Below, piece after piece: positions 1 to 64,000 of a stretch of DNA of 64,000 bases. This DNA is from an uncultured Actinomycetes bacterium (lineage in GTDB: Bacteria; Actinomycetota; UBA4738; HRBIN12). The DNA is taken from contig CAVRSI010000015.1 of the NCBI GenBank assembly GCA_963723855.1, forward strand, positions 115,815 to 179,814, in the 5' to 3' direction. Positions within the stretch are counted from its first letter, which is position 1; each line of letters begins with the position of its first letter. The position numbers were made by a program, and so were the translations under genes. The notes under the pieces are model-generated. The model had not been told where the DNA came from. It ran no database searches and was given only the letters and a program-made list of their open reading frames with translations.

Positions 1-407
1 GTGTGGACGGGACCGAGAACCCGGACGGCCGCGACATCGAGGTGGAGGTCGAATCGATCACGGTGTCCGTCGACGCCGCCAAGGTCGAGCGGATCCTGGA
101 GAACCTGCTGTCGAACGCCATCCGCCACACGCCTGACGGCACCCGGATCTGGATCCGCGGTTTCGGCCAGGACGGCGGTGTGATGTTGATCGTCGAGGAC
201 GAGGGCCACGGCATCCCTCACGAGCTGCACGAGGCGGTGTTCGAGCCGTTCCGGCAGGCGCCGGGCTCGTCGTCGGGGCACTCCCCGGGCGTCGGGGTCG
301 GGCTCTCGCTCGTGCGGCGCTTCGCGGAGCTCCACGGCGGCCGGGCATGGCTCGAGGATCGCGAGGGCGGCGGCTCCTCGTTCCACGTGTTCCTCCCCGG
401 AGGCTGA
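1..407 (+). CDS. Sensor histidine kinase, C-terminal HATPase domain (5'-truncated by the window)
   Basis: N box ILENLLSNAIRH, G1 VEDEGHGI, F box VFEPF, G2 GVGVGLS; stop at 405-407. Confidence 0.9.
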   Translation, partial: VDGTENPDGRDIEVEVESITVSVDAAKVERILENLLSNAIRHTPDGTRIWIRGFGQDGGVMLIVEDEGHGIPHELHEAVFEPFRQAPGSSSGHSPGVGVGLSLVRRFAELHGGRAWLEDREGGGSSFHVFLPGG

Positions 408-449
408 CGGGCTGGCCCGTCCGGGTCGTGCGACGGTACGGTGGTGCTC

Positions 450-1655
450 GTGGAGTTCGCGTTCGCCCCTGACGATCTCGGGTTCATCGCCGATCCGTAT
501 CCCGTCTACACGCAGATGCGTGAGCGGACGCCCATCTGGTACCACGAGCCGACCGACCACTGGCTGGTGTCGCGGTTCGCCGACGTCAACGCCCTGCTCC
601 GCGATCGACGGTTCGGCCGCACGTATCACCACGTCGCGACGGACGCCGAGATGGGCCGCCCGGAAGCGCCCGACTGGCACGGGCCGTTCTGGCACCTGAT
701 CCGCAGCGGCATCCTCGACATGGAGCCGCCCGATCACACACGCGTGCGAGCGCTCGTCTCGAAGGCGTTCACGCCCCGGATGGTGGAGGGGATGCGCGAT
801 CGGATCCAGCGGATGATGGACGGGTTGATCGACGGCGTCCAAGGCGCGGGGGAGTTCGACCTGATCTCGACGCTCGCCGAACCGCTGCCCGTGGCGGTCA
901 TCGCCGAGCTGCTCGGCGTCCCGGACGCGGACCGCGGGCTGCTCCGCCCGTGGTCGGCCGAGATCTGCGGCATGTACGAGCTGCGCCCGTCCGAGCAGAC
1001 GGCCCGGACCGCCGTTCGAGCCTGCGTCGAGTTCTCCGACTACCTCCGGACCCTCTCGAGGGAGCGCCGAGCCGAGCCGCGCGAGGACCTCATCAGCGCG
1101 CTCGCGCAGGTCCTGGACGACGGGGAACGGCTGACGGAGGACGAGCTGATCGGAACCTGCGTCCTGCTCCTGAACGCGGGCCATGAGGCCACCGTGAACG
1201 TCACCGGCAACGGCTGGTGGTCGTTGTTCCGCAACCCGGAACAGCTTGCCCGCCTCCGCGACGACGCCGCCTTGGTCCCTCGTGCGATCGAGGAGCTGAT
1301 GCGGTGGGACACACCGCTGCAGATGTTCGAGCGGTGGGTGTTGGAGGATTCGGAGATCTGCGGCGCAACGGTTCCCAAGGGCGCCGAGCTCGGACTGCTG
1401 TTCGGCTCCGCGAACCGGGATCCTGCTGTGTTCGATCGACCCGACGACCTCGACGTCGGGCGCGATCCCAACCCGCACGTGTCGTTCGGCGCCGGGGTGC
1501 ACTTCTGCCTGGGGGCGCCGCTCGCGCGGCTGGAGCTCGAGACGTCGTTCTCCACGGTCCTTCGACGCCTGCCCAGGCTCCAGCTCGTCGCGGAGCCGAG
1601 CTGGAAGCCCAACTACATCATCCGCGGCCTGCGGGAGCTCCGCGTGGCCGCCTGA
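450..1655 (+). CDS. Cytochrome P450
   Basis: I-helix AGHEAT, ExxR (EELMR), heme motif FGAGVHFCLG. GTG at 450 chosen because TACGGT (437-442) lies 7 nt upstream; the ORF track starts at 441. Confidence 0.95.
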   Translation: MEFAFAPDDLGFIADPYPVYTQMRERTPIWYHEPTDHWLVSRFADVNALLRDRRFGRTYHHVATDAEMGRPEAPDWHGPFWHLIRSGILDMEPPDHTRVRALVSKAFTPRMVEGMRDRIQRMMDGLIDGVQGAGEFDLISTLAEPLPVAVIAELLGVPDADRGLLRPWSAEICGMYELRPSEQTARTAVRACVEFSDYLRTLSRERRAEPREDLISALAQVLDDGERLTEDELIGTCVLLLNAGHEATVNVTGNGWWSLFRNPEQLARLRDDAALVPRAIEELMRWDTPLQMFERWVLEDSEICGATVPKGAELGLLFGSANRDPAVFDRPDDLDVGRDPNPHVSFGAGVHFCLGAPLARLELETSFSTVLRRLPRLQLVAEPSWKPNYIIRGLRELRVAA

Positions 1656-1695
1656 GCCTCACGCCGGGCGGCTCGGGAGCAGCCTTCGATCGGAG

Positions 1696-1769
1696 AGCCG
1701 GCGGTCGGATTCGAACCGACGACCTAGCGATTACAAGTCGCTTGCGCTTCCGGGCTGCGCCACGCCGGC
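1696..1769 (-). tRNA. tRNA-Thr(TGT), CCA not encoded
   Basis: Reverse complement GCCGGCGTGGCGCAGCCCGGAAGCGCAAGCGACTTGTAATCGCTAGGTCGTCGGTTCGAATCCGACCGCCGGCT; anticodon loop CTTGTAA, T-loop GTTCGAATC, upstream TAGACT -10. Confidence 0.93.
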
Positions 1770-1783
1770 CGGTCCGAGCGAGT

Positions 1784-2263
1784 CTACCCCCGGGGTGTGC
1801 CGCGGAAGGCCGACGCGTGGGCGAAGAGCACGTAGATCACGAAGACGTACAGCCCGAGCGTCACCAGGCCGGGGGCGTATCCGTTCGCGACGTTCCCGAT
1901 GCCGCCCACCAGGCCGATCGACGCGAGGACGATCGCGAGGATGCGGCCCCCGCCGGAGCGACGGAGCACGAGGATCCCGGCGACGACCTCCAGCGACCCC
2001 ACGACCAGGATGAAGAACCCGATGCCCCTGGCGATCGGGTCGATGCGCACGTTCCCCATCGAGGCGATGCTGGCGAGCTGCTGGGGACTCACGAAGAGGA
2101 AGACCATGCCGGCGAGCGCCTGCAGCGCCCCCAGCGCGATGAGGATCACGGCGGCGGCGGTCACGAGTTGCGGACGTGCAGGGCTCGGCACCGGCACCCG
2201 ATCCGCCATCTGCCATCCCATGTCCGGGCGAGGCGGCGGCGGCGGGAGCGGCGGATCCATCAT
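1784..2263 (-). CDS. Hypothetical membrane protein (about 4 TM, Pro-rich N-terminus)
   Basis: Four hydrophobic segments; co-oriented downstream of rlmB; TATCCT -10-like hexamer just upstream. Confidence 0.75.
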   Translation of the reverse strand: MMDPPLPPPPPRPDMGWQMADRVPVPSPARPQLVTAAAVILIALGALQALAGMVFLFVSPQQLASIASMGNVRIDPIARGIGFFILVVGSLEVVAGILVLRRSGGGRILAIVLASIGLVGGIGNVANGYAPGLVTLGLYVFVIYVLFAHASAFRGTPRG

Positions 2264-2279
2264 CCGAGGATATCCACGC

Positions 2280-3023
2280 TCACGGCCACCTCGAGGGCAG
2301 GACGTAGCCGTACAGCGCGGCGGCGAGCGACGCCGAGGCGTTCAGCGAACCGACCCGCCCGCGCATCGGCAGCGCGACCAATACGTCGCATCGCTCGCGC
2401 ACCAATCGCGACATCCCCTCGCCTTCACTGCCGACGACGAGCGCGACCCGCCCCTGCGGACACGTCGCGTCGAAGATCGACGCTTCCGCGTCTCCGTCCA
2501 GACCGACGACCGTGAATCCCGCATCCTGCAGACGGTCCAACGCGCGCGGGATGTTGGCCACGCGCGCGAGCGGCAGGTGGAGCAACGCTCCCGCCGATGC
2601 ACGGACCGCGGCCGGCGTCACATCGGCGGCGCGGCGGATACGGGTGACGAGCACGGAGGCGCCGGAGGCCTCGGCGCAGCGAGCCGCCGCGCCGAAGTTC
2701 TGCGGATCCGTGATGCCGTCGAGGACGACGACGAATGCGTCGTCGTCGAACGGGAACGTGCCGAGGTCCCGCTCACCGAGCTCGGGCGGGCGGGCGTCGT
2801 CGCGCAGTCGCGCGACGACGCCCTGGTGGTCCCTCGCGAGGCGGTCGAGCTCGCCGCGGTCCGCCTCGTGCATGTCGACCCCGGCTTCGGCGGCCGCGTC
2901 CACGACCGCGCGCAATCCCTGGGTCTCGCGGACGCCGGGGGCGACCAAGATGTCCCGCACGCGCCCGGCGCGGATGGCCTCGACGACCGCTCGCCGTCCG
3001 CCGACGGCCGCAGGATCCGTCAT
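2280..3023 (-). CDS. rlmB: 23S rRNA 2'-O-methyltransferase (TrmH/SpoU family)
   Basis: LDGITDPQNFGA, VGSEGEG and SLNAS SPOUT motifs; ATG at 3023 overlaps the ispF stop (ATGA). Confidence 0.92.
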   Translation of the reverse strand: MTDPAAVGGRRAVVEAIRAGRVRDILVAPGVRETQGLRAVVDAAAEAGVDMHEADRGELDRLARDHQGVVARLRDDARPPELGERDLGTFPFDDDAFVVVLDGITDPQNFGAAARCAEASGASVLVTRIRRAADVTPAAVRASAGALLHLPLARVANIPRALDRLQDAGFTVVGLDGDAEASIFDATCPQGRVALVVGSEGEGMSRLVRERCDVLVALPMRGRVGSLNASASLAAALYGYVLPSRWP

Positions 3024-3490
3024 CGCAGCGTCGCGAGGGCGAGGCAGCCGATGCCGTCGCCGGAGAGCCCGAGGCCCTCCGGACGGGTGGCCTTGACCGA
3101 CACACGCCCCAGCGGGAGGTCGAGGACCCGTGCGAGGGCCGCGCGCATCTCTTCGCGTCTCGGGGCGATCGCGGGACGTTCGCACAGGACCGTGACGTCG
3201 CACGATCCGGGCGCGTGACCGGCGTCGGCGATCATCGCGACGACACGTCCCAGGAGCTCGAGTCCACCGATCCCTTCGAACGCCGGGTCCGTGTCGGGGA
3301 AATGCTCCCCGACGTCGCCGAGGGCCGCGGCGCCGAGGAGCGCGTCGGCGACCGCGTGACAGACCGCGTCGCCGTCGGAATGCCCGGCCAGGCCGGGCTC
3401 GCCCTCGAACCGAACGCCTCCGAGCCAGAGCGTCCGTGCGGCCTCGCGCGGATGGACGTCGAACCCGATGCCGGCGCGAACGTCACTCAT
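3020..3490 (-). CDS. ispF: 2-C-methyl-D-erythritol 2,4-cyclodiphosphate synthase
   Basis: GIGFDVH, GHSDGD, DVGEHFPDTD, VSVKAT; follows ispD. Confidence 0.95.
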   Translation of the reverse strand: MSDVRAGIGFDVHPREAARTLWLGGVRFEGEPGLAGHSDGDAVCHAVADALLGAAALGDVGEHFPDTDPAFEGIGGLELLGRVVAMIADAGHAPGSCDVTVLCERPAIAPRREEMRAALARVLDLPLGRVSVKATRPEGLGLSGDGIGCLALATLR

Positions 3491-4175
3491 GCCGGTCCCC
3501 GAGGATCCGATCGGCACGCGCGAGGTCCTCCGGCGTCGTGATCTTGAAGTTCTCCGGTTCGCCCGCAACCGCACGGACCGACGCACCCGCCCACTCGAGG
3601 AGACCGGCGTCGTCCGTGAAGTCGAGGCCGGCCTCGTCCGCCTTGGCGAGCCCGTCGCGAAGGACCTGCGCGCGGCACGCTTGCGGCGTCTGCGCGAGCG
3701 CGAGCTCGTCGCGAGGCTCCGTCCCGACGATCGAACCGTCGCGAACGCGCTTCACCGTGTCGACGAGCGCCAGGACCGGGACGGCGGCATCGGCGCCCGC
3801 TCGTACGGCTTCGACGACCGCCGCGAACAGCGCGGCCGACGCGAACGGGCGAGCGGCATCGTGCACCACGACTACGTCTGCGCCGGCATCGACCGCATCC
3901 ATCCCCGCGGCGACCGATCGTTGACGGGTCGCGCCACCGGTGACGACGACCGCCGACCCCACGCTCGGCCCGAGCGCGTCGCGGACAGCGTCCTCGTACC
4001 CCGGCGGGGCCACGACGACGACGCCCGAGATCGAGGTAGACGCCAGGGCTCGCTCGACCGCGAACGCCACCAGTGAACGGCCACCGATCGTGAGGAGGGC
4101 CTTGGGTTCCTTCGCCCCCAGCCGCGTGCCCGTTCCGGCCGCGACGATCACCGCGACGGCCCCTGCTCCCTCCAT
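3483..4175 (-). CDS. ispD: 2-C-methyl-D-erythritol 4-phosphate cytidylyltransferase
   Basis: AAGTGTRLG..PK, GGATRQRS, VHDAARP, AQTPQ, TDDA, NFKITTPED. Confidence 0.95.
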   Translation of the reverse strand: MEGAGAVAVIVAAGTGTRLGAKEPKALLTIGGRSLVAFAVERALASTSISGVVVVAPPGYEDAVRDALGPSVGSAVVVTGGATRQRSVAAGMDAVDAGADVVVVHDAARPFASAALFAAVVEAVRAGADAAVPVLALVDTVKRVRDGSIVGTEPRDELALAQTPQACRAQVLRDGLAKADEAGLDFTDDAGLLEWAGASVRAVAGEPENFKITTPEDLARADRILGDRHE

Positions 4176-4239
4176 GCGGGGAAGCATGGCAGACGGTCCG
4201 GGGTTGGGCGCGATGGGAGTGGCTCGAAGGATGGAGCGC

Positions 4240-5313
4240 TTACGCGTCGACTTCGGCGAGCGCGGCGAACACCATCCGGCCGGTGGTCGTCTGGATCACG
4301 TTCGTGACCCGAACGTCGACCTGCGTGCCGATCTGGTCGGTCGCCTTCTCGACGACGACCATGGTGCCGTCGTCCAGGTACCCGACGCCCTGGCCGTGTT
4401 CGCGGCCCTCCTTCACCAGGCGCACCGAGATCTCATCACCGGCCGCGTACGGCACCCGGAACTTCGAGGCGAGCGCGTTGATCTGTGCGACGGGAACACG
4501 GAGCGCCTCGGCGACCTTCGCGAGGTTGGCGTCGACGGTGATGAGCGTGCCCCCGCGCTCGCGCGCGAGACGAACGAGCGCCGCGTCGACGTCCATGACC
4601 CCTGTCTCCTCGACGAGCTGGAGCTGGATCGTCGGGGACTTCTGGAGCTCCACCAGGACGTCGAGACCCCGCCGGCCGCGTGTGCGCCGCCTCGGGTCCG
4701 ACGAGTCCGAGATCGACTGCAGCTCGCGGAGGACACCGTCGTGCAGCAGCATCGTCCCGGCGACGAACCCCGTGGCGACCAGGTCCGCGACCCGGCCGTC
4801 GATCAACGCGCTGGTGTCGATCACGTGCAGGTCGCCGCGACTGGCGACCGCGGCCCGCGGCTTCATGCCGACCAGGCCGAAGATGTCCTCGTACTTGGCC
4901 GCCCCGACCCGGAACCCGAGGGAGCCCAGGACCATGTACAGGAAGACCAGCGTGGGCCAGGCGGCCGCCGCCGGCAGGAACAGGAGCGGCACCATCAGCA
5001 GCGCGCCGATGATCAGCCCGACGACCATCCCGACGACGGCTCCGGCCAGCTGGGGAGCGGGTGTGCGACGGAGCTCGTGCTCGAGGCCCGTGACCGCGCG
5101 GAGCGTGAGACGTCCGAGGACGCCACCGATCACGTAGCCGATGCCGGCGCCGAGGAAGACGTACAGGAGGGTCCTGGGGGCGCTGGGTTCGGAGAAGGAG
5201 GCGCCGATCTCGAATCCACCGGTCGCCAACAGGGCGATGAAGATCAGGCGCACACCCTCGACCAGACGCCCCTTCAGCGCACTCTTGCGACCCTCCGACG
5301 TGGGTTCGCCCAT
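4240..5313 (-). CDS. Membrane PIN/TRAM domain protein (YacL-like)
   Basis: N-terminal TMs; PIN motifs DTSALIDGR, ELQ..SDS.D..RR.RGRRGL, VDAAL, TVDANL; TRAM GREHGQGVGYLDDGTMVVVE...QTTTGRMVF. Confidence 0.93.
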   Translation of the reverse strand: MGEPTSEGRKSALKGRLVEGVRLIFIALLATGGFEIGASFSEPSAPRTLLYVFLGAGIGYVIGGVLGRLTLRAVTGLEHELRRTPAPQLAGAVVGMVVGLIIGALLMVPLLFLPAAAAWPTLVFLYMVLGSLGFRVGAAKYEDIFGLVGMKPRAAVASRGDLHVIDTSALIDGRVADLVATGFVAGTMLLHDGVLRELQSISDSSDPRRRTRGRRGLDVLVELQKSPTIQLQLVEETGVMDVDAALVRLARERGGTLITVDANLAKVAEALRVPVAQINALASKFRVPYAAGDEISVRLVKEGREHGQGVGYLDDGTMVVVEKATDQIGTQVDVRVTNVIQTTTGRMVFAALAEVDA

Positions 5314-5497
5314 CCCCTCGGTTCCTTCCGATCGCCTACAGGGGCATCTCGACTCGCACCCTCCTAGGAGGCATCGGTTGGGAAGGCCCGCGACCTGAAC
5401 GGTTTGTGACCGAAAAGGGGCTCAAAAGGGGGTTCGGAAGGGGTCGGCCGACTCCACGCCGAACGACGGGCTCGGGCGATGGACGGGGGGTCCGGAG

Positions 5498-6007
5498 CTA
5501 GGCCTGCGCGGCCATCTTGACGCCGTGGGCGCCGTCGAGAACCTCGTCGATCATGATCTCGGCCTCGTCCTCGGTCTTGGCGGTCGCGTACGACAGCTCG
5601 GAGATCAGGATCTGACGTGCCTTCAAGATCATGCGCTTCTCGCCTGCCGACAGGCCCTTCTCACGCTCGCGGATGGCCAGGTTCCGAAGGACCTCGGCCA
5701 CCTGATACGGGTCGCCGGAGTGGAGCTTCTCCATGTTGTTCTTGAAGCGACGGCTCCAGTTGGCGGCCATCGAGGATTCGTCCTCGGTGAGCACCTTGAG
5801 GACCTTCTTGACCTCGTTCTTGCTGACCACCTGGCGCAGACCGACCTGCTCGGTCGAATCCACGGGGATCAGGAGCGTCAGGTCACCGTAGGCCACCCGA
5901 AGGACCAGGTAGGTGCGCTTCTCACCGAGGAATTCCTTCTCGCGAAGCTCCTGGATCACTGCTGCTCCGTGCTCGGGGTGGACAACGGTGTCACCTTTTC
6001 GGAACAA
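5498..6007 (-). CDS. carD: CarD family RNA polymerase-binding regulator
   Basis: FRKGDTVVHPEHGA, NWSRRFKNNMEK, LSAGEKRM..KARQILISEL; TTG start. Confidence 0.95.
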   Translation of the reverse strand: MFRKGDTVVHPEHGAAVIQELREKEFLGEKRTYLVLRVAYGDLTLLIPVDSTEQVGLRQVVSKNEVKKVLKVLTEDESSMAANWSRRFKNNMEKLHSGDPYQVAEVLRNLAIREREKGLSAGEKRMILKARQILISELSYATAKTEDEAEIMIDEVLDGAHGVKMAAQA

Positions 6008-6133
6008 CAGATTCCCCCTTGCAGGAGTGGAGCGCGGGTGGACTAGTCATAAGATAGCACGCCCTAGCCCTCGAGCGCAACCCAAACATGCAGGTCAGAA
6101 GCCCTTTGGATGGGCTCTCGGGGTCCGAAGAGC

Positions 6134-7495
6134 CTACGACTTGCGGCTCTCATTGCGTACAGGCATCCCCCGCTGCGCCCAATCCAGAGCCTCTCGTACA
6201 TGTCGAACGGGCAGCACACGAACGCCATCGATCTCCGACTGCCCGCCCGCTGGGGCGTAGACGACCGAACACCCCGCGGTGCGCGCCGCGGCCACGCGTT
6301 GCGCCATGGACGGCGCCGACCGCACCTGACCGGTGAGGGCGACCTCACCGACGAAGGCCGATCCGGGAGGGGGCGCCACGCCGGTGGCCGCGGAAGCCAG
6401 CGCCGCCGCGATGGCCAGGTCGCAGGCCGGATCGTCCAGCCGGACCCCGCCCGAGGACGCGCCGAACAGCTCGGAGCGCCCGAGCGGGATGCCCGCCCCG
6501 CGGTCCAGGACGGCCGCGACCAGCTGGAACCGGCGGGGGTCGAGCCCGGTGGCTTGGCGCCTGGCGGGGCCGTCCGAGGCCCCGACGAGCGCCTGGACCT
6601 CTACGGCCAGGGCGCGCCGGCCGGCCTGTGGCAACGCGATGGCGGCGCCGGGCGACGGGGAGCCCGACACGAGCAGATCGGTCGGATCGATCTCCGTGAG
6701 CCCCCCTGCCCCCATCTCGAACCACGCCGTCTCGCCCTCAGCCCCGAAGCGGTTCTTGCCGCCGGACAGGACCCGGAGGCCCGAACGGGGATCGCCGTCG
6801 AACGTCAGGACCACGTCGACGGCGTGCTCGAGGGTCCGAGGGCCGGCGAGGTCGCCGTCCTTCGTGACGTGGCCGGTCAGGAGCACGGCGATGCCTTCTT
6901 CCTTCGCCAGCCCGACGAGCGCATCCGTGCACAGACGAACCTGGGACGGCCCTCCCGGCATCTGCGTGCCGGCGGTGTCGCGGATGGTCTGGATGGAATC
7001 GATCGCCAACAGCGACGGACGGGTCTCTCGGGCCATCTCCAGCACGTGCGCCAGATCGCGACCCGGCGCGAACGAGATCGCGTCGCCGGAGACACCGAGC
7101 CTGCGGGAGCGCGCCGCCACCTGCGCATGGGACTCCTCCCCGGATACCAACACGCATGACCCTCCGGCGCCGGACAGGTGCGCCAGGATGTGAAGGAGCA
7201 ACGTCGACTTGCCGATGCCGGGCTCCCCCGCGAGCAACACCACCGAGGCCGGCACGACACCGCCGCCCAGCACCCGATCGATGCCGGAGAACCCGGTGGA
7301 GACGCGCTGTTCGTCGTCGGGCGCGGAGGCGAGCGTCACGAGCGGCGGAGAGCTGCCCGAACGCGCGCTCGCCGGGCCGGCACCCCGAACCTCATCGATC
7401 GTTCCCCACTGGCCGCACCCCGGGCAACGCCCGACCCACTGCGACACCTGCTGGCGACACGCCGAGCACGCAAGGATCGTTCGTTGCTTGGCCAC
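6134..7495 (-). CDS. radA: DNA repair protein RadA/Sms
   Basis: C4 zinc finger CSAC..CPGC, Walker A GEPGIGKST, KNRFG motif, Lon-like C-terminus; GTG at 7495 is 6 nt downstream of TACGGT. Confidence 0.95.
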   Translation of the reverse strand: MAKQRTILACSACRQQVSQWVGRCPGCGQWGTIDEVRGAGPASARSGSSPPLVTLASAPDDEQRVSTGFSGIDRVLGGGVVPASVVLLAGEPGIGKSTLLLHILAHLSGAGGSCVLVSGEESHAQVAARSRRLGVSGDAISFAPGRDLAHVLEMARETRPSLLAIDSIQTIRDTAGTQMPGGPSQVRLCTDALVGLAKEEGIAVLLTGHVTKDGDLAGPRTLEHAVDVVLTFDGDPRSGLRVLSGGKNRFGAEGETAWFEMGAGGLTEIDPTDLLVSGSPSPGAAIALPQAGRRALAVEVQALVGASDGPARRQATGLDPRRFQLVAAVLDRGAGIPLGRSELFGASSGGVRLDDPACDLAIAAALASAATGVAPPPGSAFVGEVALTGQVRSAPSMAQRVAAARTAGCSVVYAPAGGQSEIDGVRVLPVRHVREALDWAQRGMPVRNESRKS

Positions 7496-7615
7496 GTGTG
7501 GACCGTATCCGTCGGCACTGACATCGCTTGCCACGGCTCGTTCTCGCGCCTATCCTCGCGGGGCGGGTCGCGCAAAGCGCCCGGCTCCACGACGGCTCGG
7601 AAGGAGGGATGAGGC

Positions 7616-7675
7616 ATGGCTGCGATCTCGGTCTTCGACAGCGCCCTGACGCCGCGTCCCTCGGTTTCCGCGTAG
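7616..7675 (+). promoter_or_regulatory. Putative leader peptide (uORF MAAISVFDSALTPRPSVSA) upstream of the RIO1 kinase
   Basis: AGGAGG 8 nt before ATG 7616, TAG at 7673-7675; followed by a stem that would sequester the RIO1 SD. Confidence 0.5.
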
Positions 7676-7765
7676 CCGCCGCGCACCCGCACCTCGGCAC
7701 CCGCTCCGCGACTCCTCACGGACGTGGCGTATGTCCGTTCGCTATGCCGATGAGGAGGTTTCACG

Positions 7766-8518
7766 TTGCAGGACAACGCGTTCGAGCACTTCTTGGACGA
7801 AGGGCTCATCGAGAAGGTCATCCGACCCATCAAGAGCGGCAAGGAGGCATCCGTCTACCTCGTCCGCGCCAACCCGAGGACGACCGGCGAGACGCTGGCC
7901 GCGCTGAAGGTGTTCCATCCGCCCGATCGCCGTGCGTTCCGGGACGAAGGGATCTACCGGGACGGCGAGTTCATCAAGCCGCGCCGTGTCCGCGTCGCCG
8001 TCGAGAAGCGGACGACGTTCGGCAAGGTGGTCGCCGCGGCGATCTGGGTCGATCGCGAGTGGGAGTCGTTGAAGACGCTTTCCGCCGCCGGCGCGGACGT
8101 GCCGAGGCCGATCACGCGATCGGACCGGGGACTCCTGATGACGTACATCGGCGACGAGGACGACGCCGCACCGCAACTGCGTAGCTACCGCCCCGATCCC
8201 GATGAGGCCGAGGAGCTGTTGCGGCAGGTGATCCGCAACGTCGAGCTGTTCCTCTACCGCAACGTCATCCACGGCGACCTGTCGCCGTACAACATCCTGG
8301 TCTGGGATGGACAGGTGACGATCATCGATCTGCCGCAGGCGGTCGATCCGCGCAAGAACCGACACGCTCGGGCGTTGTTGGAACGCGATCTGCATCGCGT
8401 CTGCGAGCACTTCGAGCGGTTCGGCGTCCGGCGATCGGCCGGTGAGCTCACCGCCGATCTGTGGACGGCATGGGAGTTCGCCGACCTGGTGCCCGAGGAG
8501 CTCCGGGGTCTCGTCTGA
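7766..8518 (+). CDS. RIO1-family atypical kinase/ATPase
   Basis: IKSGKEASVY, ALKVF, IHGDLSPYNIL, IIDLPQAVD; TTG start with AGGAGG SD. Confidence 0.92.
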   Translation: MQDNAFEHFLDEGLIEKVIRPIKSGKEASVYLVRANPRTTGETLAALKVFHPPDRRAFRDEGIYRDGEFIKPRRVRVAVEKRTTFGKVVAAAIWVDREWESLKTLSAAGADVPRPITRSDRGLLMTYIGDEDDAAPQLRSYRPDPDEAEELLRQVIRNVELFLYRNVIHGDLSPYNILVWDGQVTIIDLPQAVDPRKNRHARALLERDLHRVCEHFERFGVRRSAGELTADLWTAWEFADLVPEELRGLV

Positions 8519-8527
8519 CCCCGGAGC

Positions 8528-8920
8528 TCAACCGAGCGTTGGTTCGCGGAGTGGCGGCGGAGCGAAGGTCGAAACGAGCTCGGAGGAATCGTCTCCGGAG
8601 ACGATGCCGGCGCTCTCCACGATCTGGAGTCCGCCGCCTGGGCTCGGACCTGGGCCGTCTTGTCGGGCGAGGAGTTGCAGCGAGGACGGATCGAACCACC
8701 ACTGGTGCAGCGTCTCTTCTGTCGTCACGGATAGGAGCAGCGCCGGGCGTCCGACAACCACCTTGCGGAGCGCGAGCGCGGCTCGTCGACCTCGGCTCCG
8801 CCAGAGGTTCATCGCCTTGCGATACAGGTATCCGGATGGGTCGGTCATGGCCGCGACCCTTCCCCACGTTGCCAGACCTTCAGGAACGCATCCTGGGCGA
8901 TCTCCTCGTTTACGCGATCA
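8528..8920 (-). pseudogene. Remnant of an ECF sigma factor region 2 joined to the C-terminal tail of another protein
   Basis: EEIAQDAFLKVW / MTDPSGYLYRKAMNLWRSRGRR matches ECF sigma region 2, with no start and no region 4; it switches abruptly to GRPALLLSV..WWFDPSSLQLL. Confidence 0.6.
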
Positions 8921-8951
8921 GAGACCCGGAGGTGTGCCGTCGCCGAACGGA

Positions 8952-11444
<2,493 letters not shown>

Positions 11445-11827
11445 GTCAGCGTCCTCCGGGCAATGACCCGCATGTTCCACGTCCCCGGGGATCCACGGAC
11501 CACGTCCTACCCCCGAGGTGCGCCGGACGCCGCAGCCGACGAACGGTCACGGCGCCCGCTGAACGTGAGTATACCTGTGACCCCCGATAAGCTTTGAGCG
11601 CCATCCGTTGTTTCCTTTCGACCAGCGCATCCCTCTGCCTTAGTTCTTCGGATGTTCTCCGCTCGGGGATTAGGTGAAAGATGCGGCTGATAGAGGAATC
11701 CTCCGTTGGTACTACCGGAAGTCCCCCGAAGGTCCGTTGTGTCGAGCAGAGACGCGTGGAATCATCGAACGACTTCCCCACGACGGCGTGCCCCCCGCCT
11801 TCGCCCCCGATCAGTGAGGAGGTTCGC

Positions 11828-12197
11828 GTGCGAGTGTTGGTGGTGGACGATCATCCGGCCTTCCGTCAGGCGCTGACGAGTGCCCTGGAGATGGTGGACG
11901 AGATCGAGGTTGCGGGGGAAGCCGGCGGAGGCATCGCCGCGTGCCGGCAGGCCGAACACGTCGAGCCCGACGTGGTGCTGATGGACCTGTCGATGCCGGA
12001 CCTCTCGGGATTCGATGCGATGGAACGCATGCACGAGCGACGGCCGCGTCTACCCGTGGTGATCCTGACGGCCGACGCCGATCCGGAGGTCGAGGCGGAG
12101 GCGCGCGAAGGCCGGCGCGTCGGGATTCGTGGCCAAGGGCACCCGGCTCGACGACATCGTGATCGTGCTGCACGAAGTCACCGAGAAGTCGGCCTGA
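11828..12197 (+). CDS. Stand-alone response-regulator receiver protein (indel near 12110)
   Basis: VLVVDDHPAF, PDVVLMDLSMP, VVILTA, then GFVAKG in the shifted frame; GAGGAGG SD. Confidence 0.8.
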
Positions 12198-12208
12198 CGT
12201 CCGAAGTG

Positions 12209-12631
12209 TTACTGCGAGTGGGACAGCTCCACCTCGCGCAGCCGGCGGCAGAGTTGGATCAACAACTGGCGGGCCAATTCCGGGAACTGATCCAAGAGGA
12301 CGTTGAAGTCCCACGACGTGACCGAGACGGTCTTGAGATCGGTCGTCGCGGTCACGGTCGCCGAGCGAGGACCGCCGTCGATCAGCGAGATCTCCCCGAA
12401 GTAGGAGCCGGGGCCGAGCTTGGCGTGTTCGATCCCCTCCACCGAGACCGTGGCTTCGCCGTCGACGATCATGTGGAACCCGACGCCGGACTCGCCCTGC
12501 TTCGCGATGACCTTGCCCGCCGGGAATTCCACCTCCTTCGCGATCGCGGCCACCCGTTGCAGCTCCTTGTCGCCGAAGTCGCTGAACAGCGGCACCGATC
12601 GGATCCGCTCGATCGTTCCCTGCTGGTCCAT
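12209..12631 (-). CDS. Stand-alone cyclic nucleotide-binding domain protein
   Basis: VPLFS, phosphate-binding cassette FGEISLIDGGPRSATV; no HTH; GGAGGAGG SD and TATACT -10. Confidence 0.9.
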   Translation of the reverse strand: MDQQGTIERIRSVPLFSDFGDKELQRVAAIAKEVEFPAGKVIAKQGESGVGFHMIVDGEATVSVEGIEHAKLGPGSYFGEISLIDGGPRSATVTATTDLKTVSVTSWDFNVLLDQFPELARQLLIQLCRRLREVELSHSQ

Positions 12632-12721
12632 CGCGTCCCCTCCTCCTGCTCCCGTGAGATCACGGGCGTTCGCGCGGCCAAGTATAGGTGCCGCCCTTCG
12701 CGGCGGTATGCGTGGGACCGG

Positions 12722-14221
12722 CTACGAGCTCTCGGGCCGGTGATGCGGGAACAGGATCAGGTCGCGGAGCGACCCCGCGTCCGTCAACACCATGAGCAAA
12801 CGGTCGATCCCGATACCGATCCCTCCCGCCGGTGGCATCCCGTGCTCGAGCGCCGTCATGAAGTCCTCGTCCAACGGATGGGCCTCCTGGTCTCCGGCGA
12901 GACGCTCCGCCATCTGTTGCTCGAACTTCGCCCGCTGTTCGATGGGATCCGTCAGCTCGGAGAACGCCGTGCCGAGCTCGATCCCGCCCACGATGACGTC
13001 GAAGTGCTCGGTGAGCGCCGGATCCTCCCGGTGCGGGCGGGCGAGCGGAGAGACCTCCCGTGGGAAGTCGCAGACGAACGTCGGCTCGAAGAACGTGTGC
13101 TCCGCCAGCTTCTCGAAGATCTCCAGCACGATCTTCCCCGCCTTCCAGGTGGGATCGACGGGGACGCCGTGGCGATCGGCGAGCTCCGCGAGGTCCGAGC
13201 GATCGAGCGTGACCTCCTCGCCGGTGGCCGCGGAGACGGCCCCCAGCACCGTGACCCGGCGGAAGGGCGGCGTGAGGTCCAGCTCCCGCTCGCGGAACGT
13301 GAAGGTGAGCGAGCCCTTGACCGCCTGCGCGCTCGCCCGGATCAGATCCTCGGCGATCCGCATCATCGTCCCGTAGTCGCCGTAGGCCTCGTAGAGCTCG
13401 AGCATGGTGAATTCCGGGTTGTGCTCGCGGTCGATGCCTTCGTTGCGGAAGTTCCGGCCGATCTCGTAGATGCGCTCCAGGCCGCCCACCAGCAAGCGCT
13501 TGAGGTACAGCTCCAGCGAGATCCGCAGCTTGAGGTCGGTATCGAGCGCGTTGTGATGGGTCGTGAACGGCTTGGCCAGCGCCCCCCCGGCCACGGCCTG
13601 CAGGACCGGCGTCTCCACCTCCGTGTACCCACGATCGTCGAGCTCGCGGCGGATCGTCCGCAGCACGGTGGCGCGCGCCGCGACGTACTCGCGGGCCGTC
13701 GGGTCGGTGATGAGGTGCAGGTACCGCCGCCGCTGCTGCAGATCGGGGTCCTGCAGGCCGTGCCACTTCTCCGGGAGCGGTCGGAGCGCCTTCGTCAGCA
13801 GGGTGAGCGAATCCACCTTGAGCGACAGCTCCCCCCGTCGCGTCCGCACGACGTGCCCGGTGGCGCCGACGATGTCGCCGAGGTCGATCTCCTCGAGCAG
13901 CCCGTAGCCCGCGCCGAGCGTCGCCTCCTCGCAGAAGAGCTGCAGGTCGCCGGTGCGATCGCGGATCACCAGGAACGTCAGCTTCCCGTGCCGCCTGGCC
14001 AGGACGACCCGTCCGGCGACGGACGCGCGGCGGTCCGACTCCTCCTCGTTCTCGAGCCGGTCCTCGAACTCGGCCAGGAGATCCGCGGCGTGGGCGTTGA
14101 CGTCGAAGCCCATCGCGAACGGCTCGACGCCTGTCTCCCGCAGCCGCTCCAGCGACTCACGCCGAGCGCGGAGGACCTCGGCCTCGCGCGGCAGGCCCTC
14201 GTGCGTCTCGAACTCACTCAT
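12722..14221 (-). CDS. lysS: Lysine-tRNA ligase (class II)
   Basis: OB fold; FRNEGIDREHNPEFTMLE; GMPPAGGIGIGIDRL. Confidence 0.97.
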   Translation of the reverse strand: MSEFETHEGLPREAEVLRARRESLERLRETGVEPFAMGFDVNAHAADLLAEFEDRLENEEESDRRASVAGRVVLARRHGKLTFLVIRDRTGDLQLFCEEATLGAGYGLLEEIDLGDIVGATGHVVRTRRGELSLKVDSLTLLTKALRPLPEKWHGLQDPDLQQRRRYLHLITDPTAREYVAARATVLRTIRRELDDRGYTEVETPVLQAVAGGALAKPFTTHHNALDTDLKLRISLELYLKRLLVGGLERIYEIGRNFRNEGIDREHNPEFTMLELYEAYGDYGTMMRIAEDLIRASAQAVKGSLTFTFRERELDLTPPFRRVTVLGAVSAATGEEVTLDRSDLAELADRHGVPVDPTWKAGKIVLEIFEKLAEHTFFEPTFVCDFPREVSPLARPHREDPALTEHFDVIVGGIELGTAFSELTDPIEQRAKFEQQMAERLAGDQEAHPLDEDFMTALEHGMPPAGGIGIGIDRLLMVLTDAGSLRDLILFPHHRPESS

Positions 14222-14993
14222 CCGCGGTCACGACGTTCCGCTCGAAGACCAGACGGAGCCCCTCCAACGTGAGCCACGGTTCGTGGTGCTCGATCGTGTG
14301 GCAGTGCGGGATCACGACGGGCGCGAGCCCACCGGTCGCGATGACGGTCGCCTTCCCCAGCTCGACGACGATCCGTTCGACGATGGCGTCGACCTCCCCG
14401 GCCGTGCCGTAGATCAGGCCGGATTGGATGCACTCGACCGTGCTCTTGCCGATCACCGACGCCGGAGCGGTCAGCTCGACCCGGGTGAGGCGCGCGGTCC
14501 GGGAGAAGAGGCTCGCCGCCGACGCCTGCATGCCCGGCGCGATCACGCCTCCGATGAACTCGCCCTTGTCCGAGACCACGTCGAAGTTCGTGGCGGTGCC
14601 GAAGTCCACGACGATCGCGGGCCCGCCGAACCGGGAGAACGCGGCGAGGGCGTTCACCACCCGGTCGGCGCCGACCTCGCGGGGGTTGTCGGTCAGGATC
14701 GGCACGCCCGTCTTCGTCCCCGGGCCGACGATCACGGGCGGAGCGGGGAAGTAGCGGGCGGCCATCTCGCGCATCGCGGCGGTCACATCGGGAACGACCG
14801 ACGCGACGACCAGACCGGTGACCTGCGACTCGAACGACATGTCCGCCTGCCCGAGGAAGCCGGAGAAGAGCAGGGCGAGCTCGTCCGCGGTCCGCTCCGC
14901 CTGCGTGGAGATGCGCCACGTGTGGGCAAGCTCGTGGCCGCGGAAGACCCCGAGGACGATCTCGGTGTTGCCGACGTCGGCCGCGAGGAGCAT
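14214..14993 (-). CDS. coaX: Type III pantothenate kinase
   Basis: DVGNT, EVGADR, VDFGTAT, GGVIAPG, ATGG, LTLEGL; ATG 14993 lies 7 nt after TAGGAT. Confidence 0.95.
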   Translation of the reverse strand: MLLAADVGNTEIVLGVFRGHELAHTWRISTQAERTADELALLFSGFLGQADMSFESQVTGLVVASVVPDVTAAMREMAARYFPAPPVIVGPGTKTGVPILTDNPREVGADRVVNALAAFSRFGGPAIVVDFGTATNFDVVSDKGEFIGGVIAPGMQASAASLFSRTARLTRVELTAPASVIGKSTVECIQSGLIYGTAGEVDAIVERIVVELGKATVIATGGLAPVVIPHCHTIEHHEPWLTLEGLRLVFERNVVTADE

Positions 14994-15003
14994 GGGCGGC
15001 ATC

Positions 15004-15861
15004 CTACCCAGGCTGCTGGGAGGCCGAGATTGTCGATCAGGCGCGCCGACGGGAAGCGCGCGGCGATCAGGGCACGAGCGGGCCGGCCGAGCTCGGCCGG
15101 CGGCTCGAACGTGGCCTCGTCCACCACGGCGGCGTAGTCGAGCGCCGCCAGCGGTGTCGCACCCACCTCGCGTGCCATCGCCGCGACCAGCACGGCGGGG
15201 TTGCGCTCCCCCGCACGCGAGAGCTCCGCCGCCTCCGAGAGGGCCAGGAAGAGACAGCCCGCCTGCTCGCGTTCCGTCGGGCGAGAGGTAGGCGTTGCGG
15301 GACGGACAGTGCCAGCCCGTCGGGTTCGCGTACCGTGGGGCACGCGACGAGCGTCACGGGCAGCTCGAGCCGTTCGACCATCCGCCGGACGAGGAAGAGC
15401 TGCTGCGCGTCCTTCTCGCCGAAGTACGCGGCCGCCGGACCCACCACCTCGAACAGCCGATGGACGGCGCCGAGCACGCCGGCGAAATGACCGGGCCGCG
15501 CCGCGCCCTCGAAGACCTCGCCGATCGGGCCGGGCTCCGGTGAGGGGAGCTCGACACCCGGAGGGTAGAACTCGTCCGCGGAGGGAGCCCAGACCAGATC
15601 GGCGCCGAGGCGATCGCAGAGGGCGACGTCCCGGGCCTCGTCGCGCGGGTAACGGGTCAGGTCCTCCCCGGGGCCGAACTGCTTCGGGTTCACGAAGATC
15701 GACACGACGACCGTCTCCCGTTCGTTGCGGGCGCGGCGGATCAGCGAGGCATGGCCGTCGTGCAGCGCCCCCATCGTCGGCACCAGTCCGACGTCGGCGG
15801 CCGCGGAACGGCGAGCGTGGACCGCCGCCGTGAGGTCGGCGGCGGCGCGGATCAACTCCAT
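15004..15861 (-). CDS. panC: Pantoate-beta-alanine ligase (frameshifted; end approximate)
   Basis: VPTMGALHDGH, SIFVNPKQF, RPGHFAGV, FGEKDAQQ, REPDGLALS, and RLIDN in a second frame. Confidence 0.9.
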
Positions 15862-16717
15862 CGCGCGAGCACCGCCTCGACCGCGGCACGCCGCTCCTGC
15901 GGCAGGCGGCCGGACCCGGATGCGAGCTCGAGCGCGGCATGGCAGAGCACCACGTACGCGGCGACCGCATCGGGTCTCGCGGCTCGCAGCGCGGCCAGGT
16001 TGCGCTCGATCGTCGTCGCATCGCCTCGGACGGCCGGTCCGGTGAGCGCCTCGGCAGCGCCCAGCCGCTCCACGTTGTCCAGGCTCGCGCGCTGCAACGG
16101 GAGCATCGCGCTCGGCGGATCGGGCACGCCGGCACGCCGGAACAGGTCCTCGGCGATGCCGCTCGTCACGACGAGGTAGTTCGAGGCGAAGACGGCGGCC
16201 GCGTGATAGAGCGGCCGCATGGCGTCGTCCAGCCGGAACGGCCGGGCCATGAGGTCGTCGGCGATGCGCTCCCCGACCGTGTAGCCCTCGTCGTCCACGG
16301 CGGTGACGGCCATGGCGCACCCGGGGATGCGTTCGAGGGCGCCGGCGACGTCGGGGAACGTCTGCAGCGGATGGAGCGCGAGCGGCCGGGCACCGGCCGC
16401 TCGCGCGGGCGAGAGGACGTCGAGACCCGATGCCCCCGACAGGTGGGCCACCCACTGCCCGGAACGGAACCCTCTCCGACTCGGCGATCAGTCCCGGCAA
16501 CCGCCTGGATGTCGTCGTCGGGGACGCCGATGAGGACGAGTTCGCCGGCGCGCGCCGCGTCGGCGGGATCGAGGAACGGCACGCCGGAGAGGAACCGCGA
16601 CGCGCGGTCGCGGGTGGGACCGCGGCCGGCGACCGCGACGATCCGGTGGCCGGCACGGCCCAGGAGGACCGCCATCGCGGTCCCCACGCGTCCCGCGCCG
16701 ACGACCGAGACGTTCAT
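15852..16717 (-). CDS. Rossmann-like + DUF2520 protein (PanG-type ketopantoate reductase candidate; frameshifted)
   Basis: VVGAGRVG, VPDD, HLSGA, LHPLQTF, YHAAAVFASN, LTGPAVRGD; directly upstream of panC. Confidence 0.85.
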
Positions 16718-16752
16718 CGCAGCGAGTATGCCAAGTCGGACCGATCCACCGG

Positions 16753-18136
16753 TCAGCGGATCCAGACGATCGGTCCCTCCGGCGCGGGGGCGTCGGCCGG
16801 AGGCTGCAGCCGAACGAGGTGTCCGTCGATCGTGGCGAACACGCCCTCCGCGGTCTCGACGAAGACGGTGTCGTCGAGCGAGAACGTTCCGTACGGGGTC
16901 CCCGATCACCGGGCCGACGTACCGCGGGGGTCGACGCCGTCCCCCGGCGCGGTATCGAGGAGGTAGAACCCCCGACGGAACGCCTCGCGCCCCACGACGA
17001 GGGCGGAGGCGGCGTTCGCGTTCCATGCCAGCATCCGCGAGATCGCGAACGGCTCGTGCGGGACGCCGTACGGCAGGGGTCTCGGCTCTCCCGAACCCAG
17101 GAACTGCATGGCCGCGCCCTCGAGCTCGTCGTGTGTCTCGTCGGGCCGGAGTAGGGAGCGGCGTCAGGGTGGCGAGCGACTCCTGCGGAACCACGATGAT
17201 GTCGGACAGGGTCGAGATCGCGACCATGGCGTAGCCCGCGAGCACGCGGTGGATCGTCCGGACGGTTCCTCCCGGCGAAGAAGATGCCGACTCGGCCGCC
17301 CCGATCCAGCGTGAACATCGTGCTGGCGTCGTCCAGCCCGATCGAGAGCAGGTCGCCGCAGAGCGCCGGATCCTCGTACCGGCGTTCGCGGAGCGCCGGG
17401 ACGAGCTTGGCCCAGACGATCGACACCGAGCGACGACATCCGGGGCGAAGCGGTCCGCGCCTGCCGGCGGCGACCGTGGCGCCCTGGGGCCCCCAGCTCA
17501 CGAGATCGCCCTCCAGGATCGGCGTCGAGCGGTCGTCGGGCCCGAGGAACCGCAACACGGACGCCTGGAGCCGCCCGTCGCCGAGCGCGGAGGTGACGCC
17601 GATCCAGCCCTCGTTGGCGCCGCGCGCGTCGACGAGCTGGATGGCGCGCGGCACCCGCGGGCCACGTACGGCGCGACCCGTCGCGAGATCCCAGCGCCAG
17701 AGGCGCGACACGCCCACCCCGTCGGGACGGCGTAGACGAGCGTGCCGGTCAGCCCCGTCGGCGCGATGCGCCGCCCGGCGGCGTTCTTCGGGGGTTCCCG
17801 GTGGGCGTTGAGCCAGGAGCCGACGGCGACGGCGAGGACGATGACTGCGAGGACCATCGCGACCAGCGAGCGCGACCTCTGTATCGGGGGCTGTGGTGTG
17901 GCCTCTGCGGGTGCTCGTGTGGGGAGGCTTGACGGGCGGGGCGGGGTCGCGGAAGGGGCCACCATCGCGGTGCTCGCCGCTTCGCGGCTCCGCTCCTCAG
18001 GGCGGCCCCTTACCGCGGCTCCCGCGCCTTCTGACGGTGGCTTCGCCAACCCGTACAGGGGCGCGGCGCAGGAGGGACACGACGTGGCATCGGTTTCGCC
18101 TTGCCAGTCGCATCTGAGGCAGGTGCGGTTCGTCAT
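16753..18136 (-). CDS. Hypothetical protein: N-terminal zinc ribbon, one TM, extracytoplasmic beta-rich domain (frameshifted)
   Basis: MTNRTCLRC..CPSC, TM LVAMVLAVIVLAVAVGSWL; pieces continue in ORFs 16488..17717 and 16906..17109; ATG overlaps the folK stop. Confidence 0.6.
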
Positions 18137-18625
18137 GACGGGACTGCCAGTGGTGGGTACGCGGGGTGGGCGGGTTGGTCGGGGAGGCGCATCTCGAGGA
18201 GGTGCGTGCCGTCGGGGAGGACGGGGTCGGAGAGGAGTTCGAGGAGGGGCATGACGACGAAGGCTCTCTCGTGCATGCGGGGGTGAGGGACGGTCAAGCG
18301 ATCGTCGTCGATGATGAGGCCGTCGATCAGGAGGATGTCGATGTCGATCGTCCTCGGGCCCCAGCGGACGTCTCGCATGCGGCCGAGCGCCGCCTCGACC
18401 CGGTTGACGGCCGCGAGGAGCTCGAGCGGGTCGAGCGTCGTTTCGATCTCGGCGACGACGTTCAGGAAGTCGGGCTGCGGCGGGCCTCCGACCGGATCCG
18501 TCTCCCAGACGCGGGACGTGCGAACGGACCGTGATGCCCGGTTCGGCGGCGAGCATGTCGATCGCGTGTTGGAGCGTCGAGAGCCGGTCGCCGAGGTTCG
18601 CGCCTAACCCGAGGAAGGTCGCCAT
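18133..18625 (-). CDS. folK: 6-hydroxymethyl-7,8-dihydropterin pyrophosphokinase (frameshifted)
   Basis: FLGLGANLGDR; RWGPRTIDIDIL; LTVPHPRMHERAFV. Confidence 0.92.
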
Positions 18626-18632
18626 GGCGCCA

Positions 18633-18986
18633 CTATCGGTGGGGGGCGGTGGCCGCAGCGGCGACGCCATCGACGCCCAACCGCCCGGCAGCGTTCGGCT
18701 TGTGGACGACGGCGGTGACCCGCGCCACGCGGTCGAGCGTCAACAAGTCGTCCGCGATCGCGGCGGCCATCGACTCGATCAGGTCGAACGACCGCTGCTC
18801 GACGATCGCACGGGTCGCCTCCGTGATGCCGCGATAGTCGGCGGTGCCCGTGATCTCGTCGTCGCCGACGTTCACCTCGATGTCGAGGTCCACGACGAAG
18901 TCCTGGGGTTCGTCCTTCTCGCCCGGACGCGCCCCGTGGTGGCCCGTGGCGCGGATACCCGAAAGGAACAACCTGGCGGTGGTCAC
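18633..18986 (-). CDS. folB: Dihydroneopterin aldolase
   Basis: GHHGARPGEK..Q.FVVDL, TADY, FDLIE, VHKP. Confidence 0.92.
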   Translation of the reverse strand: MTTARLFLSGIRATGHHGARPGEKDEPQDFVVDLDIEVNVGDDEITGTADYRGITEATRAIVEQRSFDLIESMAAAIADDLLTLDRVARVTAVVHKPNAAGRLGVDGVAAAATAPHR

Positions 18987-19940
18987 GTCTGCTCCTCCTC
19001 GTCGACGTCGTGCCAGGCATCTTCCTCGTATTCCGCCAGGTCGACCCATGGAGGCCGGCGCTCGAGCTGGATCGTCACGATGCCCGACGCGTCGCCGTGC
19101 CCGCCGTGCGGCTCCTGGAGGTATCGGGCGCGAAGGTACTCGTAGATCATGGGACCGATCGTCTCGATCGCGTCCTCGACCAGGAAATGGCGACAGCCGG
19201 GGAGCAGCCCGAGCGTCGACGTGGGGATCGCCGCGTTCAGCCGCTCCGCAACCGCCGGCGGATAGAACTCGTCGTCCTCGCCCCAGAAGATGAGGACGGG
19301 CATCTCGAGCTTCATCAGGTCCCGCTCGCGGTCGATCAGTCCGGTGCCGTCCATCGCATCGGCGAACCGGAAGAACGCCTCGACGTTCTCGGCTCCCGAC
19401 CACGGTCGCAGGTACTCCATCACCTGGTCGGGGGTGATGCGATCCGGGTCGGCCATCCCCACCCGGAGCGACGCTCGGATGCCCGAGTGCACGAAGAGCT
19501 CCACCTTCTGCTCGGGCGGCGTCCGTTGGATCTCGCGCGTCGAGCAGGGTGGGCCAGGCGTCGAACGCGGTGCTCGACATCAGCACCATGGCGTCGACGC
19601 CTTCGCCGTCCAGCGCGAGCAGCTGCGCGACGCCGCCTCCGACCGAGTGCCCGATGACGGCGTACCGCTCCACCCCGAGGTCGTGGAGGAACTCGCGGAT
19701 GTACCCGGCCTGAGCGACGATCCCCAGCGGCACGCCCGCCCTCTTCTCGGAGTCACCCGACCCGAGCATGTCGGGGACGATCACGCGGAACCGCGACGAT
19801 AGCAACGGTCCGAGGTCTCGCCAAACGAACGACGACTGCGGGAACCCGTGGATCAAGACGACGGCCGGACCGTCCCCCTCATCCGTGTATGCCAGCTCGC
19901 CGCCGGATGTGCGAGCCCGACGCTTCGCGTCGGCCGTCAT
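18983..19940 (-). CDS. Alpha/beta-fold hydrolase (indel near 19545)
   Basis: LIHGFPQ, nucleophile GHSVGG, WGEDD, CRHFL; start and stop overlap folP and folB. Confidence 0.88.
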
Positions 19941-20798
19941 CCACTCCCGCGTGCGATCGCGTCGACCACCCGGACCACGCGCGTCATCTCCTTCACGTCG
20001 TGCACGCGCACGATGTCGACGCGCTCGGCAGCGCACCACGCGACGACACCCGCCGTTCCCTCGATGCGATCGTCGACCTCGGCACCGGTGAGCGTCCCGA
20101 TGAAACGCTTGCGGCTGGGACCCACGAGCAGCGGAACGCGCAGGTGATGGAATGCGCCGGATGTCGTGCAGGATCGCCAGGTTGTGCTCGAGCGTCTTGC
20201 CGAACCCGATCCCCGGATCGATGCAGAGCTGCTCGATGTGGATCCCCGCAGCCACGGCGGCCTCGATGCGCTCGCCGAGGAAGCCGCGCACCTCGGCGAC
20301 GACGTCGTAGTACGTCGGGTCGTCCTGCATGGTCTTCGGCTCGCCCTTCATGTGCATCAGCACCATGCCGGCGCCGGTCTCGACGACCGCCGCGAACATC
20401 GCAGGGTCGCCGCCGGCCGAGACGTCGTTCACGATCGGCCGCGCCCGCCTCGAGCGCGGCCCGCGCGACCTCGGGACTTGCGCGTGTCCACCGACACCGG
20501 GACGTCGGGGTGCTCGTCCACGCAGCCGGCGGATCACCGGGACGACGCGGTGCGATCTCCTCCTCGGCGGGCACGACCTCCGAGCCCGGGACGCGTGGAC
20601 TCGCCCCCGACGTCGAGCAGATCGGCGCCGTCTGCGACCATCTGGGCCGCGTGCTTCACGGCGTCGTCGACGCCGTGCGTAGGAGCCGCCGTCGGAGAAG
20701 GAGTCGGGTGTGACGTTCACGATCCCCATGACCAGGGTGCGCTCGACTGCAGACGGAACCGCGTGCGTCCCGCAGCGCCAGATCGCCTCGTCAGGCAT
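19937..20798 (-). CDS. folP: Dihydropteroate synthase (several indels)
   Basis: MGIVNVTPDSFSDGG, IVNDVSA, LMHMKGEP, IDPGIGFGKT, SRKRFIG, VRVHDV. Confidence 0.92.
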
Positions 20799-20852
20799 GA
20801 CCGCATCGTAGTCCGATGCACCGCGAGTCGCCCCACGGCCGGGCGACGAGGG

Positions 20853-21430
20853 CTAGCGCATGCCGATGTGGCTCATGGCCTCCTGGCGCGTGCGCGCGTC
20901 GGTGCGGAACAGTCCGCGCACCGCTGAGGTCACGGTCACCGAGCCCGGCTTCTTGATGCCGCGCATCGTCATGCAGAGGTGCTCGCACTCGATGACCACG
21001 AACACCCCGCGGGGCGAGAGCGCCTCGTCGAGCGCCTCGGCGATCTCCGTCGTGAGCCGCTCCTGCACCTGCGGGCGCTTCGCGAGCAGGTCGACGACGC
21101 GCGCGATCTTCGACAGGCCGGTGATCTGCTGCTGCTTGTTCGGGATGTACGCGACGTGCGCCTTCCCGCTGAACGGGATGAGGTGGTGCTCGCACATCGA
21201 ATAGATCGGGATGTCGCGCACCATGATCATCTCGTCGTGGTCGGCGCCCTCGACGACGGTCACCAGCTGCGACGCGTCCTGCCCGATCCCCGCGAAGACC
21301 TCTCGGTACATGCGCGCGACGCGTGCCGGCGTCTCCCGGAGACCGCCGCGGTCGGGTCCTCGCCGATCCCCTCGAGGATCAGCCGGACGCCCTGCTCGAT
21401 CTTCTCGTCGTCGAAGCGGTCCTCGTCCAT
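20853..21430 (-). CDS. folE: GTP cyclohydrolase I (indel near 21355)
   Basis: [33 protein letters not shown]. Confidence 0.94.
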
Positions 21431-21442
21431 CGCGGCTCGATG

Positions 21443-22120
21443 CTACCCGTCACCAGGCGGAACGAGCCCGTCGAGCATGTCCGGCAGCCTCACGAGATCC
21501 GTGAGCTCGCCGGCGCGCGGGAGATCGCTCGTCTCGTCCTGCCGGTTGATCCACACGCACGGCAGACCCGAGTGCGGCGCACGGCTGCGACGTCGTGGAA
21601 GAGCGACGCCGCCACGTGCACGTGACGCGCACGGTCGGCCCGGGTCTGCGGAAGAACGACTCCCAGTGTCCGAACGCCGGCTTGTACGAGCCGATGTCGG
21701 ACGCCACGACGCGCAGATCGACCGGCACGCCGATCGCGGCGAGCGACGCGTCCAGGAAGTCGGGGTCGGTGTTCGACAGGATCGCCGAGCTTCCATCCCC
21801 GCGCCCGGAGCTCCGACAGCGACCGGGGCACGTCCGGGAACACGCGGCCAGGTCGGCAGCGACGCCCCAAGCGCGTCCTCGCGACCAGCGGGGACGCCAG
21901 CCCTTCGGCCGTCGCCACGCGCGCGAGCGCCTCGGCCATCACCGTCCTGTAGGGGATGCCCCGACCCGCCTGCACTGCGGGCTCGATCCGGTGATACCGG
22001 GACAGGAGCGTCCCGGCGTCGGCATCGGGCCACAGGCGAGCCGAGTGTCCCGCGGATCCCGGCCATCCAGTCGATGAGGGTTCCGTAGCAATCGAAGGTG
22101 GCCCAACGGTCCGGCGGCAT
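21443..22120 (-). CDS. HAD-superfamily hydrolase (haloacid dehalogenase II-like; frameshifted)
   Basis: [30 protein letters not shown]; TACAAT 6 nt before the ATG. Confidence 0.85.
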
Positions 22121-22149
22121 CCGCGGATTGTACGGGCGCGTGCCTGGAG

Positions 22150-24106
22150 CTAGGCAGGGGCCAGTCCGGGATCCCCGAGCGTTCCGGGGCTCGACGGGCG
22201 ACGCCCGCGCTTCTTCTGGCTCGCCCTGGACACGCCGAGACCTGCGCTCCGTTCCTCGGCCTCGCGAGGTGCGCGCTTCTCGACGTCGCGGAAGAACTGC
22301 TCGACCGCTTCGCGGTCGAGCGTCTCCTTCTCCAACAGCACGGCTCGCGAGCGCGTCGAGCTTCTCGCGGTTCTCCACGAGGATGTCGAGCGCCACGTCG
22401 TGCGCCTCGTCGATCAGCTGGCGCACCTCCTGATCGATCTCGAACGCGACGGCGTCCGAGTAGTCCGGGGTGGAGCCCCAGTCGCGACCGAGGAAGACCT
22501 CGCCGCCTTGCTTCTGTCCGAGCGTCCGGGGGCCGATCGTGTCCGACATGCCGTACTCGGTCACCATCTGCCGCGCGACCTTGGTCGCCCGCTCGATGTC
22601 GTTGCGCGGCGCCGGTGGTCACGTCGCCCGCCACGATCTCCTCGGCGACGCGGCCGCCCATCAGCATCGCGAGCTCGTCCCGCATCTGCTCGCGCGTCAT
22701 CAGGAACTTGTCCTGCTCGGGGAGCGTGAGCGTGTAGCCCAACGCGCGCCCGCGCGGGATCACGGTGATCTTGTGCACCTCGTCCGTGTTGGGAAGGATG
22801 TGCGCGACCATGGCGTGACCGCCCTCGTGATAGGCGATCAACCGGCGCTCCTCCTCGTCCATCACGCGTGACTTCCGCTCGGGTCCGGCCATCACGCGGT
22901 CGACGGCCTCCTCGACCTCGATCATGGAGATGGCCTTCTTCGAGCGGCGGGCCGCGAGCAGCGCGGCCTCGTTGATCACGTTCGCGAGGTCGGCGCCGGT
23001 GAACCCCGGGGTGCGTCGCGCGAGCACCGCCAGGTCGACCGTCGAGTCGAACGGCTTGCCGCGAGCGTGCACCTTCAGGATCGCCTTGCGGCCCTCGAGA
23101 TCGGGCCGGTCGATCACGACCTGGCGATCGAAGCGGCCGGGACGCAGCAGCGCCGGGTCCAAGATGTCGGGCCGGTTCGTCGCGGCCATCAGGATCACGG
23201 TCGAACGCTGGTCGAACCCGTCCATCTCCACGAGGAGCTGGTTCAGCGTCTGCTCGCGCTCGTCGTGACCTCCGCCGAGGCCCGCGCCGCGGTGACGACC
23301 GACGGCATCGATCTCGTCGATGAACACGATCGCCGGAGCGCGCGGCCTTCGCCTGCTCGAACAGGTCGCGGACGCGGGCGGCTCCCACTCCGACGAACAT
23401 CTCGACGAAATCCGACCCGCTGATGGAGAAGAACGGCACGCCGGCCTCACCGGCCACGGCGCGGGCGAGCAGCGTCTTGCCCGTACCCGGTGGGCCGAAC
23501 AGGAGCACGCCACGAGGGATCTTGGCGCCCATCGCCTGGAACTTGGCGGGCGACTGGAGGTAGTCCTTGACCTCCTCGAGCTCCTCGATCGCCTCGTCCA
23601 CGCCGGCGACGTCGGCGAACGTGGTCTTGGGCTGGTCCTTGGACACGGTCTTGTGCCGGCTGCGCCCGAACTGCATGACGCGCCCGCCGCCTCCCTGCGA
23701 GCGGTTCATCACCCAGAGCAGGACCCCGGCGATGAGGACGACCGGCAGGATCACCGTGATGAGCGTGCTGAGGAGCGTGTTCGGGAGCTGAGGATCGGAG
23801 TCGTACGGCACCCGAGCGTCGGCCAGCAGCTTCTCCAGGTCGGTGCCGGAGTCGGCGAGGTACGGAGCGCGATACGTCCCCCCGGGCGCGTAGTCGCCGG
23901 TGATGATCTGATCGCCCTCGAGGAACTTCGCGTTGAGGATGTCGCCCTGCGCGACCGCCGCCCGGAACTCGGAGGTCGTGAGCGTCTTCCCCTCGGGCTT
24001 GCCTCCGAGCATGGACAAGCACGAGCATGAACCCCACGGTGATCAGGACGATCCACAACGTGGGCGTCCGGGCGATCTTCCGGAACGGGCTCTCGGGCTG
24101 GCTCAG
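22150..24106 (-). CDS. ftsH: ATP-dependent zinc metalloprotease FtsH (frameshifted; start uncertain)
   Basis: Two TMs, [41 protein letters not shown]. Confidence 0.93.
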
Positions 24107-24206
24107 CTGGGGCTCCTGGGAGTGGTCGGAGACGGTGCGGGCTCCGGCGCGATGCGCACGGAGGCCCGTTGCGCATGGTAGCACCGGCCGAAGTCAGAGG
24201 TGGAGA

Positions 24207-24584
24207 TCATCGGATCCCGCTGTCGACCTCGAGGGTCACCTGCGTGTACGCCCCGGCCACCACCTGCACCGTCTGCGGTACCGGCGTCGGCGGGCCGCTC
24301 CCGCTGGGAGAGATCGCGACCACCACGTAGGAGCCCGCACGCAGGTCGAGGGAGAACCGACCCTGCTCGTCGGTCGACACGCGTGTCGTGGCGCCGTCCG
24401 TCGACGTCGCCTGCACGTCGCCCTGGAACGGGCGATCGGGGCAGGGGCTCGCGAGGCTCTCGACCGGACAGGTTGGGCCCAGCTTCACGACACCGCGGAT
24501 CCCCGTGCCCGGCGGGGCTGAGCGTTGGCATCCGGCGAGGAGCAGGATCGCTACGAAGAGCAGTGCGAGGTGCCGCCGGGTCAT
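24207..24584 (-). CDS. Lipoprotein with a carboxypeptidase-regulatory-like beta-sandwich domain
   Basis: Lipobox LLAGC; GIRG.V.LGPTCPVE...PCPD; TDEQGRF; DSGIR terminus. Confidence 0.78.
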   Translation of the reverse strand: MTRRHLALLFVAILLLAGCQRSAPPGTGIRGVVKLGPTCPVESLASPCPDRPFQGDVQATSTDGATTRVSTDEQGRFSLDLRAGSYVVVAISPSGSGPPTPVPQTVQVVAGAYTQVTLEVDSGIR

Positions 24585-24624
24585 CCGGGTCGGACGACCT
24601 CGAACCGTGGTCGGTTCCCGCCGG

Positions 24625-25176
24625 TCAGGCCCCGCCGTACGCCTCGGGGCGAAGCGTCGCGATGTACGGCAGGTTCCGGTACCGCTCCGCGTAGTCGAGG
24701 CCGTAGCCGACCACGAACTCGTTCGGGATCTCGAAGCCCGTGTAGCGGATGTCGAGCGGTACCCGCTGCAGGTCGACCTTCCGCAGCAGCGCGGCGACCT
24801 CCAGGGAAGCGGGCTTGCGCGCTCGGAGGTTCTTCAAGAGGTAGTTGAGCGTGAGGCCGGAGTCCACGATGTCCTCCACCAGCAAGACGTCGAGCCCCTC
24901 GAGGTCGTGATCGAGGTCCTTGAGGATGCGGACCACGCCGGACGTCTGCGTGGCCGCCCCGTACGACGACACCGCCATGAAGTCGAACTCGAGCGGGAGG
25001 CGGATGTAGCGGGCCAGATCCGCCATGACGACGAACGCGCCTTTCAGGACGCCGACCAGCAGCAGCTTGCGTCCCGCGTAGTCGTTCCCGATCCGCTCTC
25101 CCAGCTCGGCGAGCTTGGCCTGGATCTCCTCGCCGGTGATCAGGATCCGATCGATGTCGGGTTCGTAGGCCTCCAC
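24625..25176 (-). CDS. hpt: Hypoxanthine phosphoribosyltransferase
   Basis: [32 protein letters not shown]. Confidence 0.95.
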
Positions 25177-25217
25177 GTGACCCGTCAGTGTAGAGAGCGA
25201 GGACGGTTCGATGAGCG

Positions 25218-26249
25218 TCACGCCTTCCCCTTTCCCGGTCGGGGTGGATCGGCCTCGCCGTCGCGGGGGGAAGGACGAGTGAGGCGAACATACTCCCGGT
25301 CGCGCCGGGCCTTCAAGCCGGAGGACAGATCTCGTCGCCGTCCGGGACGCCCCGCCGCCAGATCGAGGACGGCCAGCACGTCCGCCCGCGAGCACGGGAC
25401 CCCGCATCCGTAGACGGCGTGGGCCACGACGCGTCCCGAGATGGCACGGGGAAGGTCGAGCAATCGCGCCGCCAGGAGATCCGCACCGTCGGGCGTCTCG
25501 TCGACGACCTCGTCGAGCACGTCGAACGTCTGGCGCATCAGCTCGTCCGCGTCCTCACGCAGACCCGCCGCGGTTCGGACCAACGGCTCGCGAAGGCTCC
25601 GGCCGACCGCGCGCTCCAGGCCCGGTAACCCACGCAGGCGGATGGCGTTGCGCAGGAACCGCAGGTCCGCGTTCGAGGGATCGGTTCGCGGCCGCAGGTG
25701 GAGCGATCGACAGAACGCCTCCACGTCGTCCCGCGTCACGTCGATCAGCGGGTTCACCCAGGTGCCGGTCACCGGCGCGATACCGCTCATCCCGCGGATC
25801 CCGCTCCCGGTGATCAGGCCGATGAGCACGGTCTCGGCTTGATCGTCCATCGTGTGCCCGATCGCGGTCCTCGCGGCACCGGTCTCGTGCGTGACCTCGG
25901 CGATCGCGAAGTGCCGTTGCTCGCGCGCCCACGCCTCGACCGACGCGCCCTTGCCGGGCGACGATGTGGCGGCCCGCAGATGGCACGGCAGACGGTGGCG
26001 ATCCGCCAGCCGCGTGACGTACGCCGCGTCCGCCGCGGAGTCCTTCCGGAGCCCGTGATCGAAGTGGAAGACCTCGAGCCGGATCTTGAAGAGACGGCGG
26101 AGCCGCACGAGCGACTCCAGCATGCACACGGAATCCGGTCCTCCGGAGACCGCGACCAGGACCGTCTGGCCCGGCAGGAACATCTCGTGCTCGCGCGCCG
26201 TCGCCGTCACCCGCTCGAGGACCCGGGCGACTGCCGGAGGTCGGCGCAT
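25218..26249 (-). CDS. tilS: tRNA(Ile)-lysidine synthetase
   Basis: [35 protein letters not shown]. Confidence 0.93.
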
Positions 26250-26257
26250 GGCGTTCC

Positions 26258-27333
26258 CTAGCCGCCGACCCTCGCGAGCCAGCGATCCGGCTTCGCCGAT
26301 CTCGTCGATCGTCGGCAGGTCGTCGGCGCTCCGCCACACCAGGTTGAACGTCGACATCCCCGCGCGCTCGACGATCGTGCGGACGAATCGCTCGCCGGTG
26401 TCGTACTGACGGATCTTCTGCTCGAATCCGATCGCGCGCTGCAGGGTCTTCTCGAGGTTCGAGGACTGCCTCCGCGCGGAGAGCGCCCGGCGCATGCGGT
26501 CCACGTCCTGCACGTGATCGCGGGCCACCTCGTTCATGACGAACGACGCGTGGCCCTCCAACAACGACATCATCGCCTGCATCCGCATGAACATCTCGCG
26601 TTGCTCGGGCGAGAGCAGGAGGAAGACGCCGCCCATGCCGCGCCAGTCGACGCCGGACCTGGCCTCCTCGGCCGCCCGTCGCAGCTGGTTCATGAGCTGG
26701 CTCGAGTCGAGCTGGATGCTGCCCAGGTAGTCGTCGACCTGCCCGGAGAGGTAGCCGCGGAGCCACGTGGCCGAGCCGAACTGCACGCGGTGGGTGACCT
26801 CGTGGATCGCGATCCACAACCGGAAGTCCTTGGGGGGAAGCGAGTAGCGCCGTTCCGCTTCGACGATGTTCGGACCGATGAAGTACAGGAGCCCTTCGTC
26901 GTCGGGAGGGAGGAAGACGTCGTACTGACCGAGGACCTTGCGAGCCACGTACCCCATCAGCGCGCCGGTCTGCGCGCCGAGCGCCTTCCGCTTGAACTCG
27001 GCGCGGGTGGGCCGCCCGTCGAGCATCCGCTCGGCGAGCGGCTCCAGCAAGCGCTGCAAGCCCGTTGAGGTTGGCGCGGATCCACTCCGATCGCGCCATG
27101 ACCCACGCGCGCGAGCGGAACCCCTGGACCTCCATGTCGGTGAAGCCGCGGATCAGTCCCTCGGCGCGGGGGACGATCTCGGCCATGTCCTCGCGGAGCC
27201 GGGCCCGCTCGACGCTGGGGACGGGAACGCCGGGACCGGAGACACGCCGGCCGATGTCGACCGCCGTGCCCCAATCGGCCAGACGGGACGCGTACGAACC
27301 CATCGACCAGTCGACGGCGTTGGCGGCGTCCAT
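26258..27333 (-). CDS. Zinc-dependent metalloprotease (DUF2342-like; frameshifted)
   Basis: KVLGQYD, HEVTHRVQF, MSLLEGHA, KIRQY..GERF; conserved position upstream of tilS in actinobacteria. Confidence 0.88.
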
Positions 27334-27349
27334 CGGCGGCGAGGGGGGA

Positions 27350-28034
27350 CTAGCCCCCTTCGGCCTTCTTCCGCGCTGCGATCATGGCGGCTCGGCGAGC
27401 CTGACCCTCGGCGACGCGGCGGTCGGTCCCCTTCTCCAGGAGTTCCGCGAGCTTCTCGTCGAAGACGGCTTGGTCGAGCGTGACCTCGACGCGCTCGGCC
27501 GGAGCGACCGGCGCGGCGGCGGCGGGGGCAAGTGTGGCGGCCGCGGGGGCTTCAGGAGCCGCGGGTGCAGGCGCCGCGGGTGCAGGCGCCGCGGCTGCTG
27601 CAGGCGCCGCGGCTGCTGCCGGGGCGGGTGCTGCCGGTCGCCGGGGCGGGCGCCGCCGCCGCGGGAGCCGTCGCTCCGACGGCAACCGGCACGGCGGGAG
27701 GTGCGACGACGATCGGAGCTGCCTGCGAGATGTCCACGTCACGGCGAGGAAGGGCTTGACCCGGGCGCACGCGGTCGGCGCGAACCACGCTCAGGCCTTC
27801 CTCGTCCTTCGCGAACCGCGGCGCATACCGCATGTACATGACGATCAGGAAGAGCACGGTGGCGACGCCCAAGAGGAACAGCAACTGGGCCATGGAGAAC
27901 ACCCAGCCGCCCGTGTTCTCCGTCGGCGTCGTCGAGGGATCGACCGGCGTTTGGGCGATGGCGGCATTCAGCGAGGTCGCGATGAACACGGAGGCTCCGG
28001 CGAGAACGACCAGGAGCTTGCGGGATGTCTTCAT
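27350..28034 (-). CDS. Hypothetical membrane protein with an Ala/Pro linker and a helical C-terminal domain (indel near 27645)
   Basis: Signal-like N-terminus, one TM, AAPA repeats, C-terminal LDQAVFDEKLAELLEKGTDRRVAEGQARRAA. Confidence 0.65.
27558..27620. repeat. Coding tandem repeats (15-18 nt units) encoding AAPAP/AAAAP
   Basis: Repeated GCCGCGGGTGCAGGC and GCCGCGGCTGCTGC units. Confidence 0.7.
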
Positions 28035-28108
28035 CTGGGCGCGATTGTCGCAACCTGAGGACCCAGCGGCAACCGGGTTCGAGCGCGCGTTCGCGACGGA
28101 CCGGCCGG

Positions 28109-28294
28109 TCAGCTGCGGTGGCGCACCCCTTGCACCTCGATCGCGAAGCCGATCAGCACACAGATCAGGCCGATCACGAACCAGAGCGAGCTCCCGCTCA
28201 TGAAGCTTCCGCCGATGACCCCGGCTCCCTGCAGCATCCACACGCCGCCGACGACGATCAGCAAGCCCCCGCCGACGATGAGAGCCCATCGCAT
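28109..28294 (-). CDS. Small two-TM membrane protein
   Basis: GGVWMLQGAGVIGGSFMSG pattern between two hydrophobic helices; GAGGGG SD. Confidence 0.72.
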   Translation of the reverse strand: MRWALIVGGGLLIVVGGVWMLQGAGVIGGSFMSGSSLWFVIGLICVLIGFAIEVQGVRHRS

Positions 28295-28308
28295 CTGGCC
28301 GGTGCCCC

Positions 28309-29310
28309 TCAGGCGATCCAGTGGAGCGCGCCGTCCTTGACCCGCACGCGTACGGCGGGTTGGGATCGCCGCTCCACGTCGTGATGTCGAACGTCGAGCC
28401 GACGTGGATCACGTGGACATCGAGGAACCTCGTCTCCGGCGGCGCTCCCGGCGCGCACGACACGACGTCGTCCGTGCGCATCTTGACGAACGAGACGTTC
28501 CCCTGGCCGACGACCGTGGCCACGCCATCCGGTCGTCACGAGCGCCGCGGCGTCCTCGTCCACGCCGATCCCCTTCACGCGCGACGCCCACCCATCGGTG
28601 ATGACGCGGGCCATGAACGTCAGCATCCGGCCCATGCGCGCGCGTTGCGTGAAGTGCGTGTCGGTGATCGCCGAGGTCAGCACCGGGAGGTCGAGCATGT
28701 CGCGTTCGAGCGTGATCTTCTTCGCGTAGCAGTCCGCCATAGCCTGGCCGGACTGGATCGTGTCCTTCTCCGCCGCGAACAGGAACTGCCCCAGGATCGC
28801 CAGGCCGGCGCTGATCCCGCCGACCGCTCCCGAACGCGCGATCACCGCGTTGATGGCATCCTCGACCGGCGAGTCCTTCCAGACCCGCACGTAGTCGGAT
28901 TGATCGCCGCCGGCGAAGAAGATCCCGTCGGCGCCCGAGATGCTCTGGATCACGAACGGATCGGACGCCGCCTCGGGCTTCGTGAGCTTGAGCGTCTGCA
29001 CCGAATCCACCGCGTGGATGTTCAGGACGTACTGGTTGTAGATGTTGCCGCAGGTCGCGCAGACGATGACGATGTCGCCGTAGCCGGCCTGGTGCAGGAA
29101 CCACTCCCACGCGGGGATCCGGTCGGACCCGCCGCCCTCGAGCATGGCGCCACCCCGCGTATGGACCTGGACATCGGCTGGATTCCCGCGGAGCCAGGAG
29201 CGCCATCCGTCGCCGTGGGTCTCGGTGGCGCGCGCCGGCGAGGGGACCACCGGGAGCATGACGAACGCAAGGGCGAGGATCGCGATGACGCGGGAGGTCG
29301 TTCGCAGCAC
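28309..29310 (-). CDS. Secreted cyanophycinase-like peptidase (S51; C-terminal indels)
   Basis: Signal peptide; FAGGDQS.Y, GGISAG nucleophile, DTHFTQRARMGR, GIGVDED. Confidence 0.88.
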   Translation of the reverse strand: MLRTTSRVIAILALAFVMLPVVPSPARATETHGDGWRSWLRGNPADVQVHTRGGAMLEGGGSDRIPAWEWFLHQAGYGDIVIVCATCGNIYNQYVLNIHAVDSVQTLKLTKPEAASDPFVIQSISGADGIFFAGGDQSDYVRVWKDSPVEDAINAVIARSGAVGGISAGLAILGQFLFAAEKDTIQSGQAMADCYAKKITLERDMLDLPVLTSAITDTHFTQRARMGRMLTFMARVITDGWASRVKGIGVDEDAAALVTTGWRGHGRRPGERLVRQDAHGRRRVVRAGSAAGDEVPRCPRDPRRLDVRHHDVERRSQPAVRVRVKDGALHWIA

Positions 29311-29401
29311 GATCCGGAAGCCTCTCCCGGGAGCCCCTCGCCGTCAACAACTGGTGGACCGGGGGGTGCTCGGATACGCTCGCCGCCGTGGGGGAGCGTC
29401 C

Positions 29402-32400
29402 ATGACCTGCTCGAGCTGTGGCACCGAGAATCGCGGGGGGCGCAAGTTCTGCTCCGCATGCGGTGCTCCCTTGTCGCATGCGTGCCCTCAGTGCGGCGCC
29501 GCGAACGATCCGGGTGATCGGTTCTGCGGCGAATGCGGGACCGTCCTACGCGAGAGGACGTCGTCCCAGGAGCCCCGGCCGGCGCCCGTCTCCGAGCGGA
29601 AACTCGTTTCGGTGCTCTTCGCCGACCTGGTCGGGTTCACGGCGCTGTCCGAGGACCGCGACCCTGAGGAGGTCCGGGAACTCTTGTCGAGGTACTTCGA
29701 AACGGCGCGAACGCTCATCGAGCGGTACGGCGGAACGGTCGAGAAGTTCATCGGCGATGCGGTGATGGCTGTCTGGGGCGCGCCAGTGACCCAGGAGGAC
29801 GACGCGGAGCGCGCCGTCCGAGCCGGACTCGAACTGGTCGATGCGGTGACGGCACTCGGGTCCGACGTTGGGGCGGATCTGGCCGCACGCGCGGGGGTCG
29901 CAACAGGCGAGACGGCCGTCACGCTCGCGGCGGAGGGCCAGGGATTGGTCGCAGGAGACCTGGTGAACACGGCAGCCCGCGTGCAGACGGCCGCCTCACC
30001 CGGCACCGTGTTCGTCACGGACGTCACGCGACGGGCAAGCGACGCCGCGATCGTGTACGAAGACGCCGGGACGCACAAGCTGAAGGGCAAGGCCGAACCG
30101 ATGGCGCTCGCGCGTGCGATGCGCGTGATCGCGCTGCGCGGAGGCGAGCTCAGATCGGCGGGGCTGGAGTCGCCATTCGTCGGCAGGGACCGCGAGATGC
30201 GGTTGATCAAGGACCTGTTCCACGCGGCGGCCGACGAGAGGCGGGTGCATCTCCTGTCCGTCGTCGGGATCGGCGGCATCGGGAAATCCCGGCTGTCGTG
30301 GGAGTTCCTGAAGTACATCGATGGGCTGATGGACACGGTCTGGTGGCATCGCGGCCGATGCCTGGCATACGGCGAGGGCATCACGTATTGGGCACTCTCG
30401 GAGATGGTCCGTTCGCGGGCTGGGATCGGGGAGGATGAGCCCAGCGACTCCGCCGGTCGCAAGCTGGACGCTTGTGTCGGGGAGTGGATCACGGATCCCG
30501 AGGAACGACGCTGGGTGGAGCCGCGGCTCGCCCACCTGCTCGGGCTCGAGGAGCGAACGTCCTGGTCACGTGACGACCTGTTCTCCGGATGGCGCCTGTT
30601 CTTCGAGCGGATCGCCGACCGAGGCGGTCCGACGGTCATGGTGTTCGAGGATGTCCAGTGGGCGGACGACGCCCTGCTCGACTTCGTGGACCACGTGGCC
30701 GAACGAGCGCGGGATCATCCCTTGTTCGTGGTCACGCTCTCGCGGCCCGAGCTGATCGAACGCCGGCCGGACTGGGGGTCAGGGAAGCACCGGTTCACGT
30801 CCCTGTACCTGGAGCCGCTGCCCGATGACGCGATCGACGAGCTACTCCGCGGCATGGTGCCGGGGCTTCCCGACGATCTCCTGGTGAGGGTCCGCGAGCG
30901 GGCGGAGGGCGTGCCGCTCTTCGCCGTGGAAACCGTCCGGATGCTGCTGGACAAGGGCCTGCTCGCACGCGGCGAGAGCGACAGTTACGAGCTGACCGGC
31001 TCGGTCGACGAGCTCGAGGTGCCCGGCTCGCTCCAGGGATTGATCGCCGCGCGACTGGACGGCCTGCCCGTGCAAGAACGGGCGCTGCTCCAGGACGGCG
31101 CGGTGCTGGGCAAGACGTTCCCCCGTCAAGCGATCGCGGCGTTGAGCCCTCTCCCCGACGACCGGCTGAATGTGCTGCTCGCGTCCCTGGTCCGTAAGGA
31201 GTTCCTCTCGATCCAGAGCGATCCGCGGGCTCCGGATCACGGCCAGTACGGGTTCCTCCAGTCGCTCGTCCAGAAGGTCGCGTACGACACGCTCGCGAAG
31301 AAGGATCGGCGGGCCCGGCACCTGGCCGCGGCCGAGAACCTCGAGCACACGTGGACGGGGGATGAGGACGAGATCGTCGAGGTGATCGCCGCGCACTATA
31401 CGGAGGCTTATCGGTCGGCCCCGGACGAGCCGGGCGCGGAACAAGTCCGCGCGAAAGCACGGGACACGCTCACACGTGCGGGACGTCGCGCCCAGCAGCT
31501 CGCCGCGCCGCGCGCCGCCCGCGGGTACTTCCTGCGTGCCGCCGAGCTCGCCGACACCGACGGCGAACGGGCCTCGTTGCTGGAGCTCGCTGGCAGCATG
31601 GCGAGCGTCAGCGCGACGTTCGACGAGGCGAAGGGCGACCTCGAGGAAGCGGAGGCGCTGTTCCGCTCCGAAGGACGGACGCACGACGCGGCGCGCGTGT
31701 CGGCCCGGATCGGCGGCCTCTCCTTCCTCACGTCGAAGCTCGACGACGCGCTCGTTCGGATGACATCCGCGTTCGACATCCTGAAGAACGACGAGCCCGA
31801 TGAGGATCTGGCGGTGCTCGCGGCCCAGCTGGGGCGGCTCCACTTCTTCGCGGGGCACCTCGAGGAGGCGTCGAACGCGATCGAGCTCGCACTGGACGTG
31901 GCCGAGTCGCTCTGGCTCCCCGAGACGATCTCGGAGGCGATGAACACGAAAGGGCTCATCGCAAGCGCCCGCGGACGTCCCGAGGAATCGCTGGCATTGA
32001 TCCGCCGCAGCCTCGAGGTCGCGCTCGAGAACGACACGCCGAGCGCCGCGCTCCGGGCGTACACCAACCTGGCCAACGAGATGTATGAGCGCGATCGTTA
32101 TGACGAATCCACACGGCTCGATCTCGACGCGATCGCTATGGCGCGCCGGCTCGGCTGGAGCGGCCCCGAATGGTTCGCCAGGATGCAGATCGTGGGACAC
32201 CAGTCCCTGTCCGGTGCCTGGGACGACGTACTCAGCACGATGCGCGAGGCTCTCGAGTCGGACGACCCCGGCGTTCGAGCGGGCCTCGAAGGGGTTGCGT
32301 TGGGAGCGATGGAGGTGGCGAGCAACCGGGGTGACGTCGATGAGGTGAACCGCTTCTTCGCGATCTGGGATGACTACAGCGCCAGCGACGACGTCCAGGC

Positions 32401-32917
32401 GCGCGCGATCTACGCCGTGGTGCGCGCGGTCGCCGCGGACGCCAACGGCGAACGGCGACAGGCGCTCGTGTTCGCGCGCGAGGCGTTCGACCTGCGCGAC
32501 GCGTTGAGCCACCGGCACGGAGCCGTGAAGTGGTCGTACCCGATCGCCGTCTCGACCGCCCTCGACGTGGGGGATATCGGAGCGGCCGAAGAGCTCGTCT
32601 CGACCGTGGAGGCCTGGAAACCCGGACAAGTCTCGCCGTTGATGCGGGCGATGACCGAGCGGTTCCGCGCATGCCTCGCCCCCGACGAGCCGGAAACTGA
32701 CGCCAGGTTCAAGTCGGCGACCGGCCTGCTTCGGGAGATCGGCGCTCCGTTCCATCGCGCGTGCACGATGCTCGACCACGCCCGATGGCTCGTCGCCAAG
32801 GGGATGGGAGACGCCGAACCGCTCCTCACGGAGGCGAGGGAGATCTTCGAGGAACTCCGGGCCGTCCCCTGGCTTGCAAGGCTCGACGCGATCGCCTCGA
32901 GTCGCGTGAGGACCTGA
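29402..32917 (+). CDS. Double zinc ribbon - class III nucleotide cyclase - AAA/STAND ATPase - TPR protein
   Basis: 4x CxxC; LFADLVGFT, EKFIGDAV, GDLVNTAARVQ; Walker A GIGGIGKS, Walker B VFEDVQWAD; helical repeats. Confidence 0.92.
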   Translation: MTCSSCGTENRGGRKFCSACGAPLSHACPQCGAANDPGDRFCGECGTVLRERTSSQEPRPAPVSERKLVSVLFADLVGFTALSEDRDPEEVRELLSRYFETARTLIERYGGTVEKFIGDAVMAVWGAPVTQEDDAERAVRAGLELVDAVTALGSDVGADLAARAGVATGETAVTLAAEGQGLVAGDLVNTAARVQTAASPGTVFVTDVTRRASDAAIVYEDAGTHKLKGKAEPMALARAMRVIALRGGELRSAGLESPFVGRDREMRLIKDLFHAAADERRVHLLSVVGIGGIGKSRLSWEFLKYIDGLMDTVWWHRGRCLAYGEGITYWALSEMVRSRAGIGEDEPSDSAGRKLDACVGEWITDPEERRWVEPRLAHLLGLEERTSWSRDDLFSGWRLFFERIADRGGPTVMVFEDVQWADDALLDFVDHVAERARDHPLFVVTLSRPELIERRPDWGSGKHRFTSLYLEPLPDDAIDELLRGMVPGLPDDLLVRVRERAEGVPLFAVETVRMLLDKGLLARGESDSYELTGSVDELEVPGSLQGLIAARLDGLPVQERALLQDGAVLGKTFPRQAIAALSPLPDDRLNVLLASLVRKEFLSIQSDPRAPDHGQYGFLQSLVQKVAYDTLAKKDRRARHLAAAENLEHTWTGDEDEIVEVIAAHYTEAYRSAPDEPGAEQVRAKARDTLTRAGRRAQQLAAPRAARGYFLRAAELADTDGERASLLELAGSMASVSATFDEAKGDLEEAEALFRSEGRTHDAARVSARIGGLSFLTSKLDDALVRMTSAFDILKNDEPDEDLAVLAAQLGRLHFFAGHLEEASNAIELALDVAESLWLPETISEAMNTKGLIASARGRPEESLALIRRSLEVALENDTPSAALRAYTNLANEMYERDRYDESTRLDLDAIAMARRLGWSGPEWFARMQIVGHQSLSGAWDDVLSTMREALESDDPGVRAGLEGVALGAMEVASNRGDVDEVNRFFAIWDDYSASDDVQARAIYAVVRAVAADANGERRQALVFAREAFDLRDALSHRHGAVKWSYPIAVSTALDVGDIGAAEELVSTVEAWKPGQVSPLMRAMTERFRACLAPDEPETDARFKSATGLLREIGAPFHRACTMLDHARWLVAKGMGDAEPLLTEAREIFEELRAVPWLARLDAIASSRVRT

Positions 32918-32918
32918 G

Positions 32919-32990
32919 AGCCGGAGCGGGGATTCGAACCCCGGACCTACCACTTACGAGGCGGTTGCTCTACCACTGAGCTACTCCGGC
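32919..32990 (-). tRNA. tRNA-Thr(CGT), CCA not encoded
   Basis: Reverse complement GCCGGAGTAGCTCAGTGGTAGAGCAACCGCCTCGTAAGTGGTAGGTCCGGGGTTCGAATCCCCGCTCCGGCT; upstream TAGACT. Confidence 0.95.
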
Positions 32991-33098
32991 GGCGGTTGCC
33001 GAGTCTACCGAACCGGGTCGCTGGCACCCACGGCACCATCCGCAGGAGGCGGGTGCCCGGCTCGTCGCGGACGGGCCTCCATCGGAGATGATGCGCGC

Positions 33099-35210
33099 AT
33101 GAGCGCGAACGGCGACGTGCGGGTCGGGGGACCCGTGAAGCGGGTGATGGTGGGGACCGATCGCTCCCAGACGGCCGAGCGCGCCGTGGCATGGGCGGCC
33201 GCGTTCGCGGATCGCTACGGAGCCGACCTGCACATCGTCCAGGTCATCCTGCCGGGCAGCCCGACCGACACCGAGTTCGGGGCCGCCGAGGCGACACGCG
33301 CGCGCGGCGCCGCCGACGAGCTGCAGACCTACGCGACCCAGGTCGCCGGCGAGCGCGGGCGGGCCCACGTCGTGATCAACGACGACCCGGCCATGGCGAT
33401 CGTCGACGCAACCGAGGAGCACGCGATCGACGTCCTGGTGGTCGGCAACGCCGGCATGGCCGGCCGCAAGGAGTTCCTGCTGGGGAACGTGCCGAACCGG
33501 ATCAGCCACAACGCGCGATGCACGGTCATCATCGTGAACACGGCGGACGGGCAGGCCGCCGGGACCGCCACCGCCGCGCGTGCGCCTGCCTCCCTGCGCG
33601 CGAGCGCCGCCGAGGTCGAGACGGAGCCGCACCTGATGGCCCGCGGCACCAAGATCGCGACCGTCTTCGCGAAGCATGGGCTGAAGGAGCTCTTCGGCCG
33701 GCCGGACGAGGAGGGCGCGATCGGCCGGGAGCGGCAGGGCAAGCGGCTGCGGGCCGCGCTCGAGGAGCTGGGGCCGACGTTCGCGAAGCTCGGGCAGATC
33801 CTCTCGACGCGTCCCGATCTGCTCCCACCCGAGTACATCAAGGAACTCGCGACGCTCCAGGACAACGTTCCCCCGCTCACCGAGGAGCAGGTCGTCGGCG
33901 TGATGGAGGAGGAACTGGGCGTTCCGTGGGAGGACGTCTTCGATCACATCGAGCCGTTGCCGCTCGCGGCCGGCACGATCGCCGAGGTGCACCGCGCGAC
34001 GCTCGCGAACGGCGAGAAGGTCGTGGTCAAGGTCCAGCGCCCCGACGCCAAGGAGCAGATCGAACAGGACCTGGCGCTGCTCGAGGTCTTCGCCGAGAAG
34101 GTGGGGCACCGGCCAGGGCTGAAGCAGGTGATCGACATGGAGGCGGTGTTCCGCTACCTCTCCGAGTCGCTGCACCGCGAGCTCGACTTCCGCCAGGAGG
34201 CGGGCAACATGCGGCGGATGACGGAGGTGATCGCGCCGTTCCCGCGCCTCCGCGTGCCGGAGGTGCACGGCGACTTCTCGACGTCTCGACTGCTCGTGAT
34301 GCGCGATGTCGCGGGCGGCCCGATCGCGAGCGCGCCCGAAGGGACGCCGCGCAAGGAGGCCGCGCGACAGCTGCTCGAGTCCTTCTACAAGCAGATCATG
34401 GTCGACGGGTTCTTCCACGCCGACCCGCATCCCGGCAACCTGATGTGGCAGCCGGAGGAAGAGCTCCTGTACTTCCTGGACCTGGGCATGGTCGGCGAGG
34501 TGAGCGCCGAGATGCGCGAGCAGATGATGCTGCTGCTGATGGCGTTCTGGCAGGAGGACGTCGGGTTCCTCACCGACATCTCGCTGATGCTGTCCGGTGC
34601 GATCGATCGGAGCGACCTGGACGTCGATGCGTTCAGCGAGGAGATCGGCGAGCTGATGGCCAAGAACCGCGGCGCGTCGCTGAAGGACATCCAGCTCGGA
34701 CCGGTGCTGCAGGAGATGACCGAGATCTCGCTCCGCCACAACGTGCCGCTCCCGGCATCCCTCACGCTCACCGGGAAGTCGCTCGCGCAGATGCAGCTCG
34801 CGGCCGCGCAGCTCGACCCCGAGCTCGACCCGTTCGACGTCGCGGGCAAGTTCCTGATGCGGAACGTCGTCACGGGGATGGGGTCGAAGCTCGACCTGAA
34901 GGCGTTCTTCTATCAGACGCAGAAGATGAAGGTCCGGGCGATGCGGGTGATCGAGGCCGTCGAACGGTTGATCGGCGCGCGTCCGGGTCAGAAGCTGGAG
35001 GTGAACTTCCGCGCCGCATCGCTGGAGACCACGATCCGGCGAGCAGGCAGGCGGCTGGCGCTCGGGTTGACCGCGGGTGCGGCGATCCTGGCGACGTCGC
35101 TCACCGCGCTTTCGACGCGCGTGGCCGGATGGGTCCCGGGCGCCTTCGCCGTGGTCGCCGGCCTGCTGACCCTCGCTCTGCTCGTCGACCTGCTCCGTCG
35201 GAGGGATTGA
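33099..35210 (+). CDS. Universal stress protein - ABC1/UbiB atypical kinase fusion with C-terminal TMs
   Basis: USP: VMVGTDRS, VVGNAGM..FLLGNVPNRI; kinase: LGPTFAKLGQ, VKVQRP, HADPHPGN, DLGMVG; one uninterrupted ORF. Confidence 0.9.
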   Translation: MSANGDVRVGGPVKRVMVGTDRSQTAERAVAWAAAFADRYGADLHIVQVILPGSPTDTEFGAAEATRARGAADELQTYATQVAGERGRAHVVINDDPAMAIVDATEEHAIDVLVVGNAGMAGRKEFLLGNVPNRISHNARCTVIIVNTADGQAAGTATAARAPASLRASAAEVETEPHLMARGTKIATVFAKHGLKELFGRPDEEGAIGRERQGKRLRAALEELGPTFAKLGQILSTRPDLLPPEYIKELATLQDNVPPLTEEQVVGVMEEELGVPWEDVFDHIEPLPLAAGTIAEVHRATLANGEKVVVKVQRPDAKEQIEQDLALLEVFAEKVGHRPGLKQVIDMEAVFRYLSESLHRELDFRQEAGNMRRMTEVIAPFPRLRVPEVHGDFSTSRLLVMRDVAGGPIASAPEGTPRKEAARQLLESFYKQIMVDGFFHADPHPGNLMWQPEEELLYFLDLGMVGEVSAEMREQMMLLLMAFWQEDVGFLTDISLMLSGAIDRSDLDVDAFSEEIGELMAKNRGASLKDIQLGPVLQEMTEISLRHNVPLPASLTLTGKSLAQMQLAAAQLDPELDPFDVAGKFLMRNVVTGMGSKLDLKAFFYQTQKMKVRAMRVIEAVERLIGARPGQKLEVNFRAASLETTIRRAGRRLALGLTAGAAILATSLTALSTRVAGWVPGAFAVVAGLLTLALLVDLLRRRD

Positions 35211-35227
35211 CCTCGTCCGTCGACGGA

Positions 35228-35425
35228 CTAGTCGAGATCGGCCTCGGCGCCCTTCGACGTGATCGTCGTCGGCGCGGGAGCGGGCACCGATCCACCGCCT
35301 TTCTTCACCGAGCGCAGCACGGCCTTCTCGAGCACGAACGCGATCACACCCATGGCCAACCCGACGAACCAGCGCTCGACGCGTCGAAGGCCTTTCGGCT
35401 TCTTCGATCGAGCGGGGCCGGTCAC
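35228..35425 (-). CDS. Small basic hypothetical protein (about 65 aa)
   Basis: GTG at 35425 overlaps the kinase stop; KPKGLRRVERWFVGLAMGVIAFVLEKAV. Confidence 0.55.
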   Translation of the reverse strand: MTGPARSKKPKGLRRVERWFVGLAMGVIAFVLEKAVLRSVKKGGGSVPAPAPTTITSKGAEADLD

Positions 35426-37531
35426 GCCATCGACCCCGACCCGGCCGGCACCGGCAACCGGCCTTCGATCGTGGTCCCCGATCCGGGGCTCGACGTGACC
35501 GTGACCTGCCCATCCAGCGCACCCACCCGGTCGACGATCCCTTGGAGCCCGGTGCCACCGGCGGCCTGCAGCCGGATCGAAGCCGCGGCCGTCGTCGGAC
35601 ACGGTGAAGCACAACGAATGGTCCCGCTCGGCGATCGTCACGGAGGCCGAGGACGCCGAGGCGTACTTCGCGATGTTCTGCATCGCTTCGAGGCACGAGA
35701 AGTACACGGCCGCCTCGACATCTTGCGGGTACCGGGCGATCGCCTCGGCACGGACCTCGACCGGCAGACCCGACTTCCTCGCCTGCGCCTCGAGCGCCGG
35801 GACGAGGCCCTTGTCCGCCAGGAGCGGCGGATAGATGCCCCGGGCCAGGTCGCGCAGGTCCTCCAGTGCCGCGTGCGTCTCGCCCTGGAGCTGGCCGACG
35901 AGCTCTCGCGCCTTCTGCGCGTCCCGCTCGATCAGGCCGTCGGCGAGCTTGAGCTTGACGGCGAGCGCCACCAGCTGCTGCTGCGCGCCGTCGTGGATGT
36001 TCCGCTCGAGCCGCCGGCGCTCCGCGTCCTGCGCGGAGACCAGCCGCTTCTGGGCGGCCTTCAGGTCCTCCAGCCGTGCCTTGAGCGCCTCGGTCAACCG
36101 AACGTTGCTGAGCACGAGGCCGGCCTGGGCGGCCAGATCGGCGATCAGCTTCTCGTCCGACGGCGAGACGGGATCGCTCGACGGCTTGCGGACCGCCAGC
36201 GCGCCCAGGAGCTCGCCCGCCTGCACGACCGGGTACACACGGTCCATGCCCTCGATCTGCGGCACCGACCCGTTCGGGAGCGGGATCGCGCTGCGACCCG
36301 CGACGTCCATCGGCCAGGCGGCGACGTCGCGAAGCTCCCGGTCGACGGCCAGCCACACGTCGGCTCGCTCGGCGCCGATCCCCTCGCCCAGGATCCGCGC
36401 CATCCGCGGCAGCACGTCCTCGTCCGCGTAGGCTCCGCCGACCCGTTCGGAGAACTCCGAGAGCACCTCGTACGGCGTCGCGCGCTTGCCGTAGACCAGA
36501 CGGTTGGCGAACCGCGTGAGCCGCGCGCGCGCCGGTTGGAACGTGAGCGCCACGACCACGGCCGCCACCATCGTCAGGAACGAGTTGTCGCGTCCCAGCC
36601 AGACGCCGACGCCGACCACCACCGCGAGGTAGATCAGCGTGGCGAAGAGCGCGAACGCGCCGTAGATCAGGGTCTTGCGAACGACGACGTCGAGGTCGTA
36701 GAGATGGAACCGCAGGATCGCGATCCCGATGGACAGCGGGAGCAGGAGGAACGCGACCCCGCCGATCAACGCGGTCACTATCGTTTCCTGGTTGTTGAAG
36801 GTGGTGGCGGTGATCCCGACGAGCGCCACCCCGAGACCGAAGACCACCCACTTGATCTGCTGACGCTCCACGCCCGTGGAGCGACGGAACCTGAGGACGA
36901 GCGACGCGACGGACCCCGCGAAGATCCCGGGGAACAACACGGCGATCACCGGATCCAACGACGGGAGCTTCCCGACCGCCGCGACGTACAACGGGTTCGC
37001 GATCGAGATCGATTCGCTCGAGCCCGTCAGCGTCTTCTGGCCCAACGCGAGGTCGATGCCGATCACCGCCACGAACGTCACGCTGAACCACAGGAACGGC
37101 CGCCATCGCGGCGTCGGGACGTGTCCGTCGGGGAACAGCAGCGGCGTGAGGAAGACGACCGGGAAGATCCCGAACAGCCAACCGAAGTTGTTGAGCAGGC
37201 CCATGGCAACGAGCCACCAGCCGCTCTGGCCACGCGTGGCCGCGTACGTGAAGACCTCTCCACCCAGGAACGACAACGCCGTCAGGAAGGACGCCCAGAG
37301 GAACAACAACCCGATCGTGTTGCGGCCATCGCGACTGACGATCAGGGCACCGACGACGCCGAACATCGCGAACGCCACGACGTACGGGACCTGCTGGTCG
37401 AGCGGCTCGCCGTTCGCGTCCACCAGGACCAGCGCCACGGCCGCCACGGCGAGGAAGACAGCGAGGACCACCCACGGCCACCGCGCCGGTCGCGGCGTGA
37501 CGGCCTGAACGGCTTCAGCCGATGACGACAC
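35422..37531 (-). CDS. Multi-TM GAF sensor histidine kinase (HisKA_3; indel near 35560)
   Basis: About 8 TMs, GAF-like region, H box ERRRLERNIHDGAQQQL, EAMQNIAKY, DDGRGF, then GLQGIVDRV..G in the shifted frame. Confidence 0.9.
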
Positions 37532-38792
37532 GGAACACCTCCACCGGCTCTTCGCGACCCTTCACGTACCGCGGGCCGATCGATTCGCACACCACACCGG
37601 GTGCGGCCTTCACCGTCGACGCGGCGGCGACGATCTCGCCACCCGCCGCCTCCGACTGCAACCGCTGGGCGACGTTCACCGCGTCGCCCACGACGGTGTA
37701 CTCCAGCCGGCCGCCGCCCCCGACGGTCCCCGCGATCACGGGACCGGTATTGACGCCGATCCCGACGCCCAGCTCCGGAACATCTGCATCCCAACCCTCG
37801 GCGTTGAGCTCGGTCTGCCGCGCCTGCATCGCGATCGCACAGCGGAGCGCCTGCTCGGCATGGTCCAAGGTGGGCTCCGGCGCGCCGAACACCACCATGA
37901 CCGCGTCGCCCTGGAACTTGTCGATCATGCCTCCGAGGGAGAGCACGACCTCCGCCATCGCGGAGAGATGCTTGCCCACGACCGCGGCGACGTCGCGTGC
38001 CGGGAGCCGTTCGGCGAGCGTCGAGAACCCGCGGATGTCGGAGAAGAGCACGCTCACCTCGACCTCCTGCGGCTCGATCGCCATCTCGGGCTGCGCCGCC
38101 AATCGATCGGCCAGCTGTTGCGGGACGAACGACGCGAGCGTCTTGCGCGACGTCGTCTGCTCCACGACTGCGGCGTGCAGTCGCTTGAACTCGTCGACGA
38201 GACCGGCCCCCGCGCCGTCGCCCGCCATCCGCTGGAACAACCCGGTGACCTGCGAGTCGACGGCCTCTTGCGTCGTTCCGAGGGCATCGGCGATCTCGGC
38301 GTAGCCCAGGCCCTTCGCCATCATGTCCAGCAGCTCCCGCTCGCGCTCGACGGCGTCGCTCCGTCCCGAGAGGCGCTCGGCGATCACGGGATCGACGGTG
38401 CTGCCCCCGGCGTGGACCTCGCGGATCGCGCGGGCGAGCTCATCGCCCTGCGAGATCCGGTCCTTCAACAGGTACGCGAGCCCGCTGTGTCCCTGGCCGA
38501 GCAGCGCGATCGCATACTCCTCGTCGTCGTGCGCCGACAGCACCACCACGCCGGTATCCGGATGGCGTTCGCGGATCGCGTGCGCGCAATCGATGCCCTC
38601 GAGCTGGAACGAGGGCGGCATCTTGATGTCGGTGACGACGACGTCGGGAACGTGTTCGGCCGCGGTCTCCAGCAACGACGGCGCGTCCGCGGCCACCCCG
38701 ACGACCTCGATGTCGTCGTAGGAGTCGAGGAGCGCCCGAACACCTTCGCGGACCAGGACGTTGTCCTCGCCCAGGACCACTCGGATGCTCAT
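37515..38792 (-). CDS. Receiver - LuxR-like HTH - class III adenylyl cyclase fusion
   Basis: REC: GEDNVLVREG, VTDIKMP, VLSAH, YLLK; HTH: ERERELLDMMAKGLGYAEIADAL; cyclase: FSDIRGF, DKFQGDA, EYTVVGDAVNVAQRL. Confidence 0.9.
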   Translation of the reverse strand: MSIRVVLGEDNVLVREGVRALLDSYDDIEVVGVAADAPSLLETAAEHVPDVVVTDIKMPPSFQLEGIDCAHAIRERHPDTGVVVLSAHDDEEYAIALLGQGHSGLAYLLKDRISQGDELARAIREVHAGGSTVDPVIAERLSGRSDAVERERELLDMMAKGLGYAEIADALGTTQEAVDSQVTGLFQRMAGDGAGAGLVDEFKRLHAAVVEQTTSRKTLASFVPQQLADRLAAQPEMAIEPQEVEVSVLFSDIRGFSTLAERLPARDVAAVVGKHLSAMAEVVLSLGGMIDKFQGDAVMVVFGAPEPTLDHAEQALRCAIAMQARQTELNAEGWDADVPELGVGIGVNTGPVIAGTVGGGGRLEYTVVGDAVNVAQRLQSEAAGGEIVAAASTVKAAPGVVCESIGPRYVKGREEPVEVFRVVIG

Positions 38793-38836
38793 GCCGCGTA
38801 CTCCGTCCGCTCGAGACCCCCGTGTACCATCCGCGC

Positions 38837-39506
38837 ATGATCCGCGTGGTGTTCGCCGAGGATAACTACCTGGTCCGCGAGGGTACAGCCGCGCTCCTGG
38901 CCACCTCCGATCAGATCGAGCTCGTGGGGACGGCGACCACCCGCGACGAGTTGCTCGCCGCCGTCGAGCAGTACACCCCCGACGCGGTCCTGACCGATAT
39001 CCGGATGCCGCCCACGGGCACGAACGAAGGGATCGAGGCGGCGAAGCAGATCCGCGCGAGCCATCCGCAGATCGGCGTCGTCGTGCTCTCGCAGTTCGTC
39101 GAGGAGGACTACGCCTACGACCTGCTGAAGGACGGCGCCGGCGGGCTGGGCTACCTGCTGAAGGAGCGGGTCGCCGACGTGGACGAGCTGGTCCGTGCGC
39201 TGGGGGAGGTCGCGCGCGGCGGGTCGGTCCTCGATCCCAAGGTCGTCGAGGCGCTGGTCACGGCGAAGGACCGGATGGCGCACTCGCCCCTGGCACACCT
39301 CACGGACCGCGAGCGCGAGGTGCTGTCGCACATGGCCCAAGGCGAGAACAACGCCGCGATCGCCTCGTCGCTGTTCCTCACCGAGCGGGCCGTCGAGAAG
39401 CACATCAACTCTCTGTTCCACAAGCTCGGCCTCACGGAGGAACCGGACGTGCATCGCCGCGTGATGGCGGTGCTCGCGTTCCTCCGCGAAACCGAGCAGC
39501 GGCTGA
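38837..39506 (+). CDS. NarL/LuxR-family response regulator (true stop probably near 39506, masked by an indel)
   Basis: AEDNYLVREG, TDIRMPP, YLLKERV, LTDREREVL..MAQG..NAAIA, VEKHINSLFHKL; TACCAT 6 nt before the ATG. Confidence 0.9.
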
Positions 39507-39523
39507 CGGTAGCTGTCGGCGGA

Positions 39524-39931
39524 TCATTGCGCCCGGCGCGTGTCGACGATGAACACCGAGCACGGCGCGTGGCGAAGCACCATGTTCGGCACGCTGTCGC
39601 GGACGCGCCATCGGGCGCCCTGCGCGCCGCGGTTCCCGACCACGATCGTGTCCGCGAGCTCCTCCGCCGCCACGTCGCAGATGCGATCGGCCGGCTCCCC
39701 GCGCTCCACGCGTGTGCGGGTCGTGACGCCGGGGAACCGCGTCCGGATCCGCGCCAGGTAATCGTCGGGGTCGGCCGCGCGATCGGGGTCGGCCACCGCG
39801 CGCAGCTCCGACTCGGGCGCGACGTAGAGGACGAGGAGCTCGGCGCCCCGATCGCGCGCCATCCGGGCCGCGTCCTCGACGGCAAGGTCGGCCGCGGCGG
39901 AGGTATCCGTTCCCACCAGGATGGTCTGCAT
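39524..39931 (-). CDS. Universal stress protein
   Basis: ILVGTDTS, GEPADRI, IVVGNRG, SVPNMVLRHAPCSV; AAGGAGG SD. Confidence 0.9.
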   Translation of the reverse strand: MQTILVGTDTSAAADLAVEDAARMARDRGAELLVLYVAPESELRAVADPDRAADPDDYLARIRTRFPGVTTRTRVERGEPADRICDVAAEELADTIVVGNRGAQGARWRVRDSVPNMVLRHAPCSVFIVDTRRAQ

Positions 39932-40011
39932 CTCATGCCTCCTTCGTCGTCCGATCCGAAGCTACTCCGCACTCCGTCCGTGGACGACCCGGCCGCCACC
40001 ACGGTTAGTCG

Positions 40012-40027
40012 GGGGTGCCAGCACCCC
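40012..40027. promoter_or_regulatory. 7-2-7 palindrome GGGGTGC-CA-GCACCCC, putative LuxR/NarL operator
   Basis: Perfect inverted repeat between the divergent USP and M36 genes; the core recurs at 45181-45190. Confidence 0.6.
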
Positions 40028-40137
40028 AGAGTGACGAAGACCTAGGTCGAAGACCGCTCACATCCCCCGCCATTCCGATGACCCGGCCAGGTTCGGGTGC
40101 TAGGTTGCTTCCTCAGTCGACAGGAGGGGGACTCCGC

Positions 40138-42925
40138 ATGCAGCACATCGACGGACGCCGACTGGATCGGCGTCGGATATCCGTGGCTGTGTTCACGACG
40201 GCGATGACGCTCGCCGCGGTCGTGGCAGTCACGGCGCCCGCACGCTCTGCCGGACGCGCGGCGTCCGGGCGCGCGCAGACGAGCCGGGCACGCGGGAACT
40301 TCGACGTCCGCGCCCAGGGAGGCGCCGCGGCGGCACCCAGCGCCCGCATCGCGCGTGCCCGGGTCGAGCTGGCGCGCCGCCTGGGCACCCAGGGCGTGAT
40401 CGAGTCGGATCCGCTGACCGGCACGCTCAGGATGGTCGGGCGACTGGACGGCTACCTGACGGGACGCAGCGCGCGCCCCGCGAAGGCCGTCGCCATCGGC
40501 TACGTCCGATCGAACCTCGCGGCCTTCGGATTGACCAAGGCCGACCTCAAGACGTTCCGCCTGCGACAGGACTACGTGGACATCGCGGGCGTGCACCACA
40601 TCTCGTGGACGCAGGCCAAGCACGGCGTGCCGGTGTTCCACAACGGCCTCCGCGCGAACGTGACGAGCGACGGGCGCCTGGTCAACATCACCGGTTCGCC
40701 GGTGCACGCCATCCGCATCGCATCGGCCGTCCCGGAGCATCACCTCGGACGCGGCGATCAGCGCGGCACGCGTCGACGGGGGTGCGACGGTCGCCGCCGC
40801 GCAGAGCTCAGACTCGGCATCGCTCGTGCTCTTCCCGACGGGACACGGCGCTCGGCTCGCATGGGAGACGTTCACCTGGCCGAACACGCAGCAGCTCGTT
40901 CATGTCGGTCGTGGACGCCCGGAGCGGGTCCGTGCTGTACCGGCAGAGCCTCACGAGCGACGACACCGGAACCGCGACGGCGTGGGAGTTCTACCCGAGC
41001 GACCTGGTCCCCGCCGGCGCGAACGTGGCGAACCCCGTCACGTTCCCGGTGGTCGACGGCACGAAGCTGAGCGGCGACAACGCGCACGTGTGGGCGGACG
41101 TGAAGGACAACAACAAGCCGGACCCGGGCGAGGAGATCCCCGCCGTGTCGGGAACGGATTGGAGCATGCCGGCGATCCTTGACACGACGAACGCCGCGCA
41201 GAACTGCACCACGTCGCGTCCCTGCACGTGGGACAAGAACGTCCCGTTCAGCTGGCAAGCGAACATGGCGCAGAACGCCGCTCAGGTCATGTACTACCTG
41301 AACAAGTACCACGACCACCTGGCCGGAGCGCCGTACGGCTTCACGGCAGCGGCGGGCAACTTCGAGGCGGCGGGAGGCGACCCGGTCCTGGGCAACGCGA
41401 TGGACGGCGCCAACTCGGGCAACGGCCTCCCGGACAAGAACCACTTCAACAACGCCAACATGAGCACGCCACCGGACGGCAAGTCGCCGACGATGCAGAT
41501 GTACCTGTTCCGCGCGCGGACAAGGGCTGCCCGCCTTGCCGAGCGTGAACGGCGGCGACGACGCCGAGGTCGTCTACCACGAGTACACGCACGGCCTGTC
41601 GGGCCGGCTCGTCCTGTACCCGGACGGCACGTCCGGCCTGACGACCCAGCAGGCGCAACTCGATGGGCGAGGGATGGAGCGACTGGTACGCAGAGGACTT
41701 CCTGAACAACCAGGGGTTCAAGCCGGACACGGCCGCGATCGGCGACGTCGTGATGGGCGCCATCACGTTCGCCGGGCTCCTTCGGTCCCAGCCGGTCGAC
41801 TGCCCGGTGGGCGCGCCGGCTCCGTGCGGCGGTACCCAGGGCGCGGGCCCCGGCGGCTACACGTACGGGGACTTCGGCAAGGTTGCCGGCTTCCCCGAGG
41901 TGCATGCCGACGGTGAGATCTGGCTGGAGACGCTCTGGCAGATCCGTCAGGCGCTCGGCCCGGCCATCGCCGAGACGCTCGTGACACGCGCGATGGAGCT
42001 GTCGCCGGGCGGGCCGTCCTACCTCGACATGCGGAACTCCATCATCCAGGCCGACCTGGTGAACTTCGGCGGGGCCAACGAGTCGGCGCTCTGGTCGATC
42101 TTCGCCGAGCGGGGCATGGGGTACTTCGCCGCGTCGACGAGCGACAGCGTGAACCCGATCGAGGACTTCTCGATCCCGCCGGACTGCACCACGTCCGATT
42201 GCGCGACGATCTCCGGCACGGTGAAGGACAAGACGTCCGGAAAGCCGGCCGCCGGAGTGACGGTGTCGGTGCCCGGGTTGGACTCGGGATTCGCGTCGGA
42301 TCTGGCGGACACGACCGACTCGGCGGGGCACTTCTCGATCGCCAACGTGCCGTTCCACACGTACCACCTGTTCTCCGATCGGAGGAGGGGGCTACGAGCC
42401 GTTCCTCGTCGGGAACGTCCCGGTCACGGGAGACGTGAGCCTCGACATCGAAGGTGATCCGCGACTGGGCGTCGATCGAGGGCGGAGCGAAGGTCGGCAA
42501 GTTCACGCCGCCCGACTACGGTCCGTTCGGGTGCGGTCCGGAGCAGTTGGTCGACCTGAACCTCGGTTCGGGCTGGGGATCCGACGCGGTGGGCAGCACC
42601 TCGGGCAGCCACGTCAAGGGCCCCCGCAAGGTCGTCATCAAGCTGCCGAAGGCCGTGGACGTCACGAGCTTCGCGCGTCGCCTCGTTCGGCGCGTGCGGC
42701 GACGGACCCGATGCCGGCGTGAAGAAGTTCAAGATCGAGACCAAGACGAACGGCGGCCAGTGGATCACCGCGTTCGTGGGCAAGGCGCCCAGCAACGACA
42801 AGTTGATGACGTACGTGCCGCATGCCGGCAAGGCCAACGTCCGGTTCGTGCGGTTCACCATGCTGTCGAACCACGGCGACCCGCTCTTCATGGACGTGAT
42901 GGAGCTCTCGGTCCGCGGCAAGTAG
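40138..42925 (+). CDS. Secreted M36 (fungalysin-family) metallopeptidase with propeptide and C-terminal beta domains (several indels)
   Basis: Signal peptide, FTP-like propeptide, NNANMSTPPDG.SP.MQMY, HEYTH, MGEGWSD, EVHADGEIW. Confidence 0.88.
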
Positions 42926-42944
42926 CGGATCGGGCGTCGAACGA

Positions 42945-42974
42945 CGAGAGGGCCGGCATCCGCCGGCCCTCTCG
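42945..42974. terminator. Hairpin between convergent genes (putative bidirectional terminator)
   Basis: 13-bp stem CGAGAGGGCCGGC / GCCGGCCCTCTCG, loop ATCC. Confidence 0.75.
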
Positions 42975-43000
42975 CTCGTTTCCGGTCTCCGAGTGTTGGG

Positions 43001-44644
43001 TCAGATCCGCGCGAAGAAGATGAATTGCAGGTTCCGCGGGTGTGGCAGCGGCTTCCCGCTGAAGCGATCGGTCACCACGCTCATGTCCGTCCACACCACG
43101 TTCGCGTGGCCATCCGCGCCGTAGTCGAGGCCGATGTAGTCACCATTGAACGTTGCGCATTTCCTGCATCCGTCGGCGTTGGATTGGAAGAACAGCGAGT
43201 TGGTCGGGTCCGACGGTGCCACGCTCACGGTCGATTTCGTGAACAGACCAGGCGCACCCACCGAGAGCGACGCGTTGTACAGATCAGGGTTCATCGGGTC
43301 ACGGTCGTTGTAGACCACCCCCAGCTGTCCGGTCGCTGGGTTCACGTCGGCCCAGGGGAACCATTGGTCTCGGGGACCCGTGTCCACTCCGACCGGAGCG
43401 CTCCATGTCGCGCCGCCGTCGTTGGAAACCACCACGTAGACGTTCATGTCGGTGACCGGATCGGGGACGTCGTGCGTACCGGCTCGATTGTCGGCGAACA
43501 CGACGTACAACGTCCCGGTCGCCCCGATGGCGACGTTGCCGGCGGAATTCAGCCGGACTTGGTATCCGTTCACGGTCTGCCGACCGTCCACGTTGCGTGC
43601 CAGATCGTGCTTGCCATCCTCGAGGTCCGCCGCATCGACGGGTGCGCTCCACGTGGCCCCGCCATCCAACGACTTCACGACCAGGTAGCTGCTCTCCGTC
43701 TCCTTGCCCGTCTCCCAGACAGCCGAGTTCTGGCCGTTCTCGAAGGCAACGTAGACCGTACCGTCGGCCGCGATCGCGCCGACCGAGTACTGGTCCTCGT
43801 CGCATTGGCCCGCCGGCCCGTCCGTCTGGAACGTGCAGAACGCTGCGCTCCCCGAGATCTCATGCGCCGTGCTCCACGTGAGGCCGCCGTCGTCGCTGTG
43901 GGACTCCCAGATCGGAGATTCCGCGACCGAACCGTCGTGTGAGAGGAAGCGGCTCCAGGTCAGATACACACGGCCGTAGTACGGAGAGCTGGGGTTGGTG
44001 TCCGCGACCATCCAATCCTTGTCGTTGAAGACCTGCGTGGGATCCTCGTCCGCACCGTGACCCTGATACACGACGACCGGCGTCGCCCACTTCACGCCCC
44101 CATCCGTCGAGATCGACACGACAACGTCACCCGACGTTGCCTGCCCGTCGTTGCGGATGACGTAGTTGAGCGACGAGTGCAGGACGTTACCGCTCTTCGG
44201 CTCGAACACCGTGACGGGATCGCTCCCCGTCCGACGCTTGGTGAGGACCGACATGTTGCCCGTCTGCCAGGTGAGTCCGCCGTCGAACGTCGTGTAGAAC
44301 TCGTCGCAACACGAGTCGTAGTCGTTCGAGCTCGCCACCATGTGGAGCGGATCAGTCGGGTCGACCGCGATATGCGGCTCGTTGTTCGGCGCTTTCGTAT
44401 CGCAATCGAGCTGGGTATTCGCGGCTCCTGCCGTGGTAGCGGCTGTGCAATCGATGACGGAGGCCAGGTGATCCGCCGACACGGACGATCCTTGCGTGCG
44501 GACCCCTTCGATCGATCGGTGAACACGACTGCTCAGATGTGCACCTTCAAGGAAGCTGTTGGCTTTACCGGCCCCCGAAGCGGTAGGCACCGCCACCAGC
44601 ATGAGCACGCACACGGTCGCCACGATCGTCGAAACGCGTTTCAC
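43001..44644 (-). CDS. Secreted BNR/Asp-box beta-propeller protein (sialidase-like)
   Basis: Signal peptide; five Asp boxes (TFDGGLTW, STDGGVKW, SDDGGLTW, SLDGGATW, SNDGGATW); GDYIG near the C-terminus. Confidence 0.85.
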   Translation of the reverse strand: MKRVSTIVATVCVLMLVAVPTASGAGKANSFLEGAHLSSRVHRSIEGVRTQGSSVSADHLASVIDCTAATTAGAANTQLDCDTKAPNNEPHIAVDPTDPLHMVASSNDYDSCCDEFYTTFDGGLTWQTGNMSVLTKRRTGSDPVTVFEPKSGNVLHSSLNYVIRNDGQATSGDVVVSISTDGGVKWATPVVVYQGHGADEDPTQVFNDKDWMVADTNPSSPYYGRVYLTWSRFLSHDGSVAESPIWESHSDDGGLTWSTAHEISGSAAFCTFQTDGPAGQCDEDQYSVGAIAADGTVYVAFENGQNSAVWETGKETESSYLVVKSLDGGATWSAPVDAADLEDGKHDLARNVDGRQTVNGYQVRLNSAGNVAIGATGTLYVVFADNRAGTHDVPDPVTDMNVYVVVSNDGGATWSAPVGVDTGPRDQWFPWADVNPATGQLGVVYNDRDPMNPDLYNASLSVGAPGLFTKSTVSVAPSDPTNSLFFQSNADGCRKCATFNGDYIGLDYGADGHANVVWTDMSVVTDRFSGKPLPHPRNLQFIFFARI

Positions 44645-44751
44645 CGGACCCCCTCTCTCGGCGGCAACGCCACCCGCCCGATCACGCTCCGCGGCGCGGA
44701 ACGCGCACCGGCCGCATCATCACATGACGCCGAAGAGGCCGTCGAGGGAGG

Positions 44752-45139
44752 TCAGGCGGCGCCGGACGCGGCGGCCCAGGCGGCCTCGAGCCGGTCCGGG
44801 CCGAAGACGGCCTTCGGGATGTACGCGGCGGCGCCGCACTCCGCGGCGCGCGGCGCGTACTCGTCCTCCTCGTACGTCGAGAGCAGGAGCACGACCACGG
44901 CGTTCGATCCGTCCCCGGCACCGGCGAGGATCTGACGAGTCGCATCCAACCCGTTGATGCCCGGGAGGTTCACGTCCATGAGGACCAGGTCCGGGCGTGA
45001 GCTCGGCGGCCATGGCGACGGAGTCCTCGCCCGACTCGGCCTCGCCCACGACGTCGAAGCCCTCCGTGGCCTCCACCACCATGCGGGCGGCCATCCGGAA
45101 GGGCTCTTGGTCGTCGACGATCAACACCCGAACGGTCAT
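44752..45139 (-). CDS. Stand-alone receiver-domain protein (indel near 44995)
   Basis: VLIVDDQEPF, MDVNLPGING, LLSTY, AYIPK. Confidence 0.85.
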
Positions 45140-45176
45140 GGATCGTCAGCGTCCCACCGCGACCTGATCGAACGCC

Positions 45177-45194
45177 AGTAGTGCCAGCACCACT
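45177..45194. promoter_or_regulatory. Palindrome AGTAGTGC-CA-GCACCACT, putative operator
   Basis: Same GTGCCAGCAC core as 40015-40024; about 40 bp upstream of the receiver gene. Confidence 0.55.
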
Positions 45195-45217
45195 ATCCGT
45201 TGCGCCGGAGAACGGCG

Positions 45218-46333
45218 CTACGCTGCCAGCTCGGCCAGACGGAGGAACGCGCGTTCGAGCAGGAGGCGTGGATTGAGGTTGAGGTCCTCCGCCAGGTCCG
45301 CCCGCGCCTGCTCGATCCCCGCGAGCCCGCGCGCGGCCCGCACGACGCTCAGCCGGTCGTCCGGCACCAGATCGGGGTTCATGAAGAGCTCGGGACCGCC
45401 GCCGATCGCGGAGCGCGATCCGGTCGCGGAGGAGCGACGACACCGCGAGCAGCTCCCAGTCGATGTAGTCGCGCTCGGCTCGCCGTTCGCGCCGCTGGAA
45501 CCGCGTCTCGATGCGTTTGATGGCCCCGCGATACGCGTCCTCGGGGCGGCCCTTCTCGTCGACGAACGGCGCGAGCGCCGTCTCGAGCTCGGCCTTGAGG
45601 CCCTTCTTGTACTCGGCCGCGGCGGCGAGCACGACGTCGGCCGCCTCGAGCGCCCCCGTGGAGCCCTCCGAGGCGAGCGAGACGGCGTGCGCGGCCGCCT
45701 CGCGGAACCGCAGCCCATCGGCCGCGGTGGCCAAGTCGCCGCGCGCGGCCCAGGTTGCCGCCCGCGAGCCGCGCGGCCAGGCGGGCCCGCGTCTCGTCGA
45801 CCCCTTCGCCGACGAGCACGTCCACGACGAACGTCTCGGACAGCGCCGTGAACGTGACGACGTGGCACCGGGACAGGACCGTCTCGGGCAGCTCGTGCGC
45901 TCGAGCCGACATCAAGCAGCAAGACGGAGTCGGCGGGAGGTTCCTCGAGCACCTTGAGGAGCGTGTCCGCCGCGGCCGGCGACAAGCGATCGGCCTCACG
46001 GATCAGGAACACCTTGCGGCCGGGCTCGGGAGCGGTCCGATAGGCGGGGGTCCAGACCTCCTCGCGGATGGTGTCCACGTGGATGTCCCGGCCCTCGGGC
46101 TCGACCAGGAACACGTTGGGGTGATGATCGGCGAGCGCGAGCCGACAGGTCCGGCACGCTCCGCAGCCGCCGTCCGGGCACAGGAGCGCGGCGACGAACG
46201 CCCGGGCGGCGATCGACTTGCCCGAGCCCTCGGGCCCCGCGAACACGTAGGCGTGATGCGGACGCTCGGCGGCGCCGGTCAGGAACGCCATCGCGGCATC
46301 CTGCCCGGGTACCTGATCGAGGACGACGCTCAC
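45218..46333 (-). CDS. holB: DNA polymerase III delta-prime subunit (frameshifted)
   Basis: HAYVFAGPEGSGK, C4 zinc motif CPDGGCGACRTC, HPNV, LLKVLEEPP, LPETVLSRC. Confidence 0.92.
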   Translation of the reverse strand: MSVVLDQVPGQDAAMAFLTGAAERPHHAYVFAGPEGSGKSIAARAFVAALLCPDGGCGACRTCRLALADHHPNVFLVEPEGRDIHVDTIREEVWTPAYRTAPEPGRKVFLIREADRLSPAAADTLLKVLEEPPADSVLLLDVGSSARAARDGPVPVPRRHVHGAVRDVRRGRARRRRGRRDAGPPGRAARGRQPGPRAATWPPRPMGCGSARRPRTPSRSPRRAPRGRSRRPTSCSPPRPSTRRASRPSSRRRSRRSSTRRAAPRTRIAGPSNASRRGSSGANGEPSATTSTGSCSRCRRSSATGSRSAIGGGPELFMNPDLVPDDRLSVVRAARGLAGIEQARADLAEDLNLNPRLLLERAFLRLAELAA

Positions 46334-46342
46334 GGGGCGATG

Positions 46343-48395
46343 CTACCCGGCCGGTCCGACCGGATCCGCCGTCGCCGGGGGGTCGGCCTCGTCCCGATCC
46401 TTCAGCACGCGGCCGAGCGCTTCCTTCACGCTCTCGAAGACCTCGGCCTGCGGGCGATCGGCATCGATCACGACGAACCGCTCCGGGTGCTCCTCGGCGA
46501 TCTTCAGGTACGCGTCGGAGACCTTGGCGTGGAAGTCCTGGCCCTCCAGCTCCATCCGGTCGGGCGCCTCGGTCGATCGGAGCAAGCCCAGCTCCGGCTC
46601 CACGTGGAGCAGCACCACGAGGTCGGGGAACAGCCCCTGCGTCGCCCAGACGTTGAGGGTCAACACGTCCTGCTCGCCCAGGCCGCGCGCCCACCCCTGG
46701 TAGGCGAGCGACGAGTCCACGTAGCGGTCGCAGATCACCGTCTTCCCCTCCGCCAGGGCCGGGCGGATGACCGTCGTCACCGTCTGCGCGCGGCTGGCCG
46801 CGAACAACAGCGCTTCGGCCCGCGCGTCCAACTTGCCGGTGTTCGGGTCCAGCAACAGCTGGCGAACTCGCTCGCCCAGCTCGGTCCCGCCCGGCTCGCG
46901 CGTCACGAGGACGTCGAGCCCGAGCGTTCGCAGGTACGCCTCGGCCAGGCCGATCTGCGTGCCCTTGCCCGCACCCTCCACCCCTTCGAAGGCGATGAAC
47001 AGCCCGGTCGCCGGCGGCCGCTTCAGCTTCGGCACGAGGGTGAGGGGTTGGGGCCGGCTGAGGCGGAACCGGTGCAGGAGACGGCGTGTGTTGAGCCCCG
47101 CGATGAGCACGAGCAGCCCCGCCGCCCAGAGCGCCACGCGCGTGCCGGACAGGACGAACCCTTCGGTGGGGGGCCCGGTCGTGCCGTAGACGGACGAGTC
47201 ATAGACGGAAGACAGGATAGGGAAGAAGGTGAGCGACGCGAAGAGCCCGAGCCGTGACAGGACCGTGAGCGACGCGAACGTGCGCCCGCGGTACTCATCC
47301 TCGACGTTCTCCTGCAGCAGCGTGTAGCCGCTCACCCACGCCAGCCCGCAGAACAAGCCGAGCCACACGGTGACGACCGCCGCAAGCGAGAACGTCGGCA
47401 TCGCCGGCCAGCAGGAAGAGCGCTGACCGCCGCCGACAGCAACGACCGCGTGAACACCAGCTCGCGCTCGATGAACTTCGTGACCTGGTTCGATCCGGCC
47501 ATCCCGATCGCCATGCCCGACGCCGAACGCCACGACCACCACGCCCCATCCGGCGGCCTTCGCATGGAGCGTGGTGTCCACGAAGATCGGTCCGAGCGCC
47601 AGCACCGCCCCGACGGCAGCGAACGCGATCACGATCCCGGCGGTCATGGCCGACGCGATCGAGTCCTCGCGGAGGAAGCGGAGCCCGTCCATGACGTCGC
47701 GCCAGATCCGCGAGAGATCGAACCGCTCGAGCCCGCGCGATGCCGGCGTCTTCAAAGGCACGCCGCTCACCATCACGAGCGGAGAACGCGAACGTGCCGG
47801 CGTCCAACAGCAGCGCGAGTGTCTGCGGTCGCGCGAGGCCGATCACGCCGCTTATCACAGCGAGGACGTAGAACACCGCACCACCGAGCGGGAGCGTCGC
47901 ATACGTGCTGACCAGCCCGATCGAGTTCGCGTTCGCGAGCTGTCGCCGCGGAACCAGGTTCGGCAGCGACGCGTCGCGGGCGGGCGTCCAGAGCAGCGAG
48001 AAGCATTCGATCACGAACGACAGCAGGAAGATGACGCCGAGACGGTGGACGAACGCCATCGTGCCGTAGAGCGCGCCGCGCGCGATGTCGGCCGCGATCA
48101 TGATCTTCTTGCGGTCGAACCGGTCGACGAGCGCACCCGCGAACGGCCCGAAGAGGATCGCGGGCAGCATCCTCGCGGTCATCACTCCACCGATGGCGAG
48201 GCCGGCGGTGGCGGGCATCCCGGATGAAAGCGTCGTGACCAGCGACGTCACCGCGACGAACCCGACCCAGTCCCCCAGGGACGACACCGTCATCGCCGCC
48301 AACAGGCGGGAGAAGCCGGGGTTCGTCAGGAGATCTTTGAGTGTCGCCGACCTGGTTCCGCGGAGTGCGGCGACCTCGTCGGCGATGCTGGCCAC
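46343..48395 (-). CDS. tmk: MFS transporter - thymidylate kinase fusion (frameshifted)
   Basis: MFS motif GALVDRFDRKK with many TMs, in frame with FEGVEGAGKGTQ, TREPGGT, CDRYVDSSLAYQG. Confidence 0.88.
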
Positions 48396-48401
48396 GAGCC
48401 G

Positions 48402-50912
48402 CTAGGCCTCCGGCGCGTCGGGCACGGCCGCGAGCGCCGCAGCGGCCGCCGCGGGGGCCTTCTTCGCGGCCGGCTTCCGCTTCGCAGCGGGTTCGCGCTT
48501 CGCCGCCGTCTTCTTCCCTGATGTCTTCCGGGCAGCCGGCTTCTTCTTCTTGGCGCGCGCCTCGCGCGCCGCCGCCTTGGCCGCTCGGACCGCAGCCTCT
48601 GCTTCGACGTCGCCGTCCTTCGTCACGTTGAAGTCCAGGTCGAGCTCGGCGCCGCAGTTCCAGCACTTGACGCTCTTCGGCCGCTGCAGCAGGAGCGAGC
48701 CGCACTGCGGGCACGGGTGGTCCTTGATCGGCGGGTTGCTCACCGCGAGCGTGCACTCCGGGTAACGGTCGCAGCTGTAGAACGGCGCGCCGAAGCGGTT
48801 CTTCCGTTCCACCAGCGTGCCCTGGTGGCACTCGGGACACGTCACGCCGGTGGAGACCGGCGGGTCCTTGCGGATGTAGCGGCACTCCGGGTAGCCGCTG
48901 CAGCCGACGAACGGCCCGAACCGCCCGACCCGCTCCTGCAGCTTGTGGACGCCGCACTCCGGACAGGTCTCGTCGAGCAGCACGGGCTCCGGACGCTCGC
49001 TCCCGTCCATGTTGCGGATGTAGCGGCACTCCGGATAGTTCGGGCAGCCGATGAACTTGCCGAACCGGCCGAGCTTCACCTGCAGCTTGCCCGGCTCGCG
49101 TCCCTCCTTCGGACAGAGCGGGCAGAGCTCGTCGAGCTCCTCTTCGTACCGCTCGAACGAGTGCTCCGCCTTCTCGAGCGCCCGCTGGAACGGCTCGTTG
49201 AACTCGTGGAGCACCTGCGTCCACTCGATCCCGCCCTCGGCGATGTCGTCGAGCTCGTCCTCCATGTGCGCGGTGAAGTTGACGTCGACGACATCGGGGA
49301 AGTGCTCGATGAGCTTGTCGGTCACGACCATGCCCACGTCCTCGGGGTAGAAGCGCTTCTCCTCCAGGCGGACGTACCCGCGATCCTGGATCGTCGAGAT
49401 GATCGACGCGTACGTGGACGGGCGGCCGATCCCCAGCTCCTCGAGCGTCTTCACGAGCGACGCCTCGGAGAACCGGGGCGGCGGCTGGGTGAAGTGCTGC
49501 TCGGGCAGGACCTCGAGCATGCGCAGCACCTGTTCGACGGTGAGCTCCGGGAGCGTGGACTCGGCGTCGGGGTCGGCCTGGTCGTCGCGCCCTTCCTTAT
49601 AGATGCGGATGAACCCGTCGAACACGAGCGTCTGGCCCGTGGCTCGAAGTCCGTACCGGATGGCGCCGGCCGGGTCCTCGGCGAGCGCCTCGATGTCGAT
49701 CCCCACCTGGTTGAAGCGGGCGTCGGCGACCTGCGTCGCGACGGTTCGTTGCCAGATCAGCCGATACAGCCGCAGCTGGTCGTGATCGAGGACCCGGCTC
49801 ATCAGCTCCGGCGTTCGGAGCACGGACGTCGGACGGACGGCCTCGTGCGCCTCCTGCGCGCTCCGCGACTTGGTCTTGTAGCGCCGCGGCTCGTCGAGCG
49901 CGTAGGTCTGACCGTACGTGGCCCGCACCAGCTCGGCGATCTCGCGGAGCGCCGTGTCGGCGATGTTCAGCGAGTCGGTCCTCATATAGGTGATCAGCCC
50001 GACCGTTCCCTCGCCCGGGAGGTCGACGCCTTCGTACAGACGCTGGGCGAGCGTCATGGTCTTGCGCGCCGAGAACCCGAGCTTGCGCGCCGCCTCCTGC
50101 TGGAGGGTCGACGTGGTGAACGGCGGGGCCGGCGAGCGCTTGCGCTCCTTGCGCTCCACGTTGGTGACGCGGTAGCTGGCGCGGTTCAGGCGTTCGACGT
50201 GCTGGGCGGCGTCGGGCTCCGCACCCAGGTGCACGCCCTTCTTGTCCGGTGAGGCGGCGAGCTTGCCCTCGGGCACCTCGACCAGCCGGGCGAGGAACGG
50301 CTGCTCGTCGCCGTCGGGCGTGAGCCGGACGTCGACGCTCCAGTACTCGATCGGGTTGAACGCCAGGATCTCGCGCTCGCGCTCGACGATCAGGCGGACG
50401 GCGACGGATTGCACCCGGCCGGCCGACAGGCCCGGCCGGACGCGCTTCCACAGCAGCGGCGAGATCCGGTATCCGACCAGCCGGTCGAGGACGCGCCGCG
50501 CCTGCTGCGCGTCGACGAGCTTCATGTCGATCTCGCGCGGCTCGCGGAACGCCTCGAGGATTGCGTCCTTCGTGATCTCGGTGAACGTCACGCGCTTCGC
50601 GAGGTCGGGGGAGACCCCGAGGATGGTCGCCACGTGGAACGCGATGGCCTCGCCCTCGCGGTCGTAGTCGGTGGCCAGGACGAGGTCGTCGGCCTTCTTG
50701 TGGGCGGACTTCAGCTCCCGGACGTGCCGCTCGGATTCCTCCGGGACCATGTATTCGGGCTCGAAGTCGTGATCGACGTCGACACCGAGCTGGCTCTTGG
50801 GGAGGTCCCGGATGTGCCCATAGGAGGCCCGGACGGTGTAGTCACCGCCCAGGTACTTCTCGATCGTCTTCGCCTTCGCCGGCGATTCGACGACGACCAG
50901 CGTTTTCGGCAT
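48402..50912 (-). CDS. topA: DNA topoisomerase I with C-terminal zinc ribbons and a Lys/Ala tail
   Basis: VESPAKAK, ATDYDREGE, SAGRVQS, ITYMRTDS, EAHEAVRP, GIGRPSTY; CPxC..C..YPEC repeats. Confidence 0.96.
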   Translation of the reverse strand: MPKTLVVVESPAKAKTIEKYLGGDYTVRASYGHIRDLPKSQLGVDVDHDFEPEYMVPEESERHVRELKSAHKKADDLVLATDYDREGEAIAFHVATILGVSPDLAKRVTFTEITKDAILEAFREPREIDMKLVDAQQARRVLDRLVGYRISPLLWKRVRPGLSAGRVQSVAVRLIVEREREILAFNPIEYWSVDVRLTPDGDEQPFLARLVEVPEGKLAASPDKKGVHLGAEPDAAQHVERLNRASYRVTNVERKERKRSPAPPFTTSTLQQEAARKLGFSARKTMTLAQRLYEGVDLPGEGTVGLITYMRTDSLNIADTALREIAELVRATYGQTYALDEPRRYKTKSRSAQEAHEAVRPTSVLRTPELMSRVLDHDQLRLYRLIWQRTVATQVADARFNQVGIDIEALAEDPAGAIRYGLRATGQTLVFDGFIRIYKEGRDDQADPDAESTLPELTVEQVLRMLEVLPEQHFTQPPPRFSEASLVKTLEELGIGRPSTYASIISTIQDRGYVRLEEKRFYPEDVGMVVTDKLIEHFPDVVDVNFTAHMEDELDDIAEGGIEWTQVLHEFNEPFQRALEKAEHSFERYEEELDELCPLCPKEGREPGKLQVKLGRFGKFIGCPNYPECRYIRNMDGSERPEPVLLDETCPECGVHKLQERVGRFGPFVGCSGYPECRYIRKDPPVSTGVTCPECHQGTLVERKNRFGAPFYSCDRYPECTLAVSNPPIKDHPCPQCGSLLLQRPKSVKCWNCGAELDLDFNVTKDGDVEAEAAVRAAKAAAREARAKKKKPAARKTSGKKTAAKREPAAKRKPAAKKAPAAAAAALAAVPDAPEA

Positions 50913-51110
50913 ACGCAACGAACCTTTACTGGGCTGGGGGAAGGTGTCGATCGACACCCCTTGGCGGCGAAGGTACCACCGCGGCAGCCGGCGACGTGGA
51001 GCCCGGGACGCCGGTGGGTGGGTTCGACACGCCCAGAACACCACTCGGGGGGTCCTGTATTCCCGGCCCCGCTGCTACGCTCGAACGTCCCCCGGACCGA
51101 TGGAGCAATC

Positions 51111-51787
51111 GTGCTCGCCCTGTTCACCGACTTCGTGACGAACCAGATCGTGCAGTACGGCTACCTGGCGATCTTCCTCCTCATGCTGCTGGAATCGGCG
51201 TGTATCCCGATCCCGTCCGAGGTCACGATGCTGTTCGGTGGGGCGCTCGCCAGCGCCGGGTTCGTGGCCGGGCGGGCGGGAGCTGAGCCTGCTCTGGGTC
51301 GGTCATGGCCGGGACCGCCGGCAACATGGTCGGGTCGTGGCTCGCGTACTGGGCGGGCGCCGTCGGGGGGACGGCCGTTGGTCGACCGGTTCGGCCGCTA
51401 CGTATTGATCCGCCCCCACGAGGTCGATCGAGGCCCACGCATGGTTCGAGCGAACGGTGATGCTGCCGTCTTCTTCTCGCGCATGATCCCGGTCGTCCGG
51501 ACATTCATCAGCGTCCCCGCCGGTGTCGCGCGGATGAACTTCGCGAAGTTCACGCTCTACACGATCTTGGGATGCCTCCCCTGGACGCTCGCCCTGGCCT
51601 GGATCGGCTACACGTTGGGCGACAACTGGGGCGCCGCGCGAGAAGGTGATCACGACCGGTCGCATGGGTGATCGTCGCGGTCATCCTGCTCGGGGGCGTG
51701 TGGTGGGTGACCCGGAGGTGGCGTCAGGTCCGCGGGGAGTACGCGGAGTTGGACCGGGCGCGAGATGCCGAGCACGTCGAACCGTAG
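51111..51787 (+). CDS. DedA-family membrane protein (frameshifted)
   Basis: LESACIPIPSEV, SRMIPVVRTFISVPAG. Confidence 0.85.
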
Positions 51788-51813
51788 ATCGTCCGGAGCG
51801 ACGGTGCGCCACG

Positions 51814-52297
51814 TCAGAGGTTCACGACCATCGATCCAGGAGCCGCCGTCGTCCTCCGCCACGCGCTCGAACCCGACCCGCTGGTACATCATCCGCGAGC
51901 GGTTGTGCACGGCGACGGAGAGCGAGAGCGCCTGGAACCCCTCCTCGCGCGCTTGCACCATGAGCGCCCGAAGCAACGTGCCCCCGATGCCCTTGCGGCG
52001 GTGCAGCGGCTCGACCGCGAGGCCGAGCTCGGGGATCTTCTCGTCCACGAACCCGTAGCCGGGGGCATCTGCCGTGAACAGCCGGTACCACGCGGCGCCG
52101 ACGGGCACGTCGTCGAGCTCCGCGATCACGCCCGCATCTCCCGGCCTGCCCCATCCTTCGTGGTAGCGCGTGGTCATCGGATCGGCGAGGACCTCCTCGA
52201 GCGACTCTCGGGGCCAGTCGGGGTTCCACCGAGCGGCCTCGTAGAGCATCTTCTGCAAGAACTCGACGTCGTCGTGCGTGGCCGGCCTGATGTTCAC
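51814..52297 (-). CDS. GNAT acetyltransferase (indel near the 3' end)
   Basis: IRPAT, GYGFVDEKIPEL, HRRKGIGG, LSLSV..N..MYQRVGF. Confidence 0.87.
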
Positions 52298-52333
52298 GCT
52301 GCCTCCTCGACCCCATGAGAAGCTTCCGCTCAG

Positions 52334-53276
52334 ATGGGAACGCTAATACAGCGGGTGACCGGTTGGCTCCGCGACTTCGGAGAAACCTGGCTCCTGCGGC
52401 TGCGTCCAGTGGATCTCCGTCCAGCTCGGCCGGTTCACCCCCCGCGTGCAGACCCGCATCGTCCGGGCCGTTCAGGTGGCGGTGGAGGTGCACGTCAAGA
52501 GCCTGTTCGACGACGTGAGCACGCAGGCCGCCGCCCTCACCTATGCCACGTTCCTGTCGCTGCTCCCCCTGCTCCTGGTCGGCTTCTCGCTCGCCGGAAC
52601 CGTGATCACGAGCGTCGGACAGACGACCTGGTTCCAGGATCTGATCGCCGGCATCCCGGGCCTGTCGGAAGCGGGCCTCGACTCCCTCCAGCACCAGCTC
52701 AGCGCGCGGGCCGACATCGGGTTCATCGGGTTGATCGGCGCCCTGTGGGCAGCGTCGGTGCTCTCGAGCCGCGCGGAACGGGCGCTCGCGAAGGTCTTCG
52801 ACGTGAAACGACGGAACGTCGTGAACCGGTTCCGCGCCGTGATGATCACGGTCGTGCTCGGCGCGGTGGTGATCGGCGGCTTGGTGGTCGGCGCCGTCGT
52901 CCAGAGCTACGACCTCCACGGCCTGATCGTGATCCCGGCGTGGATCGTGGTGCGTGTCCTGCTGCTCCTGGTGGAGTTCGGGTACTTCCTGCTGCTGTTC
53001 AAGCTGCTCACGCCCAGCAAGACGCTCCGGTGGCGCGACCACCTGCCCGGCGCGATCCTCATGACGCTCGGTTTCGGGGTCCTCAAGATCATCGGCGGCC
53101 TGCTCGTCTCCCGCACGGTCGCGCATTGGTCGTCGCTCTACGGGACCATCGGCAGCATCTTCGGCCTGCTCGTGATCATCCGACTGGCGATGTGGATCTT
53201 CATGTACGGCGCCGAGCTCTCGTCGGTGATCCTCCGAGAGGGGCAAGGCGATGCGGGCGTGCCGGCGACCGGCTAG
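52334..53276 (+). CDS. YihY/BrkB-family membrane protein (indel near 52440)
   Basis: AAALTYATFLSLLP, LPGAIL, YGTIGSIFGLL..GAEL. Confidence 0.85.
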
Positions 53277-53287
53277 TCTGATACGGA

Positions 53288-53845
53288 CTAGGTGAGCGGG
53301 ACCAGGTCGATCTCCGGCGCGACCGACTGAAGCCCGGCGATCGACACCGCGAGGAACTCGTCGAGCGGCAGCCCGATCGAAGACTCGACGTCCGTGATCT
53401 CCTGGCGGTTCACACCGGGCGCGAACGCCTTCTCCTTGAGCTTCTTCTTCACGGACGAGACCTTCATGCCGGTCGCCTTCTCGGGCCGGACCAGCGCCGA
53501 GGCGACCAGGAGGCCCGCGACCGCATCGGCGTGCACGACCGCCTTCGACATCAGGTCGGTCCGGTACTGCTCGTAGGCGTGCGCGAGCACGCCGTTCACG
53601 ATGCGCTCGTCCACGCCCTCCTCGCGGAGCCATGACGCCGCGAGCTCCGCGTGGCCGAGCCCTTCGTCGCCGGTGTGATCTTGGTCCAGATCGTGGAAGA
53701 GCCCGGTCAGTCCCCAGAGGTCGCGATCCTCGTCGAACCGGCCCGCGAGCGCTCGCATCACACCCTCCACGGAGATCAGGTGCCGAACCGTGGTCTCCTT
53801 GAGGCACTTCTCGCGGCAGAACGCCACCGCCCGGTCACGATCCAT
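53288..53845 (-). CDS. Small HD-domain phosphohydrolase
   Basis: RH...V, FHDLD, LAH, AD; LVRPEK..SVKKKLKEKAFA; overlaps the upstream transporter stop. Confidence 0.85.
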   Translation of the reverse strand: MDRDRAVAFCREKCLKETTVRHLISVEGVMRALAGRFDEDRDLWGLTGLFHDLDQDHTGDEGLGHAELAASWLREEGVDERIVNGVLAHAYEQYRTDLMSKAVVHADAVAGLLVASALVRPEKATGMKVSSVKKKLKEKAFAPGVNRQEITDVESSIGLPLDEFLAVSIAGLQSVAPEIDLVPLT

Positions 53846-56217
53846 CTCCCACCTCCGACGGTCTCGGCGCTGGTTGCGGATGACGAGGGTCCTCGACGAT
53901 GAACGGCACGCTCGACAGCACGGCTCGTTCCTCGAACAGGAAGAGGCGCTTGATGAACAACGCGTTCTGGTTGTGCAGGAGGTAGTGGCGCCACTTGTCC
54001 ACCAGGAACTCCGGGATCACGACGTTCACGACCGTGTCCTTCCGGACGGTGAACCGCCGAACCTCATCCAGCATCGGGCCGGTCAGGTCGCGGAACGGAG
54101 CCTCGACGATGTCGAGCGGGATGTCCAACCGTCGGTCGAACCACTGCTGCTCCAGGCGGTGCGCCTCGTCCGGATCCAGGTCGAAGTAGATCGCCCGTGT
54201 CTCCGACGGCGTCGATCGAGCGCGCGTAGTTCACCGCGCGGATCGTCGCGTCGTTCACCGAGGAGACGAACACCAGCGTGACCGTCCGCTGCGGGATCAA
54301 CGCCCGCACCTCCACCGCGCCGGGCTCCGGGTCCTCGACCACGACCGGCACGTCGGTGACCACGACGTTCGGCTCGCGCAGGAGCCCCGCCTTCAGCCGC
54401 ACCAGCTTCCGACGCCGGACCAGGTACCCGAAGAGCGACTCGCGGATCTCCTCGGGGACGATGACCGTGACGAAGTCGTTCGGCTGGCGCGGGAGCGCCC
54501 TGAGGTACGCGCGGGTCGCCGACAGCACGTCTCCTCCATGCGTCGGGAGCGCCTCGAGGTCCCGGTCGCCGCCGGCGAACGCCCGCCAGCGGTCCCGGAC
54601 CTCCGGTGGGATCGTGCCTCCTTCGACCGGATAGAGCGCGTGGACCTCGGGTGGACGGAAGGAGCGGATGTAACCGAGCGCCTCCGCGGTCGACCGCCCC
54701 AGGTCGCGCACCAACAGGACGACGTGGTTCACGCCGTAGTCGTCCGGTGCGACGGTGCCACGTCGCAACTGGGCCATGATCGCCAGGTAGTGCCGGTGGA
54801 TCGAGAGGAACGTCAGGACGATGATCGGCATCGCGACGATCACGATCCATGCGCCCTCGATGAACTTCGTGTAGGTCACGATGATGAGGACCAGGAACGT
54901 GGCCGCGGCACCGATCGCGTTGATCACGATCGATCGCTGCCATCCCTTCATGGCCGCATCGCCCTTGTGCTTCTCCTTCAGCCAGTGACGGACCATGCCC
55001 GTCTGCGACAGCGTGAACGACGTGAACACCCCCACCACGTACAGCTGGATCAGCTTGTTGAGGTTGGCGTCGAACACCAGGATCAAGAGGCTGGCGAACG
55101 CCCCGAGGACGATCACGCCGTTCGAGAAGACCAGGCGGTCGCCGCGGTTGGCGAACTGCCGGGGCATGAACCGGTCGCGCGCCAGGATGGACGACAGGCG
55201 CGGGAAGTCCTGATAGGAGGTGTTGGCCGCGAGCACCAGGATCGCCGTCGTGAAGAACTGCACGAAGTAGAAGAAGAACCCGCCGCCGAACACGGCGTGC
55301 GCGATCTGGCCCACGACCGAGCGTTCCTCGCTGACCGTGATCCCGTGGATGTGGGTCGCCAGGTAGGAGATCCCCACGAACATCGTGACCGAGATGATCC
55401 CCATGATGAGGAGCGTCTCGGATGCGTTCTTCGACTGCGGGCGACGGAACGCCGGGACCCCGTTGGAGATCGCCTCGACCCCGGTGAGGGCGGTCGAGCC
55501 CGACGAGAACGCGTGCAGGATCACGAACAGACCGACCGTGCGAACCGTGTTGGCGAGCTCCGGGGAGGGCACCACGTGATCCGTCACGACCGGACACCCG
55601 CTGAAGATGCACCGGGCCATCCCCGTGACGACCAGGATGATGATCGACACGATGAACGCGTACGTCGGAACCGCGAACAGCGTGCCCGACTCACGGACGC
55701 CGCGCAGGTTGGCGAGCGTGACCAGCAGGACGAATCCGAGCGACAGCTCCAGCTTGTACGGCGAAAGTGCCGGGAGCGCCGAGGTCATGGCGAACACACC
55801 CGCGACGACCGAGACCGCGACCGTCAGCACGTAGTCGGTCAGGAGGGCCGCGGCCGCGATGAGCCCGGGCAGGATCCCCAGGTTGTCCTTGCTCACGATG
55901 TACGCGCCGCCTCCGCTCGGATACGCCCGCACGGTCTGGCGGTACGACGACACCACGATGATCAACAGCGCCGCGATGGCGATCGAGATCGGCATGGCGA
56001 GCGCGACGGTGCCCGCGCTCGCGACCAGGAGCACCCGCAGGATCTCCTCGGTCGCGTACGCGACCGAGGACAACGCGTCCGACGAGAACACGGGCAGCGC
56101 GAGGATCTTGGGGAGCAGCGTGTGCTCGAGCCGGTCGCTGGCGACGGCCCGGCCGACCAGGACCCGCTTCAGCACGCCCTTGCCGGAGCCGGAGGTGGGA
56201 CGGGCGGTGGTCGACAC
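53835..56217 (-). CDS. KimA-like APC/KUP K+ transporter 1 (indel near 54200)
   Basis: FSSDALSSVAYATEE, YPSGGGAY, DYVLT, TGVEAISNG, AANTSYQDFPRL, RGDRLVFSNG, LYVVGVF; TAGAAT 6 nt before the GTG. Confidence 0.9.
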
Positions 56218-56226
56218 GCGGGGATT

Positions 56227-56917
56227 CTACGTGGACGGCTCGGCCACCCAGCGATAGCCGACGCCCGGCTCGGTGAGGATCAACGCCGGCGCGGACGCGT
56301 CGTCGCCGAGCTTCCTGCGCAACGCGCGGACGTAGGTGCGGAGGTACGTGGTCTCCGAGCCGTACCCCTGTCCCCAGACCTTGCGGAGCAGCCACTGATG
56401 CGTGAGCAGCTTCCCGGGGTTGGTCGCGAGCGCCTCGAGCAGCGAGTACTCGGTCGGCGTCAGGTGCACGACCTCAGCGTCCCGCGTGACCAGGCGGCGC
56501 GCGAGATCCAGCTGCGAGCGGGCCGAACGACAGGAGGGGAGGCGACGGGTCCGCCGACGCACGACGACGCAGCGTGGCGCGGGCGCGCGCCAGGAGCTCG
56601 TCCATCGCGAACGGCTTCGTCACGTAGTCGTCCGCTCCCGCGTCGAGCGCGCCGACCTTGTCCTGCGAGCCGTCGCGGACCGAGAGCACGATGACCGGGA
56701 CCTCCGAGAACGCTCGCACCCGCCGGACCACCTCGGTCCCGTCGATATCGGGGAGGCCGAGGTCGAGGAAGACGAGGTCGGGCGCGGAGTCTGCCACGTA
56801 CAGGACCCCTTCCTCTCCGGTGCCGACCGTCGCCACCTCGTACCCGTGCGCCTCGAGGCTCGTTCGGAGCGCCCGGCGGATCTGCGGCTCGTCGTCGACG
56901 ACGAGGACCCTCGTCAC
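56227..56917 (-). CDS. kdpE: KdpE-type OmpR-family response regulator (frameshifted)
   Basis: VVDDEPQIRRAL, LDLGLPD, ALDAGADDYVTKPF, HLTPTEY, KVWG, LRRKLGDD..P.LILTEPGVGYR. Confidence 0.88.
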
Positions 56918-58369
56918 CGCTGTTCCTCCCACATCGGCAGCTCGAACACGACGACCGTTCCCCCGCCCGGAGCTCCCTCCACCCAGATCTTGCCGCCGTG
57001 GGCCACGACGATCGCGCGCGCGATCGCGAGCCCGAGACCGCTGCCGGGTCGCTCCGGCGCGGCGTCCCCACGATAGAACGCCTCGAACACCCGCTCGCGG
57101 TCGTCCACCGGGATGCCCGGTCCGCGGTCGGCCACGCGCACCTGGACCACATCGAGGAACGGCGCGGCCGTGATCGAGATCTCGCTCCCCGCCGGCGAAT
57201 GGAGCGCGGCGTTCTCGAGGAGGTTGGTGAGGACCTGATCGATCTGTACCGGGTCGACGAACACGTCGGGCAGATCGGGACGGATCGCCGAATCGCACGC
57301 TGACCTCGGCGAGTTGCGGCCGCATACGCGCGACGACCGCCTGCACGAGCTCGTCGACGGCGGCGGGCTCGCGAGCCGGCTCCAGCGCGCCCGCCCGGAT
57401 CTTCGGCCAGATCCATCAGGTTGCCCACGACGCGATTGAGGCGATCGGTCTCCTCGAGCACGGTGGTGAGCAGTTCGTGTTGTTGCGAGGCGTCGTGCAC
57501 GGCCGACTGCGACAGCAAGCTCGTCACCGACGCCTTGATCGACGCGAGCGGGGTTCGGAGATCGTGCGTCACGCTCGAGAAGAGCGCCGCCCGAAGCTGG
57601 TTGGTCTCCGCGTCGAGCTGCGGCCCGTCGCACGCGCATGTCCAGCCGGGCGCGCTCGATCGCGAGCGCCGCCTGCTTCGCGGTCGCCTCCAGGAGTGCA
57701 TGCTCCGTCGCCGTGAACGCGTGCGCACCGGGCCTGCGCACCGCGCGTCACGGTTCCGAACGGCGTCTCGCCGATCGCGATGGGCACGGTCTCCGTTCGG
57801 CCCCTCTTCCTGCGGGGCCGCTCGGTCGGACCGCGATCGCGTGGAGCTCTTCCCCATCGAGCATGGCCCGGACCTCGCAACGGATGAGGTCGAACGGGTC
57901 GAGCAACGCCTGCGCGAAATCGTCGAGGACCCGCGAGAGCTGGCTCCCCGGAAAGGAGCTTGGCGGCGAGGTAGCCCAGGAGCCGCGCGTCGCGCTCTCG
58001 CCGTTCGGTTCGCTCCCGCTCTTCGAGCACGCGCGCCACCAGGAACCCCACGACGAGCGCGACCAGCAGGAGCACGACGGCCGCGACCACGTCTTCCACG
58101 GCCGCCACCCGGAACGTATAGCGCGGTGCCGTGAAGAAGAAGATGTATCCGGCGAACGACAGAGCCGCGGCCAGGAGCCCGCCCCACACCCCCGCCGCCG
58201 CCGCGGCGAGGACCACCGCCAAGAGGTAGAGCGAGACCGCCGTGACACCGCTGGAGCGGTTGATCGCGAGCGCGAGGCCCGTGGCGGCCGCCGGGAACCC
58301 GATCGCCGTTGCGGCGATCCGGGCAGGGGATGCCGGTCGCACGGGATGCCACAGGTCCCCGAGATGCAT
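56914..58369 (-). CDS. kdpD: KdpD membrane/kinase half (4 TM + GAF + HisKA + HATPase; frameshifted)
   Basis: DUF4118-like TMs (FFFTAPRYTF), LRAALFSSVTHDLRTPLASIK, LTNLLENA, DRGPGI, GSGLGL. Confidence 0.85.
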
Positions 58370-58387
58370 GGCGTCACGCTAGCCGCT

Positions 58388-58436
58388 TTCACGGGATCTT
58401 CACGCGTGGACGCCCGTCCTTCATGACTCCCTCACG
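58388..58436. promoter_or_regulatory. Direct-repeat operator (putative KdpE boxes)
   Basis: TTCACG 58388, TTCACG 58399, TTCATG 58420, CTCACG 58431: two pairs with 11-bp spacing. Confidence 0.62.
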
Positions 58437-58486
58437 CCGCGGCGCCGAAGCTGAGGGTGGTTACTCAGGAAGGAGGGATCGCCGCG

Positions 58487-60900
58487 ATGAAGACGGAGAA
58501 CGAGTCGCAGGCGCGGAGCGCCGCAACCGGACATCGCACGGCCCTCCCGCAGGGCAGCGCGTACTCCGTCAAGCGGGCGCTGCTCGGTCCCGCCCTGCCC
58601 ACCGCCAATCTGGCCCACGAGCGCTTGGGGAAGCCCACCGCGCTCGCCGTCTTCGCTTCCGACAACCTCTCCTCGGTCGCGTACGCGACCGAGGAGATCC
58701 TGAAGGTCGCCATCCTCGCGGGGGTCGGCGCGGCGGCCTTCACGCTCGTCATGCCGATCACGATCGGCATCCTCGTCGTCCTTGGGATCCTGCTGTTCTC
58801 CTACCGGCAGACCATCAAGGCCTATCCCAGCGCCGGCGGCGCGTACATCGTCACGAAGGACAACTTCGGTCTCCTGCCCGCGCAGATCGCCGGAGTCGCG
58901 TTGCTCACGGACTACGTGCTGACGGTGTCCGTCTCGGTCGCGGCCGGGATCGCCGCCGTCACGTCCGCCGTGCCGGGTCTGTATCCCTACCGCGTATGGA
59001 TGTCGGTCTTCTGCATCTGGTTCATCGCGTGGGGCAACCTCCGCGGGGTGCGCGAGTCGGGCCGGATGTTCGCGGTCCCGACGTATTTCTTCATCTTCAT
59101 GATGTTCCTGATGCTGGGGATCGGGCTCTTCCGGGAATTCACAGGCAGCCTCCACCCGCTGCCCATCCCGCCCGACATCTCGCAGGCGACCGGCGCGGTG
59201 ACCCTCTTCATCATCTTGAAGGCCTTCGCGTCGGGCGGCGCGGCCGTGACCGGCGTCGAGGCTGTCTCGAACGGCGTTCCCGCGTTCAAGCCCGTCGAAT
59301 GGAAGAACGCCCGGACCACGTTGATGTGGATGGGCAGCCTCCTGGGCCTGATGTTCCTGGGGCTCTCGTTCATCACGGTGAAGCTGCAGGTGGTGCCCAC
59401 GGAGACGAAGACCGTCATCTCCCAGGTCGGTCGGGCGATCTTCGGCCAGGGAGCGATGGGCTACGCGTTGTTCCTGGCGCTCCAGGTCGCCACGACCTTG
59501 ATCTTGATCCTGGCCGCGAACACGTCGTTCGCCGACTTCCCTCGCCTGGCGAACTTCCACGCCGCCGACAACTTCATGCCGAGGCAGCTCACCGTTCGCG
59601 GCCATCGCCTGGTCTTCTCGAACGGGATCATCGGCCTCGCCATCGCGTCCACCGTGCTGATCGTGCTGTTCAAGGCCGACGTGTCCAAGCTGATCCCGTT
59701 CTACGCGATCGGCGTGTTCACGTCGTTCACGCTCTCGCAGGCGGGCATGTCCAAGCGCCACCTCCGGCTGCGGGAGCCGGGCTGGCGCGTCGGCCTCGCG
59801 ATCAACGGCCTGGGCGCGATCACGACCGCCGTCGTCACGGTCGTGATCGCGGTCACGAAGTTCACCCACGGCGCGTGGGCGGTCATGGTGTTCGTTCCCG
59901 TGATGGTGCTGCTGCTGGTACGGATGAACCATCAGTACGAGCGCGAGGACGAGGAGCTGGGAGGCGACCTGGTCCGGCTCGACGCGAACGCAGGTCCAGC
60001 GGCCGATCGTCGTCCTGCTGGTCGAGTCGTTCGACACGAAGATGGTCCACGCGCTGGGGTACGCGAAGACGATCCGCGCCGAACAGACTCCTGGCGGTCC
60101 ACATCGAGGACGACCCGCTGACGACGCTCGAGCTGGAGACGGCGTGGGAGTCGGCGGGGCTGAGCGACATCCCGCTGAAGGTCCTGCGCGGTCGCGGCGA
60201 CGCCGGCGACCGGCTCGCGGGGTTCGTCGGCGGGCTGCCCGCCGACCGTGACGTGAACATCCTGCGTCCCGGTGTCCCACGAGGTGTCGCGGCTGGAGCG
60301 GCTCTCGGAGTCGCGCTCGGGCGCGCGGCTGGCCCGAGCGCTGCTTCCCTACGAGCAGGTGCGGGTGACGCTGGTCCGGGATCACCCGGAGGGCGTGCAC
60401 CCGCTGACGAAGGGCGCCGACGGATACGCGGAGGTCCGGCTACCGCGCGGGGAACCCACACGGCCGTCGTGCTCGTGGACAAGCTGGATCGCGCGACCCT
60501 CCGCGCGATCCATTACGCGCTGACGCTCGGCGCGAACGACGTCTTCGCCGTCCACGCCGCGATCGACCCCGCGAACGCGCGGCGTGCTCGCGGACGCGTG
60601 GATGGCCCAACACCTGCCCATCCCGCTCACGCTGCTGGAGTGTTGGGACCGAAACGTCACCCGGGCGCTCGAGCAGGACATCCTGCGCCTGTCCAAGGAC
60701 GGGACCGAGGTCACCGTCGTGATGCCGCGACGGGACTTCCCGAAGCTCCGTCAGCGGATGCTGCACGACCGGACGAGCCGCAGGATCATCCAAGGCGCTC
60801 GGCCGCTACTCGCACGTCGACGTCGCGATCGTCCCCTACTACTTCGCGCCCCGCAGTCCGGCCCGGACCGGACATGGCCGACGCGTCGGACGTCAAGTAG
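58487..60900 (+). CDS. KimA-like APC/KUP K+ transporter 2 (indels in the C-terminal part)
   Basis: FASDNLSSVAYATEE, DYVLT, TGVEAVSNG, AANTSFADFPRL, RGHRLVFSNG, FYAIGVF; AGGAGG SD. Confidence 0.9.
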
Positions 60901-60912
60901 GCTCTGCGGCCG

Positions 60913-61587
60913 ATGCGAGTGATCATCATGGGCTGCGGACGCGTGGGCTCCGAGCTGTCCCTGCAAGCTCGTCGAGGGCGGCCACGACGTCGACCGTCAT
61001 CGACAAGAAGCCGGAGGCGTTCATCAAGTACCCGCCCGGGCGACGGGCGCACGCAGATCGTGGGGCTGGGGTTCGATCGCGACGTGCTCGAGGAGGCCGG
61101 GATCAAGGAGGCGGAGGCGTTCGTCGCCGTCTCCAGCGGCGACAACTCGAACATCGTCTCGGCGCGGGTGGCGCTCGAGCACTACCACGTGCCGAAGGTG
61201 GTCGCCCGGATCTACGACCCGCGGCGCGCCGAGATCTACGAGACGCCTGAACATCCCCACGGTCGCCACCACGACGTGGGGCGTCGAAGCAGATCCAGCT
61301 GATGCTCTTCCACGACCGCCAGGAGGTCCGCGAGAGCCTCGGCGGCGGCGACCTGGTCCGCGCTGCGCGTCCCGGTGCCGCCGCATCTGGTCGGGAAGAC
61401 GGTGTCCGACGTGAACGTGCGACGGGAAGATCCTGGTCGCCGGCGTCGTCGCGCGGCGGCGGCGGGTTCATCCCCACCGCCGACAGCACGTTCCAGACCG
61501 GCGACTACCTCGCGGTCATCATGGCGAAGGACGGCATGGACCTGCTCGACGAGGTCATGATCGCCGCCGGCCGGGGAGCACCACTGA
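60913..61587 (+). CDS. TrkA/CeoB-like RCK protein (frameshifted)
   Basis: MRVIIMGCGRVG, GFDRDVLEEAGI, SSGDNSNI, VARIYDPRRAE. Confidence 0.87.
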
Positions 61588-62308
61588 TGCGGGTCGTCGT
61601 CACCGGAGCGGGCGCGGTCGGCCGGCATCTGGCCTCCGACCTCGCGGATCGCGGGCACACGGTCACGCTGATCGATCAGGACCCCGACGGTCGTGCGAGA
61701 AGGTCGCAGGAGTGGGCGCCGAACGTCACGGTGGTCCAGGGCGACGCGTGCGAGCCGTGGGTGCTCGAAGAGGCCGAGCTTGAAGCAGGCCGAGGTCGTG
61801 GTCGCGGCGACCGGCGACGACGAGGACAACCTGGTGACGTCGCTGCTCGCCAAGCAGGAGTTCGCCGTGCCCCGCGTCCTCGCCCGCGTGAACCACCCGA
61901 AGAACGAGTGGCTGTTCACCGAGCAGTGGGGCGTGGACGCCGCCGTCTCCCCGCCGCACATCCTGACCGCGATGGTCGAGGAGGCCGTGACCGTCGGCGA
62001 CCTCGTCCGGCTGATCCGGCTGGAGGGCGGGCGCATCTCGATCGTCGAGATGACGCTGCCCGATCGGCTCGCCGTCCGTCGGCCGCCCGCTGTACGAGCT
62101 GCGGCTGCCGCCCGACTCCGCCGTCGTCGCGATCCTCCGCGACGGCCACGTGGTGATCCCGCAGCCCGAGACCGTGTTCGCGCCGCGCGACGAGGTCGTG
62201 GCGCTCTGTTCGCCGGGCTCCGAAGCGGGGCTCCGCGCCGCCGTCGTCGGCGAGGACGCACCCGGCGGCACACCCAGGGACGGTCTCAGCAGCACCAGCG
62301 AGATCTAG
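61587..62308 (+). CDS. TrkA/CeoC-like RCK protein (frameshifted)
   Basis: MRVVVTGAGAVG, GDACE, ATGDDEDNLV, RVNHPKNEWLF..WGVD; TGATG coupling to the previous gene. Confidence 0.87.
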
Positions 62309-62358
62309 TCCCGCTCCACCCAGCGGCTCGCGGTCCGGGGCGGCGCATAATGACCGCG

Positions 62359-63543
62359 ATGGACGAGGGCACGGCGACCAAGCCGACGACCGAGACGGAG
62401 TCCGTCGAGTCCCTGACGGGCCGGCCGGAGATCGAATCGATCCTCCATACGGTCTGGACCCATAAGCAAGCCATCGCCGAGAAGCGCGCGCCCCTCCGGA
62501 TCTACCTCGGCGCCGCACCCGGCGTCGGCAAGACCTACGCGATGCTCTCCGAGGGGCAGCGCCGTCGCGAACGAGGGAGCGAGGTCGTGATCGGGGTCGT
62601 GGAGACATACGACCGGCCCAAGACGAAGGCGATCCTCGAAGGGCTGGAGGTCGTTCCGCCGAAGGCGATCGAGTACCGGGGCGTCACCCTTCAGGAGATG
62701 GACACGGAGGCCGTGATCCGGCGGCACCCCGAGACCGCCCTCGTCGACGAGCTCGCGCACACGAACGTCCCGGGCGTGCGTCGGGCGAAGCGCTGGGAGG
62801 ACGTCCTGGACATCCTGGCGGACGGGATCGAGGTCATCACCACCTTGAACATCCAACACATCGAGAGCCTGAACGACGTCGTCGCGAAAGCGACCGGGAT
62901 CCTGCAGCGGGAGACGGTGCCCGACTGGATCCTGGAGCTCGCCGACCAGGTCGAGCTGGTCGACATGTCGCCTCACGCGCTCCGGCGCCGGATGATGCAC
63001 GGCAACGTCTACCCCGATGCGCGCAAGGCGGAGCTCGCCCTGCGTCGATTCTTCACCGAGGAGAACCTCACCGCCCTCCGCGAGCTGGCGCTGATGCGCG
63101 TGGCGAACCAGGTCGACGAGGAACTGCTCTCGCGCTGGACGAAGGAGACGGTCCCGGACACGCGCGAGCGCGTGCTGGTCGGCGTCTCGCGGCCCGAGCT
63201 CGCCGAGGACCTGGTCCGGCGTGGCGCGCGGGTGGCGCAGCGCGCGCACGGCGACCTGCTGGTCGTGCACGTCGTCGGCACCGAGGAGCGCGGCGAGCCC
63301 GAGTGGCTCGCCGGGATCCGCGACCTGACCTCGAAGCTCGACGGCGAGTTCGAGGTGATCAGATCGGAGTCCGCCGTCGAGGGCGTGGTCGGCTACGCGG
63401 TACGGCAGCACGTCACGCAGATCGTCGTCGGGGAGCCGTTGAAGCCCCGCTGGCAGGAGATCCTTCGGGGCTCGTTCGTGAACCGGCTGATCCGGAAAGC
63501 GTCCGAGATCGACATCCACGTGATCGCGCAACGCAAGGGTTGA
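62359..63543 (+). CDS. Stand-alone KdpD N-terminal domain + USP domain (soluble half of a split KdpD)
   Basis: IYLGAAPGVGKTYAML, VDELAHTN, KRWEDV, TTLNIQHIESLND, RETVPD, NLTALRELAL, then a USP fold; no TM; CATAAT upstream (alternative start 62350). Confidence 0.9.
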   Translation: MDEGTATKPTTETESVESLTGRPEIESILHTVWTHKQAIAEKRAPLRIYLGAAPGVGKTYAMLSEGQRRRERGSEVVIGVVETYDRPKTKAILEGLEVVPPKAIEYRGVTLQEMDTEAVIRRHPETALVDELAHTNVPGVRRAKRWEDVLDILADGIEVITTLNIQHIESLNDVVAKATGILQRETVPDWILELADQVELVDMSPHALRRRMMHGNVYPDARKAELALRRFFTEENLTALRELALMRVANQVDEELLSRWTKETVPDTRERVLVGVSRPELAEDLVRRGARVAQRAHGDLLVVHVVGTEERGEPEWLAGIRDLTSKLDGEFEVIRSESAVEGVVGYAVRQHVTQIVVGEPLKPRWQEILRGSFVNRLIRKASEIDIHVIAQRKG

Positions 63544-63552
63544 CTGGCGGCA

Positions 63553-63584
63553 CGAGCGCTCCGGGCCTCGGCCCGGAGCGCTCG
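63553..63584. terminator. 14-bp hairpin between convergent genes
   Basis: CGAGCGCTCCGGGC-CTCG-GCCCGGAGCGCTCG. Confidence 0.78.
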
Positions 63585-63600
63585 GCCTCCCGTTGATCCC

Positions 63601-64000
63601 CTAACCGAAGAAGCCGCCGTGTGCTGCTGTGACGACGATGCCGAACGGCGTCGCGCCGGTCGGAAGAGCCGCCGGTGAGCTCGGAAGCTCGGTCAGGCTC
63701 CCGCCGGACACGGCGAACGCGCTCACGGCGTTAAGTGCCGCGTCGACGACGTACAGGTGTCTGCCGCTCGGATCCAACCGAGCATCGAACGGACGGATGC
63801 CCGCGCCGCTGGTGAACGCCGTGCTGGTCAGGTACTGCAACGAGCCATCCGCCTGGATCTGGTAGCTGGAGATGGTCGTGCTGCCCGTGTTGACGGCGAA
63901 CAGGTAGCGGCCGTCATGGGAGATCTCGACCCAGCACGGAGCCGTCTGCCCGTCGGCGAACGGCGACGCCCCGATCGAGCTCAGCTGCCCGGTGAAGCCG
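63601..64000 (-). CDS. Lactonase-like 7-bladed beta-propeller protein, C-terminal part (truncated by the window)
   Basis: PCWVEISHDGRYLFAVNTG, LDPSGRHLYVVD, SGGSLTEL..SP, GIVV. Confidence 0.75.
   Translation of the reverse strand, partial: GFTGQLSSIGASPFADGQTAPCWVEISHDGRYLFAVNTGSTTISSYQIQADGSLQYLTSTAFTSGAGIRPFDARLDPSGRHLYVVDAALNAVSAFAVSGGSLTELPSSPAALPTGATPFGIVVTAAHGGFFG

What the first reader, a model, noticed from the sequence alone, without database searches (positions are those of the whole stretch)
33015..45194. Candidate undescribed signalling system: HK, REC-HTH-cyclase, LuxR regulator, USP-ABC1 kinase and USP
Seen: within 7 kb lie a USP-ABC1 kinase, a small basic protein, a multi-TM GAF HisKA_3 kinase co-transcribed with a REC-HTH-adenylyl cyclase, a divergent LuxR regulator and a USP whose N-terminus resembles the fused one (VGTDRS versus VGTDTS). 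A receiver-only gene lies at 45 kb, and a shared palindrome precedes three of these units. Known: in Mycobacterium the tRNA-Thr(CGT) gene lies next to holB, so this 12 kb looks like an accessory block; mycobacterial USP Rv1636 binds cAMP. Inference: one sensor phosphorylates two paralogous receivers, giving both a transcriptional output and a cAMP output that could be read by USP domains gating the atypical kinase.
Basis: partly seen in the sequence, partly recalled or inferred. Interest (0 to 1): 0.8.

Follow-up and report, generated by a model that had tools for sequence, protein, structure and literature searches.

The report
Conserved multi-kinase, cAMP-producing two-component hub
An uncultured soil actinobacterium carries a deeply conserved gene cluster in which membrane sensor kinases appear to feed three receiver proteins, one a gene regulator and one fused to a cAMP-making enzyme, and the same DNA palindrome sits in front of three neighbouring stress and signalling genes.

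Summary
Every listed gene and the shared palindrome are at the stated places. In this assembly the kinase, the LuxR regulator and the receiver-only gene are each broken by one extra base. The essential holB gene is broken the same way, so these are most likely assembly errors.

The block is not a recent accessory insert. The cyclase-regulator and LuxR lie divergent and adjacent in 74 of 76 related loci, with USP, small membrane protein, USP-ABC1 and 0-6 paralogous kinases (median 4) around them.

The palindrome GGTGCTGGCACC (2 mismatches or fewer) precedes the receiver-only gene in 23/23 loci, USP in 60/72 and USP-ABC1 in 27/62. It precedes control genes in 0/79, 0/79 and 0/13.

The paralogous kinases keep a nearly invariant receiver-docking surface while their membrane sensors diverge. 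The cyclase-regulator arose once by duplication of the LuxR type. It recurs beside LuxR and the receiver-only gene in 4 of 8 loci examined from other orders, where no USP genes are nearby.

Best reading: a many-kinase, three-receiver NarL-type hub with a transcriptional output and a cAMP output.

That USP domains read the cAMP is untested. It is weakened by 20 matches to ordinary cAMP-binding domains in the genome.

This is a new variant of a known kind.

The parts
32918..32990 (-). tRNA-Thr(CGT), left border of the block
   Evidence: ARAGORN. Rfam tRNA at 72.4 bits. The tRNA sits directly upstream of USP-ABC1 in relatives too.
33017..33028 (+). Operator-like palindrome A (GTCGCTGGCACC, 2 mismatches), 82 nt before the USP-ABC1 start codon
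   Evidence: The same motif (2 mismatches or fewer, same orientation) precedes USP-ABC1 in 27 of 62 related loci.
33099..35210 (+). USP-ABC1/UbiB-type atypical kinase, 703 aa, with two C-terminal transmembrane helices
   Evidence: Pfam Usp at 89.8 bits and ABC1 at 215.6 bits. Hydropathy. The G-2x-G-9x-G-N stretch of the USP domain is at least 95% conserved in 34 orthologues.
35228..35425 (-). Small single-pass membrane protein (about 65 aa); its start codon overlaps the kinase stop codon
   Evidence: Present downstream in 54 of 56 loci. No Pfam family. Atlas hits are hypothetical Actinomycetota proteins, with a weak DUF4235 lead.
35422..37531 (-). Polytopic HisKA_3 histidine kinase (702 aa if one extra base near 35568 is ignored): about 10 transmembrane helices, a small GAF-like module, DHp and ATPase domain
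   Evidence: Pfam. One extra base relative to 5 of 5 relatives and to one Illumina contig (place 35568). Model of an orthologue that is 91% identical. The kinase core is DesK-like.
37515..38792 (-). Response regulator with REC, a NarL-like three-helix HTH, a long helix and a class III adenylyl cyclase domain (425 aa)
   Evidence: Pfam. PDB alignments to cyclases and to VraR/DevR/NarL. D55, S86, K110, D252, D296, K292, D370, N373 and R377 are invariant in 22 sequences. Model with mean pLDDT 76.7.
38837..39500 (+). Divergent NarL/LuxR-type response regulator (about 220 aa). A conserved TACCAT box lies 6 nt before its ATG, suggesting a leaderless mRNA. The stop codon is lost in this assembly through one extra base.
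39524..39931 (-). Single-domain universal stress protein, 135 aa
   Evidence: Usp at 98.6 bits. PDB relatives are Rv2623, MSMEG_3811 and Rv1636. Adjacent to LuxR in 62 of 73 loci.
40014..40025 (-). Operator-like palindrome B (exact; reads GGTGCTGGCACC in the USP direction), 94 nt before the USP start. It lies in the intergenic region shared with the divergent M36 peptidase gene.
   Evidence: Present with 2 mismatches or fewer in 60 of 72 loci. No Rfam family there.
44752..45139 (-). Receiver-only response regulator (128 aa in relatives), split here by one extra base near 44992
   Evidence: The intact orthologue scores Response_reg 81.2 bits. It lies next to LuxR and the cyclase-regulator in other orders too.
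45180..45191 (-). Operator-like palindrome C (1 mismatch), 52 nt before the receiver-only start. In relatives it extends to an 18-bp inverted repeat.
   Evidence: Present with 2 mismatches or fewer in 23 of 23 loci, and with 1 or fewer in 21 of 23. Consensus.

Best explanation
This is a vertically inherited signalling hub of an uncultured soil Actinomycetota lineage.

Proposed mechanism:
- Several paralogous polytopic HisKA_3 kinases have divergent membrane sensors but an almost identical receiver-docking (DHp) surface. One lies in this cluster, three more are orphans elsewhere in this genome, and relatives have up to six in the cluster.
- These kinases are inferred to phosphorylate a fixed set of three receivers:
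  - a NarL/LuxR-type transcription factor;
  - its ancient paralogue, in which REC and HTH are followed by a long helix and a class III adenylyl cyclase;
  - a single-domain receiver.
- Phosphorylation is inferred to dimerise the cyclase-regulator, so that its catalytic domains pair and make cAMP.
- Phosphorylation is inferred to make the LuxR regulator bind a 12-18 bp inverted repeat (core GGTGC-TG-GCACC). That repeat sits at fixed distances before the USP, USP-ABC1 and receiver-only genes, which would make them a small local regulon.
- The induced receiver-only protein would act as a feedback element, such as a phosphate sink.
- The small membrane protein is translationally coupled to the kinase and is a likely accessory subunit.

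Shown here: gene content, synteny, the conserved motif, catalytic and phospho-acceptor residues, kinase docking-surface conservation, and the single origin of the fusion.

Inferred: who phosphorylates whom, who binds the palindrome, and what the signal is.

The frameshifts in the window are taken as assembly errors.
For: Synteny:
- In 80 loci from public MAGs: LuxR divergent and adjacent 74/76, USP 62/73, kinase directly downstream 62/69, small membrane protein 54/56, USP-ABC1 49/56, receiver-only within 8 kb 22/43. Kinases per full 17-kb locus range from 0 to 6, median 4.
- The first 20 loci gave the same picture.

Motif:
- Forward matches with 2 mismatches or fewer within 160 nt upstream: receiver-only 23/23, USP 60/72, USP-ABC1 27/62.
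- Controls: LuxR 0/79, cyclase-regulator 0/79, holB 0/13.
- Distances are fixed and the orientation is the same throughout.
- The genome-wide scan gave 27 hits with 1 mismatch or fewer. Two are cluster sites (USP and receiver-only; the USP-ABC1 site has 2 mismatches and falls outside this scan). Most of the rest read like coding sequence by eye; gene positions were not checked.

Kinases:
- 165 cluster kinases were aligned. The mean top-residue frequency is 0.77 in the DHp against 0.46 in the membrane part. The H-box helix and second helix are at least 90% conserved.
- Only 4 of 13 HisKA_3 domains in this genome carry that signature, and one more carries it partly.
- The three extra ones have no NarL-type regulator within 6 kb.

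Cyclase-regulator:
- REC helix 1 is invariant across 22 sequences from the window's order (8 of them from loci in families other than f1). D55/S86/K110 and the six cyclase residues are invariant.
- Its best PDB relatives are Cya2, CyaB and bPAC.
- The model shows REC, three HTH helices, a long helix and the cyclase fold.

Origin and age:
- The REC-HTH of the fusion forms one clade (100/99), grouping with LuxR (85/80).
- Full-length relatives occur in 40 of 301 genomes sampled over the phylum, in 29 of 198 genera.
- In 4 of 8 distant loci the fusion again lies with LuxR and the receiver-only gene; three of the four also carry kinases of this family, from one to four.

Natural block loss:
- G008 (same genus, 98% complete) lacks the receiver-only gene, USP, LuxR, cyclase-regulator and kinase together. 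It keeps the small protein and USP-ABC1.

Assembly errors:
- holB is read in 4 frame pieces against intact 370-378 aa relatives.
- Illumina contigs lack the extra bases at 35568, 40736, 40898, 41517, 42378, 42450 and 42675.
- Intact orthologues exist.
Against: - No phosphotransfer, DNA-binding or cyclase assay exists.
- The LuxR-palindrome link rests only on adjacency, on an invariant recognition helix and on the recalled habit of NarL-type dimers to bind inverted repeats.
- G008 keeps a motif-like site before USP-ABC1 although it has no LuxR orthologue.
- Fewer than half of the USP-ABC1 upstream regions carry the motif (27/62).
- The motif's central TG always points the same way, which a symmetric dimer does not explain.
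- USP-ABC1 and the cyclase-regulator are not strictly co-distributed. Of 41 genomes, 26 have both, 3 the cyclase only, 7 ABC1 only and 5 neither (these counts include the unpublished G009, G029 and G037).
- The two receivers differ at 4 of about 14 helix-1 positions, so they may have separate kinases.
- The RNA-library contigs do not prove transcription.
- The frameshifts could in principle be real in this one strain.
Confidence: 0.6

Rival explanations
1. One reading: a coherent feed-forward loop. The same kinase signal induces USP and USP-ABC1 through LuxR and raises cAMP through the cyclase-regulator. cAMP is then bound by the USP domains, which gate the ABC1 kinase/ATPase.
For: - It shares all the evidence for the hub.
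- G7/G99 of the small USP align with G10/G114 of cAMP-bound MSMEG_3811. Those are the residues whose mutation abolishes cAMP binding in Rv1636 (passages of PMC11107214).
- The fused USP keeps a fully conserved nucleotide-binding stretch.
- A USP domain fused to a kinase is known to bind a cyclic nucleotide: KdpD with c-di-AMP (PMC4686210, search listing).
- In the phylum sample, 29 genomes have both proteins, against 40 with the cyclase-regulator and 37 with USP-ABC1 out of 301. This is confounded by kinship, because both are concentrated in two lineages.
Against: - The conserved glycines are generic to ATP-binding USPs.
- In the small USP the third motif glycine is Asp in the window and only 50-80% conserved.
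- USP-ABC1 persists where the cyclase-regulator is deleted (G008) and is found without it in 7 of 41 genomes.
- In other orders the cyclase core has no USP gene within 8-10 kb.
- In family f18 the two genes lie on different contigs.
Confidence: 0.15
2. The palindrome is not the LuxR operator. It is bound by another factor: the HTH of the cyclase-regulator itself, an unlinked regulator, or it forms part of an alternative-sigma promoter.
For: - The HTH of the cyclase-regulator is strongly conserved, with 14 invariant positions between residues 155 and 186. It folds as three helices.
- The motif keeps a direction-specific centre in all three gene classes.
- A motif-like site persists in G008, which has no LuxR.
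Against: - The cyclase-regulator HTH scores below the GerE cut-off, at 21 against 23.5 bits.
- It carries invariant acidic residues E176 and D179 in the recognition helix, where LuxR has R and E.
- No sigma-54 gene was found in this 76% complete genome.
- The half-site spacing does not fit a CRP-type site (recalled as GTG-N8-CAC, compared by eye).
- The motif is confined to this cluster genome-wide.
- The motif fades in families where the cluster is rearranged.
Confidence: 0.25
3. In this particular genome the block is decaying. The frameshifts in the kinase, LuxR, receiver-only and M36 genes are real pseudogenising mutations.
For: - The extra base in the kinase is unique among 6 aligned sequences.
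- It does not lie in a long homopolymer.
- One close relative (G008) really has lost the module.
Against: - The essential holB gene and the tmk gene carry the same kind of break in the same window.
- Every break is a single extra base.
- Illumina-based contigs of close strains lack those bases.
- The nearest relative, G005, has breaks at other positions in the same genes.
- Many related records are long-read MAGs (the sequencing platform is recalled, not shown by a call).
Confidence: 0.1
4. The genes are neighbours without any functional link.
For: - No experimental link exists.
- USP-ABC1 and the two-component genes are separable in some genomes.
Against: - The gene order is kept in about 80 species-level genomes.
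- A shared cis element precedes three units.
- The core re-associates in other orders despite rearrangement.
- The cyclase-regulator, kinase and small protein genes overlap, which suggests translational coupling.
Confidence: 0.03

Closest known systems
DosR/DevR with DosS/DosT of Mycobacterium tuberculosis
   Same: - A NarL-type regulator served by more than one HisKA_3 kinase with GAF-type modules.
- That its regulon is rich in USP genes, and that the operator is palindromic, are recalled.
- DosR dimerises through REC and helix 10 of the DNA-binding domain (PMC13486717, abstract).
- DevR is among the best PDB relatives of LuxR, at E 1.8e-24.
- Rv2623 is the best PDB relative of the USP.
   Different: - The kinases here are polytopic membrane proteins with about 10 helices and one small GAF-like module, not soluble tandem-GAF haem sensors.
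- VraR scores better than DevR.
- Residues in the recognition helix differ from those of DevR.
- There is a second receiver with a cyclase output and a third receiver-only protein.
- The regulon seen here is local, with three targets.
Receiver-cyclase fusions: cyanobacterial CyaC, Myxococcus CyaA/CyaB (both recalled) and Dictyostelium ACR (PMC3009899, search listing)
   Same: A receiver domain controls a class III cyclase, so a phosphorelay gives a cAMP output.
   Different: - Here a complete NarL-like REC plus HTH module lies between the phospho-acceptor and the cyclase.
- The fusion is a stand-alone 425-aa regulator encoded next to its transcription-factor paralogue.
- No paper describing this three-part architecture was found in the searches. 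Databases carry only automatic names.
Mycobacterial cyclase-ATPase-TPR-LuxR proteins (Rv0386 type)
   Same: A class III cyclase and a LuxR-type HTH in one polypeptide. A census of actinobacterial LuxR proteins calls these CHD+LuxR (PMC3466318, passages).
   Different: - The domain order is opposite, and there is no receiver.
- That census describes the sub-family as restricted to Mycobacterium.
- The gene left of the tRNA (29144-32917) is of that general type, with Zn-ribbon, cyclase, AAA_16 and TPR, but without a detected HTH.
cAMP-binding USP Rv1636/MSMEG_3811, and the c-di-AMP-binding USP domain of KdpD
   Same: - The single-domain USP aligns over its whole length with MSMEG_3811 at E 2e-07, including G10 and G114.
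- KdpD shows that a USP domain fused to a kinase can be a cyclic-nucleotide sensor (PMC4686210, listing).
   Different: - Binding was not tested.
- The motif of the small USP is imperfect.
- The fused partner is an ABC1/UbiB-type kinase, not a histidine kinase.
- No paper linking USP and ABC1 was found.
DesK-type and LiaFSR/VraSR-type intramembrane-sensing HisKA_3 systems
   Same: - The kinase core is closest to DesK and VraS by sequence and by fold.
- The sensor part is all-membrane, without a large outside loop.
- A small membrane protein is encoded with the kinase. The comparison with LiaF is recalled.
   Different: - There are ten helices rather than two to five.
- There is an extra cytoplasmic GAF-like module.
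- The kinases form paralogue arrays and the outputs are branched.

Membership tests
NarL/FixJ (LuxR-type) response regulators | Receiver domain with acidic pocket, phospho-acceptor Asp, conserved Ser/Thr and Lys | tested here: met
   - LuxR scores Response_reg 57.9 bits and the cyclase-regulator 62.7 bits.
- D55, S86 and K110 are invariant in 22 cyclase-regulators.
- The equivalent residues are seen in LuxR and the receiver-only protein.
NarL/FixJ (LuxR-type) response regulators | C-terminal GerE-type helix-turn-helix | tested here: met
   LuxR scores GerE 50.9 bits against a cut-off of 23.5. It aligns to VraR, DevR and NarL through residue 201.
NarL/FixJ-type HTH in the cyclase-regulator | GerE-type helix-turn-helix above the family threshold | tested here: inconclusive
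   - GerE scores 21.0 bits, below the 23.5 cut-off.
- phmmer nevertheless aligns residues 3-192 to VraR and DevR.
- The model shows helices 144-159, 164-171 and 175-190.
- The recognition helix carries invariant E176 and D179.
Class III adenylyl cyclases | Catalytic domain with two metal-binding Asp, a Lys/Asp substrate pair and an Asn/Arg transition-state pair (the roles of these residues are recalled) | tested here: met
   - Guanylate_cyc scores 84 bits against a cut-off of 21.9.
- D252, D296, K292, D370, N373 and R377 are invariant in 22 sequences.
- The domain aligns to Cya2, CyaB and bPAC.
- Enzyme activity cannot be tested here.
HisKA_3 histidine kinases | H-box dimerisation domain plus a complete HATPase_c domain | tested here: inconclusive
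   - HisKA_3 scores 50.3 bits.
- In the window HATPase_c scores only 24.0 bits against a cut-off of 26.4, because the frame shifts before the G2 box.
- The intact orthologue scores 38.3 bits over profile positions 11-109 of 111.
GAF domain | Recognisable GAF fold or profile match | tested here: inconclusive
   - Pfam GAF gives E 0.0019 at 19.2 bits, below the 22.4 cut-off, and covers only the last 40 profile positions.
- A DosT GAF chain matches at E 0.0028.
- The model has a helix, 4-5 strands and a helix at residues 353-456.
- Foldseek hits are dominated by the kinase core.
Universal stress proteins, nucleotide-binding subclass | Usp profile match and the G-2x-G-9x-G-(S/T) motif (motif recalled) | tested here: inconclusive
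   - Usp scores 89.8 bits for the fused domain and 98.6 bits for the small USP.
- The fused domain has G-2x-G-9x-G-N, at least 95% conserved.
- In the small USP the third Gly is Asp in the window and only 50-80% conserved.
cAMP-binding USPs (Rv1636/MSMEG_3811) | Glycines that contact cAMP (G10 and G113/G114), and measured cAMP binding | not testable with these tools
   The glycines are present, as G7 and G99 in the small USP. They are shared with ATP-binding USPs. Binding needs an experiment.
ABC1/UbiB atypical kinases | ABC1 domain above threshold | tested here: met
   ABC1 scores 215.6 bits against a cut-off of 22.9, covering profile positions 2-237 of 244.
CRP-type cAMP receptor site | Half-sites spaced as GTG-N8-CAC (recalled) | tested here: not met
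   In the palindrome read, the GTG and CAC triplets are 4 or 10 nt apart, not 8.
Sigma-54 promoter (the motif contains TGGCAC) | rpoN present and a GC element one helical turn downstream | tested here: not met
   There is no Sigma54_DBD match in this 76% complete genome. No conserved GC at the required spacing appears in the site alignments.
Recently acquired genomic island | Deviant composition, mobility genes, patchy presence among close relatives | tested here: not met
   - GC is 0.66-0.70 across the block, like the flanks.
- No integrase or transposase appeared among the Pfam results.
- Synteny is kept over about 80 species-level genomes.
- One relative, G008, lacks part of the block by deletion.

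The most novel reading that the evidence does not exclude
In these soil actinobacteria one phosphorelay would drive a built-in feed-forward circuit.
- A NarL-type regulator switches on a USP, a USP-gated UbiB-like membrane kinase and a feedback receiver.
- Its fused paralogue makes the cAMP that those USP domains bind.
- The atypical kinase would then act only when both the transcriptional and the second-messenger arms agree.

A bolder variant is that the cyclase-regulator still binds DNA through its conserved HTH and so makes cAMP at the promoter.
Probability: 0.15. Interest if true: 0.8.

Novelty: new variant of a known kind. Interest (0 to 1): 0.6.

Why it matters
The parts all belong to known families. 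Their conserved wiring has not been described, and it occurs in an abundant lineage that has no cultured member among the records seen:
- 6356 proteins related to the cyclase-regulator at E <= 1e-20, carrying only automatic names;
- 134 confirmed loci in species-level genomes, of which all 80 listed are MAGs.

The cluster offers:
- a defined case of many kinases feeding few receivers, with a readable docking signature;
- a natural example of a transcription-factor response regulator turned into a second-messenger enzyme while it stays beside its paralogue;
- a short, testable regulon with a clear operator;
- a lead into the function of bacterial ABC1/UbiB kinases and USP domains, both poorly understood.

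It also shows that frame breaks in long-read MAGs can pass for pseudogenes.

Tried and rejected
- **Shared motif TACTCCGTCCG.** It occurs at 38799 and 39970. The window has 21 matches against 31 expected. It is not conserved in relatives, and part of it is the ribosome-binding site of the cyclase-regulator gene. Rejected.
- **A fourth palindrome-like site at 29091-29102.** It lies inside the S51-like gene on the other strand and is not conserved. Rejected.
- **RNA element in the USP leader.** No Rfam family besides the tRNA was found. The USP-ABC1 sites break the flank pairing that a hairpin would need.
- **Sigma-70 consensus scan.** It found 0 promoters. This is uninformative at 70% GC.
- **Covariation between the LuxR recognition helix and the operator.** The helix is essentially invariant: one conservative change in the recognition helix proper (3 loci) and I/M or A variants in the following helix, none tracking the motif state. 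No test was possible.
- **RNA-library contigs.** Four runs from four studies were laid on the block. X5 and X6 gave the same figures and may be one data set. The contigs cover most genes at 90-99% likeness, but as contigs they show neither transcription nor starts. They were used only for the table of extra bases.
- **Foldseek search with the kinase model.** It returned the kinase core only and says nothing on the GAF module or the membrane domain.
- **Complex prediction** was not used. No pair was both open and decisive, because USP-USP and REC-REC pairs would pass through likeness to solved dimers.
- **Literature.** PMC2447327 holds no text on receivers in the part that is held. The searches found no description of the REC-HTH-cyclase or of USP-ABC1 fusions. 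This covers only the held library. Supplementary files were not requested.

Full report
**What is in the window**

The window is 70% GC with even composition. It lies in a 3.3-Mb MAG of 55 contigs that is 76% complete. I called genes from third-position GC and Pfam. From left to right the block reads:
- tRNA-Thr(cgt), 32918-32990(-);
- USP-ABC1, 33099-35210(+);
- a small single-pass membrane protein, 35228-35425(-);
- a polytopic HisKA_3 kinase, 35422-37531(-);
- a REC-HTH-class III cyclase, 37515-38792(-);
- a divergent LuxR-type regulator starting at 38837(+);
- a USP, 39524-39931(-);
- an M36 peptidase and a BNR-repeat protein;
- a receiver-only gene, 44752-45139(-);
- holB, tmk and topA.

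Left of the tRNA lies a Zn-ribbon-cyclase-AAA_16-TPR protein.

**Frame breaks**

The kinase ORF runs on into the frame of the small protein, because its G2 box lies in another frame. Against five relatives the window has one extra base. An Illumina-derived contig of a close strain lacks a base at 35568.

Other breaks of the same kind:
- LuxR has no stop codon until 40045. Relatives end 220 aa in, and the window is one base longer at that point.
- The receiver-only gene is read in two frames.
- The M36 gene is read in several frames.
- holB, an essential gene, is read in four frame pieces against intact 370-378 aa relatives.
- The tmk-containing gene is also split.

Intact orthologues of the kinase (699-702 aa, full HATPase_c) exist. 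I therefore read these breaks as assembly errors, not decay. The odds are roughly nine to one.

**Conservation**

A full-length relative of the cyclase-regulator (E <= 1e-160) was found in 29 of 41 genomes of the order, and the LuxR gene lies beside it wherever both matches were listed. Twenty loci and then 80 loci from public genomes, all uncultured Actinomycetota MAGs, gave these counts:

| Feature | Loci |
|---|---|
| LuxR divergent and adjacent | 74/76 |
| USP next to LuxR | 62/73 |
| Kinase directly downstream | 62/69 |
| Small membrane protein | 54/56 |
| USP-ABC1 | 49/56 |
| Receiver-only within 8 kb | 22/43 |
| Kinases per full locus | 0-6, median 4 |

The flank topA-tmk-holB-receiver is kept as well. 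This is vertical inheritance, not an island.

One genome of the same genus (G008, 98% complete) has lost the receiver-only gene, USP, LuxR, the cyclase-regulator and the kinase as one block. It keeps the small protein and USP-ABC1.

**The palindrome**

In the window the 12-mer occurs at 33017-33028, 40014-40025 and 45180-45191. In the direction of the downstream gene it always reads GGTGCTGGCACC or a near variant. Forward matches with at most 2 mismatches within 160 nt upstream were found as follows:

| Upstream of | Loci |
|---|---|
| Receiver-only | 23/23 |
| USP | 60/72 |
| USP-ABC1 | 27/62 |
| LuxR (control) | 0/79 |
| Cyclase-regulator (control) | 0/79 |
| holB (control) | 0/13 |

Further points:
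- Distances to the start codon are fixed for each gene class: about 95, 72 and 60 nt in relatives, and 94, 82 and 52 nt in the window.
- Before the receiver-only gene the repeat extends to 18 bp.
- The scan of this genome at one mismatch or fewer gave 27 hits. Two of them are the cluster's USP and receiver-only sites. Most of the others read like coding sequence, judged by eye only.
- It is not a known RNA family.
- It is not a sigma-54 promoter, since no rpoN was found.
- It does not have CRP-type spacing.
- A conserved TACCAT box six bases before the LuxR ATG suggests a leaderless mRNA.

**The proteins**

Cyclase-regulator:
- In 22 sequences from the window's order, 8 of them from families other than f1, the receiver's first helix and D55/S86/K110 are invariant. 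So are the six canonical cyclase residues with the Lys/Asp pair typical of adenylyl cyclases.
- The HTH region is conserved but atypical. It scores 21 bits, with E176 and D179 in the recognition helix.
- The model (pLDDT 76.7) shows REC, three HTH helices, a long helix at 196-220 and the cyclase fold.
- In DosR the helix after the HTH helps dimerisation (PMC13486717, abstract). That is the route by which receiver phosphorylation could pair the cyclase domains. This last step is inference.

Kinase:
- The orthologue model has ten membrane helices, a small helix-strands-helix module and a DesK-like core.
- Across 165 cluster kinases the docking helices are nearly invariant while the membrane part diverges.
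- Of 13 HisKA_3 domains in this genome, only four share that signature fully. Three of those are orphans.

Receivers and USPs:
- The receiver-only protein is a canonical receiver of 128 aa.
- USP-ABC1 has an intact ABC1 domain and a fully conserved nucleotide-binding stretch. The motif of the small USP is imperfect.

**Origin and range**

The REC-HTH part of the fusion forms one clade (100/99) that groups with the LuxR sequences (85/80). The next relative is another regulator of this genome. This indicates one ancient duplication and fusion.

Full-length relatives occur in 40 of 301 genomes sampled across the phylum, in 29 of 198 genera. They include other orders at 44-50% identity. In four of eight such distant loci the fusion again lies with LuxR and the receiver-only gene; three of these four also carry one to four kinases of this family. 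USP, USP-ABC1 and the palindrome are not nearby there.

So the old core is three receivers plus a kinase array. The USP genes and their operator are a later addition in this order.

USP-ABC1 orthologues occur in 37 of the same 301 genomes, and 29 genomes have both. Both proteins are concentrated in two lineages, so kinship confounds the overlap.

**The cAMP-USP idea**

In favour: the glycines that contact cAMP in MSMEG_3811 are conserved.

Against:
- Those glycines are generic to nucleotide-binding USPs.
- The genome holds 20 cNMP-binding domain matches, 30 cyclase domain matches and 11 Usp matches.
- USP-ABC1 survives without the cyclase-regulator.

I keep the idea as the most novel reading, at about 15%.

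**Verdict**

This is a real, strongly conserved and undescribed arrangement of known signalling parts. It is a multi-kinase, three-receiver NarL-type hub with a transcriptional arm and a cAMP arm. Its island idea is not supported, and its cAMP-USP step remains open.

Counts include unpublished genomes, which are named in Tried and rejected.

Noticed in passing
window 45218-46333 (holB), 46343-48395 (tmk-containing gene), 40139-42925 (M36 peptidase): The assembly carries many single extra bases. holB is read in four frame pieces. The tmk-containing gene is split in two. The M36 gene is split in at least four, and Illumina contigs lack a base at 40736, 40898, 41517, 42378, 42450 and 42675. Any 'pseudogene' call in this MAG needs short-read support.
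   Followed up: partly
window 29144-32917 (+): A 1257-aa protein with a double zinc ribbon, a class III cyclase, AAA_16 and TPR repeats. It is a STAND-like cyclase directly left of the tRNA and is syntenic in relatives. No GerE HTH was detected.
   Followed up: partly
window 12287-12532 (-) and the whole genome: A cNMP-binding protein lies 20 kb from the block. Genome-wide there are 20 cNMP-binding, 30 cyclase and 11 Usp domain matches in 3.3 Mb. This is a very cAMP-rich signalling repertoire.
   Followed up: no
window 40139-42925 (+); L015, L017, L019, L041: An M36 (fungalysin-like) peptidase with an FTP propeptide and a CarboxypepD_reg domain sits beside the cluster. In relatives it is often present in one or two copies. 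In the window it shares the palindrome-bearing intergenic region with USP.
   Followed up: partly
L019 / L041 (G001): A tandem duplication of the cyclase-regulator, LuxR, USP and M36 unit on one contig.
   Followed up: no
L020 8214-9302 and seven more loci (L023, L024, L071, L073, L082, L090, L095): No kinase match lies directly after the cyclase-regulator gene in these loci. In L020, the one locus whose ORFs were read, the roughly 780-bp gap holds a polytopic membrane ORF of about 240 aa with no kinase domains.
   Followed up: partly
L113 (G008): A natural block deletion removes the receiver-only gene through the kinase. M36, the small membrane protein and USP-ABC1 remain between holB and the tRNA. 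A motif-like site (GGTGCTGGCAGC) is still present before USP-ABC1.
   Followed up: yes
G000:C17:2471 (+) and C17:6174 (-), outside the window: Two near-identical copies of a motif-like stretch are each followed by a TAGAAT-type box. They may be promoters of a repeated unit.
   Followed up: no
window 63166-63504 (+): A further USP-like domain lies inside a 623-aa open frame at the right end of the window.
   Followed up: no

What the first reader, a model, noticed from the sequence alone, without database searches (positions are those of the whole stretch)
53288..63543. KdpDE apparently rewired to KimA-like transporters and TrkA instead of KdpFABC
Seen: divergent units kdpD(TM-kinase)-kdpE-transporter 1-HD and transporter 2-trkA-trkA-kdpD(N+USP), bounded by unrelated genes and a terminator, with no kdpFABC and no TrkH/KtrB pore. 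Both transporters keep the KimA signature Asp/Tyr/Glu motifs. Known: KdpDE canonically controls the Kdp ATPase; B. subtilis kimA is controlled by a c-di-AMP riboswitch; APC-ceoBC linkage exists in mycobacteria. Inference: an inducible K+/H+ uptake system under two-component control, with RCK proteins acting on an APC-fold carrier.
Basis: partly seen in the sequence, partly recalled or inferred. Interest (0 to 1): 0.78.

Follow-up and report, generated by a model that had tools for sequence, protein, structure and literature searches.

The report
KimA/TrkA potassium module with KdpDE paralogue
An uncultured soil actinobacterium has two KimA-type potassium importers and two TrkA regulator proteins next to their own copy of the KdpD/KdpE sensor pair, a conserved wiring I found in no paper, but the Kdp pump sits nearby with a second sensor pair and the broken frames here are assembly errors.

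Summary
Two things need correcting.

1. Six of the eight genes are out of frame in this assembly: 29 window-only inserted bases and 1 deletion. Relatives and short-read contigs lack these bases. With them skipped, every gene reads open and 94-97% identical to the closest relative. They are assembly errors, not decay.
2. "Instead of KdpFABC" is wrong. kdpFABC lies 13 kb downstream on the same contig, with its own kinase and KdpE.

What stands:
- Both carriers are true KimA relatives (E 1.7e-130 to PDB 6S3K), with all eight K+/H+ site residues kept and a doubled C-terminal domain.
- The adjacent regulator belongs to a separate, well-supported clade that is consistently KimA-linked.
- The 117-base divergent promoter carries four conserved TTCACG repeats.
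- In the order, 59 of 61 genomes have the TrkA pair, 56 of them within 3 kb of a KimA-type gene. TrkH was found in 1 of 61.
- No c-di-AMP cyclase was found in 31 relatives.

Best reading: an inducible K+/H+ uptake regulon run by a KdpDE paralogue, probably gated by TrkA. This scan noted the same cluster earlier in other genomes. Six literature searches found no description.

The parts
53288..53845 (-). HD-domain (HDIG) phosphohydrolase, 185 aa. It is the last gene of the leftward operon and overlaps the T1 stop by 11 bases. Its substrate is unknown.
   Evidence: Pfam HD 1.6e-09; NCBIfam HDIG; no solved relative by sequence; atlas clusters named 'HD domain-containing protein'. It lies next to a KimA-type gene in 14 of 43 actinobacterial loci.
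53835..56217 (-). T1, a KimA-type K+/H+ symporter of about 793 aa: a transmembrane domain plus two tandem KimA-type cytosolic domains. One window-only inserted base at 54208 breaks the frame in this assembly.
   Evidence: The G005 orthologue matches KimA 6S3K at E 1.7e-130, transmembrane part 16-492 against 5-469 and C-domain 644-772 against 473-603. The motifs SSDALSSVAY, LLTDYVLTVAVS, ALTGVEAIS, LYVVGVF and MPRQ are in the window sequence. The internal C-domain duplication scores E 4e-08.
56227..56917 (-). KdpE-type OmpR-family response regulator (RR1), 229 aa. One inserted base at 56515 splits the receiver domain from the DNA-binding domain in this assembly.
   Evidence: Response_reg and Trans_reg_C were found in two different frames. 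The orthologue scores 214 bits to E. coli KdpE 4KNY; the next family, MtrA, scores 160. It falls in a KimA-linked clade of 23 regulators with support 98/93.
56914..58369 (-). Truncated KdpD-type histidine kinase (HK1), 482 aa: DUF4118 membrane part, linker, HisKA and HATPase. It has no KdpD-N or USP part. Seven inserted bases break the frame in this assembly.
   Evidence: Pfam DUF4118, HisKA and HATPase_c appear in separate frames in the window and in one frame in G005. NCBIfam KdpD PRK10490 scores 203 bits, below its cut-off. Insertions are listed.
58370..58486 (.). Shared divergent control region. Direct repeats TTCACG-like sit at 58389-58394, 58400-58405, 58421-58426 (TCATGA here) and 58432-58437, forming two pairs 11 bases apart with 32 bases between pairs. 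There is an extra TCACGC at 58374. A GGAAGGAGGG ribosome site lies 8 bases before the T2 ATG.
   Evidence: Sequence read. Repeat positions are conserved in 11 aligned loci from several genera. In a genome-wide weight-matrix scan these are the two best sites (31.4 and 23.8 bits), though the window's own sites were part of the matrix.
58487..60900 (+). T2, the second KimA-type symporter, about 802 aa, about 40% identical to T1. Six inserted bases and one deletion after 59990 break the C-terminal domains in this assembly.
   Evidence: AA_permease_2. The motifs FASDNLSSVAY, LLTDYVLTVSVS, AVTGVEAVS and FYAIGVF are present. Insertions are listed.
60913..61587 (+). TrkA_a, a single-RCK protein (TrkA_N + TrkA_C), 221 aa, with a GCGRVG nucleotide-binding motif. 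Nine inserted bases in this assembly.
   Evidence: Pfam on the intact orthologue; motif found and no c-di-AMP RCK_C signature; insertions.
61587..62308 (+). TrkA_b, the second single-RCK protein, 238 aa, with a GAGAVG motif. Five inserted bases in this assembly.
   Evidence: Pfam; motif; insertions. These two are the only TrkA_N genes found in the genome.
62350..63543 (+). Kinase-less 'short KdpD': KdpD N-terminal domain plus USP, 397 aa, intact. It is the only KdpD-N domain found in the genome.
   Evidence: Pfam KdpD 1.8e-89 and Usp. NCBIfam KdpD_non_kinase scores 364 bits, below its cut-off of 550. The Walker A-like GAAPGVGKT and Walker B LVDE motifs are present. Single copy in the genome.
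63537..63599 (+). GC-rich hairpin with a perfect 14-pair core and no T run, directly after the operon. Probably a terminator.
   Evidence: -54.5 kcal/mol, z -7.19.

Best explanation
This is a conserved actinobacterial potassium-uptake regulon built from two divergent operons that share one 117-base control region.

Leftward operon: a KdpD-type histidine kinase that keeps only the membrane and kinase half, a KdpE-type response regulator, a KimA-type K+/H+ symporter (T1) and a small HD hydrolase. Rightward operon: a second KimA-type symporter (T2), two single-RCK TrkA proteins and a kinase-less KdpD (KdpD-N plus USP).

Proposed working. At low K+ the kinase phosphorylates the regulator. The regulator binds the two pairs of TTCACG repeats and switches on both operons, including its own genes. 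The KimA-type carriers then take up K+ with protons. The TrkA pair, which binds a nucleotide and has no TrkH pore in this lineage, tunes the carriers. The kinase-less KdpD acts as the atypical serine kinase described for KdpD N-domains, shutting off KdpB (and perhaps more) when K+ is plentiful.

The sensor pair is a specialised paralogue that works beside the Kdp system, not in place of it. kdpFABC lies 13 kb away and has its own kinase and regulator. The broken frames in the window are consensus errors of the assembly.

Shown: gene identities, conserved residues, synteny, the paralogue clade, conserved repeats, lack of TrkH and of a c-di-AMP cyclase in the genomes searched, and the artefactual nature of the frameshifts. 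Inferred: K+ as substrate and signal, regulator binding to the repeats, TrkA acting on the carriers, and the target of the short KdpD.
For: Carriers. E 1.7e-130 to KimA 6S3K over the transmembrane and C domains. D36, Y43, D117, T121, S125, T230, E233 and Y377, named in passages of PMC6994465, are all kept in T1 and T2.

Operon packing. Gaps or overlaps of at most 41 bases between genes.

Regulator. 214 bits to E. coli KdpE. It falls in a clade of 23 regulators (support 98/93), of which 22 have a KimA-type gene and 1 a TrkA gene as nearest labelled neighbour. This clade is separate from the clade of 6 (support 97/93) that holds this genome's kdp-linked regulator.

Synteny. Of 43 actinobacterial loci with a KimA-type gene, 28 hold kinase plus KdpE-type regulator in the same gene chain, 19 hold TrkA and 14 hold both.

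Order-wide tallies. The TrkA pair is in 59 of 61 genomes. In 56 of those 59 it lies within 3 kb of a KimA-type gene: 49 within 200 bases, 1 at 765 bases, 6 at about 2.5-2.8 kb. I compared the coordinates by eye. TrkH was found in 1 of 61.

Operator. Four repeats are conserved in position in 11 aligned loci.

Short KdpD. Walker A-like and Walker B motifs are present, and KdpB keeps the TGES serine, matching the serine-kinase mechanism in passages of PMC11018627.

No alternative control found. No riboswitch and no DAC domain in 0 of 31 relatives, including 0 of 17 high-quality genomes.

Artefact. 29 insertions against 1 deletion. With the window-only bases skipped there are no stops, identity to G005 is 94-97%, and synonymous differences outnumber non-synonymous ones in the broken genes as in the intact ones. 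All 12 indels listed from other runs' contigs are bases that the window has in excess.
Against: - No transport, binding or expression data exist for any of these proteins.
- The organism is known only from metagenome-assembled genomes.
- 15 of 43 actinobacterial loci show a KimA-type gene without the kinase/regulator pair and 24 of 43 without TrkA, although many of those contigs end nearby.
- Outside Actinomycetota the link is rare: 2 of 14 Chloroflexota loci, and 0 of 16 loci from Acidobacteriota, Cyanobacteriota and others under my 1-kb chaining rule, which misses L043 and L073.
- The kdp promoter also carries TCAYG-like words, so cross-regulation between the two pairs cannot be excluded.
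- The short KdpD scores below the NCBIfam cut-off (364 against 550 bits).
- The weight-matrix ranking is partly circular, because the window's own sites were in the matrix.
- The genome is only 76% complete by marker genes, so absences in it are weak. They rest mainly on the more complete relatives.
Confidence: 0.62

Rival explanations
1. One reading: the organism's only KdpDE system has been redirected from the Kdp pump to KimA-type carriers, and Kdp is missing.
For: Inside the 64-kb window there is no kdpABC (one search places the only KdpA match outside it). The only KdpD-N domain of the genome sits in this locus.
Against: kdpC, kdpB and kdpA, with a second DUF4118-GAF-HisKA-HATPase kinase and a KdpE-type regulator, lie 13 kb downstream on the same contig. 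The two regulators fall in different, well-supported clades. In several relatives both pairs and kdpAB sit in one supercluster: L017, L018, L024, L025, L039, L086.
Confidence: 0.03
2. One shared regulon with cross-talk. The two kinase/regulator pairs are not insulated. Either regulator binds both the KimA/TrkA control region and the kdpFABC promoter, and the single short KdpD serves both kinases as a detached input domain.
For: The kdp promoters of this genome and of L017, L018 and L024 contain TCACG, TCATG or TTACG-like words, some 11 bases apart. There is only one KdpD-N/USP protein for two truncated kinases. The two regulators are 50-57% identical.
Against: The best weight-matrix score in the kdp promoter is 8.6 bits, against 31.4 and 23.8 for the local sites, and it is not among the 144 genome sites above 10 bits. 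The paralogue clades have stayed distinct across many genera, which usually goes with insulation.
Confidence: 0.2
3. The TrkA pair does not regulate the KimA-type carriers. It acts on something else, such as an unrecognised pore, the kinase, or KdpFABC, and is merely co-expressed.
For: No interaction is shown. KimA of B. subtilis works without an RCK partner, being a homodimer regulated through its own cytosolic domain (passages of PMC10284832). 24 of 43 actinobacterial KimA-type loci show no TrkA in the chain.
Against: In the order, 56 of 59 genomes with the TrkA pair have it within 3 kb of a KimA-type gene. The other 3 have it within 1.3 kb of a contig end. TrkH/KtrB was found in 1 of 61 genomes. 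These are the only TrkA_N genes of the genome. In M. tuberculosis, transposon mutants in ceoB and in the adjacent Rv2690c gave the same phenotype (passages of PMC12216072).
Confidence: 0.25
4. The locus is decaying in this strain. The frameshifts are real and the module is a set of pseudogenes.
For: Six of eight genes are out of frame as written. No run with more than 15% of the sampled words was found, so the source reads could not be checked directly.
Against: - 29 insertions against 1 deletion, none shared with G005 or G010.
- No stop codon once the extra bases are skipped, and the same excess of synonymous change as in the intact genes.
- Similar patches of window-only insertions occur elsewhere in the window: 15 in 20-22 kb and 8 in 40-42 kb. 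The window-wide count is 112 against 49.
- A 99%-alike short-read contig spanning 57319-57510, which covers the insertion at 57405, has one gap. All 12 listed indels in other runs are bases the window has in excess.
- Completeness is only 76% in a 55-contig assembly, which fits widespread frame errors.
Confidence: 0.05
5. The carriers move something other than K+ (amino acids, polyamines or ammonium), as their public 'APC family permease / amino acid transporter' names suggest, and the two-component system senses that substrate.
For: Public names are 'amino acid transporter' or 'APC family permease'. Pfam sees only AA_permease_2.
Against: About half of the transmembrane residues match KimA, and all eight residues that bind K+ or couple protons are kept. 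Every neighbour (KdpD parts, KdpE, TrkA) belongs to K+ homeostasis. In several relatives kdpAB lies in the same cluster.
Confidence: 0.05

Closest known systems
KimA of Bacillus subtilis (KUP family K+/H+ symporter; PDB 6S3K, 8B70, 8B71)
   Same: LeuT-fold transmembrane domain aligned end to end (E 1.7e-130). D36, Y43, D117, T121, S125, T230, E233 and Y377 are kept. R337 of the MPR motif is kept. There is a PPAT-like cytosolic domain at the C-terminus.
   Different: The protein has about 150 extra residues that form a second, diverged copy of the cytosolic domain. There is no ydaO-type c-di-AMP riboswitch, and no c-di-AMP cyclase was found in 31 relatives. The genes sit beside a two-component system and an RCK pair rather than standing alone.
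KdpD/KdpE with kdpFABC (E. coli)
   Same: A DUF4118 membrane part with HisKA and HATPase. The regulator is most like KdpE (214 bits to 4KNY). The control site is a direct repeat in a promoter next to a K+ uptake operon.
   Different: The kinase lacks the KdpD-N and USP half, which is a separate gene at the far end of the opposite operon. The neighbouring targets are KimA-type carriers and TrkA, not the pump. The pump has its own paralogous pair.
Short, kinase-less KdpD of Deinococcus geothermalis: atypical serine kinase acting on KdpB (passages of PMC11018627)
   Same: A KdpD N-domain with G-X5-GKT and D-E motifs plus USP, and no histidine-kinase part. KdpB keeps the TGES serine.
   Different: It is encoded in a KimA/TrkA operon, 13 kb from kdpFABC. 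Control by c-di-AMP is unlikely where no cyclase is found. It scores below the NCBIfam KdpD_non_kinase cut-off. Activity is untested.
CeoB/CeoC 'Trk' system of mycobacteria with the adjacent Rv2690c
   Same: Two separate TrkA-type proteins described as the K+ uptake system with no pore named (passages of PMC13163235). The adjacent membrane-protein gene gives the same mutant phenotype as ceoB (passages of PMC12216072).
   Different: That Rv2690c is a KimA relative is my recollection and was not tested here. I saw no two-component system described next to it. In S. venezuelae a KimA-like gene (Vnz_27465) and an RCK_C protein (Vnz_27460) carry neighbouring locus tags, but the review passages I read do not link them.
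TrkAH / KtrAB channels gated by RCK rings
   Same: TrkA_N plus TrkA_C proteins with a GxGxxG nucleotide site.
   Different: No TrkH/KtrB family protein was found in this genome or in 60 of 61 genomes of the order. The only conserved membrane neighbour is a LeuT-fold carrier.

Membership tests
KimA subfamily of KUP K+/H+ symporters | Sequence relationship to KimA over the whole transmembrane domain | tested here: met
   phmmer against PDB: 6S3K E 1.7e-130, residues 16-492 against 5-469. This used the G005 orthologue, which is 96.5% identical to the window's T1.
KimA subfamily of KUP K+/H+ symporters | K+-site and proton-coupling residues D36, Y43, T121, Y377 and E233 (plus D117, S125, T230) | tested here: met
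   The residue list comes from passages of PMC6994465. All are present in the alignment and in the window's T1 and T2.
KimA subfamily of KUP K+/H+ symporters | C-terminal cytosolic (PPAT-like) domain | tested here: met
   Residues 644-772 match KimA 473-603. A second upstream copy was detected by BLASTP at E 4e-08.
KimA subfamily of KUP K+/H+ symporters | K+ uptake coupled to protons | not testable with these tools
   Needs complementation and flux assays.
KdpD/KdpE two-component system | Sensor carries the KdpD N-terminal domain and USP fused to the membrane and kinase parts | tested here: not met
   The kinase has DUF4118, HisKA and HATPase only. KdpD-N plus USP is a separate 397-aa protein.
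KdpD/KdpE two-component system | Regulator of the KdpE type | tested here: met
   214 bits to E. coli KdpE, against 160 for the next family.
KdpD/KdpE two-component system | Encoded beside kdpFABC and controlling it | tested here: not met
   The neighbours are KimA-type and TrkA genes. kdpFABC is 13 kb away with its own pair. The regulator falls in a separate clade. The kdp promoter scores 8.6 bits with the local operator matrix. Control itself was not tested.
Trk/Ktr K+ uptake systems | RCK subunit with TrkA_N and TrkA_C | tested here: met
   Both domains are present in both proteins.
Trk/Ktr K+ uptake systems | TrkH/KtrB-type pore subunit in the genome | tested here: not met
   PF02386 gave 0 matches in G000 (76% complete). 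In the order it matched 1 of 61 genomes and 1 of 39 high-quality ones; the single match is in unpublished genome G047.
Kinase-less KdpD (atypical serine kinase) | KdpD domain with Walker A-like G-X5-GKT and Walker B D-E, USP, and no histidine-kinase part | tested here: met
   GAAPGVGKT at 54-62 and LVDE at 131-134, and the protein ends after USP. The motif definitions come from passages of PMC11018627.
Kinase-less KdpD (atypical serine kinase) | Reaches the curated NCBIfam KdpD_non_kinase score | tested here: not met
   364 bits against a cut-off of 550.
Kinase-less KdpD (atypical serine kinase) | Phosphorylates the TGES serine of KdpB | not testable with these tools
   The target motif TGES is present in this genome's KdpB. 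Activity needs an assay.

The most novel reading that the evidence does not exclude
In a whole order of soil actinobacteria that appears to lack c-di-AMP, K+ uptake through LeuT-fold KimA-type carriers is controlled by a different three-layer system. (1) A dedicated KdpD/KdpE paralogue switches the genes on through a four-repeat operator. (2) A heteromeric TrkA RCK assembly gates a carrier instead of a TrkH/KtrB channel. (3) A detached KdpD N-domain serine kinase supplies post-translational shut-off. The same TrkA-carrier pairing would then be the missing membrane partner of the mycobacterial CeoBC 'Trk' system.
Probability: 0.35. Interest if true: 0.75.

Novelty: new variant of a known kind. 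Interest (0 to 1): 0.56.

Why it matters
KimA-type carriers are known only as stand-alone proteins controlled by c-di-AMP. RCK/TrkA proteins are known only as gates of TrkH/KtrB-type pores, Kef/Kht antiporters and channels. KdpDE is the textbook regulator of one pump.

Here all three are combined in a conserved way, in a lineage where neither a TrkH pore nor a c-di-AMP cyclase was found.

If TrkA really acts on a LeuT-fold carrier, that is a new kind of RCK target. It would also name the long-missing membrane component of the actinobacterial 'Trk' (CeoBC) system, which papers describe as two TrkA proteins only.

The locus offers a simple, testable operator, regulator and target set for a KdpDE paralogue.

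It is also a practical warning. In this assembly the genes look like pseudogenes only because of local consensus errors.

Tried and rejected
- **Complex prediction.** T2 (residues 46-802, alignment A2) with TrkA_a (alignment A3): no verdict, score 0.01 against a mark of 0.32, and the controls were not run. This says nothing either way.
- **Source reads.** I looked for runs holding the stretch in order to check the frameshifts on the source reads. The best holders share only 0.15 of the sampled words. What I laid were contigs of related strains, so they support the artefact reading but do not prove it.
- **Riboswitch.** An Rfam scan at E up to 1 over 52000-64000 gave only three sub-threshold chance hits.
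- **Promoters and terminators.** The consensus scan gave 0 promoters and 1 intragenic terminator-like site, fewer than in the shuffles. It is uninformative at this G+C content.
- **HD protein.** No solved relative by sequence, and only generic 'HD domain' clusters in the atlas. Its substrate stays unknown.
- **Simple operator pattern.** The pair TCACG-N6-TCACG occurs 18 times in the genome against 30 expected, so it is not specific by itself. The exact hexamer TCACGC is not enriched in the window (82 against 76.7). Only the clustered, conserved array is meaningful.
- **Third-best matrix site.** C15:215834 scores 21.6 bits, but by my own arithmetic about two sites of that score are expected by chance, so I dropped it.
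- **Which regulator is the 'true' KdpE.** The kdp-linked query was N-terminally short (212 aa), so 163 against 214 bits is not a fair contest.
- **Mycobacterial pore partner.** PMC6375644 holds none of my search terms.
- **** was a coordinate slip (a stop inside the translation).
- **Pseudogene reading:** considered and rejected; see the rival explanations.

Full report
**What is in the sequence**

The window is G000:C15:115815-179814. The genome is a metagenome-assembled one of 3.30 Mb, 68.8% G+C and 55 contigs, and 76% complete by marker genes.

A GC3 frame plot shows the coding phase jumping repeatedly inside the kinase, both trkA genes and the C-terminal part of T2. It jumps once each in kdpE and T1.

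The closest relative, G005, is 92% identical over the whole 10.3 kb. There the same nine genes are intact and tightly packed.

Aligning the window with G005 and G010 gives the true coordinates and shows 29 window-only inserted bases and one deletion inside the finding: T1 1, kdpE 1, kinase 7, T2 6 plus 1 deletion, trkA_a 9, trkA_b 5. There is one more insertion in the flanking brkB/yihY gene.

**Are the frameshifts real?**

I think not, for five reasons.

- The changes are almost all insertions (29 to 1), lie outside homopolymer runs, and are private to this assembly.
- When the private bases are skipped, every gene reads without a stop and is 94-97% identical in protein to G005. Codons with synonymous differences outnumber non-synonymous ones in the broken genes (for example trkA_a 47 to 13, kinase 88 to 21), just as in the unbroken ones (kdpD-N 66 to 17).
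- Patches of the same kind occur elsewhere in the window: 15 in 20-22 kb and 8 in 40-42 kb. Window-wide there are 112 window-extra against 49 G005-extra indels whose length is not a multiple of three.
- Contigs of four public soil and sediment runs were laid on 56800-62400. All 12 indels listed are bases the window has in excess. A 99%-alike short-read contig covering 57319-57510, which spans the insertion at 57405, has one gap. These contigs come from related strains, not certainly from the source sample, so this is support and not proof.
- The low completeness of an assembly with few, long contigs fits widespread frame errors. kdpA downstream is split in the same way.

**The carriers**

The T1 orthologue matches B. 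subtilis KimA (PDB 6S3K) at E 1.7e-130. The transmembrane part aligns 16-492 to 5-469 and the last domain 644-772 to 473-603.

The passages I read of Tascon et al. (PMC6994465) name D36, Y43, T121, S125, T230 and Y377 around the occluded K+, D117 in the tunnel, and E233 for proton coupling. All eight are kept in T1 and T2 of the window. R337 of the c-di-AMP site (passages of PMC10284832) is also kept, as MPRQ.

The roughly 150 residues between the membrane part and the KimA-like C-domain are a diverged second copy of that domain (BLASTP E 4e-08, 24% identity over 135 residues).

T1 and T2 are about 40% identical to each other. They are the only KimA-type genes in the genome. No Kup and no TrkH was found in it.

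More than 8000 database proteins match T1 at E 1e-20 or better. The best 120 are 706-800 residues long and are named, where named at all, 'APC family permease' or 'amino acid transporter', mostly from uncultured Actinomycetota.

**The sensor parts**

The kinase (482 aa) has the DUF4118 membrane part, HisKA and HATPase, but no KdpD-N or USP.

The regulator scores 214 bits to E. coli KdpE, against 160 for MtrA, the next family.

The KdpD-N plus USP protein is a separate, intact gene at the end of the opposite operon, and it is the only KdpD-N domain in the genome. It carries the Walker A-like G-X5-GKT and the Walker B D-E. Passages of Silberberg et al. (PMC11018627) show these make the KdpD N-domain an atypical serine kinase that inactivates KdpB at its TGES serine. 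The same paper describes short, kinase-less KdpDs. This genome's KdpB keeps TGES.

**Kdp is not missing**

PF03814 finds kdpA at C15:195261-196896, 15 kb beyond the window's end.

Around it lie kdpB, kdpC and two small kdpF-like ORFs. Divergently from them lie a DUF4118-GAF-HisKA-HATPase kinase and a KdpE-type regulator. So the genome has two kinase/regulator pairs of this type, one beside the pump and one beside the KimA-type genes.

**Are the two pairs different lineages?**

Yes. I built a maximum-likelihood tree of 47 KdpE-like regulators taken from the fetched loci.

- The window's orthologues sit in a clade of 23 (support 98/93). For 22 of them the nearest labelled neighbour is a KimA-type gene, and for 1 it is TrkA.
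- This genome's kdp-linked regulator sits in a separate clade of 6 (support 97/93), together with the kdp-linked ones of L017, L018 and L024.
- A third clade of 7 (support 100/100) holds Acidimicrobiia-type pairs with full-length KdpD. One of these (L086) precedes a KimA-type gene and a TrkA pair.

The labels came from a simple nearest-gene rule, and the root is only a midpoint.

**Synteny**

From 74 loci found in one-genome-per-species contigs with two KimA peptide patterns, I chained neighbouring genes with gaps of at most 1 kb.

| Group | Loci with a KimA-type gene | Kinase + KdpE-type regulator | TrkA | Both | KdpD-N | kdpA/B | HD gene |
|---|---|---|---|---|---|---|---|
| Actinomycetota | 43 | 28 | 19 | 14 | 7 | 6 | 14 |
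| Chloroflexota | 14 | 2 | 0 | 0 | 1 | 0 | 0 |
| Acidobacteriota, Cyanobacteriota, other | 16 | 0 | 0 | 0 | 0 | 0 | 0 |

One further actinobacterial locus had no transporter hit that passed my filter. Many contigs end close to the gene. My gap rule also misses L043 and L073, where the pair lies a little further away.

**TrkA without TrkH**

In 61 genomes sampled from the order:

- TrkH/KtrB (PF02386) was found in 1.
- The TrkA pair was found in 59, including 39 of 39 high-quality genomes.
- KimA-type genes were found in 60.

I compared the coordinates by eye. In 56 of the 59 genomes the TrkA pair lies within 3 kb of a KimA-type gene on the same contig: 49 within 200 bases, 1 at 765 bases, and 6 at 2.5-2.8 kb, a gap that fits the kinase and regulator. 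In the other 3 (G024, G041, G042) the TrkA gene is within 1.3 kb of a contig end.

These tallies include unpublished genomes (G023, G032, G045, G047, G048, G055, G065, G068). Without them the figures are 48 of 51 for adjacency and 0 of 53 for TrkH, because the one TrkH match is in G047.

The two TrkA proteins have GxGxxG motifs and lack the RCK_C c-di-AMP signature. That signature is quoted in the Streptomyces review PMC10117811.

**The control region**

The 117 bases between the two start codons hold TTCACG-like words at 58389, 58400, 58421 (TCATGA here) and 58432. They form two pairs 11 bases apart, with the pairs 32 bases apart. There is an extra TCACGC at 58374.

The four positions are conserved in 11 aligned loci, including three from other genera or families (L023, L024, L069). 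An ACGCTA box next to the kinase start is also conserved. This arrangement is what OmpR/PhoB-type regulators use; that statement is established knowledge, not tested here.

With a 20-base matrix built from these sites, the two local sites are the best in the genome (31.4 and 23.8 bits). This is partly circular, because the window's own sites were included. The kdp promoter reaches only 8.6 bits, although it and its counterparts in L017, L018 and L024 do hold loosely similar TCAYG words.

The lead for the repeats came from earlier notes of this scan on other genomes. I re-derived them here.

**No c-di-AMP layer found**

No riboswitch is present. The DAC domain was found in 0 of 31 relatives, including 0 of 17 high-quality genomes, while the control genomes, including Corynebacterium glutamicum, did ring. 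B. subtilis kimA is controlled by c-di-AMP at the RNA and protein level (passages). In this lineage that control seems to be replaced.

**Literature**

Six full-text searches gave no paper linking KimA-type carriers to a KdpDE-type system or to TrkA/CeoBC.

- Mycobacterial papers describe 'Trk' as two TrkA proteins (passages of PMC13163235).
- One transposon study groups ceoB with the adjacent Rv2690c (abstract and passages of PMC12216072).
- The Streptomyces review lists two KimA-like proteins, no TrkH/KtrB, and six RCK_C proteins. One of the RCK_C proteins, Vnz_27460, carries a locus tag next to the KimA-like Vnz_27465, and it did not bind c-di-AMP. The passages I read draw no link between the two.

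Subscription journals and the supplements of these papers were not seen.

**Verdict**

There is a dedicated KdpDE-type paralogue wired to KimA-type carriers and TrkA, working beside Kdp and not instead of it.

This scan reported the same cluster and operator before in other genomes (e1-5243441, e1-911603, e1-911604). This window is a further, poorly polished copy.

Noticed in passing
window 20000-22000 and 40000-42000 (also 56000-62100): Patches of single-base insertions private to this assembly: 15 and 8 per 2 kb against G005. Window-wide there are 112 window-extra against 49 G005-extra indels whose length is not a multiple of three. Genes in these patches will look like pseudogenes, and the 76% completeness is probably an underestimate for the same reason.
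   Followed up: partly
whole genome and 30 relatives of the order: No diadenylate cyclase (DAC, PF02457) was found in 0 of 31 genomes, including 0 of 17 high-quality ones, while the control genomes rang. The lineage may lack c-di-AMP signalling altogether, which is unusual for Actinomycetota.
   Followed up: partly
G000:C15:192579-199452 (L014:12765-19638): kdpC, kdpB and kdpA with two small kdpF-like ORFs, and a divergent DUF4118-GAF-HisKA-HATPase kinase plus a KdpE-type regulator. kdpA is split near its N-terminus into two frames, probably another assembly error. The promoter holds three GTTCC words and TCAYG-like words.
   Followed up: partly
L014:2673-3341 (about G000:C15:182487): A third KdpE-like response regulator (46.6% identical to the window's) lies in the 13-kb stretch between the short kdpD and kdpC. 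In the tree it groups with distant outliers.
   Followed up: no
window 54200-55300 (T1) and 60000-60900 (T2): The cytosolic tail of these carriers is a tandem duplication of the KimA-type domain. Carriers from Chloroflexota, Cyanobacteriota and some Acidimicrobiia give hits about 600-630 residues long and seem to have one copy, yet in L062 and L086 they still sit beside a TrkA pair.
   Followed up: partly
window 52334-53276 (+): A YihY/BrkB-family membrane protein converges on the HD gene. It keeps this place in G005, and weaker BrkB-like matches lie near the cluster in L017 and L048. It carries one private inserted base at 52402.
   Followed up: no
G000:C15:215834-215853: This is the third-best genome match (21.6 bits) to the operator matrix. 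It lies in an apparently non-coding stretch before a small membrane-anchored ORF. About two such scores are expected by chance.
   Followed up: partly
L086 (Acidimicrobiaceae MAG contig), 2-13220: The order is kdpB, full-length kdpD, kdpE, a second full-length kdpD, kdpE, a KimA-type gene, and two trkA genes, all on one strand. It looks like an earlier stage of the same duplication, before the kinases lost their N-terminal halves.
   Followed up: no
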